A program made the position numbers and the translations under genes. The notes under the pieces were generated by a model. That model was not told where the DNA came from. It did not search any database and saw nothing but the letters and a program-made list of their open reading frames with translations. Source: Gnetum montanum (Eukaryota > Plantae > Gnetophyta). From it: a DNA stretch of 64,000 bases. Location: positions 254,221-318,220 of the forward strand of contig MNCI01002984.1 of assembly GCA_015680685.1 (NCBI GenBank), in the 5' to 3' direction. Of the stretch, positions 1-64,000 are shown piece by piece. Each line of letters starts with the position of its first letter. Positions within the stretch are counted from its first letter, which is position 1.

Positions 1-1400
1 ATTTCATGTGAGATGAGGTTCATGCATGAACCCAAAACTGATAGAGCTTCGTAAGATGGATTTCCAATAATATGCAAGTAGATTAGAGGACTTCCTACAT
101 CTATTCTCTTTCATGGTAAAGCACCTCCTTTTATTCAATTAATTATGACATGTATAAGAATGACAGTCTTTATATTTTATTTAAGAGTAACAATGGTTGT
201 CAACTCTTGTGTAGGATTAGAAGGCATTATTACTGTGAGAAAGGGAGATGCATTGCATGAATCTTGCACTGATCCTAGTGGGCTAATAGGTCTATTAGTT
301 TCATTCACAATCATGGAAAGTATCTTGCACTAGTCCTAGTGGGCTAAGTAGGTCTATTAGCTATTTAGAGCTACTAGTACTATCATTCCTATGTTTGTTA
401 ACTATGCAAGTGATGTTCATTTATTGATATTATGGTGGTAATTATCCCTATATTATTGGTGATGGTACATGTGGGAGAGAAGTATGAGAGTGATGAGGAG
501 GATGTGATAGATAGTAAGAGGTATAAGATGGTGATTCCATAGGGGGTATTGTATGTTGATGATATTTAGAAGGGCAGTAGTAGAAAATAGAGGTATGGAT
601 AATAGGACCATTGGGAGAAACAAGCTATTGGACATAGTGTCCATAATGGTATGGCTAATAATAGGAGTATTGTCGCTATAGTAATGACATTTCCCGTGAC
701 TATAAGTTTTGCCACTATTATTGATAATAGCCCTAAGGTTGAGGAGCAGTCTTACTTGGGTAGTATATTTGGTTATAAGTCTCTATATGACTATCTTATG
801 GATAAGATAATCTTTTGAACATTTTCTTTTCTACAAACTTGGGGTTCAAAGCATAAGTCCTAGATTTCTTTAGATATAACCTGACTAGGTAGTAGCCCTT
901 TATATGTTCATATTGGTAGATGTTAAATTTCTTTGGATATGAGTTTGTAACCTCTTTCACTCCTATAGGTTTTTTCCTTTCTATGATATGTATCACTACT
1001 TGTTTTCTTGTTCTTATTTTTCTTCTTGTCTTAATTTTCCACTTTATCCTTTCCTTCATAATTTTCAAGGTAACTACAAATTTTTCATCCATCAAATCCC
1101 ATATCTTATTTACCCTTGTTGTAATCTTAATGATGAACTTTTGCATTGGAAAGATTTTATGTGAAACGAACTCATCAAAAGATGCCTCTTCTTCCTAATC
1201 ATAGATATGGACCCCCTTCTTGCAAAGGACTAGGTTCTAGTTCTACTCCTTTACACTCTCCCTCTTGCATAAATCTTCTTATTCTTTTGCTACTTGTTCT
1301 GTTAACCTTTGTATATAATGAGATCTAAGTTATGATAGTTTTTCTTTGGCATAGCTTCCAAGGGTCTTCCTTCTATTATTGCAAAACCCATATATAATGT
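1..1400 (-). pseudogene. Degenerate gag remnant of an Athila-like Ty3/Gypsy element
   Basis: 880-1150 resembles the gag regions at 36890-37200 and 41750-42100 (decayed Zn-knuckle-like segment, K/E/R-rich linker), with a P/Y/S-rich tail at 40-760; many stops. Confidence 0.5.
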
Positions 1401-1610
1401 GAAGAAGCTACTTTTTCTGAAAAAAAATCCATGGCCTAGGTATTTGTGTAATAAAAAATAATATCTACCTAGAACTTCATAAAGGAGTTCATGGTTATCT
1501 TATTTCCATTCTTGGATTTGGTTCCTCTGATTAGATACTCTTGAATAGGTTTGACACTTCTTGTTGAATAGCTTGAGCATCATGGACCACTGTAGTTTCA
1601 TAGTTTATTT

Positions 1611-1875
1611 TTAAAGCCTTCTCAAAGCCAAAGTAGAATACCATGAAATATTTAGAAATAAAGAAACCTACTAATTTCCATTATAAGGGATGGAACAAAA
1701 TTGAGTGTAACTTGTTAACTCCATTCATGGTGTGTGTAGTGATGCAACATAATAGTTTTGAAAATAAGGTTATGCATTAGCAAGTAACCATTAACTTCCT
1801 CAATGAATTAGCAAAGAAGAGTTCCATGAAGAAAACATTATATAATAAATTTGCATAAAATTATTTTCAAGAGTT
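1611..1875 (+). repeat. Diverged direct repeat, copy 1 (copy 2 at ~2831-3095)
   Basis: Shared TTAAAGCCTT...AAATTGAGTGT...GATGCAACA.(c/a)ATAGTTTTGAAAATAAGGTT.TGCATTAG...CCATGAAG.AAACATTATATAATA. Confidence 0.85.
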
Positions 1876-2059
1876 ATGAGGATCTTAAAAAAAATGAAGG
1901 ATAATGATCATTATCCATCATCAACATCTTCTAAACATACATAGAGCAATATAATGCATCGTGACTACCACCAGCACCATGACCTTGAAGTCATCACAAG
2001 AATTCCCATAGTGATACCTGTAGTTCAAAGCCTAGTAATAAGAAATTAAAATTACACTT

Positions 2060-3945
2060 TACAATGACTGCACACTATGAAGCTATGACCAATAAGATGA
2101 AAAATTTTGATATAATAATATCTAAAGAATAATATATCTAATACTTAGCACCCAAGGTTAGCATTTAGTACCATTATTATGTTCTAACATTGGATGCATA
2201 GTTGGAAAGTCTAGCCATAGTGTTGAATTAGAAAGATCTAGCTTGGCACTGTTTGTAGAGTTCATGATGTTAAGGAATGACATGGTGGTTGATAATTTTG
2301 TGAGAATATAAAATAATAGTTGGTTCATATATTAAGTTAGGAAGACCTAGGGATTTTCCAAAATTCAAAGGAGGTTCCTATAGTTCTATTTTTTAGATAA
2401 TAAAAAAAAATTTGTATTGAAATAGGTAGTATTTACCAAGCACTAGTTATTGGAGTGCTTTATTAATGAAGATGAATGGGGAAAAGCATGCACCATAAGA
2501 GTCTTAATATTTCATAGTTGAAGATGTCATATTTTGGTTTGGCTAACACCATTAATTGCTACATCATTATGAAAGACAAGAAAAATGCAATCCCATGGCC
2601 TTTGCTATGTTTGAACTATGCTACAGTGAAGGAGGGAAGCTATGTGGATTGGTTATCTATTTTAAAAATGAAAATAAAGGGATAGATATTGTCATATTAT
2701 GTTACATCTTTTATTGATTTCTCTTATGGTCACCTCTTTTTGACCTTTGTTAAAGTATTTAATAATGCCAACATCTTGAATGTCACTGGGAATGAAAAGT
2801 ATGAATAAAGAGTTGGTTTTATGGTTTTTTTTAAAGCCTTATAAAAGCTAGACTAGACTACCATGATGCTTCCAAAAATAAAGTAACCTATGAATGTATA
2901 GTCTACGTAGTGGAGAGAAATTGAGTGTGACTGTTTAACTCCAGCCAGTGTGTATGTAATGATGCAACACCATAGTTTTGAAAATAAGGTTGTGCATTAG
3001 GAAGCAACCATTAACTTTTTAAACAAATTGATAGAGAAGGGCCCCATGAAGGAAACATTATATAATAGAGTTGCATGAAAAGATTTTAAGAATTTGAATG
3101 TATATGAATTTCCATTATTGATTAGAGACATGTTGAATAAAGATCTCAATAGGGTTTCAAAAGCTAACTCCATTATAGGAAGTAATGATTTGTTATATGA
3201 TTTTATGTTTATAAATTACACTATGGTGAGACATTATTTTAGAGCATAAGCCTATAGTGCTATGTTAAGAAACATTAAGATAATTTTCAATGCTACTTTA
3301 ACATAAAATAAGGTGTTGAATAACAATTTAACAATTGCCTATCAAAAAAAAGAATAAATATGTCAAAGCTTTTGCCAAATTTAAAGGAGAGGTTGAAGGT
3401 GTACTAAAGTGTGCAAAGAAATGATCTTAAGAATTAGTAGCACTGAAGTAAGAAAAGGATAGTATGGGTTCTAGTACTGAGGTGGAGCTTGCAAGTAGAT
3501 TAGAAGAATTGACAATGCGAAATATGGAGTTAGAGGATGATATGCTTATAATGTAAAAGAATAGTTGTGAACTTTAAGAAGAGATTGACTTCTTATGAAA
3601 GCATGTGAAGGATCCAAGTACTTAAAAGAATGAATTATTAGAGACTTTTAGGATAGAACAAAAGAAATTATAAGCCATGGTAAGTAATCTATAGAAAGAG
3701 GTAGTAGCTAACAGTTTTATAGCTCACTATAAATAATTGTTAAAATTTACCTTGGGCAAAGGTTATGAGCTTCAACCTATCACCACCATGATGCCACCAT
3801 TTCTTATGACCACTTATAATAAATATCAAGTAGATACATAGAAGATGTTTGCTAAAACTAAAGATGTTCCACTACCATCTTTTGAAACTCTTGCAGTTTT
3901 TGAAGAGTTAATAGTGAAGTATTCTATAATAGAGTCATAATGAGA
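2060..3945 (+). pseudogene. Decayed retrotransposon accessory (env-like/ORF3-type) ORF with coiled-coil C-terminal part
   Basis: Broken frames read ELERSSLALFVEF..VVDNFVR and AIPWPLLCLNYATVKEGSYVDWLSILK, followed by E/K/L-rich segments at 3350-3700; no gag/pol motifs. Confidence 0.4.
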
Positions 3946-5164
3946 ATCATCATTAAGTGATTTTACTAATCTTATAAATGTACATTTAAACTCATTTCTT
4001 GATTAATGATTCATATTACTTAATTTCCTTATTTTTATTAACATATTTATAACCTCTTGTATTAGACAATGAAGTTATTTAATATCTAATTTTCCTTGAT
4101 AAATTCCAACAAGTGGAATTCTTAAAATGCTAAAGGGGTAAAAAATAGCAAAGAAAGATTATTTACTATAAATAGTAAATGGTTGTCAAGGGGGATATAC
4201 CCCTTTACTAAAAATGGCAAAAGGTTGGTGTCAAACACCATCCATGCTGTCTTTAAAATTTCACAGCAAACCCAAAATCACTTGTAACTCAATGCTAGGT
4301 TTTGGTGACAGTGGGGGAGGGATGGATGGCAATAGTGGGTGTTGTAAAAATTTAAACATTTTTGTTGCAAAATTTCAAGGTTTTAGATTATAAAATAGTG
4401 TTGTTAAACAGGCAACAAAATTGGATGTAGAACTTGGGCAAAGGTCCTCCTTCTAGTGCCAAAAAACTATAGTGATTGAAAATTTTGGTTGCTAGAAGAT
4501 CAAAAATCCTAGCACAATAGCTTTAACCCTCAATCCCTAAGGCCTCCAAAAAATGGAATTCAAAATGGAATTCAAGGTGCTCAGGACAATATGGTAGATC
4601 ACCCAAGGACTTGGACAGTGTAAAACAAGGAAATAGAAATGCAAATATGGAATACAGATTTGAATGAAATGATACCAAAATTAAAAAATAAATCAAAATT
4701 GCATACAAATAAATCTGTAAAACTTTATTTCCAAAAAAATAAAGGGGGTATAGAAAATGTGTACAAGATGGCTTGTAGGAGTAGGGGAGCTCACTTCGAT
4801 GGGGGTTCAAAATCCATTGAAGCTACAACAATCAACTCCACAATCTGGACATTCTACCACTTCTAATGCTTTTGAATCCTTGCTAGTCTGATAGATTTGC
4901 AATGTTGGCTATGCTGGGGATGAGAAGTATGAGAAATTTTAATTAGCCAAGTGAGCAACATTGGGAGTTGTGGTTCCTAGGTGCATAGCATTGATCTAAA
5001 AATCTCACAAATCTCAGGGGGATAAGGAGATAATAATGGTTGCAGGAGTTCCATGCTAAACAAATCCAAGAAGATATGTATTTACATGTTTGTAAGAACT
5101 CTTGGATGCCAAAAATGCCAAAGTATGCCAATGCCAAGGGGATGGAACTTGAAAATGGTGTTTC

Positions 5165-5190
5165 GGATTGGTTTATATAGGGATTTGGGC
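5165..5190 (-). promoter_or_regulatory. Candidate LTR TATA box of element C
   Basis: Minus strand reads CCCAAATCCCTATATAAAC, between the arrays and the terminal homology block. Confidence 0.4.
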
Positions 5191-5374
5191 CTTGAATCTT
5201 GTTGTAAATTGGTTGAAAATTATTGTAAAGTGGGTTAAAAAACTGCTACAAATTGGCTGCAAATTTTTGCTACATTTTAGGTGGGGTAGGTGCCAAAATT
5301 CAAGGGGTTACTATGTATGGAAAGTGTCATACTCCCATGGCCATTCCATTTACCAAAAATTGTAATAGGGATAT

Positions 5375-5545
5375 AATAGCCATGTTGGAGGGATGACATC
5401 CACGCTGAGGGTAGGTGAGTTGCACTCCCATGCATCCATGTTGGGGGTAGATGAGTTACATCCCCATGCATCCTTATTGGGGGTAGGTGATTTACACCCC
5501 CATGCATCCTCACTGGGGGTAGGTGAGTTACACTCATGTGCATGT
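5375..5545. repeat. 33-bp tandem repeat, ~5 copies
   Basis: GGGGGTAGGTGAGTTACACYCCCATGCATCC recurring every 33 nt. Confidence 0.9.
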
Positions 5546-6239
5546 GTTTTCAATGTAGAAGATGTTATACCCCTCACAAAGCCCATCAAAATGCCAATTT
5601 TGGCATCTCAAAAGGCATTGTTAACATCCCCCAAGCCCAAATATAGACATTGTGTAACCTTTTTCACTTAGGGGATGATGCTTGGATCACTTATGAGGTA
5701 TTTTTCTATCCTAAAAGCATAAAATATGTGAGATTGCACTTCATGGATTACAATCTTCACATTTACAATGAAATGTAGCCTTGGGTTTCATGGGATGGGG
5801 TTACAAAGGCCAAAAGGTTACAACATGCAATTTTGGTGGTGTTTTAGAACCCCATCAAAGGTGAATAAGGTCAATAGAGGTCATAAAAGAGAAGTTAAGG
5901 CAAATAAGATAAAGCAAGGCTAACTAGTATAGCATGATGCTTAATACAAGCCAAATTATAGTCAAATGGTATTACAATGAAGATCAATAATGTGTAACAA
6001 GGTCAAATCAAGCCAAAACACAATGGGACAAGGCCAAACTAGTCAAGGTGGAAAACATGTAGTAAAACATGATTAATATTATATAATCAAGATTACATTT
6101 TGCTAGTTTTAGGCCTTAGTGGCCATGGCAAAAGGATACAAGGTTGATAGGAAAGTTTGGCTACTTGGAAATGTCCTTTTAAGGTTGTTTGAAGGTAAAC
6201 ATGAGGTCTTTTTGAAAAAATACGCTAGAACACATTAAA

Positions 6240-9060
6240 AAAATACATTGGCTAGCATATTTTTGGTAGGCTCCAGCATATCTTTTACCAAAATGTGAAT
6301 TCTAGGGTTCATTAGGATTAGTTTTGGGGTCCTGATAACCTGAATTGATATCACAGTGGATTGGGAATGGAAATTGATCAACTTTGGTGTTGATTTGGCC
6401 ACCTAAATGCCCTAATTATTGCCTAGAGCTAAAAACTATGTTGGCCAGCATAGTTTTCCCTAGCTCTAGTGTAGTTTGGATACAAAATTGATTTATGGTA
6501 TTTCAAGTTTGAAATTCTTGCTCTATCAACCTCCCAAGGTAGTGTAGGGGTGTCAAGGTTGTTGAATGCTTATTTGGAAGCCCAATGAGTTGATTTAAGG
6601 TCATTTTGAAGCCTAAGACCTAAAAACTACATTGGCCAGCATATTTTTGCATGGATCTAGTGTGTATTTGATAAAAATTAGAATTTTCATTCTCAAATCA
6701 AAGTCAAATGGTAGTTGGTTTTAAGATTCAAGGTTTTAGACTTCTCCAAGCTTTCCTAGTCAAATTTTAGGTCATTCAGAGAGTGGAAAATCTATCTTGG
6801 AAAAAGCATTACATTGGCTAGCATAGTTTTGATTTTCTCTAGCATAGTTTTACATAAATCTTAATTTCTAGGTAGTTTAGAAGATCAACTGACTACGTTT
6901 TTGAGTTCCCAGGGTTGTTGGTGTTTATAACTATGGTCTAGGCTCAAAACTGTTGACTTCAGAGGTCACTGGAACCTTGATTTTGTCACTTTTTTCAAAA
7001 AAAATATGTTGGTTAGTGTATTTTTGGGATCGTCTAGTGTATTTTTATAGAAAATGATGATTTTTGGATAGTTTGGATGGTTAATCGACTAAGTTTTTGG
7101 GTCCCTAGTGCTACTAGTGTCTATGGCTATGGTTTAGGCTCAAAACTGTTAATCCTAGAGGTCATTGGAACCTTGATTTTGCTACTTTTTCTCAAAATAT
7201 GTTGACCAATGTATTTTTGGATGCTTCCAGCATATTTTTGAAGAAATCTTGGTTTCTAGGCAATTTGGATGGTCAATCAACTAAGTTTTTAGGTCTCTAG
7301 AACTACTGGTGTTTATGGCTATGGTTCAAGCTCAAAATTGTCAATCTTAGAGGCCATTAGAACCTTGATTTTGCCAATTTTTTTGAAAAATATGTTGGCC
7401 AACATATTTTGGATGCTTCCAATGTAGTTTTAAAGAAATCTTGATTTTTGGGTAGTTTGGAGGGTTAATCGACTAAGTTTTTAGGTTCTTGGGGTTGCTG
7501 GTGTCTATGGCTATGATCCATGCTCAAAATTGTTGATTCTTGAGGTTATTAGAACCTTGATTTGGCCACTTCTTCTAAAAAATACATTGGCCAATGTATT
7601 TTTAGATGCTTGTAGCATAGTTTTGAAGAAAATGACTGATTTTTGACCATTTTAAACCTAATTTTCAGAAATTGATAGCCATCAAAGGTTTTGGCAGGGC
7701 CTTAGGGTTGGATTGATGCATTTGGAGGTTGATTTTACTAGTTGATGGCTTGTTCTTAGATTTTGTTGGAAAAGATACACTGGCTAGTGTAGTTTTGAAG
7801 TCCTCTAGCATATATTTTGAGTTTTTATGTATTTTGATTTATTTTTTGCTTGACATTTGGCTTTCCAAGGTCACAGGAGACTCTCGAGAGGTTTGATAGC
7901 TAGGGTTTACAATTTTGAAGGTTATTGAAGCTTTATTGATTCATTTTGTGCTCAATGTCCTCAAAGATACATTGGCCAGGGTAGTTTTAGCTCCTACTAG
8001 TGTATATTTTCAAGAAATTTTAGTTTTGACACCTTTTGGTAGAGTTTTCAAGGTTTTGGGGCTATTGGAGGCTCTAGTTGGGGTTTGGGATTGGGATGGT
8101 CAATTTAGGAAGTCTCCTAAGGTTTGATTTGGGGTTCTTATCTTCACTCTCTCTCATAAATACACTAGCCAACATATTTATGTTGTATACCCATTGTAAA
8201 AGACTTAAATTCAACTTTTAAGAACTGAAAAGTAGCTAAAATTTGGGCTTATGTTATGCCTTAGGCCTCTAGGCTTCCACCAGATGATATTTGTGTCTTT
8301 TTGAGCCAATGAAAGTGGTCAAAAGTCCCTTACATAAAATAAATACGTTGGCTAGCATATCTATCCAATCTGCACAATGTATAATGCTTAAATTCAAATT
8401 TCAAGGATGAAAAGTGATCAAAGTTTGGGCTTATGTTATGCCCTAGGCCTCTAGGCTTCAACTAGTCAATTTTGGAGTCATTTGGACTTAAGAAAGGTGG
8501 TTGAAAGCCTCTTGCATGAGATAAACAATGTTGGTTAGATAATTTATCTAGCCTGCCTAGTATATAAGGCTCAAATTTAGCTTTCAAGCATTGAAAAGTA
8601 GTTAATGTTTAGACTTATGTTATGCCCTAGGCCTCTAGGCTTCCACTAGTTGATTATTAAGTTATTTGGACTTAAGGAAGATGGTCAAAAGCCCCCTGCA
8701 TGACATAAATATGCTAGCCAACATATTTATCCAGTCTCTATAGCATAAAAGGCTCAAATTTAGTTTTTAAGGGTTGAAAAGTGGTCAAAGTTTGGGCTTA
8801 TATTATGCCCTAGCCCTCTAGCCTTATACTAGTCAATTTTTGAGTCATTTAAACTCAAGGAAGGTAGTCAAAAGTTCCTTGCATGAGATAAATACACTGG
8901 CCAGCGTATTTATCCAATTTGCCCAGTGAATAATGCTCAAATTCAACTTTTAAAGGCTAAAAAGTAGCCAAAGTTTGGGCTTATGCTATACCTTAGGCCT
9001 CTAGACTTCCACCAGTTGATTTTGGAGTCATCTTAACTTAAGGATGTTGGCCTAACATAT
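6240..9060. repeat. Array of 15 decayed palindromes (inferred ancestor ATACGCTGGCCAGCGTAT) at ~193 bp then ~183 bp spacing
   Basis: Copies near 6243, 6435, 6627, 6810, 7003, 7196, 7390, 7582, 7775, 7967, 8160, 8343, 8527, 8709, 8892; best preserved AATACACTGGCCAGCGTATT at 8891. Confidence 0.9.
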
Positions 9061-9339
9061 AAGCTTTGCTAATTATCCTAAACCAAGTCTAAAGTGTGAG
9101 AGTTATGCTAAATTGTGGTTGAAGCTTTGTGCACTATTGCATGCTGTTAAAGATGATCATTTTTTGATCATTTTTCATGTGTTTTCTTTTTTATTTTCTA
9201 ATTTTTGATGTAAAAGGCTACTAGTTAGAATGACTATACAGGACAAAGTTATGAAGCAAAGATTAACAATGAAATGCAAAGGTGAAAAATAAGGTGTCAT
9301 AGGTCACATTGTAAATATAAGAGAGAAAAAAGGAATAGA

Positions 9340-9478
9340 GGCCACTAATTTACTAGTTTTAGGCCTTGGAAGGCCATGATGTTGCTAGTTTTAGGCCCCA
9401 TCGAACCATGATATTGCTAGTTTTAGGCCTTAGTAGGCTACAACGTTGCTAGTGTTAGGCCTTAGCAAGCCATGGTTC
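9340..9478. repeat. ~31-bp tandem repeat, 4 copies
   Basis: GTTGCTAGTTTTAGGCC(T/C) repeated; a single further copy at ~6100-6130. Confidence 0.85.
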
Positions 9479-9792
9479 ATACTTGCCTAGCAAGTATGGG
9501 ATGCTTTCGAAAGATCATATAAGGATAAAATTGACAATGGAACATGATATAATGTTGCCAAGATGAATAAACAATAGAAAAAAGAAAGGATGGCATGTTT
9601 ATCATGAACTTATTATTTGATCTTTGAGAGATCAAGGAATCCTTTTGACATAGTTCTATGCTCATCATTTCTCTTGTTTAACATGGTAGGTTGTAGGCAT
9701 TTTTGTAGGTTAACCCATATCACAAAGTTGGAGTTGTTAGCATCATTTTTTTTCTTATCATTGGGCCCAGTCTGAGTATTGAGAGTTTCCTC

Positions 9793-12700
9793 TTAAAACA
9801 CCACCTTCAAACTTCGATCAATGTTGACATAGTTAATGAAAGGAAGTGACATGTTGTTCCCATGAATGATAATTTCAACATCCTCATATGGCAAGTGAAT
9901 CTCTTGATGTATAGGGGATGAGACCACATGAAGCTTAGCTAACCATTGCCTTTCTACGATCAAGTTGAAGTTGTGTGTCTGCTCAACCACTAGGAAGTTG
10001 ATAGATGTAGGGAATTGTTCACCAGCCACAACATCTAAGGAGATGATTTCTTAGATGTTATCAGTTAATCCTAGTTTTTCAACAATAGTGTATGGTATCA
10101 TGTTGGTTGTCACCTCATCATCCACATGAACATGATGAACCTTGTATCTGCCAACATGTATAGTAATGAGGAGAGGAGTAGATAGCACTTCTTCATTTTG
10201 AGAGTCAATCTTCACCTCACTATCATAAAAGTTGAGCATGCATTGATGCCTATTTTCCCTAAGTGAAGCTTGCTCAATGACAGAGTGGATTGACTCTTTG
10301 TTGATGGGCATGTCTTTGATCATAAGAATAGACATCAACACTTGAGCTAGTGCATCTATATGAGCAGGAGAAGTCATGACTAGGTCATACAAGTTCAATG
10401 ACATGTTCTTTTGTTTGAGAGATTGTTTGGCATGTTCCATCATTGCAAGGAAACTCTTTCCCTTGGTGTGTGACCTTTTGGCCTTAGTAGTTTTAACCTC
10501 CTTTGTCCTTCCTAGAGTTTGTAACTTAGGTTTTGATGTGGATGCCTTGGGCCCCTTATCCATGGGTGTAGCTGGTCTTGATGTAGACCTTGGTTGGTCA
10601 ACTTGCTTTGAAGCCTTTTATTGTTGGCTACCTTCAGTGGACTTGGTTGTTGATTTGGTGACAGGTTGTTTTTGTTGCTATTGTGGTAATACTTGTTGGC
10701 TAATTGCTAAGTTGTTGGCCACAATAGGTGAGCTTTGGTCATGAATTTTTGTAGGCTTTCTTTTTGAAGGTGTAGGGATTTGGATAAAAAATGTTTTCTT
10801 AACCTCAGAAGGATTGGTGACTCATGGTCTAGGTTATGAAGTTGATGCCACTAAAGATAGGACAGGTATGATAAAAGGCTTCTTAGAAGTTGGAGAACGT
10901 GGTACCCATATGATGAAGGGCTCTTTTAGGCTTTGTGTTTTGGGGCCATGGTGGTACTTTCATGATAAACAGTTCCTCAGGAGGATTAGATTGTTTGGTT
11001 TCTATAAATGAATCTATAGTATAAGAGTTATTATGAAACTTAAAGAGTTGGATTCATTTGGCATTAAATCTTCATGGTCTATCATCTTCTGGAGGTCATC
11101 CTTTAATGCTAGGCAAAAATTAGTGTCATGAACAACCATTTGATGATAGTGGTAAAACCTATCCAGTTTGAAGTACTTTGGTAGCTTGGGATCATCTTTG
11201 GTTGTTATCATTGGGTCCATAGCTATGTCATAAAGATGATCATGCCTCTTACAAGCTTCTTTAGATAGTTACTTATGCTGTATATGGTTATCTCTAAGAA
11301 ACTATTCTAAAAGCTCAAAGGGCTTCATCAACAACCTTGTGTACTTAGACCTATCCTTCTATCCAAAGTTTGCTATTGGTTGATTTGGGGAATAGGAAGT
11401 GGATGGTTGCAATGAGTCAGAAGAGTTGTTGTGAGGTATTGATCCCTACCTCTTTGCTTGTTTTGAATCAGAAGATTTATTATGAGGTGGTGATACCATA
11501 GCCATGGTTGTATGTTCTTGCTTAGTTCTCTCCCTATCCCTCCTTATGTGTTGGTTTTTATAGGCCACATAGACTAGATTGTTGCTTGCCTTAGCTGGCT
11601 CATCAATGTTCTTAGTTTATGAAAAGGCTTAGCTTAGGGATTAGGGCTTTAAGTGATAGAGATTTGACTTGATGAAGTCATTTACTACTTCCTTAAATAT
11701 GGCCAAGAGGTGAGTTTTAGAGATAGGCTCTAGGATTTCATTGAGCATTGAATTGCATCTTTAGATGAACCTTTTGGCTAGTTTATGTGGCCCCGACTTT
11801 ACCTTCATCAGTTGATCCAATGTGGCATCTAACTTTAAGTTGTATCTGGAGCAGTTAACAGATTGGTTTATCAGGTCTTCAAGGGAAGAGATGGAACCTC
11901 TAGGCAAGGTTTGGTACCAATCTAAAACCTTTCCATTAAGGGGACATGGGGAAAATCCATAGTATCGTATAAGGTAGGGCATGTAAAAAGAGGCACTTAG
12001 ACTAGAATGTGACCAAGTGTGCATTGGGATACCCTTCACCAGTATATTTGGTGAACTTTGGTATGGGCATACTCACAAATAAAGTTATTTGATGCATAGT
12101 AGGTCTTATAAGATCATCTTGGTAAAAGTCCATAACCTTGATTGTTGAAGTTGTACTAGCTTTGAGTTTCCATAGCTCTTTGGTAAGGTCTTGGATCATT
12201 TGGAAGGCTTGATCCAAGCCTTGGGGCATCCCTTTAGGCTATAGTATTTGTATTAATCATTGAGGAGGAAGTTGAGTGGTTTAAGGCTATGTGATTGGTA
12301 TTGATATAGATGAAAGAGGTTGAGTAACCATTGTTGCAAGTGGGTTGAAAAAGGAGAAAGAGGTTTGCATTGGGATATGTCATATGAAGTGAGCAAAGGG
12401 GGTATAAGAGGCTTATGTTGCTTGGGATTTTAATGAGGATTCCACTAATATGAAAAAGAAAGGTGGTGAGATAGACATCATCAGGGTTGGATGCATAGAG
12501 CAAGGTTGAATGGAAAATAGCATTAATGAGAATACTAAGATAGACTGAGGCATAGGTTGTGCTTGGTATGTAGCAATGATGGGTGTTGATCCAAACATGG
12601 TAGGATGAACATGAGAAGAAGAGGGTTGAGGGACATGTCCCATAGATGATACAAGAGAGGTTGAACTAGGTGTAGTGGTTTGGGGAGTCAATTGTTGAAA

Positions 12701-12820
12701 AAGAATCTCGATGAAGTTGTCCAACTCTGATTTGGCCTCAAACTCATTTGACTCTTCTTGGTAATCCTTTGAGCTAATTTCATCACTAAACTCATCAACA
12801 TCTATGAGTTGTATGAACAT
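9793..12820 (-). pseudogene. Ogre/Tat-type gag-protease, frameshifted
   Basis: IPKFTKYTGEGYPNAHL; LDWYQTLPRGSISSLEDL..SRYN; YHYHQMVVHDTNFCLALKDDLQKMID (CxYHxxxGHxTxxC type); SLNLYDLVMTSPAHIDALAQVL; VHVDDEVTTNMIP (decayed protease site); FNLIVERQWL..VSSPIHQ. Confidence 0.85.
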
Positions 12821-15800
12821 ATGAGCATAAAAATTGATAAGGGGGATCTTTTCATAAGGAGATGGAATATATTCTTTCCCATCCTTATGTATGATTTTGA
12901 ATTGGTTTTTAGCATCAGATTCAGAGTGTGGTATGAGAAAACTGGACTATATCTTGACACAAAGGAAATTATAGAATTTCTCATTGATGACCACAAAGTA
13001 TAGGTTCTTGTCCCTTTGTTGGAGTGAATGTCTTCGCTATATGACTATAGGGTCTTTTGGGTCATAGATGTGAATTGCATCTTGGCTGGAGGCCATGTAA
13101 GGCCTAGTGGTAATATAGTTGATCTATGAAAAGGCATTAACTAAGTTCTCAACTAGTTTTTGAGTTAATAGTTTTAGTAGGCAAAATTGCTTCATGTACA
13201 AATGGCTTTGGCTATGGAATGGTATGAAAACTGCAACTACTGGTGTAGTGCAGATTGCAATGGTAGTATTGTACACTGCACTAGTAAAAATTAATTAATT
13301 AATTTTTTTAAATTTTTGCAACTGTAAGTGCAGTGTAAATGGTAGTGATAGTGCTAGATGCTACACTGGTAAAAATACAAAATTAATTAATTATACATTT
13401 TTTTAGGTTTTCAAGTATGAGTAGAGGCTTACATTGCAATAGGTTATTCGAAGAAATTGATGGGACCAATGTCATAGGCAAGTTTTCAGTTTTTGCACTG
13501 GGTTCACTTCATCCAACTTGGATTGGTAAAACTACATTGGTTTTTGGTTTTGGAAAAAGACATTGGGTTTTCAGAAAGTATGTTGGGCCAACAAAAATAT
13601 GTTGGGATTCAAAAATACATTGGGCTTTAGATGCACACCTAAAATCCAATTTTGTGAAATTTGAAGTGCAACTTTTGCGAAGCTTTAAAAAGTCCAACAC
13701 TTAACGAAAACATTAGTGAAGGCCAAACTTGTTGCAATTTTATATACTAGGATTTGAAAATTCCAACAGTTGTTGGAAAAATAGAAAATAAATCCAAACT
13801 TGCTATAATTTTTATGTTGAGCTTTAAAATGTCTAGCACTTGTGAAAATTTAAATATGCAAAAAATGGTTGTTGCTAATCTATTGAATTTTGAAAAGATA
13901 TGAGATGTTTTTCCTTAAAAAATGTACATAGGTTTTAATTAAGAAATTAGGAAATGTGTTGTTTTTCTCAAAGATAGATTGGGCATTTTGCCAAAGATAT
14001 GCTAACTTTATGAGGAAAAGTGTGTTTGGTTTTGTTGGAAAAAGTAAGGCTTTGGAAAACTATGTTGGGTCTACCAAAAAAATGCAATGAAAAATTTTAA
14101 ATGGTTGCAAGTGGATGGTAGCTAGAAAAGATACATTGGCCTTTGGAAAATCCAAAGGTCAAGAATTTAAAAACCAAATGTTGCAAGTTGTAGAGGAAAA
14201 TACTCTGGCTTTTAAAAGTCCAACTGCTGTTGTGGAATTTGTAGGAACACCCAAACTAACTGCAAAAAATATGCTCCGTATAAATTGCAATAGAATGGGT
14301 GGCTGCACTAGTTTTTGACAAGATTTCAATGTAAAATTTAAAAGTTTTAAGCTATAAAAATTTGTTTCAGACAAGGCCAAAGAAGATTAGGCAAAGAACT
14401 TGGATAGAGGCCCTTGTAGCACTAGAAACTATTATGCCTAAAAAATTTGGTGCTGGAAAACTAAAAATTCTAGGTGGACTAATTTAACTTCAGATCCCAA
14501 GGGCCTCTAAGAAGAGGATCCGAAGCACCCTAGACGATCTTGTTGATTAAGTATGAAACAACATAGTTAAATTAAATGAAAAATGTAAATTTAACCTAAG
14601 AGAAAGCACAAGAATTAACTTGAAACAAACTTGCACAAACAAATGAACTGTAAATTTTATTAAAACAATAAAATGTTGATGGAATAGAGATCAAGTGAGT
14701 ACAATTGTGTGCTTAGGTGCACAAGGAGTTTTTCAAATGATGCTTGAAGTCTAGAGAAACTAGCACCATGGGGTACTCATGTGGAGTGACTTACATAGGG
14801 ATTGAACATGTACTAGGAGCAAAGTTTCTATTGTTTATGAATCATATTCTGATGGTAGTGTAGCAATCCTCTAATTACTAAAGAAAAAATAGAGAATCAT
14901 TAGATAATAATATGTTTTGGATGCTAAGTTCTCTCTTGTTCATAGTCATAGAACAAGGTCATTATGTTGATGCATAATAGGTATCCATCACCAAAAATCA
15001 TTATTAGTTGGGAAGACTATTTTTTAAAGGTATAGTGCCATAAGACATGAATAAGTTGATAAACAATGATTCATGAATGTCTAAATGTGATAGTGTGTCA
15101 TGTACTTGTATTATTCTTTTGAATGCAATATACTTAAGTTATCACCCAATATCTTGATATTTACTAAGCACTAATACCTTAGTTATTCTTCTATCACAAA
15201 ATTTTTTTTACTATTTTTTCCTTCTTTTAACTTTACTCCCTTTTCTATGATCTTTTTATTAAAATTTTTTGAACAATGATTTCAACGTAGGATGTACAAG
15301 AGGGTGCAACTCACAATAATTTGAAGTCTTACTGTAGGATTCATTGCAAGTCACAATTAACTTGGAATCTTAATTTCTTAAAGTTAAGCACCTATGAAGG
15401 GATGCGACTTGTACTTGGTCACATTTTGAGAATTCATGTTTTAGGTTTTGGATAGTGCAAATGGCTGTGACTCGTAGCTTGTCACATTGTAATGCTATTC
15501 TTTTGAATTTTAAATAAGTGCAAATAACTACAACCTAAAATTGGTCACAATGTCATTTTTTAAAAAATTTATACTTCATGTTGCAATGAGCTATAACTCA
15601 CAATCCATCAAAATCCAATTAAAAAATAAAAAAAATAAAAGCATGTTTCAATAAAACAAAATTTTTGTTTCAATTGTAGAGCATTGTAGGTTACATTCCA
15701 GAGCTAACGTGAGTGACCATTACAAGCATACCCACTAGATATGTCCTATAAGCCTCCTTTCCTTTCCAAAATTCCTAAGGTAGGCTTCAAAACTCTTATT

Positions 15801-16599
15801 CTTTACTATTTTTTCTCTTGGATTTTTTGTTGTGCATTTTTACTACTAGATTTGGAACATTATTGTTGTTTTTGGAGTTGAATCAAGATTGTATGAATGA
15901 CTTGTGAACATTTGATGTTTCTCTTGGTTTGCTACTCTTTGTTTTTATCCTATTTCGAACATTTCTATGATTTTGTAGTAGTAGGTTATATTTTTGTTTT
16001 CTCTCTTCTCACTTTGGGGTTTTTTGTTCATGCTAAATACATAAGTAGGGATTAGGACAATGCTAGGGACTGTGGAAAAGAATTAGAACTTATGTACCTT
16101 TAAATTGCTATAGTTTTGGTTTTTTTAAGAATGAACTTAATTCTCTCTATTATAGCATCATAGTGCTAGGACTGTACATGCTTGAAACTCAATTTCACTT
16201 CTAGGAAGAGCATTAGGTGCAACTAGAGCTATCTTCCTTAAGATAATTTAATATTAAGCTAAATTTGTTTTTCTAAGTTAGAGCTATCTTGCATTGCATT
16301 ATGTCCTCAACTTAATGTACATTATTATGAAGAGTAATCATTGCATAGTTTAAATTTTCCATCAATCATGTATAGTTATTCATCATCTTTTCACTAGGTA
16401 ATTATATTGAGAACAATGTAGACCTAGTAGGGGGCATCAACAATGTTGAGATTTTTAAAATATGAGTGTCATGGTCATAGTTCTCTTTTCAGTTCCTTCC
16501 ATTTAATTGAACTATGTCTTTGGAATTTGAATTTTAGGTATTGTTGCATTTGTTTATGTTTAGTTATGCACTATATTATCTGTAGAAGATAATGATCTT

Positions 16600-17995
16600 C
16601 CCTATAGCAAGGAACTTCTTGTGCATCCTAGTGCAAAGGGGACATCTCCAGGGACAATGTTCAATGACTATGAATTTGATACCATAGAGATGTGCTCAAA
16701 AGAAGGAGCAAGAATGCACTCATAAGAAGCACATGGAGAACTTGGAGCATGAGTGCTGTGAGGCAAAGTTTCCTATGGTGCCATTCAGGGCACCTAGGAA
16801 CTTCAGGCCTTTGATAGAGCTAGTAAATTCACAAGTTATAGTAGCCTTAACAATGCATAATTTGGACTTTTTCTTGATCAGAGGTGAGGTGTTCTATGAG
16901 GAGGAGGCTTTTTAGTTCTCAATCATATTTTGGAGGACCTTCCCTACTTCTTGGATCATTCAAGTTGGCAATAGGTCCTACGACATCATCGAGGCCCTTA
17001 TTACCAAGGTCTTGGAGATAAAAGTAGGACCAAACAAATAACATATTGTGACAGCCTCATCAAAGTAAAAGATCTAGCTAGTAGAGATTTTTCTTGATGT
17101 AGCCATGGATAAGATGAGATGGTCTTATAAGAACTTTCCCCCTGAAAGAAGGATTCTTGTAAGGGCTATCATGATGAACTTCATGGGTAGCTCCCATTTC
17201 ACACATGTCATGTCCTTTGACATATTGGTGATTAGTGACTTAGAGGGTTCCTACATTCTTAATTACCCATACATTATTTTTTCTAGGATGGAGTTAGTGG
17301 TTCAAGATGATAGTGGGGTCTCTTTTCCATTAGTGGTATTAGCATTATATGGGCACTTCTAGATTTGGCCACCTACCTTACTCATCAAGGAGATTATCAC
17401 CTAGGGTGAGGACTAGTTCCCAAACTTAGGATGTGCCTTCTAAGTGTAGTAGTTACCTAGGGCATGCTCTTAGGAGGCTCAGTGGATCTAGGATCCATGG
17501 ATTCTAGGAGATGGTCACAAAGATGTTTGGGAGGCTAATTATGTCAATCTACAATAGAAGTAGCCATAGCAGTTGTAGGGTATGATAGGAGCAGATCCAG
17601 CTTTGGTGGGAGTTGAATCATGACACATGACCCATTTGGACATCCTTCAGGAAAATCTTATGACATAGTGTAATGATATGGAGGTGCGTCTTCATGCCTA
17701 TTGTGAAATATTAGAGAGGAGGCAGTATCATTTGGTCTCCAGTTTGGAGATCCTAAGATACCACTTATTCACTAGGATAAGGGATCTCCATCAGCCTATG
17801 AGTCATCAGAAGGTGGATGAATTGGTGGACCTAGAGTTTGCACCTATGGGATTCCTGATTACTAATGTATATTAGGTAGGAAAATTTGACCCTAGTTACT
17901 AGGTGGATAATGAGATTATAGAGTAAGATGTTACCTCAACCTCCTCCTTTAGTAGAGGCCCTTGCACCCCTACAGGGAAAGGCTCAACCCCTCTA
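16600..17995 (+). pseudogene. Decayed env-like/ORF3 accessory protein of element D
   Basis: Colinear + strand ORF pieces 16733-16915, 17105-17362, 17678-17875 between internal PPT and terminal PPT; candidate acceptor TCTGTAG just upstream. Confidence 0.5.
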
Positions 17996-18168
17996 ACTTG
18001 AGCATCCTTGTTTCCTACTTCTTCTTTTCCTTCTCTAGTTGTATGTTTTGGATGTTATAAGAGAGTGAACTATTTTGTTATCTTATCTCTATTTATGGTA
18101 TTTTCATTAATTCAAGTGCATTCTTCTACTCTCTTTTATCAAGACAATAAAAAGCTCGTTGGGGGCTA

Positions 18169-19071
18169 AGTTAGGATGTGAATTGATGTTCTTTGTGCTT
18201 GGTTTCCTTATTTTGCAAGCTTGGGTGGGTAATTGGAAGCTCATGCGACTCAAAACCACCTATATTGTAGAGTCTCAACTCATAAGATGAGTTCTAGTAA
18301 ATTTGCAACTCATCAAGGGAACAATGCTCATCCTATGGTCAATAGGAGTTGAATTCTAGCATTAGAGGACTGAAGAGCAAGGGGAGTTAGCGTCAAGTGG
18401 AGATGATGGTAGCAAAGAAGAAGTATCTACATTGGATAAGATACCACTAGCACATTGGATAAGAAGAAGTATCTACATTGGATAAGAAAATCCATTAGTG
18501 TGGGCTCCTACAACTTGCACCCATGTCACAGTCATTATAAATCTTTCCCACTTAGTTCAACAATTCGGTCATTTGGATTTGAATGCTCAACTATTGGGAA
18601 TGGTTAAGTAAGATTATTGATCATAGTAGCTTGCAATAGTTGACTAACTTGGAGATTCTTCTTCAAATAGGAAGCTGTGACCTATACGTAGCCATAACCA
18701 TTAGCCGAAAGTTATTTTAATCATCAACTAAAGTCATTTTTATAGCGATTTGGAGTGGAACTACAAGAGGAATTTTGAAGATATATAGAGAGGATAGACA
18801 AACAAAGATATATATAGATACATAAAGAATAGGATATAGATATTTATAGAATTTGTAGATCTAAGATTAAAGTTATTCATGATTGTTGTAATGAGAATTA
18901 TATTCTAAGATTGATGATTGAATGATATTGTATGTGTTCTTGTTAGAGTGAATTAATGTTAAATTTTGTATAACATAATTTTGGCACCTTACCCTAATGT
19001 AATCTACGGTCCTCTGTTTGATTGACTTCTATGTTCTACAATGCAAGCACTAACAGAAAAGAACTATAACA
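18169..19071 (+). repeat. 3' LTR of element D
   Basis: Follows the GGGGG tract; termini (T)GTTAG...ATAACA; B-family LTR sequence resumes at 19072. Confidence 0.55.
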
Positions 19072-19903
19072 ATGTGTGACCTAATCATATTCCACAGATG
19101 ATTAATGTAAGTATGCTAGTGTTTGTGGTCATTATCTTCTCACGTTAAGTTAACAAAGTATGAGTTGTATGGTTTAAATTTTGATGAAGCATATGATATG
19201 CTGATGTTTTTTGGATTTAATTATCCTAAGTGCCAACATAATAATAGTAAAGATAAAGTATAAGGATAAAATCTAAATCTAAGTATAACACAAATGTAAA
19301 TTTGATCTAGCCTATGAATGATAAGTATCCATTCCTAGCTTGTTGTACATGTCTTGGATTTATATAAGCATCATTGGAATTACTAAGTGAGTCCACTACT
19401 GAGAAAATTAAGTAAACTCACTACTAGGTTACCAAACCATTACACTTCATGCTTGAAACTATTTGCACTTATCTTGCCTTACTAAAAGATGTTGAAAAAG
19501 TAAAGTACTTAGAAAATGTAAATGACTCCAAAAAAATTAAACATGTCGAAAAGTAAAATTAAGCTAAGTAAAAATGTGCTAAGTGGAATGATGCAATGTT
19601 GAAAAACAATCGAGATATTTATTTTCAATCATGAATTTTGTCCAAGAATAATCCCCTTAAACAAAGATTCTATATGATTGTTAAACATCACATTACAAAC
19701 ATTCAATCTATTGCTAAGTCTAAATCAGAAAAACCTATTGCAAGAATTTAGCTAAGTGTTGGAAAAAATGTTCATTTCCAAATGACAGTGGTTTGGTATT
19801 TATAAGTATGATCATGACCCACTACATTACTTCAATGATGACGTATGCACAACTACGACATCATAAATATGATATCTTAGTGGATTAACATAAGGTTTTA
19901 TCA
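19072..19903 (-). repeat. 3' LTR of B1 (about 50 bp displaced by element D)
   Basis: Aligns with 38995-39630, 44555-45209 and 47157-47476; ends TTTATCA before the PPT. Confidence 0.85.
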
Positions 19904-19915
19904 TACCCCCACAAG
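19904..19915 (-). other. Polypurine tract of B1
   Basis: Minus strand CTTGTGGGGGTA directly before TGATAAA; same at 45210-45221. Confidence 0.75.
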
Positions 19916-20129
19916 TGATTGGAAAGTTGTCTTCAAGTTAAAACAAAAGTAGGATAGAGTTCCTTACAAACTTTTTCTAGTTATTTATAGAGCTAGACAT
20001 GATGAATTATATACATGATTAACTCTCCTATGAATGGCACATTATGGTTTGATTGGTGTTTACAAAATCATCATGCATTGCATGATTGACACAATTGACA
20101 AAATAAAATAAAAAAACAAAGCTTGATGT

Positions 20130-20830
20130 AGCCTTTACATTCTAGGTAGTGGTAGCTTCTCCATTGGCTTCTTTTCTTTTTCCTTAGGCTTCTAAAATTG
20201 GTACATGTTGAGTAGCAATTGAAGCTTTTCTTGAAGCATGTACCATCTAGGTGAATTTAGCAATGTTGACTCCGATGTTAGGAAGATTCAGTGCCTTGTC
20301 TATTACTTTAACTGAATATAGCATTGTGATTCCTTCAATCTTAATAGTGGCATCATCCTACTTACTCTTCTAGAATTGGTATACTTCCCCTTGGTACCAT
20401 TCACCATTGCATGATAGTGTGAGCCAAGAAGGAGAGGCTTGGAGTTGCTCTTAGATATTAGCATATGCAAACTCAATGAATGGTCCAAAATTAAATTCTA
20501 TGATGACTATGGACATGATGGAATTTTCTTGAATAGCTTAGAGGCACTCATTTGATAGTGTGAGACATTGTCCTTACTCTTGAGTAGGTGGGGCCTCATC
20601 TTCCACTTGTGAAAATTGCTCCATCATAGGTGTAGCCTCATGGATGCTGTAAGACTGGACCTCTTGCTCAACTTGTAAAGTTTTTTCCCTAGCTTGTTCT
20701 CTTCCTCTCAATTTTTTGTCTCTTCATTATGAGGATCCTTTAGTTGTGGGGTTCTTTAGGAGCCATCTGTAATCATAAGAATCTAGTTAAATTAATCAAA
20801 GATTTCAAATAAGTTCCTAATGGTTCATGA
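20130..20830 (-). pseudogene. Short env-like/ORF3 remnant of B1
   Basis: Reads ..CNGEWYQGEVYQF..DDATIKIEGITMLYSVKVIDKALNLP; homologous copy at 45440-46175. Confidence 0.55.
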
Positions 20831-23139
20831 TCCTCTCTTGGGTTCTTGGATTTCATAAAAATCTATCCTTATTACTACTTTTTAGCTCTTATTAAGATTT
20901 TCAAGTTAGAAAAATTTGAAAAGAAGCCCTTAATTTTTGTATTTTCTAACGGTTATGAACAAGTTATTCCTTTATGATCTCTCATAATTGTTATTTTGTT
21001 GTTTAAATTGTATTTGAATGGTTAATTGGAAAGAAAAATTAAGTTTATTAGCTTTTAGTGAGTTATTTAGTTTAAATGTGATCAATTATTATTTTTCTTA
21101 TCCTTAATATGTTTTTCTATGCATTAGAAAGTTTTGATGCTAATTGTACAAATTACGTGCAACACTCTCCCCCATGACTAAGTTGGTCACTTCATCATTA
21201 AGAGAGTTCAAGAATCATGAAAATTAGAGCTATAAAAAGGAAGTTATGAAGCTCTAAAGTTTGGTTTCTAGAGGGTTAAAAAAATGGCATGAACTCCCTT
21301 TGTATGAAATGAGAAGAATGATTTTTTTTTAACTCACACATGTATATATAGGATTTTATAATGGATACATTAAAGATATGACATCATCAATGTGATGTCG
21401 TAGGATATTTTGAGTGATTTTTGATAGAAAAATTAAGTGAAATTGATAGTCTAGAAGGTACGAATGCATTACAAAGGGTTCTTAATCATGGATGAGGCTT
21501 AGAATGTAAGGATTTGTCAATATTAAGTGTGTAAGATGAGGAATTTCTGAATGTAAGTTACTATTTGGGCAAGGTAAGTTGATTAGTTTTGTAGGAGATG
21601 GTTGGTAGGAATTGCCAAATGTATGATTGAATTTGAGTATATAGGAAAAACAATAATGGTCATTTAAGTATTCTGAAGGTACAAGATGATGTGGAATTGG
21701 TCATCAAGTATAAAGCACAAGAATTATACAGCTGGAGCCTCCCTAGAGTAGGCTCCAACCCTTGGTGCCCTTGTATAACCACACCTACAAGTGTCCGTAG
21801 GTACTCAAGCAATTGAATGTAAAACATATCTATCTACCAAGATACATGTGTGATTATTTATGTAATGAGAAAATAATACTATATTATAAAAATCCATTAA
21901 TATAATATTGTATATAGCAATTAGGTAAAATGGAAGTTACAGGAATTGCAAAATATGGGACATGAGGTGTCTTACCATAGGCATAATGAAGTCTATGTGT
22001 GATGCATGGTTAAATTAATCATTAGCCCTTCCATCCAAGATCTAAACCAAGTCTATACTACTTACCAATGACATCGCATTGCATCATCCCAAAACTTACA
22101 ACCAAAATACTACCATAACTATAAGGGGCATTAGCACTTGGTAATGAAGTTCAAGGAAGTAGTTTATTAATAGCATACTTTATTCATTATTTGTTTTAAA
22201 GGAGACTTGACCATTGGATAGAGGAGTGCCTTTAGGCATGGGTAACATGCTTTTCTAGCCCTATAACCAATGAAAGTAGAAAAAAAAACCTTGAAATTTC
22301 TAAGAAGTTGCCTATGTTTAGACATGGGTAACATGTCTTTCTAGTGAAACTGCCATAAATTTTTATTTTATGAATTTATTAGGTTATTAGATCTTACTAG
22401 AGGACTACCTTCAAGCATGAATAACATGTCTTTCTAGTGACATGGCAAGGCAACACTTATTTAAGACATACTTTCATTTTTTGTTAGAAGTCAAGTACAT
22501 AATAAGACTTAATAGTAGAATATAATTTATAGTAGTAGCTTTAAAGAATCCATAATTTCCCTTAATGCCATACTATTTCCATTCCCACTTGGTTCTTCAC
22601 TCTTCCATTCAAGCATAATGATCACAAGTTTATTTTAGTTTGATTGTGAATAGAATGTCATTATGGCCATGATATGAACCTCTTATTATTGGAAATAAGT
22701 TGATGAAGGATGTGGTATCAATGTAAATATAATCAATCCTTTAATGATTTCACAACATAGGGTGAAATTCTCATTATTTGGACTACATCTTGTTTTATTC
22801 CTTTATAATTTATTAGAAAAATCAACAAAAATATATACATGAAAGATAGTGAAAAATCATAAAAAGTGATAAGAATGGAAAAATATATAAATAATTGAAA
22901 AGATATCAAAGAATGAAAGATAATTAAAAATGGAAAAAGTAGAAAAGAATGGAAAAGATATTAAAGAATGTAACGATTGGTAAGAAAAGTAGAAAGTATA
23001 AAAATATAAGGAGAATTAATGCCCAAGTGTCAAAATTGAAACCCCCACAACTATCATTACAAGTGAAGATATGGAAGACTGAATGGGTAGTGATCAGTTT
23101 TGTAGATAAGGTAGAGTCCTTGAAAGAGTAGACAAAGTT

Positions 23140-26100
23140 ACAGTATGATTTTTCTTGTTGAATATTAACAAGAATAAGTTTTGTGTAGTTATTTGGTGAT
23201 ATATTTGCATGGTGGCTAATTGGTATGTAGTATGGATGGTATAAGGTCCCTCTCATAAATTTTGAAACTTAGTATTTTGTGAGACATGATTGGGATTATA
23301 GTAAAGGACTTTATTACCAAGCTTGATAGATACTTTTCTTATTTTAGCGTCATGTCTACATTTGGGGTACTTTTTGTGGACTTTATTACTTATCTAAGCT
23401 ACCAATTGATTTTCATATAAGATATTGAGATTCATTAGACATTTTCTTTGAGCTAAGCTTAAGTCTAGGTCAAGAGTATTACCAGTGAAAAGGGTATTTA
23501 GTTCTACTTGTATTGGAAAGGCAAGTAATTTATCATAAGCTAGTTCATATGGTGAATATCCTATATGAAGTTGCTAGGTTGATCTATATGCCCACATAGC
23601 ATAAATAAGTTTAGTGCACTAGTCCTTCCTATAATGACCAATGGTTCTAGTTAATATTCTTGCGATTTCCCTATTAGTCACTTTTACTTGATCATTTGCT
23701 TAGGGGTGATAAGGTATAGTTGGTTTGTGATTAACCCCAAGTTGTTGCATTAGCTTCCTAAATGTAGCTTTTTTGAAGTGAGTCTTGTTATCCAGTATGA
23801 GTATGTATGGTACTTTGAATCTATTCTTCACATGTTGCTAAAAAAAATTGGTAGTTGTTTTAGCTGTACAATCTTTCACTCCAGTTTCTTCTACCTACTT
23901 TATGCAATAATCAATAATTACTATAATTGACATTGACGTGATGCGACCTATGAAATCAATTTGTTACATGTCAAAGGGTTCTAATGATTGTATTCATTGA
24001 TGTGACACTTTAATTCTAGCTATCAGTCATCCATATTGTTGGCATTTTCACAAGACTGTGTAAATTGATGTGTATCCCTAAATATGGTAGGCCAAAATTA
24101 ATCTATCATCAATAGTTTTAGTGTTGTTCTTTGTCCTACGTAGTGATCACCACATGGTCCCTCATGTGCATCTTGTAGGATTCTTTGTTGAATTTTCTCT
24201 AGAACACACCATCTTATCAACCCATCAGCACATATCTTGTAAAGGTTTCCATTAATTTTCATATATCTTTTTACTTTGTGGAGGAACCATTCCTTATGTT
24301 TCTTATTCCATTTAATAGGAAGTTCTTGTTTAGTAAGATATGTTATGCAATTAGTAGTCCATGACTTATGTTCTGAGTCTATAGCCATTATAGGCTTAGT
24401 GAATAAATTTTCATTGAGAAATTGGTCTAATATTTGTTCATCATTTTTCTAAGGTTCCTATCTTAGCCTTGATAAATTATTTGTTGCAACATTTTCATTT
24501 CCTTTCTTATCAATCATTGTAATGTCAAATTCTTGTAAGATAATGAGTCATCTTATTACTCTAGGACTAATTGCTAGTTTATTCATTTAAAATTTGATGG
24601 CACTATTATCAGTATGGACATAGATAGGATAAGTGAGCACATAGTATCTAAATTTCTCAAGTACATACACCATAGTCATGAGTTTCTTTTCTATGATGGT
24701 ATAATTAATTTGTGCTAGGTGATGCTTCAACTAGGGCAATGTATATAATAAGGTCTTTTTTAATCATTAAGTTTAGTTAGTTTTAATCCTAATTCCTAGT
24801 GTGAAGCATCTATCATAATGTACAAAGGATTGGATCAATCTAGAGGTCAAAGGATTTATGTCTCAATTAGTTTCTATTTTAAGGTTTTAAATGTTTTCTT
24901 ACATTGGTGCATCTTTCTTAGTTAATTCCACTAGAAATTTTGTAATCTTTTAAAAATTTTCAATAAATCTCCTATAATATCTTGTAGCGAAGGAATGATC
25001 AGACATCTTTGAAAGTTTGTGGTGTCTAGGTGATATTTTGAATGACTCTGATCTTTTCTAGATCTACTTCTATTCGTTTATGAGATACTTTATGCCCTAG
25101 AACTATACCATCTTAAACCATTAGGTAGCCTTTTTGTCAATTGAGCTTTAGATTAGTTTTTACACATCTTTTTAAAACTTACTCTAAAAATCTAGCCTGT
25201 ACATGGAAAATTCATTCATAAAAACTTCAAATCCATTGTCAATCTACTTCTAAAAGATACTTAGTACAAGTCTTTGGAAGGTAGCAAGAGCATTTCACAA
25301 GCCAAAGGGCATTTTCTTGTATGTAATCATCCTCTATGGATTGGTGAACATGGTCTCGTTTTTTTAATCTTATGATGCAATGTAGATTTGGTTATACCTA
25401 CTATATATATCCAGGAAGCTATAGCACTAGTGTCTTGCAATGGTGCTTAGGACTTTGTCAAAAAATGATAGAGGAAAATGATCCTTGAATGTTACCACAT
25501 TCAACAATCAGAAATCAAGGTAGACCCTCCACTTGCCACCTTTCTTTGAAACAATGACTAATGAACTAACCCATTCACTATTTGGTATGGACTAGATGAA
25601 CCCAGCTTTTAATAATTTTTCCAACTCTTGTTTGAAAACTTATTTAATTTTAAGGTTCAATCTTCTTTGATGTTGGCAATGTGATTTAACGGATGGATTT
25701 GTATAGATTTGGTGTTGATATATGTGTGGATTAATACAAGTGATTTTGTGATAGGACTATGCAAATGCAGTAGGCCATTTATTCACCACTTCCAATAGTT
25801 TTCTTTTCTTCTCTTTATCATGTTTTGCATTTATGATTATCAATTTTTTTATTATTCAGGAAATCATACTCAAGTGCATTTAGTAGGACCTTCAGTTCAA
25901 TGGGTTCTAGTTTGTACTTCTCTAGTATCTCTAACTTTTCCTATTCAATATCTTCATCCTAATGTGATTCCATGTAAGGAGGTTGTCTTCTTAACTATTC
26001 TAACTCATCAATTTCTTTGACATAGGAACTAGTGATTTTATTCAATGATTCTATGCATGTATTAGATTCTACTTCTTTTTTAGTGATCAGTCAATGGGTG

Positions 26101-26970
26101 CCTTCTTGTCAAGTGGTTGCTGCATATATGCACTTTTGCACACACGTCTTCTACACATCTATTGCATGCTATAATGACATCACGTTTTGTAGTCTAGATC
26201 TTTTACACATAATTACATCCATTATCATTGTATGCAATACATGGAACTTTGTGTCTCTAGATAATTTTAGCTTCATCTTCCTTAGAGATTTCAAAGGACA
26301 TGTCTCTAATTCTAAGCTTAGTGTCCACAATGCTAAGCCATGCTCTTCTCATGATTATTGGAAATTCTCTTTTATTCTTTCTCATGTGGATGACTAGACA
26401 ATTAGTAGGATAAGACTAGCTACATATGGTAGTGATAACATCCTCCACTTGTCCAAGTGAAATAGCAATGGACTGGTCTACAAGCTCTAATCATATGTTA
26501 CTCTTCTTCAACAAGGAAAGATTCCAGGCCTTATATATATCTTGTGTAATGAGGTTTACTCCTAACCCAAAGTTTAAGAAAGCCTTGCATGGTTTATGTC
26601 CTACTATTTAGAGGTAAACTAAGAGATTTCCAAGATTTGTTCTTTTCTTGGGAAGAACTCCTAATTTAATGTAATGCATTACATTTTGAGTGAGCATGAT
26701 AGTTATCATATTCTTATCTATGGATATCAGAAGCATAGTGTTTCCTTAAGAGTTTTGTATAGATGGAATAAACTTAAGTGAAGTTTCCATCCTTTGAATC
26801 TTTTCTGGAATTATCCTCAAAAAGGATGTTACATCCTCTTGTGTTTTGACTACCTTAGTAGCACTCTTTTATTTGCATGACTAGTGGTGGTATTCATGGT
26901 AAAGTGTTAGGAGTTTGAAGTAAGGAACCAACTACTAGTTAGAACATGTAAGAATTTGGATTCATCCATG
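23140..26970 (-). pseudogene. B1 pol (protease, RT, RNase H, integrase), decayed
   Basis: Integrase ILQDAHEGPCGDHYVGQRTTLK (24098-24388) and GPY motif near 23250; RT SEWVSSLVIVSKKGGKWRVYLDF at ~25515-25580; protease region 26400-26620. Confidence 0.9.
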
Positions 26971-26978
26971 ACTCAGTT

Positions 26979-27488
26979 TGTGACATCCCGTTCCTAGATG
27001 TCGTAAAAATATAAACGCTTAATTTATTAAATTCACCATTTTCTTAGATATTATATCGAAAACATTATAAATACTTAAATAATGAATTAACTAGTAAATA
27101 AATAATTGGTACTAAAGAATTAAGCAAAGAAAATGGAAAGTTATATTAATGGAAAAGAGTATTGTAACACCCTTTTGGGTTGTCTTCTTATGCCACTTAA
27201 GCCTTAGAGGCAATCCAACATTGCCACCATGATTAGGCTTTCTTGACAAAGGGGTGATCAGTCCCTTTTTGTCCCACTTCACCCAACTCCTATTACTTGC
27301 CTCTTTAGGCTCTAACCTCGACCTTAAATGGCATAGGTCAAACCCCAACCTTAAATGACATAGGTCAAACCCTTTTCTAAGGGATACACGAATAATTGTA
27401 ACCCCTCATAACAAGGTGCCTCTTCATTAGAAGGTTAATTACATTGTTTACAATTGTTTCCATCCTTAACAAGGGATGGAACATTACA
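26979..27488 (-). repeat. 3' LTR of A1
   Basis: TGTGACA...CATTACA; followed on + by TTTACCACCCCTTAAG (PPT complement). Confidence 0.92.
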
Positions 27489-27505
27489 ATTTACCACCCC
27501 TTAAG
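27489..27505 (-). other. Polypurine tract of A1
   Basis: Minus strand CTTAAGGGGTGGTAAAT adjacent to the LTR. Confidence 0.75.
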
Positions 27506-27689
27506 CATCTAGCTCATCCTCAAGCACTTCCTCTATGTCCAACTACTCAGCTATTGCTTCATCGTTATGCTCCTCAACTTCAATTCCCTTATTTTCCTTA
27601 TTATCATCTATACAAATAAAAGATCAAAAATTATAAACATAATTTATTACATCCATAATAAATTCAACCTATCATTCAATATTATGATG

Positions 27690-30600
27690 ATCAAAAATTT
27701 GGGGGTAAGTATTTAAATAAACTCCCTATTTTCCTAAGTCTTTTAATCACAATTTGACCATTGAACAAGTACTTCACTAATAGTTTTATTTCAAAATTTC
27801 TTGGTTTGTTGATTCTTAAGAGCAATGGGTTTAACTTCAAAGCTATCATTGGATCATAATGGCAAAGTATTTCATTTTCATGAAATTTCTTTAGCAAGCT
27901 CACATGCAAAACTAGATGAATTTTTAAGGTTTCTAGAAGATTCAACCGATATGCTACTTCACTAATTCTTTTAGAGGTTTCAAAAGGTCCACAAAATATA
28001 GGTGCTAATTTAGTATATTTTCCCAATTTAAGAGAACTTCTGGTAGGTTTTACTCTTAGTAATACTGATCACCTACTTGGAATTCTTTTTTTAAGTCAAG
28101 GTTGATTTTCATATCCTTTATATTTATCTTGGGTAGCTTGTAAATTTTGTTTAATCCTTGTGACAATGTTTTCCATTATTTTCATTTCTTCTTCCTTCCA
28201 TTCCACTCTTAAGGTTGGATCTACCTAGGTTAATGGTGTATGACAATTATGTCCATATACTACTTTGAATGGTGTTTGATGTATCAAACCTTAATAATTG
28301 TTATTATAGGAAAATTCTGCCAAACGTAAATAATTCTCCCACGTTTTTGGTCTACTCCCAACATAGCTTCTAATATTCTATTCACACATTCAATTTGTCC
28401 ATTAGTCTTAGGGTGATAAGCTGTGCTAAATTTCAATTGGGTTCCAATATCTTTGAAGAATTTTTTCCAGAATTTAGATATGAACTTGGTATCTCTATTC
28501 AAAGTGATAGATTTTGGACAATCATGTAATCGAAATATTTTTCATATGAATTTTTGAGCTATTTTCTTCTACTGTGTTTGTAGATTTCAAAGCTATAAAA
28601 TGTTCCATTTTTGATAGATGATCAACTACGAAGAAAATTAAGTCATTTCCTTTATTGGTTACTAGCAATCCCACAATGAAATCCATAGTGATATCTTCCC
28701 ATTTCTAGGTTGGAATTTCTAGAGGTTGTAGTAATCCACTAGGTTTCCTCTATTTAGCTTTTATTCTTTGACATGTTGGAAAATTTTTAATGTATGTGGA
28801 TACATCATTCTTCATTCCAGGCCAAAAATAAGATTTGTGAATGATCATATAGGTCTTAATATAACCTAGGTGTCCTGTGTATGGTACTTCATGTGCTTCA
28901 CACAACAACCTTAGTCTCCAATTTCCTTCTGGTATGCATACTCTTTGTCCTTTCATCAATAAACCATTAGAAGTAAGTTGATATTAAGGCTCATAGGAAA
29001 TATTGGTTAAAATATTTTTAAAGTAAGGATCTTATTTTATTTTTTCCTTAGTTTCTTCTTCCATAGGAGTTGTTACCACATCTATCATTAAATTCCACAT
29101 TCCACTAAGGGCATCAGCTACCACATTTTCTTGTCAGGAATATATTTGATTTCAAAATCATATTCTGCCAATAATTCTATCCATCATCTTTGACAAGTAT
29201 TTAAAATAGGTTGTCTTTGTAAATATTCTAGAATTTTATGATCTATTTTTAGTACAAACATTTTTTCACAAAGATAATGTCTCCAAACTTTCAAAGCTTG
29301 AACAACTGCCAGTAATTCTAAATCATGGGTTGAGTAATTTACCTCAACTACTTGTAATTTATAGGATTCATAACATACCACTTTATCTTCTTATGAAAGA
29401 ACTACATCGATTCCTATTCCATAGGCATTCGTGGATACTTCAAATGGTAGATCTTCATCCGAAATTCCCAAAATAGGTGTTGTTGTAAGTAACATATTTA
29501 ATCTAAGAAAAGATTCCCTACATTCTTCATCAAATTTGAACACACATTTCTCTTACAAAAGGTCACTTAATGGGGCTATTAAGGTAGAATAAGCTTTAAT
29601 GAAATGTTGATAAAAATCGCTAACCCTAAGAAACTGAAAACTGCTATAACATCTTTTAATTTAGGCCAATCCTAAATTGCACTAATTTTTGCTAGATCTA
29701 CTTGCAATCCTTTCTTGGAAACTATATGTTCTAAGTATGAAACTTCTTTCTTAAAGAGTTCACATTTACTCAATTTAGCTTTTAATTGATGTTCTTTAAA
29801 AATTTCCATTGTAGTTTTTAAATATTTGATGTGTGCTTCTCTTAATTTGAATAAACAAGTATATGATTCATAAATACTATAATAAATTAATCAAGATATT
29901 CATGAAAAATATTATTCATTAATGTCATAAATGTTGTAGGTGCGTTAGTTAATCCAAATGGCATCACAAAAAATTTGTATAATCCATATCTGGTTCTAAA
30001 AGCCATTTTCTCAATATCTTTCTCCTTAATCCTTATTTGGTAATAACCTAATTTTAAATCAATCTTTGAGAAATAACATGCACCTGTAAGTTGGTGAAAT
30101 AAATCATCAATTCTAGGTAAAGGATAAGTATTTTTAATCATCACTTTATTCAATGCTATATAATTGATGCATAATCTTAGTATACCATCTTTCTTTTAAA
30201 TAAATAAAACTAATGCACCCCAAGGTGATACGCTAGGTCTAATTTTCCTTTTTTCCAATAATTGGTCTAGTTGTACTTTTAATTCTCTTAATTCTAAAGT
30301 AGAAAATTATAAGGAGATTTTGAGATAGGTTGTGTACTAGGAAAAATATTAATGGCATGCTCAACTGTTCTTTTTGGAGGTAGTTCTCTAATTTCACCAA
30401 ATATTGAATCTTTATATTCCTTAAGTTCATTTGGGATCTCAACACTTGAAAATTTCTAAGGTTGGGTTACTTTAACAACCAACGTTGTAGCACCTTTTTG
30501 ACTAATCTTTTAGCTTGCTTAATTGCTTAATAATTATCGTATGAATTTTTTTTGTTGTTCCTACCCCCCTTAGAACCCTAACTTCATTAGTGGTTGGGAC

Positions 30601-32000
30601 TTTTAAAATGCAAGTTCCAAAGTGGACAATAACATCAATTTTTTTTGCAGGAAAAACATTCCTAAAATTGCATCAACATCACCTAGTTCAAATTCAAAAA
30701 ATTCATCAATGAACGACATGTTTTGCAAGGTAAAGTTAATTTTTCCATACTTGATATGTTTGCTCATAGTTGTTCCATCTACTAGTTCTATCTTAATAAT
30801 TTTCTTGGAAGGTAGACTTAATTTCAATAAATTAATTAACTTTGGAGAAATAAAGTTATCACTAGCACCACTATCAATCAAAAATTTAAATTTTTTACCT
30901 TCAATTGAACCTTTAAAAATTAGTAAAGCAAATTGAAATTCACGCAAACTTGATTTAGTTGATGTAGATATCTTCTTCATGGCTATGGTAGTAGCTGGAA
31001 TTTTTCCTTTGTTCATGTTTGGGTTTGGTTTTTGATTTCTAATTTGATTGGTCCTTTGTATTTTTGCTCAAAATTTTGGGCAATTTTGTTTAAAATGATC
31101 TTCACCATAAAAGAAACATCCAGATCCTAATCGAGCTTTTTTTTATTGGTGTCTCCTCTACCATTGCTTGTGGAAAACTGATTTGTCAAAGAGTTGCTTG
31201 TTGAAGGGTCACTCATATCTAATTTGATTCCTCATAATCCTTAGCAATTATATATGCTTCATCAATAGTTTGAGGGTTATGGGCTCGTATTTAGGGACGT
31301 AATTAAGCATGTAGTCCTCCAACGAATTTTGAAGCTAATTTTCCCTAATTCCTTGTAGTAATCATCTACAGATTGTCTTCCCAACCTTGAGATCTCAGTC
31401 CATTCCACCATGTTGCTACAAGTCCTCTTAAATACAAGGAGATAACTCCTAAATTTTCATGACTTGACAAATTTAACATATTGAATTAATTTTTCATTAT
31501 ATCAAGCCAATCCTTTACCTTAGCACTAGACCCAAGGACTCCAACATAATGATCTAATCTTATTTTCTTAGCATGAACTTGTGTCAATGATTCTCTAGGT
31601 GGATTAAGCTAGTTCCCATATCCTTCACCTTCAGTTTCAGTTCTATGGTCTACAAGATGGATTTCAGTATCCTATCCACCTGGTGGGGGTTGTGTTTGTT
31701 GTGAATTCCTAGTGGGAGGTTGATCTTAATGTTGTTCTCTAGGTAGACTATGGGTAGGATTAGAAGGTTGAATAAGATGGTTGGTTAGTTACTTGATGGA
31801 GTCTACAAAGAAATCCATCTTTTCTTGCACATTTGACCATTTATCTTTTGAACTTTGGGACAATTTCTTAATTTCCATAGACATATTTTGCATCTTTGTT
31901 CTGAACCCTTGGTTTGAGTGACAAAGTTCTTCATGACACCCTTGATCTCATTAATTTGATCTTCAAGGGCATTCATCTGATCATTGAATTGGTCTTCCAT
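27690..32000 (-). pseudogene. A1 gag-pol with C-terminal chromodomain, frameshifted
   Basis: Zn knuckle GCFFYGEDHFKQNCP (~31080-31122); FLIDSGASDNFIS; [26 protein letters not shown]; NYSTHDLELLAVVQALKVWRHYL; HEVPYTGHLG..YFWPGMK; STAYHPKTNGQ; GPF; KF*NKTISEVLVQW (~27755-27800). Confidence 0.95.
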
Positions 32001-32350
32001 TTCTCTCTAGTTTATTCTTTGGGTTTCAAACATCAGTAAGTTGAAGAAATCAAGTATGCTGATAGTTCTTAGCCTTTATGGCCCTTTTTATGAGATTCAA
32101 AATTGTTTAGTCAGTTGTGGAAGAAGTTGAAATTGTTATGGATTTCTCACCAAGTACTTAATCCTAATTATTTTTGGGACCTAAAATAATGAATTACATG
32201 CTAATTTTCTGTAATTCAAAATCTAAATTTAATCATTCTATTGAGTTTTGAAGATTCAAATTTGTTGAAATTAATTTTTGTTTAGTTGAAAACAGACTCT
32301 AAATGCAAAAATTATAGTCGTTTTAAGTTTTCTCAACTTTCACATATTTC

Positions 32351-32417
32351 AAGACTTCTCGAGAGGTCATCCATCCCAGTTCTACTCTAGGACATGCATG
32401 CTTAACGACAAAATTTT
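32351..32417 (-). promoter_or_regulatory. 5S rRNA-derived internal control region (box A-IE-box C) in the A1 leader
   Basis: Minus strand GTTAAGCATGCATGTCCTAGAGTAGAACTGGGATGGATGACCTCTCGAGAAGTCTT versus plant 5S GTTAAGCGTGCTTGGGCGAGAGTAGTACTAGGATGGGTGACCTCCTGGGAAGTCCT (recalled consensus); about 44/56 ungapped by eye. Confidence 0.85.
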
Positions 32418-32619
32418 TATTTTTGTTGCTACCATTGCACCAATTTGAATTTTTGTAAATAATTGTGTGTTTTCTATTTAAACTAAAACTAATGAGCAGA
32501 AAAAAAATTTGGAAAATTTTCGTCAGTTGACAAGAATTTCAAAATTTCAATAAATTATTAAAAAATTTTAATTTTTCTGTCAATTGATGGATGACCCATT
32601 CCATGGTCTACATGGTGGC

Positions 32620-33180
32620 CAGAAGGTAGTGATGGATAGTGTAGGAGGCAATGATGGACAATGCAGGAGATAGTGATGGACAATGCAAGAGGCAATGATC
32701 GGTGGCTCAGGAGGCAATGATGGACGGCACAAGAGACAGTGATGGGCAGCTCAGGAGGTAGTGATGAACAACAAAGGAGGCAGTGATGGGTGGTCAAGAG
32801 AAGGCAATGATGGTAGTGAAAAGAAGGCAGTGATGGCATCCGTGGTTGTAGGCAAGGTGCAATTGTAGGTGGTGCATAGTTGTAGGCAATGGCAGTGCTA
32901 CACAATGCAGGCGATGCATGGCTGTGTGGTGGTAGCAGGGGTGCAAGAGATTACAATGGCAATGGGGAAAAATAGCAATGACACAAGTTTTTCTTGTGCC
33001 TTGTTTTGGGGGCTGGCCCCCCAAGGGCTAGACTTATAGGCCATGGCCTTGTAGCTAGCTGGTTGCAGCCTGGCCATAGCCTTATTGCAATTGTACCATG
33101 GCTGGTCATAGGCTTTGCCACAACCTTATTGCAATTGTGCTATGGTTGGTCGTAGGCTTTGCCATAGCCTGGTCCCAGGC
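32620..33180. repeat. GC-richer degenerate short tandem repeats in the A1 leader
   Basis: Recurrent GGAGGCAATGATGG / GACAGTGATGG and GCCTTATTGCAATTGT units. Confidence 0.7.
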
Positions 33181-33225
33181 CCTAGCCCCCCTTATTTTAT
33201 TATTTTTAATACATATATTTTTATA

Positions 33226-33259
<34 letters not shown>
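33226..33259. repeat. (TAT)n microsatellite
   Basis: Direct reading; nearby (AT)n at ~33338, 35040-35066 and ~35557. Confidence 0.95.
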
Positions 33260-33679
33260 TAAATAAGCAATCAGGGCTCAGGTTTGAACTCAAGACCCCT
33301 TAAATTTTTTTTTTATTAATTTTTTTAATTAAAATAATATATATATATATACACATAATTTTTAATTTTAAACTACACATAAACCAAGAATGATTGTATC
33401 TTCCAAAACGTAAGTCAGATTTTGATAGAATTGGTACTGTTGGAATCGTCCCAGAGAGTACTTCGTGTTAAATTGCAAATAACTCTGCTTTAGTACGTCT
33501 AAAAATCATAAAATCCAAAAAAGTGAACATTAGCTTTTAAAACAAAAAGTAAACGTAGCTTTTTCTTTTAAAAAAATATATGTTAACTTTTATTAAATCT
33601 TTTGTTATCTTAAGTTATACTTTCTCTTTTTTTTTACTAAGATTTCTATGATTATATTATAAATATAAGAAGTAGGATG

Positions 33680-35039
33680 ATTTACTTATTACAACTTAAT
33701 ACCATCAAAAGATTGTCAACAAAGAAACTTGAAGATTTTCTATTATAAAGAATTTATCACTCCCAAATATCAAGCTTCACCTCAGGCCCCTTTAGGTAGC
33801 AGCTCTTTGTTGCCTAATATTTTTTTTACACCAAAATAATGTCCTTACTACTTCTAATGGGGTTTGTAGCTTACTTAAGGAGGGTTTTAAGTACCTTACC
33901 ATTTCTAGGTTAGTTGATTTACTAGTTTTTCCAATTTTTAAACTTTCCCAATTCAAGAGTATTTTTGTGGAGTGGTCTAAGTAGTATGATAATAAGAAAA
34001 GTTCTATTTTTTAATTAGTTTTTGGAGTAGTAATAATCTTTTCTCTTGATATTAAAGTGATCTTACTTTTTTAGTCAGGAGAGGATCCTTTAACTTATTC
34101 TCAACAATTTAAATCTTTTTATAAGAAGGAATTATCCAATTATGTACTAATTCTGCCATTAGCAAAAAACAATTTGTTTGTAAAGATTTCATTAACAATG
34201 CTCATTTTGACTTATGTCTATTCATCAATAGTAAGGTTCTATGGTATAAATAGTAATTCAATGTTAGTTCTTATTCTATTTTCATACTTTATGATGCCAT
34301 AACTAGTAGAGTTTATGATTGCTTAATGTCTTATTTCTATGCTTGGTATACTACTATGATTGAAATTACTATTGCCCAACAAAATCCTTCCAAATCCTAT
34401 ACCCTATGTTATATACCTTTGATCATGTGTATGATCCTAAGTTATAATCATCTCAAGAAGCATTTTACTTGTTACAATCCTTGGTTGTGCCCTAAATTTC
34501 TTGAAGATGAGAGGGTTATAAAGAGCAAGATTATGGGTGCCAAGAAAGGTCAACTTGCTTTATAGTAAGCTTGAAGTCAGGAGAAAATCAATGAGGTATT
34601 TTCATGTTTTTATTATTTCCTTATTTGTTGATTATGTTTTTTATTTTATGTCTTTGACAATGCAATTTGTGCTACAAAATGAACCAACATAAAGTGCTTA
34701 GGCTACATAGGTTGAAGAAATTTAAGGTACATCGACCTTTGGTATGGTTTAATCTTAAGAAAAAATCACATTTTTTGCTCCCAAGGTATATATTTAAATA
34801 TAATTTACTTAGTTTAATTTTTCATCTATATTTTTATATTTTTTTTATTTTTCTAATAAGTTTCATTTTGCAAAAGCAACGTATTGGGCAAAGTTCTAGT
34901 GATCCAGTAGTTATGAGACAACCAACCCAACAACAAGCTCAACAACAATTCCAACAAACTCGAGGTAAGTTTTTAGTTATTTAAAGGTTAAAATACTTCC
35001 CTTTTTCTTTTGTATGATGATTTTTAATTTGATGTTTCT

Positions 35040-35070
<31 letters not shown>

Positions 35071-35889
35071 GTTGTAGAGGTCTATGGAGAAAAAGTATTT
35101 TATCCGAGAGATGAATAGAGCTGATGCAGGTGCTACTTTTGCACAAACTCCTATTCCACCACTGATACCTTTTTTTCTTTGACACCTAAAAGAGGTTCCT
35201 TTCCACAGGTAGCACCAACAACAATTTCTAAATCTATTTATGTGATTTCTTCTTTCTCTATCTTTGGTTCTTCTTATTATATAGGAAAGATACAACAAAT
35301 ATCTGATAACAAACCATATTCTATTTGTGAGGATGTTTATCATCTATGGGAGTCGCATTCATGCAATTTTAAGGTAGATTATGATTTAGTAGAAGCTGAA
35401 CTTCCATAATCTTGGCATCCAATTCCTGAGGATGCTCCAAATATTGTAAAAAATTTGGAGCAACTCTTAGGAGAGTTGGAAAGTGCAACATGTTATGCTT
35501 GCCATTTGGATACTCATGCATGTTTCCTTTAAATTGACAATGATTGATTTTAGGTAATATATATATATATATAACTTTTCTCTCTCCTATTTTTCTTTTT
35601 TTTGTTGATTTGCTCATAACTCATAATTTAAATTTTATTTCTACAGAGAAAAGAGGAGGAATGGCAAAAGGACATGGATGATTGATCAATACAAATGGAT
35701 ATGTTGAAGACTCGACTTCAAAGAAAAGAGGAATCAATAGCTGCAGCAACCCGTGTGATCGAATATATCAAACAGTTATGTGATGGATTGATTGGATGTA
35801 AAGCAATGCTTAGTAAAGAAAATGCTACTACTAAAGAAAGAGAATCCCAAGTTATAGATCTTCTTGAATCATTTGGTCATAACAAATAA
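33680..35889 (+). pseudogene. Antisense, intron-containing accessory gene of chromovirus A1 (unknown protein, coiled-coil C-terminus)
   Basis: Donors after 34595, 34785, 34964; acceptors at 34660, 34873, 35077, 35646; exons conserved at protein level with 52500-54634 (SRLxxLLVFPIF; KNLxxLLGxLESAT; LCDGLIGCxA). Start not resolved. Confidence 0.75.
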
Positions 35890-36110
35890 TTATAGTTGCG
35901 TTTTCTTTATTTTCCCATTCTACTTCTTTCCCCTATTTTTCCTTTTTTATATCTTACTTAGATGTACTTCCTCTCACTCCTCTTGATTACAAAATAATAA
36001 AATAATATTTTCCTCCATATTTTTATTTTACCTAAATTTACTTGTGTTCTATGATAACACTAATAATAAAATAGGGTTTTTCTTCCACTTTGGTTCCTGA
36101 ATCGTTTTCA

Positions 36111-36122
36111 GCTCTGATACCA
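36111..36122 (-). other. Primer binding site, tRNA-iMet (A1)
   Basis: Minus strand TGGTATCAGAGC, 2 nt from the LTR end. Confidence 0.95.
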
Positions 36123-36124
36123 AA

Positions 36125-36574
36125 TGTGACATCCTGTTCTCAGATGTCATAAAAATATGAATGCTTAATTTATTACATTCACCATTTTGTTAGATATTAT
36201 ACTGGAAACATTATAAATACGTAAATAATGAATTAACAAGAAAATAAATAATTGTTACTGAAGAATTAAGCTAGGAAAATGCAAAAATTATATTAATGGA
36301 AAAGAGTACTATAACACCCTTTTGGGTTATCTTCCTATGCCACTTAAGCCTTAAAGGCAATCCTACACTACCACCATAGTTAGGCTATCCTGCCAAATGG
36401 GTGATCAGTCCCTTTTTGTTCCACTTCACTTAGATCTCGTTACTTGCCTCTCTAAGCTCTGCAACTCCATGCCTAGCACAACCTCTAGCCCCAACCTTAA
36501 ATGGCATAGGTCAAACCCTTTCCTAAGGGATACATGAATAATTGTAACCCCTCATAATGAGGTGCCCCTTCATT
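36125..36574 (-). repeat. 5' LTR of A1, outer ~60 bp deleted
   Basis: Aligns to 26979-27428 then breaks off into B1 gag; no TSD recoverable. Confidence 0.9.
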
Positions 36575-38130
36575 GTTATGATATTTCAATAGATAGTAGT
36601 GGGAGGAGGCATGGACTAAAGTATTCCTTGGAGAGATTGGACATTGAACATAGTATTCATAGGGATTAGGTTGCATATATGAATACTATTGCCTTGGTCA
36701 TGGCATTCCTCATGCTTATGATTGTTGCCACTACTACTGGTATTGCTCCTACAGTTGAGAATAAGCCCCTCTTGGATACTACGTTTCTTGGTAGGACTAT
36801 TGAATATTACCTTGTGAATAAGGCAACCATCTAGGAACTTGTTTTTGACAAACTTAAAATTAAGTACATATGTCCAAGAATATTGTAAGTGGGCCATGAA
36901 TAGGAAACATCCCTTAGGATGTTCATACTAATACACTTTGAATCCTTCGTTATCCTCTAAACTTGAGTTTGTTATTTTGTCTACTGCAACAACTTTTCCT
37001 ATGTTCCTATAGTTCTCTCATCCATTTTCTTTTTTTTCCCTCCTTTTCTTTACTTTGTTTTAAAGCTTGTTTAGTATTTTCCTCTACCATCTTCAATGGT
37101 GTAGTAAATTTCCCATCCATAAAATCCTACATTTTCTCTACCTTGGTTGCAATATCATTAACAGATTTTTGAATTGGTAGAGTCTTCTCTTGGATCACAT
37201 TTTCCAAAGTTTCTTCTTCTTATGACTCATACATTCTTATACCCCTTTTTCTTATTTCTAGATCTCTAACATATTCTTCTACTAATTCTCTTTTCCTTAA
37301 CTCTCCTTCTTCTTTAGCCACATTGTCAATGAGTCTTTGAATATGATGAGCTATCATTTAGAATAATCTGCCTTGGGCATATACCCCAAGGATTTCTCTT
37401 ATCTTGTTTCTTAGCCCATTGACAATATGTCATAGTTGCTCCCTTTGAGAAAATCCATGGCTTGAGTACCTATGCAATAAGGAATAGTATCTTCCCATTA
37501 CCACGTTAAGGGATTCTTGTATCCCTTGCTTCCATCCTTGAATCAATTTTTTTAAAAAAAATTAAACATTATAGAATAAGTTTGATATTTGTCATTAAAG
37601 AGCTCTAGCATGGTACTCCATCTTTGAATTGATTTTGGTTCCAAGAAACTGTACTAACTCTTTGCATCCTTTATGAGTGTTCTAGAAAAAAACTTTAATT
37701 TCTACCAACCAATTTTAATATTTTGTAGGGCATATGCATTGTGGAAGTCTTGAAGATGATGTTATGGCTCTACATTGTATTCACGTTCAAATTTTATGAT
37801 ATTATTCATGTCTTGTTGGTTGATGTAACTATCCCTTACATGTCTAGTAGGAATATACACTAATTCCCTAATGTTATTCATATCTTGAGTAGCTAGCAGG
37901 GGTTCTTCATAGTCTTTGAGTTCATAAGCTCTATTGTAGTGAGGATTCCTTCAATGCTCAAGATTCTCTTTGTCCTTGAACTTGATCCTTTCTCTTCATT
38001 CATCATAGTTATCTTCCTCTTCATTAGGATACCTTCTTCAATATACATGTCTCTCATGGTCCCTTTGTCTTTCCCCATCATGATCCTTGAGTCTTTGTTT
38101 TCTCTTGCTATAATTCATAGATGAGTGTAA
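36575..38130 (-). pseudogene. B1 gag, decayed
   Basis: Homologous to 41750-42620; capsid-like segment 37350-37830 and decayed Zn knuckle near 36900-36940. Confidence 0.75.
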
Positions 38131-38925
38131 GGAAGAAGATGAAGGAGTTGAAGAATGGTGTTGGTTGGTCCTACTTTTGTGAGTCCATGATTAATTCCTT
38201 TTAGATTTAGTGGAGGCCTTAAACCTTGAATTCCTCCTAAATTTGAAGCCTCCCTTATCTTTCCAAGAGTTTCTACAACAGCGAAATGCAACTTAATCTT
38301 AACAGGATCTTCAATGCAAATAGTTGGTATTTGGAAATGGGAATCATGAGTTCCATATAGCTTCTCAATTTGGAATATTACATTCTTTTTCTTCTAGGAA
38401 AAATTTTTATGGTGCTTTCTTTTCCTTCTCATATTCATGCCTTATCTCCATTATGACATCACTTCTTACCTAATCTTCTGTTGGTTGGTATGGCCTAGTC
38501 ATGTGCTTGGTGATGTGGTAAGCATGTTGCATATGATCAAGGTTTGACCTCATAAGGGTTACTTGAAGCATTGATGGTGTTGAACAATTTAGAGGCAAGA
38601 CAATGTTACCCTATAAATCTCTCCATCTAAGTTATTCATCCTAGCAAAAAATAAATGTGAAATCAGAATAGTAGGGATCAATACGAGCATAAGAAATTTT
38701 GGTTTACATTAATGCACTCCAATATTCTTCATTATAATCTTTGTCATGACTCTCATTAAGTATAGTAATTTGTGGAGATTTTTTCTTGATTATAGAAGCC
38801 ATATTAAATGTTTAACACTTTAAGTATGTACTTTTAAGAAAATTATTCAAAGTGTGAAGAATAGGCTTGATAATACTAGATACAATGAACTCTATAAAAT
38901 CAACTACTTAGCAAATATTGATACA

Positions 38926-38943
38926 TCCCTGAAAATGATACTA
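38926..38943 (-). other. Decayed tRNA-Asp PBS (B1)
   Basis: TAGTATCATTTTCAGGGA at the same position relative to the LTR as the clearer copies at 43687 and 47086. Confidence 0.55.
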
Positions 38944-38944
38944 A

Positions 38945-39630
38945 TGATGAGTGGTTAGGTATTTCAACACTTAACCATACAAGTCATGAGTGTACATGTG
39001 TAACCTTATCGTAATCCATGGATGGACAATGTAAGTATGCTAGTGGTTGATGTTAGGTTCAAGATTGTTATCTTCTCATGTTGAGTTAGCAAAGCACAAG
39101 TGTATAATTTAACTATCGGTGAGGCATACGATATGTTGATGTTATTTGGCTTTAATTTTTCTAAGTGCCAACATAATGAAAGTGAAGATAAAATCTAAGT
39201 CTAAGTATGATAAGAAATATAAATCTAATCTAGTCTATGATGGTAAGTATTTATTCCTAGCTTGTTGTACATGTCAAGGGCTCATGTAACCATCACTGTG
39301 ATTACCAAGTGAATCCACTATTAAGCAAATCAAGTGAACTCACTAATTGATTATACTTCATGCTTAAAATCAGTTGTCTTATAACAGCTTAATAAAAGAT
39401 ATTGAAAATGTATAATGTACCTAAAAAATGTAAATGACTTAACAAAAGTAAACATGCTGAAAGGTAAAATTAAGCTAAGTAAAAATGAGCTAAGTGGAAT
39501 GTTGCAATGATGAGAAATGATCTCGATCTTTATTTTAGGTCATAAGTTGTATCTAAGAACAATCCACTCGAACAAAGGTTCCATACAATTTTTAAATATC
39601 ATACTATGAGCATTCACTCTATCGCTAAGT
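38945..39630 (-). repeat. 5' LTR of B1, truncated
   Basis: Starts TGATGAG on +; aligns with 19072-19720; breaks into RT sequence at ~39630. Confidence 0.85.
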
Positions 39631-42600
39631 CCTCCATAGACTCATGAATATTGTTTTGGCATAATCCTCTAGCTCAATTTGGATTTTTTTATAGCCACTA
39701 TAACCATCCAGAAAATTGCAATTGCATTGTCTATAAATGGTATCTAACACTTGATTCATAAATGGCAATGCAAAGTGATATTTGAATGTTGCCATATTCA
39801 ATAGCTGGAAGTCAATGCAAACTTTCCACTTGCCATCTTTCGTTGGCACAATCATGAGTGGGCTAACCCACTCACTATCTACAATCAGATAGATAAACCC
39901 CACCTTGAGGAGTTATTTGATTTCCTTTTTGATGATCTACTTCAATTTGGGGTTCAATCGTTGCTACAACTATCTCTTTGGCTTCATGGCTAGATTAGTG
40001 TAGATATGATGCTAGCATATCCTAAGATCAATCCTTGTGAGTTTGGGATATGACCAAGAAAAAGTTGTTGGCCATCTATTAACCACATTCAACAGCATCT
40101 CCTTTTGTTTAGGAGCAATATCTACATTTATTATTACTGACTTTTCATTTTTTAAGAATGCATATTCCATGCCAATAGGTAGAGTTTTCAACTCAAGGGG
40201 CTCTTATTTAAATTTTTTTGGAATTTTGAACTCTCCTCAATTAGTATCATTAACTTCATTAATGGAGAGTTGGTGATGAACTTGCTTTAGTTTATCCATG
40301 CCTTCCAGGTAGGCACATGTTAAGCTCTCAATAGGTTCCATGCAAATTGCTAAGTTGCTTCCAAGATCAACTGTCAGCCACTGGGTGCCCTTATTTTTTA
40401 TGGCTATTGTGTATAGGCACCATTAAATTTCAGATATGTTAGCACACTAACTACTTGCATTGATATATACACTATTAATGGCCCATAGTTTCTACATAGA
40501 GTTGCACCCTATATCATTGTATGTAATGCATGGAACTTTCTTCCGTTTAATCTTCTAGAATGCATTTTCTTTAGAGATTTCAAGGGAAAGATATCATATC
40601 CCCAATTGTGCATCAACAGTGCTTAGCCAAGTCCTTCCCATGATGATTGGGAAGTTCCCCTTGCAATTGTCCACTGGGATCACTAGGAAATCAACTGGGT
40701 AGGACCACCCACAAATGGTGGTTACAATATCCTCCATAGTCCCAAGGAAATAGTGATGGATTGATCAGCCAACTCAAGACAGATGTTGCCCTTCTTGATG
40801 GAGGTAGGTTCCAAGCTTTATACATCTCATGGAAGATCAAATTAACACTAGAAATTGAATCCATAAGAATTTTTCAAGGCTTATTCCTAGAAATTTAAAG
40901 GTGAATAAGAGGACTTCCAGGATTAGATAGTTTCCTAGGAAGATGGCCAAATTTTATCCAATCAATTACCACATGGGTTAACATGATGATATGCACTTTG
41001 GAAGGTGTTTGGTTTGAAGGGGACTTGAATGGATTAGATGCAGATGAAAATGGAGAAGGAGGTTTGCCAGTTGCAGGTGTATGTGAGGGTTTAGTTGGGC
41101 TATTGGTTCAAAAAAAAAGGCCCTTTTCGTAATCTAGTTTTTGAACCACTCAGCTAAGGAGCTAGCTATCAGTTAACAACCCTTGTTGTGTTGCATTGCT
41201 ATGACTAAGATATCATTTCTTCCTACATTGATGAAGTAGGTGGTAACTGAGTTAAGGGTGGAGAGACATATTTAGAAGCATGAGGAGGGTAATATGGACA
41301 TGGGGTTTTCCCTCTAGTAGATGTAGAATGAGTTCTATAATACTCTAGAGGGTAGTAGTGATGTTGGAAGGTGGCGTGATTGAAAGAGTAACATGGAGAA
41401 ATGGGTTGCTAAACATGGTATCCATATGGATCTGGTTGTTGGTAAGGGTACTGCTACCTTGGTGGTGGCATCCCTCACAATTGTGGGTGCTACCACTATT
41501 AGTACTGCTCATGCGATTATGGTGGAGCTTTACTTGGATAGTAGGTTTGTTGTTGGTGGAACTGCCTAGGATTGCCTTGAGGATAAGGCAATCTTCTAGG
41601 TGCTTGCCTTCTTACCACTCTAAGATTCAGAGTGCACACCCTAGACTCCTACAAGTGTGACATGATAGGGCAACATCCTTTAGGATATTTGTATTAGTAG
41701 ATGTAACACCCATCATCATCATCTAATTCTACCTCCACAACTTCTTCTACTACAGCAACTTTGCACTTACCCCTATGGTAGGCACATTCAACTTCTCTTC
41801 ACCTTTTACGCTCATGATCACTACTCTACTTCCTTAATTCTTCTACAATTTTTAGAGTATTTTGGAATTTTTCATCCAAAAAATCCCACATTTTATCTAC
41901 CTTGGCTGAAATTTTAAACATAGATTTTTGGATTGATAAGGTCATTCTGTTTACCACCTCATCAAGTGGTGACTTCTTCTCACTATCACAAAAGTGGGCC
42001 TTCCTCTTTCTGATGGAAGGGTCCTTATTATATTCTTCTACACTTTCTCATTTTCTTAACTCACCTTCTTCTTTTGCTACCTACTTAATCAACCTTTGAA
42101 TTTGATGGACTCTTAGTTTTGATAATCGCCCTTGGGCATAGACTCCAAGAGTTCTCCTCATTTTTTATTGGATCCCATATATGATATGGTAAAGTTTTTC
42201 CTATTGAAAATAACCATGGCTAGGACATCTATGTAATAGAGAATAATATCAGCCCATGGCTATGTCCAAGGGTTCATGCATCCCTTGTTTCCATCATTAG
42301 ATCTAGTTCCTCAAGTTAGATATTTGGAAGTACATATAATATTTATCATTAAATAGTTTGAGCATTATACTCCTCAAGTTCTAGGGACCAATACCAACTC
42401 TCTACTTCCTTAATGAGTATCCTTGGGAATAGCTTAAGATTTTTCCAATCATTCTCCACATTTTTCAAGGCACATGCATTGTGAAAGACCTAAAGATGAT
42501 TTTGTGGATCTATGTTATATCCCCCTTCAAACTTGGGATTATTGTTCATGTCTAGCCTCTTGATTCTACTATCCTTTATGTGCCTTGTAGGAATTCTCAT

Positions 42601-44555
42601 CACCTCTACAATGTTTAGCATGCTTCTAGTGGAAAGCAAAGGCTCATCATAACCATGGCCTCTATGATGGCCATGGTGCCTATCATGTCCTCTGCTACCC
42701 CTACTTTTGTGATGATGGGCCTTCCTTGAATTCCCACACCCCTAATCTTGACTTTCTCAATAGGCCCTACGATCATTTTGGTCCCATCGGTTACCTCCAT
42801 CACTATCACACCCTTTGTGGTTGCATTCAGAGCCAAAAGAGGAAGAAGATGATGATGAAGGTGAAGAGGAAGAAGGACTAGCACCACCATGGTGCCTACT
42901 ACATCCTCTTTGGTGGTCATAGCCACGATCACGATTGTGATGCTTATCCTCATCCCTACCATGATCCTCCTCCTTGGATCCCTTTTGATCATGGGATCCA
43001 TTTTTGCTAGAGTCAGGATTGTGAATAGTAGATTGTAGGTTCTAGTTTTGGCCTTCTTGGCCAAAGTCATAGAGATGAGTGTCATTGAATGGAGAGCCCT
43101 TAGAGAAGAAGCCCTCGCCATCTCATTTGTACAACAAGAATGAGGAGCCATCAAACTGTTTCCCCTTCACACTTTCATAATGCTTCTCTTGCTGCTAATT
43201 CCTTTTAAGTTGTGCAACTATGGGATGGTACTCCCTAGCATCACTATCTTACACAACACATTCAAAATGAAGTCCTTGTAGACCCAAAATCATAAGAGTG
43301 CGTTGAAGTATTGTAGGAATAGATTGATCGGGTGTCAACATCATGTTGCCCTCTAGGTTCCACCATCACATCTGTTCATCCTAGTGTAGGATGAAGGTGA
43401 ATTTGGCCACATACTCATCAGGATGAGCATATACCACCCTGTATTGGTGGGGCACTTGTTGATCTATTTTGTTCAATTCTTTGCCAATTGGATGTTCACT
43501 CAAACTTAGATGGAGAATCACTCGTATGAGAAGAAGAAAAAATTTCTAGGATTAGAAAAAATAAAACTTAGTATGCTTTCTTATAATTATTTTTTTTTTG
43601 GCATATGATGTGACCTTAGGGTTCATTCCAACAATGTTAAATGGTTTTCACTAAGTTTGTAGATAGTGCATGTATTAAACAAAAGGTCCTTGGCAACAAC
43701 ACCAATGATGAGTGACAAATACCCCTATGCCCAAACATACAAATCACAAGTGTTTACTCATGATCTAGTCAAATTCTATAGACCTTAAGTATTCAAGTAC
43801 ATTGGTTTTAGAAAGTGAAGTCTAATCATCACAATTGTTGTGTCTTCCCAGTTACACTTGTGAAATGTAAAGGTATGGTTAAGTGCAACTGAGGCATCTA
43901 ATTTTTATCATTTTTTATGTTTTATGTTCTTAGTGCTTGAAATAAAGAAATGAAATAATTTTTAATGGCTACGTTAATCTAGCTAACTAATTAATCTCTA
44001 ACTAATCCTAGCTTAAGTATTTGGTCCTACTTTCTGTACACATCTTGAACATGTATAACACTACTAGGTTATACATGCTTGAAGCAATCATACTTATGTG
44101 CTTAATTAATTACTATTTAACCTAGCTAACTTAACTTAGCTTAATTACTTGAAAGCATTAAATAAAATTGCATAAAACATTAAATGCATAAATAAAATAT
44201 TTAATCTAGCTAAAATATTGCAAGATTTATCAAAAAGCTCATCTTTATTGCCACACACACTGCCATGCTTAGGTACAACAATGCTTGAATAAAGATCCAT
44301 ACACTCAATGACTCTTGCTACAAACACTTGGGAAAATATTCTAACTTTGAGGGAGAAAAATTGCAACAGCTCTACTATGCTATGAAAAAACTTATGTCCA
44401 AACCATGCATCCAAGTACTATATTTATAGGTCAGCATAGATCCCACAACATCAGATATCCAACATCATCTTTGAGCCCTCAATATCGGGTATCCGATATT
44501 AGGGCTTCAATATTGGATATTCGATATTTGAGCCAAACAAAATATAGTTCATTAA
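39630..44555 (-). mobile_element. Athila-like element B2 (5' LTR, PBS, gag, protease, N-terminal RT; 3' half lost)
   Basis: SEWVSPLMIVPTKDGKWKVCIDF, HFALPFMNQVLD, FLDGYSGY; protease ILMDSISSVNLI near 40840-40875; gag 41000-43200; LTR from 43706. Confidence 0.85.
43687..43704 (-). other. tRNA-Asp PBS (B2)
   Basis: TGGTGTTGTTGCCAAGGA is the Athila-type TGGCGCCGTTGCCGGGGA with only C>T/G>A changes; LTR TGATGAG starts at 43706. Confidence 0.8.
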
Positions 44556-47476
44556 TAAAGAAAATGAAGATAAATTCTACGGATAAAATCTAGTCTAAGT
44601 ATGACAAAAATGTAAATCTGATCTAGCCTATGTGCAATAAGTATCCATTCCTAGCTTGTCGTGCATATCCAAGTCTCAAGTAATTATCACTAGGATTACT
44701 AAGTGAATTCACTACCAAGCAAATCAACTGAACTTACTACTGGGTTACCAAGTGATTACACTTCATGCTCAAAACTAGTTGTACTTATCTCACCTTACTA
44801 AAAGACATTGAAAAATTAAAGTACTTGAAAAATATAAATCACTCAAGAAAAGTAAATATGCTAAAAAGTAAAATTAAGCTAAGTAAAAATGAGCTGAGTG
44901 GAATGTTATAATGATGAGAAACAATCTTGATCTTTTTTTGTCATCAATTATGCCTAAGAATAATCCACATGAATTTTGTACAATTGTTAAACACCACACT
45001 ACAAACATTCACTCTATTGCTAAGTCTAAATCATGAAAACAAACTATAAGAATTTAGCTAAGTGATGATGAAAGATGTTCATTTGTATGTGATGGTTGGT
45101 TGATATTTATAAGCATGACCATGGCCTATGTATCACATCAATGATACCACATGCATAGTTATGATATCATAGATATTATATCACAACTAATTAACATAAT
45201 ACTTTATCATACCCCCGCAACTAACTAGAAACTTATCCTTGAGTTAAAAAAATGTAGGATATAATTCATTACAAAATTTATGGGATCATTTATAGACTTC
45301 AACATGATGACTTATATACATGACTAACTCTCGTATGAATGTCGCATTATGTTTCAAGTGGTGTTAACAAAAATATCATGCATCACATGATTGACACAAT
45401 TGATAAAACAAACAAAATAACAAAACTCAATGTAGCCTTCAAGTTATAGACAATGTTGGCTCCTCCATTAGCTTCTTTCTTTTGTCGTCAAGCTTCTGAA
45501 ATTGGTACCTATTGAGTAGTGCTTGAAGCTTTTCTTCCATAGATCATAGATAATGTACCATCTAGGTGAATTCAATAAGGTTTCCTCCAACATTAGGAAG
45601 ATTTAGTGCCTTGGCTATTTCTTTAATTGAATATGGCACTATGATTCCTTCAATCTTAATTGTGGCATCATCCTGCTTATTCTTCTAGAATTGATATACT
45701 TCCCCTAGGTACCATACACCATTGCATAATAGTGTGGGCCAAAGAGAAGAGGCTTGGAGTTGCTCTTGAACATTAGCAAGTGTAAACACCATGAACAATC
45801 CAAAATTGAATTCCATGATGATTGTGGACATGTTGGAATTTTCTTGAATGGCTTGAAGACACTTATTCAATAGTGTGATATGTTGTCCTTACTCTTAAGT
45901 AGGTGGGGCCTCAACTTTAGCTTGTGCAGATTGCTCCTTCACAAGTGTAGGTTGATGGATGCTCTAAGACTAGGCCTCTTTCTCAGCTTGTGAAGTTTTT
46001 TCCCCAACTTATCCTCTTCCTCTAGCTTTTCTAACTCCTTGTTATGAGGGTCCTTCGATTGTAGGTCTTTTAGGAGCCATCTGCAATCATAAATAATCCA
46101 ATTAAAATTACCCAAGGATTTTAAATAAGTTCCTAATGGTTCATACTCCTCTCTCAAGTTCTTGGATTTGATCAAACTCTATCCTTATTACTACTTTTTA
46201 GCTCTTATTAGGATTGCAGAGTTAGAAAAATTTGAAAATAAATCCTTAATTATTGTATTTTCTAATGTGTTATGAATAATTTTGTTCTTTATGACCTCTC
46301 ATAATTGTTATTATCTCATTTAACATGTATTTTAATGGTTAATTAGAAACAATAGTTAAGTTTATTAGCTTTTAGTCAGTTATTTAGTTCAAATATGATC
46401 AGTTATTATTGTTCTTACCCTTAATATGTACTTCCAAGCATTAGAAATGTTTTATGCTAATCACACAAATTACACATAACACTGTTTTCCACAATTGAGT
46501 TTGTCACTCCATGATCAAGAGGATTCAAGAATCACACAAATTGGAGCTATGGTGAGGAACTTATGAAGCTTTGAAGTTTGGTTGTTAGAGGGTCAAAAAA
46601 ATGGCATGAACTCCCTTTGTATGAAATAAGAAGAATGAAAATTTTCCAAAATCTTGCACATATATATAGGGATTTATAATAGATACATCATAGATACGAC
46701 ATCATTGATGTGATGTCATAGGGCATCATACCTTGTACCTACAATGTTACTGTGAAAACTTTCCATATTTTGAGCAATTTTCAATGGAAAAATTAAGTGA
46801 AATGGATAGTGTAGAAGGTATGAATGTGTTAATCATGAATGATGTTAAGAATATAATATTTTATCAATATTGAGTATGTAATAAAAGGAATTACCAAATG
46901 TAAGTCAATATTTGGGCAAGACAAATCAATTATGTTTGTAGGAGATGGTTGGTAGGAATTGCCAAATGTATGATGAAAGATGAATAGATACGAAAGTAAT
47001 AATGATCATTTAAGTGTTTTGGAGGTACAAGATTATGTGAAATTGATCATCAAGTATGAAGCATAACAGTTATACAAGTGGATCCTCCTTGGTAATGGAG
47101 CCAATGATGAGTAATTAGGTATTCAAACACTCAACCATACAAGTCACACTTGTACACATGCAACCTAATCATAATTTATGAATGTAAAATGTAAGTATAC
47201 TAATAATTTATGTTTAGTTCATGATCACTATCTTTTCACATTCAGTTAGTGAAGTACAAGTTATATGGTTTAACTCTTGATGAGGCATATGATACATTAA
47301 TGTTGTTTGAATTTAATTTTCCTAAGTGCCAACATAATGAAAGTAAAGATAAAGTCTAAGGATAAAATATAAGTTTAAGAATGATAGAAATGTAAATCTA
47401 ATCTAGCCTATGGATGATAAGTATCTATTCCTAGCTTGTCGTACACTTCCTAGTCTCATGTAACTATCATTAGAAT
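44555..47476 (-). mobile_element. B3: Athila-like deletion derivative (LTR-PBS-3' internal region-PPT-LTR, no gag-pol)
   Basis: 44555-47085 colinear with 19240-21742; then directly PBS 47086-47103 and LTR 47105-47476. Confidence 0.85.
47086..47103 (-). other. tRNA-Asp PBS (B3)
   Basis: TGGCTCCATTACCAAGGA, 1 nt from the LTR end. Confidence 0.75.
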
Positions 47477-50400
47477 GTTCAAGATGGGCTATCTCTGTAA
47501 ATATTCTAGGCTTTTATAATATGTTTTTAAAACAAATATTTTTATATAAAGATAATATTTTTAAATATTTAAAGCATGAAAAATTATCAGTAATTCTAGA
47601 TCATGGGTTAATTAATTTACCTCAACTCCTTGTAATTTGTGAGACTCAAAACATACCACTTTATCTTCCTGTGAAAGAACTACACCAATTCCTACTCCAC
47701 ATGCATCCATAGATACTTCAAATGATATTTCTTCATCCTTAATTCTCAAAAGAGGTGTTGTTTTTAGTAGCATCTTTAATCTAAGGAAAGCTTCCCTACA
47801 TTTTTCATCAAATTTAAACACATGTTTTTATTGTAAGAGGTTAATCAAGGGGGCTACCAAAGTAGAATAATCTTTAATGAAACATTGATAAAAACCTCTT
47901 AAGCCCAAGAAACTATGAACTGCTATAGCATCTTTAAGTTCTGACCAATCACAAACTATGCTAACTTTAGCTTGGTCTACTTATAGTCCTTGCTTAGATA
48001 TAATATGGTCCAAGTATGATACTTCTTATTTAAAAAGTTCACATTTCTTAATTTTACCTTTAATTGATATTCCTTCAGGATTTTCAATGTAGTTTTTAAT
48101 TATTTAACATGTTCTTCTATTGACATAGAGTAAACAAGCATATCATCCATAAGTATGATAACAAATTGATCAAGTTACTCTTGAAAGATATTATTCATTA
48201 ATGCCATGAATGTTACAAGTGCATTAGTATATCCAAATGGCATTACTACGTACTCATATAAACTGTACCTAGTTCTAAATATAGTTTTCTCAATGTCTTT
48301 CTCTTTAATTCTTGTTTGGTGATATCCTGTTTTTAAATTGATCTTAGAAAAGTTGGTCAAATAATTCATCAATCCTAGGCAAGGGCTAGGTGTTTTTAAT
48401 CATTACTTTGTTTAACACCCTATAATCAATGTATAACCTTAATGTACTATCTTTTTTTTAACAAATAAAACTAGTGCATCCCAAGGTGAGATACTTGGTT
48501 GAATTTTTTCTTTTTCTAATAATTGGTCTAATTGTACTTTTAATTTCCTTAAGTCTAATTTGGAAAGCCTATAAGAGGCTTTTGAAACTAGTAATGTAGT
48601 GGGAAAAATGTCGATGGCGTGTTCAACAATTCTTTCTAGAGGTAATTCCCTAGTTTCACCAAATACTAAATCCTTATATTCTTCAAGTTCTTTTGGATTC
48701 TCAATGTCAAAGGATCTCTAAGATTGAGTTACTTTTACAACTAACATAAGAGTATCTTTCCTTACTAGTCTCTTAGCTTTCTTAATAGTTATCATGTGAA
48801 TTTGCTTTGTTGTTCCTACTCTCCTTAAAATCCTAACTCTATTAGTGGTTAGCACTTTTAAAAGACAAGTTCCAAAATGGAAAATAATATCAAATTTTTG
48901 TAGAAAAGACATTTCTAAGATTTCATCAACATCTTCTAATTCAAATTCAAAGAATTCATCAACAAATGGCATGTCTTGTAGAATAAAAGTAATATCTCTG
49001 TACCTGGTGTGCTTGCTTACTATTGTTCCATCTACAAGTTTTATTCTAATAACTCTCTTGGAAGGTAAGGTTAAAATTAATAGCTTAACTAAAGTTAGTA
49101 AAATAAAATTATCACTTACTCCACTATCAATCAAAAATTTAATCTTTTAACCCTTAATTAATCCTTCAAAAATCAATAGAACAAATTGAAATTTTCTCAA
49201 ACATAACTTTGTAGATGGTGAAATCTTCTTTATTGTTGCTATAGTAGTGATTTTAATCTCTTCTTTGGCCATATTTACATGGGGTTTTTGATTTTTATTC
49301 TGATTGCTACTTTGTATTCTTGCTTGTAATTTTTAGTAAACTCACTTGAAATGATCTTCATTGCAAGCGAAACATCTAGATCAAGTTCTCTTGGTAGGTG
49401 TGTATTCTACCATTACTTGTCGAATGGTAGTGCATACTTGATTTGATTCCTCATAATCCTTAGCAATTTTATATGCTTAATTAACTATCTGGGGATCATG
49501 TGCACATCTGAGAATACAATTATGCATGTAGTCCATCAATGAACTTTGCAACTAGCTCCTCGTCATTTTGGTGGCTTACATACTGAGAGAGATCATAGAA
49601 TTCCTTGTAATAATCTTCAATGAATCATACACCTAATCTCAATGAGTCAGATTGCATCTTACACTTTTTGAAAAAGGAATTTGGTATAAATCTTTGTTCA
49701 AAGTCTCAAAAAAAGTTTATCCAATTTGAAATCAATCTTTGATCTCAATCTATTCCACCATGTTGTAGAAAGACCTCTCAGATACAGGGAAACTACTTCT
49801 AAGCGATCTTAGCTTTTTAAGTTCAACATATCAAAATAATTCTTCATGGTATCAGGCCAATCTTTTTCTTTAGCACTAGATCCAAGGGCTCCATCATAAT
49901 AGTCTAATTTTACCTTTTGGCATGTACCTGGATTAATGATTCTTGGTGAATTTTATCAATTCGAATAACCCTCACCTTTAAGTTTCACTCTTTGGCCTTA
50001 TGAAGGGATCTTGGCATCCTAACATCCAATAGGTTGGAAAAATCTCTATATTGATCCCTAGGGGAAATTTGATCTTAATTCTGGTCTCAATGATGTTGGG
50101 ATTAATCCCTAGGTGGAAATTGATTTTGATGATGATCTCTAGATGAATAATAATTTTGGTTGGAAGGGTAGGTTAAGTGATCAATTAACAGTTTTATGGA
50201 ATCTACGAAGGATTCCATCTTTCCTTGTACTTATAACCATTTCTCTTCTAAACTTTGGAACAATTTCCTAATTTCTTTAGACATGTTTTGCATATCTATC
50301 CCAAACCTTTAGTTTGATTAATGGAGTTCCTCTTGGACATCTCTAATTTCATTAACCTATTGTCCAAGGACATCTATTTGATCATTAACTCAAGACTTCA
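47476..50400 (-). pseudogene. A2 gag-protease-RT-RNase H, decayed
   Basis: LIDSGVSDNFI; [15 protein letters not shown]; YEYVVMPFG; ILMDDMLVYS; VSMDACGVGIGVVLSQE. Confidence 0.93.
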
Positions 50401-50654
50401 TTGTTCTCCAAAGTACTCTCTAGGCTTTGAACATTAGTAATTTGAAGAGACAAGGCAGGTTGGTCATTCCTCGGCCCCTGTCATCCTTTTTATGGATTAT
50501 GTGATCATTAATTAATCCTAAAAGAGGTTAGATTATCATGAACTAATTTTCTCTTCTTGAACTCTCAACCAACCACAAAAGACTAATTATTTCATTTATT
50601 AGGTTTTCTACATAACTTCTACATGTCTTAAAAGTCTACATAACATCTTTAAAA

Positions 50655-50980
50655 ACAAATTTTTTCATCTCACATAGGCCCAATCTAACCATTTCATTAT
50701 GTCTAGAAGATTCAAATCTATTGGAAACAATTCTTGTTTCATTGAAAATGGACTCCAAAAACTAATTTTTTTCATTTTACATAGGCTAAATTAGACCATT
50801 AAATTATGTTTGAAAGGTTTAAGTTTGTTAGAAACGGTTCTTGTTTAATGGACTTCAAAAACTAATTTTTTCCATCTTACATAGGCTAAATCGAATCATT
50901 CCATTATGTTTGGAAGGTTTAAATCTATTGGAAATAGTTATTATTTCATTAAAAATCAACTCTAAAATTACAATTTATGG
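50655..50980. repeat. ~100-bp tandem triplication in the A2 leader
   Basis: ACATAGGC...CATTATGT.T.GAAG.TT.AA.T..TT.GAAA three times; single related copy in A1 (~32205-32310). Confidence 0.8.
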
Positions 50981-51013
50981 TCATTTGAAGTTTCAAAAAT
51001 TTACATGTTTCTC

Positions 51014-51080
51014 AAGACTTCTTGAGAGATCATCCATTCCATTACTGCTCTAGAGTGAGCATGCTTAATTACAAAATTTT
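51014..51080 (-). promoter_or_regulatory. 5S rRNA-derived internal control region in the A2 leader
   Basis: AAGACTTCTTGAGAGATCATCCATTCCATTACTGCTCTAGAGTGAGCATGCTTAA, orthologous to 32351-32406. Confidence 0.75.
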
Positions 51081-51221
51081 TATCCAACTTGTTACCAAGG
51101 CATCAAATTCCTTTTTGTAAAAATATTTTCTGATTTTCCTATTTGAATTTTACCATTAACAAAAACTTTTCAGTTGGTCATCTTGCTAAGATGGTAGGTT
51201 AATGATGTTGGTGGTGCTTGT

Positions 51222-51492
51222 CAAAGCACCATGGGAGGCTAGCTTTCACAATGTTCATAGAGTGCCATGGAAAGCTACTTTCCATGGTGTCCATGGAGCA
51301 CTAGAGTAGGTTGCCTTTGATGATGTCTATGGAGCACCGTGGGAAACTACCTTCCATGGTGCCTACGAAGCACCATGGGAGGCTATCTTCCACAATGTCT
51401 ACAAAGCACTGAAGGAGGTTACCTTTTGCATTCATGAAGCACCATGGAAGGCTACCTGTAATGATGTCCCCCATGCCCGTTGGACACTATGC
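51222..51492. repeat. ~35-bp palindromic tandem repeat, 7-8 copies
   Basis: GCACCATGG(G)AAGGCTACCTTCCATGGTG units. Confidence 0.85.
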
Positions 51493-52499
51493 ACTACTAA
51501 AATTTCTAGTGACTTTCACAATAGTAGTGTAGGCAACAATGATAGTACAAGTAATAGCGGTGGTAAAAACAACGGTAGCATTGTAGACAATGCTTGCAAC
51601 ACAAACAATGATGAAGGTGCAGACAATGGCAATGGCACAAACAATGATAGCAGTGATGGTAGTAAGCAACAGTGGTGGTGAAGGCACGCAGTGCAATGAA
51701 AAAGGTGAGAGAGGATGTTAGTGGATTTTGCAGTGAGTGTTTGTGCAACACGACGCAAAGGCACAACATGACAGAAGACAATAGTGAACAACACGCAAGA
51801 GTGGCGAGGGTTCTTTCTACAATAGCATAGTAGGCAGTAGCTAATTTGGCATTAATGAGGTGTGACAGTGTGGATGGTGTAGGTAGGAAAATAGTAGGCG
51901 TAGAATGGCAAGAGCTAGTAGGGTCTACTAATGCTATGCACTAGCTTGCTACAACACCCTGTAGTGCTTCATTATCATGGTGGGCTATCATGACACCTCA
52001 CAATGAGGCTATGATGTCATGTCACATGGTGGTACGATGGTCCATCTTGCCACCATGCATGGCCTTGCTAGGGCCTATGTAGTCCTCCTCGGGGCCCACA
52101 CAACCTAGGCTAGCCTGTGTGGCCTACTTTTTTTTAATTCATATTTTTGGGTTAGGGTTTGAACCTGCAAATCCCTTGGCACATTGCTTTATATATATAT
52201 ACCTTTTTGAATTTAAAATTTTAATTTTGATAAATAGAATGAAAACCAATAAATGTTGTATCACCTAAATTGTAAGTAAGATTTCGATGAACTTAGTATC
52301 ATTGAAATCGTCTTGAAGAGCAACATGTTCAACTCAACATAATGTTAGTTTACTTGACCTATCAACCAAAAAATCAATAACAATGGACTTCAGTTAAGTG
52401 TTAATTAATAATTAACCACATGTTAACCTAAATTGTACTTCACTTTTCTTGAATGAACTACACCTTTAACCATTACTAGTGTTCTTGATTTTCCTTATA

Positions 52500-54634
52500 A
52501 ATTTATGGAAACTAGGTCTTTTTGCTCAAATTATCTATTCTTACATTGTAGCTGTAGAGAGATTTCTTCATAGCAAGTTGCAAGATTGCTCCTCCAAGGT
52601 GCCTTGGTCAAGCCTCTCTTGCTTTTCTTGCTCCCTTAAGTACCTCTACATCTATTTTTATTGATTTTCTTTAGAATAATGTGGTTTAGGCTACCAACAC
52701 AATTTGTATTTTACTAGATGTTACTAGTTTTAAGTATCTCTATACTTCTAGGTTATTGGAGTTATTGGTTTTTCCAATTTTTAACATTGTTAAATGTAAG
52801 GATCTCATAAGAGATATGTGCAATGTTTACCATCTCTAGAAATTTCTATTTCTATAATGGTTTATGGAAGTCTAGTGATTATTCTTGATGTTATACGAAC
52901 TACTTTGTGATCTCATGCTAGAGAGGATCAATTTGAACATAGTATGAAATCAGTGAAGTTTAAGGATTTTTATGAAAATGAAATGTTTGTGTATCTTTCT
53001 TATTTCACTCTTGTGTAGAAGGAATTTTAACAAGTTGATTTTAATGATTTTATCATTTTTCAAATATGTTAATTTATACATAGTAAGGTCTTGTGGAATT
53101 TTTCTTCTTCCCATGTTAGTTCCTATGCTATCTATCTTCTTCATGGTGTAAAAACTAATAGAGTGTTTGATTGGTCACTTTCTTGTTTGTCTACCTTATT
53201 TCTTGCCATGGAGCTTACACCGACTACTGAAAAAATCCCAAAAAATATTATACCATCTACTATGTATCCCTACTTATGACCTTGATCTTAATTTATAATC
53301 CTACAACTAATAATCTTGACCATTTTAATCCTAATCTACATCTAGAGTTCTTTGAGGAAAATATAATTGTGAAAAATTAGGTTAAAGATGTCAAAAAGGT
53401 TCAAAGAGCTCTCATACAAGTTCATAATATAGAGGGAATTGATGAGGTATAAATTTTGATTTATCTTGTTAATATTTTTCTTATTTATTAATTATTTGTT
53501 TTTATGGTATTTATGTGATAGTACACTCTAGGCTACAAACTAAACTAGCAAAAGGTACTACAAAGACAAATCTTGGAGATGATGATGTGACAACTATAAA
53601 ACTAAGTTCTAAGGTTTAACCTTAATCATATAGTATTATTATTATTGTTTATTTATTTATTTTATTTCTATTTTCTATTTTTTATTAGAAACAACAGATA
53701 GAACAAAGTTCAAGCTAAAAATTTTTGAGTAAGAAAAAAGAAAAGGGAAAAGAGCTAGAGGTAACTTGATTAATAGATAGAAAATACATGGATTTAGAAT
53801 ACTTTCCTTTTTTCTCATTCTTATGTTATGCCACTTTTGTGCAAGTGTACATGGATTAAGAATACTTCATTCAGGAATTGGAGAAGGATTCTTCACACAA
53901 ATCTAGTTTTGAATAGACTCCAATCCCACCTCCAAGATCTTCTAGCATGTCATCTCAATGTGTAACTATAGTAAAGGATTTCTTATGACAGGCCATGCCA
54001 ATGTCCTCCATTCCTAGATCTATTAGCATAATGCCATCTATTACCATCATGGGTCTACCTTTCTCCTTAGGATAGATAGTGGTTGCTGCGAAAGAAAAAC
54101 TTCTTTTTCTTTGAAAGTTTGGTGATTGGATTACAAATAATACTCTCTATTCTATATATGAGGAGTTATATTAATTAAGGGGGTTCAATTATTATGACTT
54201 CAAGGATGATTACAAGTTGGTGCAGGTTGGTGTTGCTTCTACTTTTCATGCTATCCTTGAGGGTATTTTAAAGATCAGCAAAAATCTTTAAAAACTCTTA
54301 GGGCAACTAGAGAGTGCCACTTTCTTGGCTTGATACTTGTTTTTATCATTATCATTTTATACTTATAGCCTTGATCTTACAAAGAAAGGAGAAGGAATGG
54401 TAAGAAGACATGGCAGAATGGACCCTTCAAGTCAATCTATTGGAATCTAAACTTGCAAAGGTTGGTAAGGCACAAGCTGCAACAAAAAGTACTACCAAAT
54501 ATATTTGGAAATTGTGTGATGGTTTGATTGGATGCCAAGCTATAATTAATAAGGATGATGCTACCAAGGATGAATGCAAGGCCCAATCTAGAGCTATCAT
54601 AGATCTCCTCAAAGTCTTTAAACTGGATGATTGA
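52500..54634 (+). pseudogene. Antisense, intron-containing accessory gene of chromovirus A2
   Basis: Donors after 53446, 53613, 53760; acceptors at 53521, 53688, 53844, 54382; last exon ...YIWKLCDGLIGCQAIINKDDATKDE...IIDLLKVF. Confidence 0.75.
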
Positions 54635-54802
54635 TTTCTCCTCTTTCTACTACTTTCCATATCCCTCTTCTTGTTGTATCCATTTATATATTTTCATATC
54701 CATTTTATTAATGTATTCCATTCATATATTTATAATAAAACTTACTATTAAATTTATATATATAGTCATCTTTATTTCACTTTGGCTTCTAAATCATGGT
54801 TT

Positions 54803-54814
54803 GCTTTTATACCA
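54803..54814 (-). other. Decayed tRNA-iMet PBS (A2)
   Basis: TGGTATAAAAGC versus TGGTATCAGAGC. Confidence 0.8.
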
Positions 54815-54816
54815 AA

Positions 54817-55316
54817 TGTGATAACCCATTCTTAGATGTCAATGAAACACAATCATTCATTATGTAAAATCATCACTTTGCATGAGACTAACTTGATTGC
54901 TCATTCAACTTGGAAAAGTAATGATGAATAAACATGGATTTAAGACAAAAATTAAAACAATGGAAACTTTATTAATGAAAGGGTAGTACACTATAACATC
55001 CTCTGGGTTATCTTTCAATGATACTTAGACCTTAGAGGCAACTCAGCACTACCATCATGATTAGACTATCTAGCTGAAGGAGTGATTAGTCGCTTCTTAT
55101 CCCACTTTATTCAGCTCTCATCACTTACCAATCTTGTCTCCACAACTTCATGTTGATATGATCTATAAGCCTAGACTTAAATGCCATAGGTCAAATCTAT
55201 TCCTGAGGGGTACCATGAATAGTTGCAACTCCTTATAATAAGGCATCCCTTCTTTTGAAGGCTAATTACATAATTAATAGTATAATTCCATCCTTAACAA
55301 GGGACAAGATGTTACA
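54817..55316 (-). repeat. 5' LTR of A2
   Basis: TGTGATA...TGTTACA, homologous to 26979-27488. Confidence 0.88.
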
Positions 55317-55493
55317 ATCAGCACAAATCACTAGTCCTAACTAACTCTGATTTGGTTTTCCAAGTGAAGGCACGGTAAATCCTTTATTTTGAACTTGTAT
55401 TAGCCTAGAATTTTTATTTATCTAATTAAAATATAAATTAATAAATGAAGAAAATTATAATATTATAAAATAAAATTAAGGTTAAGATACTCC

Positions 55494-55996
55494 TTAATCT
55501 TGATCAATCTTAGGGATTAATGAAAGTAGTTGTAATTTTGCCATAAGTAGTATATGATCAGATAGTTTTGTTCAAGATGGAAGGGCTTGATCTTACTTCT
55601 TCTCAACTTCTTCTTTAGAAATTAACTCTAGTAACTTGGTAACTTGAAAGAATCAAACATTGTACCAAATATAATCTAAGGTCTCAATGAAGAAGAATGA
55701 TGTTGACCCGCCTTCATTAATCATGATGGAGTAATTGTTGAACCATGGTTCTTGATGAGTACTATCCATCAACATCATCTATTCTTGAATTCTAGGATTT
55801 GATTTATCTATTGAGGATTTGAAGTAAGCATAATATGCACTAGCCAATGGAATTGTATGTTGAATTAATAAGAACATCTACTTTCAATTAGGTTCTTCCA
55901 AGGATTCTTTTATAGATCCATATTTTAAGAATTGATAAACACTACTTCCAATGTTTACATTAAAGTCTTTGTAAAGGATGAATTACACTCAATTGA
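55494..55996 (-). pseudogene. CCR4: CCR4-like (EEP family) deadenylase, C-terminal fragment, intronless pseudogene
   Basis: One frame with stops: FILYKDFN(=CGDFN)VNIGSSVYQFLKYG..QHTIPLASAY..MDSTHQEPWFNNY..FIETLDYIWY..LLELI..ALPS*TKLSDHILLMA. Confidence 0.85.
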
Positions 55997-56930
55997 TATC
56001 AGTATGGCTTAGGAATAACTTATTTTTAAAACTTGTTAACCTTTTGATATGTCAAAACCTTAAGAAAAATGGAGAACGTAGTTTGTTTGTGGTGTGTGTT
56101 AATCTTTCATGGCATGAATGAGAACTCAAGGAATGAAATCTACAACAATATCTCAAAATGAAGGCTACATAGGTGAGATGAGAACATGGACAAGTATGGA
56201 TGAAAACAAAGGCTACAAGTCAAATGAAGATGCTTCAAGGATTAGAAAGAAGGCAAATTGATGGGAGGAAACTTCAAAAGACAAGTAACAAAAGTTGAGG
56301 AGACGTCTACTATTTTTAGGAGATGTCTCCATCATAGAGTAGATGTCTTCCTAAAGATGTCTTACTAGAGACATTCCACTTCAAAATAAGACATATCTCC
56401 AGAATTAAGGTAGACCTCAGGTAGACATTCCAACTTTGAATGAGATGTATACACTAGTTGTTGGGAAGTTGTTACATGAATTCTGAGGATTTTTTGAAAA
56501 CTCTAAAGTTATAAGAAGAACTAAAATTTTTGAGAATTTAGCAAGTATTGTCAACATCGAAGAAATCATTATCCAATCTATGCTCTTGAACTCTCATCCT
56601 TCATTGTCACATCATTTTCTTGGCTGTATGTTAATTGTATGTTGAATTGAGCTTCAATGACAAGGACTTGTAATTGTAGTTACATTTTTTCCTTGTATCT
56701 TTTTTTTTCTTATTGCCTTGCGAGGTTGATGTACTTCTTATAAGAAGGCATATGTATTAAGCTTGTTGACATCATGTGGGATTGAGTGGTTTTGCAACAC
56801 CAAAACACTTCAAAGCATAGCTCAATTTTGAAAAGGTTGTGAAATCCCTAAAACCATATTTTGAGCTTATTAAAACCTTGCAAGGTTGAGAGATTTTGCA
56901 ATAACAAAACTTTGTGTAGCAAAGCTCAAA
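55997..56930 (+). repeat. Sirevirus LTR copy 1 (3' end missing)
   Basis: Highly similar to 56931-57863. Confidence 0.9.
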
Positions 56931-58056
56931 TGTTGTATGGCTTAGGAATAACTTATTTTTCAAACTTGTTGACCTTTTGGTATGTCAAAACCTTAAGAAA
57001 AATGGAGAACTTAGTTTGTTTGTGATGTGTGTTAATCTTTCATGGCATGAATGAGAACTCAAGAAATGAAATCTACAACAATATGTCAAAATGGAGACTA
57101 CATAAATGAGATGAGAACATGGACAAGTATGGATGAAAAAAAAGGCTACAAGTCAAATGAAGATGCTTCAAGGATTAGAAAGAAGGAAAATTGATGGGAG
57201 GAAACTTCAAAAGAAAAGTAACAAAATTTGAGAGATATCTACTATTGTTAGGAGATGTCTCCATCATAGAGTAGATGTCTTCCTAAAGATGTCTTACTAG
57301 AGACATTCCACTTCAAAATGAGACATCTCTCCAAAATTAAGGTAGATCTCAAGTAGATGTTCCAACTTTGAAAGAGACATCTACACTAGCTATTGGGAAG
57401 TCATTGCATGAATTTTGAGGAGTTTTTGAAAACTATAAAGTTATAAGAATAAGAAAAATTTTTGAGAATTGAGCAAGTGTTGTCAACATCAAAGTAATCA
57501 TTATCTAATCTATGCTCTTGAACTCTTATCCTTCATTGTCACATCATTTACTTAGTTGTATGTTAATTGTATGTTGAATTGAGCTTTAATGACAAGGACT
57601 TGTAATTGTAGTTACATTTTTTTCTTGTATCTTTTCTTTTTCTTATTGCCTTGTGAGGTTGATGTGCTTCTTGCAAGAAGGCATACGTATTAAGCTTATT
57701 AAGATCATGCAAGATTGAGTGGTTTTGCAACACCAAAACACTCTAAAGTAAAGCTCAATTTTGCAAAGGTTGTAAAATCCCTAAAACCATATTCTAAGCT
57801 TATTAAAACCTTGTGAGGTTGAGAGATTTTGAAGCAACAAAACTCTCTATAGTAGAGCTCAAATCATGTAAAGGTTGTGGTGTCCTATAAACCAAATTTT
57901 GAAAAAAATAAAGTTCGAAGGTATGCAAGGAATCTACCCTCCAAGTGTGGAATACCCAAGTTGGGGAACCATGTAAATTTTGGTGTGTTTTGTATGATAG
58001 GTTTGATTTCAAGTTGAGGAACTTATTCAACCCATTCTCTAAGTTCACAATCCTCA
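56931..58056 (+). repeat. Sirevirus 5' LTR, complete
   Basis: TGTTG...TATTCAACCCATTCTCTAAG...TCCTCA, followed by AG-TGGTAT. Confidence 0.85.
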
Positions 58057-58058
58057 AG

Positions 58059-58072
58059 TGGTATTGAATCCT
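58059..58072 (+). other. Decayed tRNA-iMet PBS
   Basis: TGGTATTGAATCC 2 nt after the LTR end and ~50 nt before the gag ATG. Confidence 0.6.
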
Positions 58073-58111
58073 GGTACTCTTACATTCTACATAAACTTTC
58101 AAGAGTGAACC

Positions 58112-59930
58112 ATGGAGGGGACATCCTATACAAAGCCACCAATGTTCAATAGGCTTAATTTTACTTATTGGAAGGCACAAATGCAAGGCTTCTTCAAGTT
58201 AATGGAGTTTAAGATTTTGAAGTCCATCCTTGAAGGTTACACACCACTTGTCGATAGTGCAACAAAGGCCATCAAGCCATAGAGCAAGTCAACATTAGAA
58301 GAAAGAGATAAGTTCATTTATGAATCAAAAGATAAAAAATTACTTATGTTGTGTATTAAATAAATTTGAGTTTAATAGAGTAGCTAGATGTAAAACTTCT
58401 AAAGAAATTTGGGAAACATTAGAAGCTACCTATAAAGGTAGATTCATAGTTAAACAATCAAAACTCTTGGTTTTGTAAAGTGAGTATGAAAGACTTAGAA
58501 TGAGAGAAGGTGAGAAGATAAAAGATTATTTTTCTAGGGAAAATGATCTAGTCGTAGCAATCAAGGATATAGACAAGGATTTTCCTAAAAGTAATGTAAT
58601 CATTAAAATGATTAGAACACTACAACCTAATTTAGACCTAAGATCACAACTATGGAAGAGATTAGAGATTTTTTAGTCTTAAAATTTGAAGAACACCAAA
58701 GTTCTCTTATAGCTTATGAAATGAATCTCATAAGTGAAGGGGAAATAAAAGAAGAGTGCATTGCCTTTAAATAAACATCCAAAGAGAATGACCTAGATAA
58801 ACAAGAAATGAACAATGAAGAAGAAATAGCACTTCTATCAAGGAGGCTTCAAAGGTTGCTAGTAAAAGGGGGGGGTGGCAGGGGTGGGGTAGGTTAAGAG
58901 CTTCAATCAGCAAGGACCCAACTTATCCAACACCAAAGCTAAGGTTAAAGGTAAGAACTTTTCAAACTCTAATTTTGATTCTTTTTTGATAGAATGTTGG
59001 GTATGTGGTGGAAGAGGCCATGTGGCCTCTGAATGTCCTAGCAATGGTAGGTTGCAATGGAAAGACATCAATGATATGGATATGAAAAAGACCAATCTTT
59101 ACACAAGCTGGGATGATGAAGAACCAAGTGAAGAAGTGGATGATGATACAAAATATTCACATCTCATTTGTATGGCCTTCATAGATGACAATGCTAGCCT
59201 CTTAGATGATGATCAATTTGAAATGATGAAGAAAGGTATGACCTTTTGTGTAAGAATTTTTTTCTTTTCAAACTCTCTATATAAAGTTAGATAAGCAACT
59301 AAAAATAAAGGATCAAAATATTTCTACACTAAATATAAATATTTTATATCTCACAAAAGAAATCTTAGACCTAAGGGTTAAGAATGAAAAACTAACCTTG
59401 TCTTATGAGTAGGCTAAGGAAGACCTTACAAATATGAAACTTATAAATGAAAGGCTCATCAAAGGAAAATAATCTCTTCGAAGAGTTCTTGGACAAGGAA
59501 GAAGTCCAAATGATAAAAGTAAACTAGGATGCTACCAAAAAGAACAAATGTCCACAACAACCTCATCTGAACAAGAGACCACTTCAAAAGTTGACATAAC
59601 TACTAGCACTACAAGTAACCAAAGGGTAACTCCAAGGTTTGAAAAATTCAACAAAATGGTTAGGTGTTTTCACTATAATAGATTTGGACATAAGAAATTG
59701 AATTGCAATTTAAATTTTTATCATATGAACACCTAGATATATCACAAAACTCCTTGGTCTTATCCATATATGTCTAGAAAGGAAACTGTGTAGGGCAACA
59801 AGAAAATGAGGATAACTCAAAAGGACAAGGGAGTTTTAAAAGGTAAGGAGAATCAAAAGGAAAGAGGATGATAGTGAGAGAATTCTCTCCAATAAATTTA
59901 TGAAGGGATGCCAGTCCTTCGAAATTGAAG
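58112..59930 (+). pseudogene. Copia/Sirevirus extended gag
   Basis: MEGTSYTKPPMFNRLNFTYWKAQMQGFF; SKEIWETLEATY; IECWVCGGRGHVASECP (CCHC); second knuckle VRCFHYNRFGHKKLNC. Confidence 0.9.
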
Positions 59931-60393
59931 AAATTTATGTAAGAACCTCAAAAGAGGGATCTCATTCAAAAGCTCACTAGGTACCTACATTCTCTTCAGA
60001 AAAAAAAAGGTAAGTTGAGGTAAGTCTTTGATTCATTGTGAAAATATTTTAAGACTATAATTTTTCATAGCCATCCCTGAGCCTTATCTTCTTAAATTCC
60101 ATGTTGCTAAGGTGTCTCTCTAAAGATGTCTTCTAAGAGATGTCTACATGTCAAAAAATGATGTTTACCAAGAGACATCTACTTCTCAAAGGAGATGTCT
60201 ACCTATGTTTTCATTCGTTGCAGTATAAACATCTATATTTCAAAGGATATGTCTATCTTTTCATTAAAAATCCTCATTAAGTACAATTATATAAATCCAA
60301 ACCCTCATTTTTCACTCATTTAAGAATAGAAGAACAAGGGGAGAAAACCAGGGGTACACCAACAATAATGATTTGTGCATTATCTCCAAATCC

Positions 60394-62030
60394 ATGGCCC
60401 ACAAGAAGGTTGGAATGTTAAGGCCACTACCAAAGAAAGGCAAGAAGTCAAAGGGAGCGTCCTTCGGCACTGCCAACACCTACAATCCATAATTCAAATT
60501 TATTAATACCTAGTACCAATTTGAGGTAACTTGAACTATCTCTATCATCTCTAAGCATTCTCCTTATTTCCATTAGCATTGTCAAAGGAAATTGATAAAA
60601 TTTTTACTAGTCTTAAATTGGATCACTTTCATTTCTATGAATTTTTTGTGTTCCTAAGATTCTCATCAAATAATTTTATAGTAACATTGTGATTACAAAT
60701 GCTTTTGTTGGGGCATTCACTACCATGGTTGAATTCATGTGTCTCCTTAGGTTGTTAATGCAATTCTTAGGATTTCTAGTGTTGATGTGTTTAGAATCAC
60801 CATTCACTCCATGAGTGACATTTTTACAAATGGTGTAATTCCTATCCCTTAAGATAAATTTTGCAATGCTTGTTTGGAAAGTTAGTATCTCTTCATAGTG
60901 GTAGAATTTATAGAAGTTAGATGGCGCCAGATGCTTCCATCCTATCACTCATTTTTGTATATAATATCATTGTTAAAGGGAGAAGTTATAATTATTTGTT
61001 GCCAGCCCAAGCATTTGTTCTCTACTACCTTCTCACAAGACAACCCTAGGGTTTGAATCATACTCTTTGCTGAGACATGTTAGGCTTGTTTACCAAGGAG
61101 AGAATCCTTCGGCATCCTTACCTCATTAGTCTATTGATGCAATAGCAAGATGTTCCAATTCCCAACATGCCTTTTCTTAAAGGTAAGAGAAGCCTTGGTG
61201 AGTATTCAGAAAAGAGAAGCTTCACCCATGTTGATGAGGTAGAAACCAACACCAAGCCACAAAAGTTCCAAAAGAAGATATCTACATGAACTAGCTTGAT
61301 GAGCCTCTCCTTAGTTGAGAAGGTCCAAATCAACTAGTAGCCAGATGAGATCTTCATTAAAGAAGCTTCTTAGGCCATTTTCTTGTACCTTAGGAATGAT
61401 TGAAAGCAACCTTACTTACCTCTATAAGAGAATGAATGCACTTGGAGTATCTCTTCCTCTTGATAGATAGTAGTTTGAGGAGATCACCACTCCTCGCATT
61501 TTAAACAGTGAGGAGGATCTTCTTGCCCCACCCAAATATTTAGCAGTAGCTAGGCCGTCCCAAGAATATGACTTAGTAAATGCCTCTAATTCAAACAAGC
61601 CTAATGCACCACTAGCATGTGTCCATGGGGAGCTTCCTAATCTCATGTAGCCTGGACCTAGTTCCAATTATCAAGATGCTGCTCCTAGGTCATTTGAGCA
61701 ATAGGCCATGGAGAGCATCTTTGGGACTTCATTCCATTGGAGTCTTATCGATCCTATCATCTATCAGAAGAAAGGTGCTTCCTCATCCTCTCAACAAGCT
61801 CCATCCCAACAGGATCCACCAGCTTCATCTTGATTTTGAGTGAAGCATTGTCCATGGAAAGCTCTGATCCAAATACCTTCTTCAAATGATGACAATGAAC
61901 AACATGTCTCTTGTAGTAGTAGTGATGATTATGAGGAGGAGACATATAGACCTTCTCATGCTACACTACTTCTAATAAGGATTTGAATAATGCAATTGAG
62001 GTTAGTGGTTAGGATCCTCAAGTGATCTCT
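60394..62030 (+). pseudogene. Sirevirus env-like ORF, decayed
   Basis: Starts MAHKKVG..KKGKKSKG; N-part homologous to 63590-64000; low-complexity S/P/E-rich tail before the PPT. Confidence 0.6.
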
Positions 62031-62399
62031 CCTTTTTGATGATGTTCAAAAAGGGAAAGAAGTTTTGGCTTATAGACTTTAATAGATCTTGTTATGGATC
62101 TATTAGAAATTGTATGTATTGAGGACTATCTAGATATGGACAGATTATATTATATTATCTTTCTATTTAAATATCATGATTATATATTATTATTATGATA
62201 CTATAAAAACAAGTTCTTTTCCTTGGATAGTATCATGGAGATCTTCTAGTTTTCATCTCAATAGATCTCTACCCTATGCCTTAAGCCTTAAAGCCCTATC
62301 GTAGTGATCACTTTGGTTTTCATTGGAATTTTTATGTCTTAAGTATTTTTATTTTTTAGTATTATTTAAATTGCATAATTACTCAGCCACTTTAAAATC

Positions 62400-64000
62400 T
62401 ATTATGCAATGAGCTTTTGTCTTTTAAAAATATTTACAATAAGTTCAATAAGTTCAATAAACAAGTCAAAACTAAGGATCAAGAAATCACCTTGTTGAAT
62501 TTAACTATTTTTGACCTTACTAAGGAACTCTTAGACCTAAGGGCTAAGAATGAAAGCTAACCTTCTCTTATGAATAAGCCAAAGTAGAAATTGAAAATGT
62601 CAAATTAGTAAATCAAAGGATGATAAAGGGAAAGGAATCCCTTCGAATGGTATTGGAATAAGGAAGAAGTCCACATGATAAGAGTGATATGGGATGTTAT
62701 ATGCAAGAGCAACCAACTTCAATAAACCCATCACAATCAAATGATCCTCCAAAGGAAAATGCTACTACATCAAAATCAAAGGAAGCTCCTATCCATCAAA
62801 ATGATTCAACAAGGTTTGATCATCCTAATCATTCATAGTACCATAGGAGGATTAGTTGTTATTATTGTCATAAATTAGGGCATAAACAATTTTACTGCAA
62901 TCTTAAGTTTTATCATATGAATAGTTGGTCATATGATAGGACTCCATCTTATCAAGGTGCATTAAGAAATGATTTTTTGTAAGATCATAAGAGAAATTGA
63001 ATATCAACTCAAAAGAACAAAAGAGTTAGGAAAGAATGGAGGGTTAAAAGGTAGGAACAATGAAACAAGGAAAATATCATCAACAAATTTGTGAGAGGAA
63101 GTCAAGCCTTCGATATTGAAAAAGTTCGGTTGAGAAGAGAATCCTCAAAAGAGGAAATTTCTTTTCTAGCCCTCTAAGTACTTTCAATTTGCGACAAAAT
63201 TAGAGGTAAGTAGAGGTAAGTTTTTTTTAAGCATATATTAAGACTATAGTCCTTAGAAACTTTTTACAAACCCCATCTTGTTGAACCTCTCTCTGTAAAG
63301 ATGTCTTCATAAAGATGCCTACTTCAAACAAAATACATTTACATGAAGATGTTAATCTAATTTTTCTTGTAGTGTGGCAAAGACATCTATTGCACATGAA
63401 AGACATCTACTAGTGGTTTTTAAATGTAGCAAAGACATCTATTGTTTATGAAAGATGTCTTCTTTTTCATTCAAAGCCCTCATTCACTACCACTATTAAA
63501 GTTAAAACTGTCATTTTTTTGTCTTATTCTCCCAAATCAACCCCATAGAAATGACTAAGGCTTCACCATTAGTAGTGACTTTGTCAAAAATGGGTCACAA
63601 GAAGGTTGGGATGTCAATAGCACCATCAAAGAAGAAATCCAAGGGTAGTTCTAGCAATGCACCACCCACTTACATGCTCCAATTTCAAAATTCAAGAGTA
63701 GCTCTAGTTTGAGGCAACTCAAACCACAAATATTATTACTGAGTGCCCTTTCCTACACACAAGAAAGCTACTTTACTGAATTATTTCAAGGTCTTGAATT
63801 GGGGAGACTTTATTACAATGAATTTTTTGGTTTCTAAAGTGTTGACTCATGAATTTTGTTGCAATATTGTTGTTTCAAATGTTGTTGTTAGAGCATTCAC
63901 TTCCATGGTTGGGGGTCTTCCCATCAAGGTCTCTTCCCAAGTTGTGAATATAATCCTTGGGCTCCAATGTAAATGTCTTCTGGGTAACCATTGATTTCAT
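62400..64000 (+). pseudogene. Second, diverged copy of gag C-terminus + spacer + env-like N-terminus
   Basis: Colinear with ~59230-60790; knuckle SCYYCHKLGHKQFYC; YFKVLNWGDFI...EFCCNIVV...FTSMVGGLPIKVSSQVVNIILGL. Confidence 0.8.

Follow-up and report, generated by a model that had tools for sequence, protein, structure and literature searches.

A decayed third gene, antisense to gag-pol and probably spliced, in the leader of a Ty3/Gypsy element of Gnetum

Two copies of a Ty3/Gypsy LTR element, A1 and A2, carry the remains of a third gene between their primer binding site (PBS) and gag, on the strand opposite to gag-pol. Its coding strand, its frame and the purifying selection that it underwent in the past can all be read from the differences between the two copies. 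Judged from these differences, the region is almost certainly a protein-coding gene and probably a spliced one. The explanation that we favour, with somewhat better than even confidence, is a decayed antisense gene that was selected as a protein while the element was active, likely split into five exons, with a nuclear helper acting in trans as its likely product.

In the window, i.e. the whole stretch of 64,000 nucleotides that was analysed, decayed plant LTR elements are nested in one another; the GC content is 28-42%. A1 lies on the - strand, is about 9.7 kb long and has a leader of about 4.1 kb from the PBS to gag. A2 is a second, more broken copy whose gag-pol is 75% identical to that of A1. 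Their parts are the following:

26979..27488, - strand: A1 3' LTR, 510 bp, TG...CA (A1 LTR comparison)
27489-27502: A1 purine tract, just inside the 3' LTR
27690..32000, - strand: A1 gag-pol, comprising gag, protease, reverse transcriptase (RT), RNase H, integrase and a chromodomain-like tail (Pfam matches; tblastn collinear with protein P0111)
36111..36122, - strand: A1 PBS, Met-type (sequence)
36125..36574, - strand: A1 5' LTR, 85% identical to 26979-27428
47478..50450, - strand: A2 gag-pol, ending after RNase H, with gag from about 50450 (comparison with A1)
54803-54814, - strand: A2 PBS, decayed (sequence)
54817-55316, - strand: A2 5' LTR (LTR comparison)

The A1 PBS presumably corresponds to a tRNA of the initiator-Met type. 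The outer 60 nt or so of the A1 5' LTR were removed by the insertion of another element at 36574; this missing end is present in other copies, which continue past 36574 as loose ends in DNA run X2. The A1 gag-pol contains numerous stops and frameshifts. The A1 LTR pair shows a K2P divergence of 0.156 (447 columns), which makes A1 an old copy.

With its TG...CA LTRs, PBS, purine tract and the order protease, RT, RNase H, integrase, the element belongs to Ty3/Gypsy. Its A1 RT is 72% identical to that of the chromodomain-bearing P0111. The closest seed-plant RTs are 68-73% identical and algal RTs 56-63%, while the other Gypsy RT of the window is far removed. The A1 segment 27752-27844 is collinear with the tail at the C-terminus of P0111, a protein bearing PF00385 (32% identity over 31 aa); a Pfam search with this decayed chromodomain-like piece itself gave no match. 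Assignment of the family to the chromoviruses on these sequence comparisons is well supported. In an RT tree of 32 rows (30 of 120 matches picked by organism, plus 2 rows from the window), whose references carry no lineage labels, A1 falls among seed-plant RTs without starred support. The Met-type PBS and the size of about 9.7 kb fit the ranges of the Tekay clade (5.6-20.7 kb, extra ORFs allowed), to which the sequence features suggest that the family likely belongs.

A first-pass annotation of this DNA had proposed that in both copies a segment of about 4 kb between PBS and gag holds an antisense coding region. The region was confirmed, on the + strand and opposite to gag-pol, and the exon peptide pairs quoted in its favour are the best + strand tblastx matches between A1 and A2. 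In a DNA alignment made blind to frame, a + frame scores best in 11 of the 13 ungapped blocks of the antisense region, and a - frame in 14 of the 16 gag-pol blocks. The proposed past purifying selection is also borne out. A pairwise codon model (A1 versus A2; 310 codons in 7 blocks, in the proposed frames) gives a dN/dS of 0.33 (p = 2.5e-10 against 1). These 7 of the 13 blocks lie inside exons 1, 4 and 5; blocks falling in exons 2-3, in the low-complexity middle of exon 4 and in the 3' flank were set aside, as was a stop-rich block of exon 1. Taken separately, exon 1 reaches 0.40 (p = 2e-4), exon 4 0.16 (p = 1e-6, two blocks) and exon 5 0.47 (p = 0.03). For comparison, dN/dS is 0.26 in pol, 0.37 in gag and 0.81-1.31 in non-coding controls across all six frames. 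The other five frames of the antisense region range from 0.64 to 2.28, the lowest being that of the opposite strand, a shadow also seen in pol (0.48) and gag (0.62).

Since the frames had been chosen block by block, the null was repeated with the same best-of-six picking on 200 column shuffles. These gave a mean dN/dS of 0.74 and a minimum of 0.49, so that the observed value lies beneath every shuffle; in-frame stops number 16, against a mean of 48 and a minimum of 27 in the shuffles. Decay after insertion drives dN/dS towards 1, which makes 0.33 a conservative figure. Both antisense genes carry frameshifts and neither retains a continuous ORF. The two copies have diverged by 2.0 changes per codon in the antisense region (33833-35867) versus 0.95 in pol (29200-30979), with similar dN/dS. 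This doubled divergence may possibly reflect a module exchange between subfamilies.

The segment is also common in the family, as the first-pass annotation had supposed, and it is plentiful in the DNA of relatives. In DNA run X2 the summed contig depth, which is not a copy number, is 784-6182 in 13 gene bins, averaging about 3000, and 5235-8357 over four gag bins, a single contig having a depth of about 4-9. Such depth identifies the gene as cargo of the family rather than a one-off insertion. Part of the DNA of the stretch is contained in 11 of the 23 listed runs, which carry five organism labels and come from four studies. Related loci were found neither in metagenome contigs, by protein or by LTR/PBS pattern, nor in viral contigs.

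The gene model comprises five exons in A1 (about 1840 coding bases), with a less complete counterpart in A2:

33677..34595, + strand: A1 exon 1, helical domain, frameshifted; start uncertain, candidate ATG at 33677 (dN/dS 0.40; ATG list)
34596..34677, + strand: A1 predicted intron 1, 82 nt (GAG/GT common to A2; frame arithmetic)
34678..34785, + strand: A1 predicted exon 2 with 5 stops, part of the low-complexity linker
34786..34873, + strand: A1 predicted intron 2, 88 nt, 59% T
34874..34964, + strand: A1 predicted exon 3, Gln-rich, 91 nt (72 nt in A2, with one frameshift between them)
34965..35077, + strand: A1 predicted intron 3, 113 nt, containing a TA microsatellite
35078..35553, + strand: A1 predicted exon 4, frameshifted (dN/dS 0.16)
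35554..35646, + strand: A1 predicted intron 4, 93 nt, donor in A1 only
35647..35889, + strand: A1 predicted exon 5, long helix, coiled-coil-like, with the terminal stop (dN/dS 0.47; AlphaFold2)
52505..54634, + strand: A2 antisense gene (exon 1 up to 53446; exon 2 53539-53613; exon 3 53689-53760; exon 4 from 53845; exon 5 54383-54634)

All 6 donors and all 8 acceptors named earlier read as described at their coordinates. Three donors are common to A1 and A2. All three are AG/GT and fall at homologous codon boundaries in a region where the copies are only about 60% identical; a shared G/GT occurs by chance at 2 of 1249 aligned background positions. A shared CAG, TAG or CAA is not rare (17 of the same 1249). 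The gaps between the blocks measure 75-113 nt, are composed of 43-63% T and 11-27% GC, and contain in-frame stops, while the exon blocks have 15-40% T and 29-42% GC. The statement that these gaps do not align went too far: they align in part, through the T-richness common to both copies.

The first acceptor had been placed at 34660/53521. This yields an exon 2 of 125 and 92 nt, out of frame in both copies. An alternative at 34677/53538, 17 nt downstream, yields 108 and 75 nt, stop-free in A2; it reads CAA in both copies, as further dead acceptors do, and is canonical in neither. On frame arithmetic the original acceptor was likely misplaced by these 17 nt. As a counterpoint, the 14 or so codons that follow it show agreement between the A1 and A2 proteins at 7 of 14 residues, which favours the original site but would then require a frameshift in both copies. 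For the fourth donor, not located earlier, a frame-compatible candidate is present at 35553 in A1, in frame with exon 5 and preceded by three stops in nine codons; the counterpart stretch is deleted in A2 (81-column gap). With acceptor 1 at 34677/53538 and the donor at 35553, all four introns become phase 0, and the A2 frame is kept across every junction between exon 1 and the beginning of exon 4. Canonical YAG acceptors number four of eight at the original sites and three of eight in the revised model. The suggestion that CAA acceptors result from methyl-C decay fits the composition of the window, where the observed/expected ratios are 0.44 for CAG, 1.48 for CAA and 0.13 for CG. CTG is depleted (0.37) like CAG, and TAA and TAG make up 21 of the 23 in-frame stops. 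Such CG and CAG/CTG depletion with CAA excess resembles the pattern of heavily CHG-methylated large plant genomes. Of the proposal of an element-encoded protein with about five exons, the five exon-like blocks and the selection stand, and the first acceptor, which breaks the frame, is likely misplaced.

The same gene could have been expressed unspliced, or spliced differently, as a single ORF or a pair (exon 1; exons 4-5), in which case the T-rich gaps would be low-complexity spacers or slippage tracts. This is the strongest of the alternatives and an improbable one. It would account for the non-canonical state of most acceptors, for the poor alignment of exons 2 and 3 (outside the dN/dS test) and for the ambiguous frame of exon 2, and it agrees with the absence of junction reads from three RNA runs that gave almost no coverage. 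Against it stand the three shared AG/GT at codon boundaries, gaps with the length and composition of plant introns and with in-frame stops, and the frame maintained in A2 from exon 1 into the start of exon 4. The RNA runs, from a species label that also contains the DNA, were sampled at 2%, 26% and 26%, respectively; no junction read appeared at a depth mostly below 1, which makes them uninformative on splicing. Near-absent RNA is compatible with a silenced family. Two RNA piles were discarded, one at 34813-34852 as poly-T artefacts and one at 35461-35494 as 34-nt partial matches to another transcript. Among the 15 DNA joints shown of 133 in run X2, none removes a proposed intron.

The predicted product of the spliced gene would be a protein of about 600 aa with a helical N-domain, a low-complexity linker and a long C-terminal helix. 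Exon 1 (about 300 codons) is conserved, largely helical and hydrophobic. Exons 2-3, together with exon 4 in its first half, form a Gln/Ser/Pro/Lys-rich linker that differs between A1 and A2. In exon 5, AlphaFold2 predicts a helix of 41 residues (17-57; mean pLDDT 87.6) with a 3-4 hydrophobic/heptad repeat. The model of the exon 1 N-domain is unusable (pLDDT 39.6), and its structure matches (generic helical, best Z 6.9) were rejected for this reason.

Searches for relatives of this protein were made with decayed queries, in databases that possibly do not include this plant group, which weakens their blanks. No homologue was found by Pfam with nine decayed pieces, by two word searches of protein sequences or by an HMM scan run in full against 1.84 billion representatives. 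Weak Pfam matches to SLED, Rop-like, Timeless and DltX (E 0.01-0.2) are far under the cut-offs and were rejected, as was the sole HMM match, P0001, a 14-fold repeat artefact. Apart from this artefact, none of 121 fetched proteins matched either profile. PDB sequences gave nothing under E 0.49. A stop-free A2 stretch of 68 aa had no named match in the ESM Atlas, the best scores (0.84) being to unnamed bacterial clusters. The second half or end of exon 1 seems to us to resemble the helical motif pattern of Transposase_32 (PF20167)/Athila ORF1, which we take as a lead only; PF20167 and PF03078 gave no Pfam match at E up to 1, a weak test with a decayed query.

A possible course of expression can be outlined. 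A promoter in the 1.6-kb spacer next to gag would fire away from gag, towards the 5' LTR, and the + strand transcript would end in the A/T-rich stretch ahead of the PBS, where AATAAA-like words lie at 35992-36062 and 54734. The four phase-0 introns would then be spliced out. These introns are present in the genomic RNA only as their reverse complement, so that the spliceosome leaves them in place and they pass through reverse transcription, a step that follows from established biology. The product might dimerise through its coiled coil and, as a guess, counter host silencing or steer expression. By analogy with Grande GENE23 and with the Tat extra ORFs that join a domain to a coiled coil, a nuclear protein that works in trans on the chromatin or transcription of its own family is plausible, and we hold this narrower proposal with slightly less than even confidence.

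The gene may instead be spliced and have another job, either through a product that serves in structure or transport (particle, RNA export, integration tether, membrane or env-like) or through an antisense RNA that pairs with the genomic RNA in its 5' part and is itself the main regulator. Exon 1 is indeed hydrophobic and env-like proteins also have coiled coils, but hydrophobicity is not a reliable trait in a copy that is AT-rich and deaminated. A sunflower Tekay group with a 5' additional ORF (aORF), group 2, is described as inserting in chromosome arms, unlike groups devoid of it (PMC11728184), and roles of double-stranded RNA are among the topics of PMC7264820. However, selection at the protein level means that the RNA cannot by itself explain everything, and the antisense products for which the latter review reports data are nuclear. 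We regard such functions as unlikely, slightly more so than unspliced expression. Least likely, if by little, is a captured passenger, i.e. a host or DNA-transposon gene with introns inserted backwards in a founder, its codon signal a leftover without any role in the element: plant-type introns suggest a genomic origin, the roughly twofold divergence relative to pol is as expected from two related captures or a module swap, and transduction and nested insertion are origins discussed in PMC7264820, but the selection was measured between two element copies with the gene at the identical place and strand, where neutral carriage since one capture should bring dN/dS close to 1, Pfam, the word searches and the HMM scan gave no host or transposase homologue, and the gene is still abundant in the family. 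Capture may nevertheless be how the gene that we consider an element gene originated.

The position of this gene is less novel than the first-pass annotation implied, since antisense extra ORFs upstream of gag are already present in REXdb. There, according to an additional file, 12% of 782 Tekay chromoviruses carry an antisense (eORF-5'R) and 33% a sense (eORF-5'F) extra ORF (PMC6317226 additional file 5). As described in that paper, single ORFs of at least 250 codons were counted by getorf (PMC6317226), and introns were thus not modelled. The 5' aORF of sunflower Tekay 13-2 is given as one ORF in sense (+) orientation, and those of sunflower and grass Tekay elements as having long helices and a predicted nuclear location (PMC11728184). 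The A1/A2 family shares with Tekay the chromovirus host, the Met PBS, the large element and additional coding sequence that lies between PBS and gag, in some members in antisense; as far as the Tekay 5' aORFs are described there, it also shares their long C-terminal helix and disordered tracts. It differs by its four predicted introns, a distinction drawn between descriptions rather than sequences.

Antisense aORFs are standard 3' of pol in Retand elements, to judge from parts of two papers (PMC11963269, PMC7264820). Passages of the second describe Grande GENE23 as nuclear with its own antisense promoter, and ORF2 of PvRetro13 as having an SMC-like domain (PMC7264820); Tat extra ORFs are reported in part of another source to combine a plant mobile domain (PMD) with a coiled coil (PMC4408406). 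Like the aORFs of Retand, Grande gene23 and RIRE2 (Transposase_28, SMC-like) and the PMD-coiled-coil extra ORFs of Ogre/TatIII, the present gene is an antisense accessory gene conserved like gag-pol, and the predicted outline of a globular domain with a coiled coil recalls Tat accessory proteins that join a PMD or Transposase_28 to a coiled coil. Unlike it, the Retand and Ogre aORFs belong to a non-chromovirus lineage and lie between pol and the 3' LTR. PF04195 and PF10536 (Transposase_28/plant mobile domain) had no Pfam match in the nine decayed pieces. The word 'intron' does not occur in the accessible text of the Retand survey (PMC11963269). Known examples of Transposase_32/Athila ORF1-like proteins, as presented in part of PMC11728184, are sense and 3' of pol. 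Another additional antisense gene of a Ty3/Gypsy element is brtn of Boty (BcGypsy1) in Botrytis cinerea, as a portion of PMC8365987 describes it; unlike the present gene, it is fungal and lies 3' of pol, as stated in a section of PMC7264820. In titles and the starts of abstracts, with subscription papers mostly outside this scope, no earlier description was found of a plant chromovirus in which a multi-intron antisense gene lies upstream of gag. The antisense position upstream of gag is therefore already known, and the version with four introns was not found in the literature searched.

The spacer between this gene and gag contains a further feature common to both copies:

32345..32444, - strand: A1 decayed 5S rRNA-like piece, internal control region (Rfam 5S, E 1.7, under the gathering score)
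51002..51108, - strand: A2 decayed 5S rRNA-like piece at the homologous place (Rfam 5S, E 1.9)
32560..33165: A1 tandem-repeat tract with units of 22-44 nt, between the 5S-like piece and the antisense gene

The 5S-like pieces lie about 350-600 nt upstream of gag (about 350 nt in A1), in the sense of gag. Each is under the Rfam threshold and appears in narrow scans only, the scan of the whole window having missed them. Their C-box matches the canonical Cassandra motif at 8 of 10 bases in A1 and 7 of 10 in A2. They are part of the best-conserved non-coding block (32231-32469/50894-51132), 71% identical between A1 and A2 and so above the antisense exons (about 60%). In run X2 the depth of the 5S-like bin is four times that of gag, with a contribution from true 5S genes. 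RNA reads match A1 at 32353-32390 and then continue into other sequence, which we take to be 5S. Just downstream of the 71% block, A2 has three copies of a 100-nt unit (50651-50954). A2 also has a tandem-repeat tract at 51224-51940 (units of 36-72 nt), in the same place as that of A1 but unrelated in sequence.

Cassandra TRIMs carry a 5S-like piece in the LTRs of a non-coding element and are said to be absent from gymnosperms (Cassandra preprint). The present pieces resemble theirs in spanning the control region over about 60-100 nt and differ in being internal, upstream of gag, in an element of autonomous type that codes for gag-pol. No earlier report of a 5S piece inside an autonomous element was found in titles and abstract starts, subscription papers being mostly beyond that search. 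A bolder and doubtful proposal is that this seed-plant chromovirus possesses a two-way leader cassette of 4 kb, in which a four-intron antisense gene of a family absent from databases and a co-opted 5S internal promoter ahead of gag would jointly control the element. For example, binding of TFIIIA/TFIIIC might maintain an open spacer that serves gag as well as the antisense gene, the latter supplying a self-encoded anti-silencing factor.

Surveys of plant LTR elements use ORF length, and multi-intron antisense genes are consequently invisible to them. A 2020 review calls, in one of its passages, for antisense and spliced transcripts to be examined (PMC7264820). The A1/A2 family is one actual example: selection on its antisense gene shows as strongly as on gag, and no relatives of its protein were found. 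Both copies are dead and the function is conjectural, which limits its present value. Anti-silencing activity of such proteins, if real, would help to explain the very high copy numbers that some families attain in heavily methylated plant genomes; if the two-way cassette is real, it would also mean that a class of multi-intron accessory genes in plant LTR elements has escaped surveys based on ORF length.

Other repeats surround A1 and A2 in the window. Two decayed copies at 23500-25800 and 39630-40990 have a different, non-chromovirus-like Gypsy RT/integrase. The segment 19072-21742 is repeated at 44567-47088 (78%). Tandem arrays at 6841-7631, 8156-9044 and 5397-5533 consist of 4-5 copies of units of 192, 183 and 36 nt, respectively, inside another repeat. 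Two adjoining copies of about 935 nt (56002-57870), 91% identical, form a tandem LTR-like pair, which is followed by a zinc-knuckle gag-like ORF (58893-59294).
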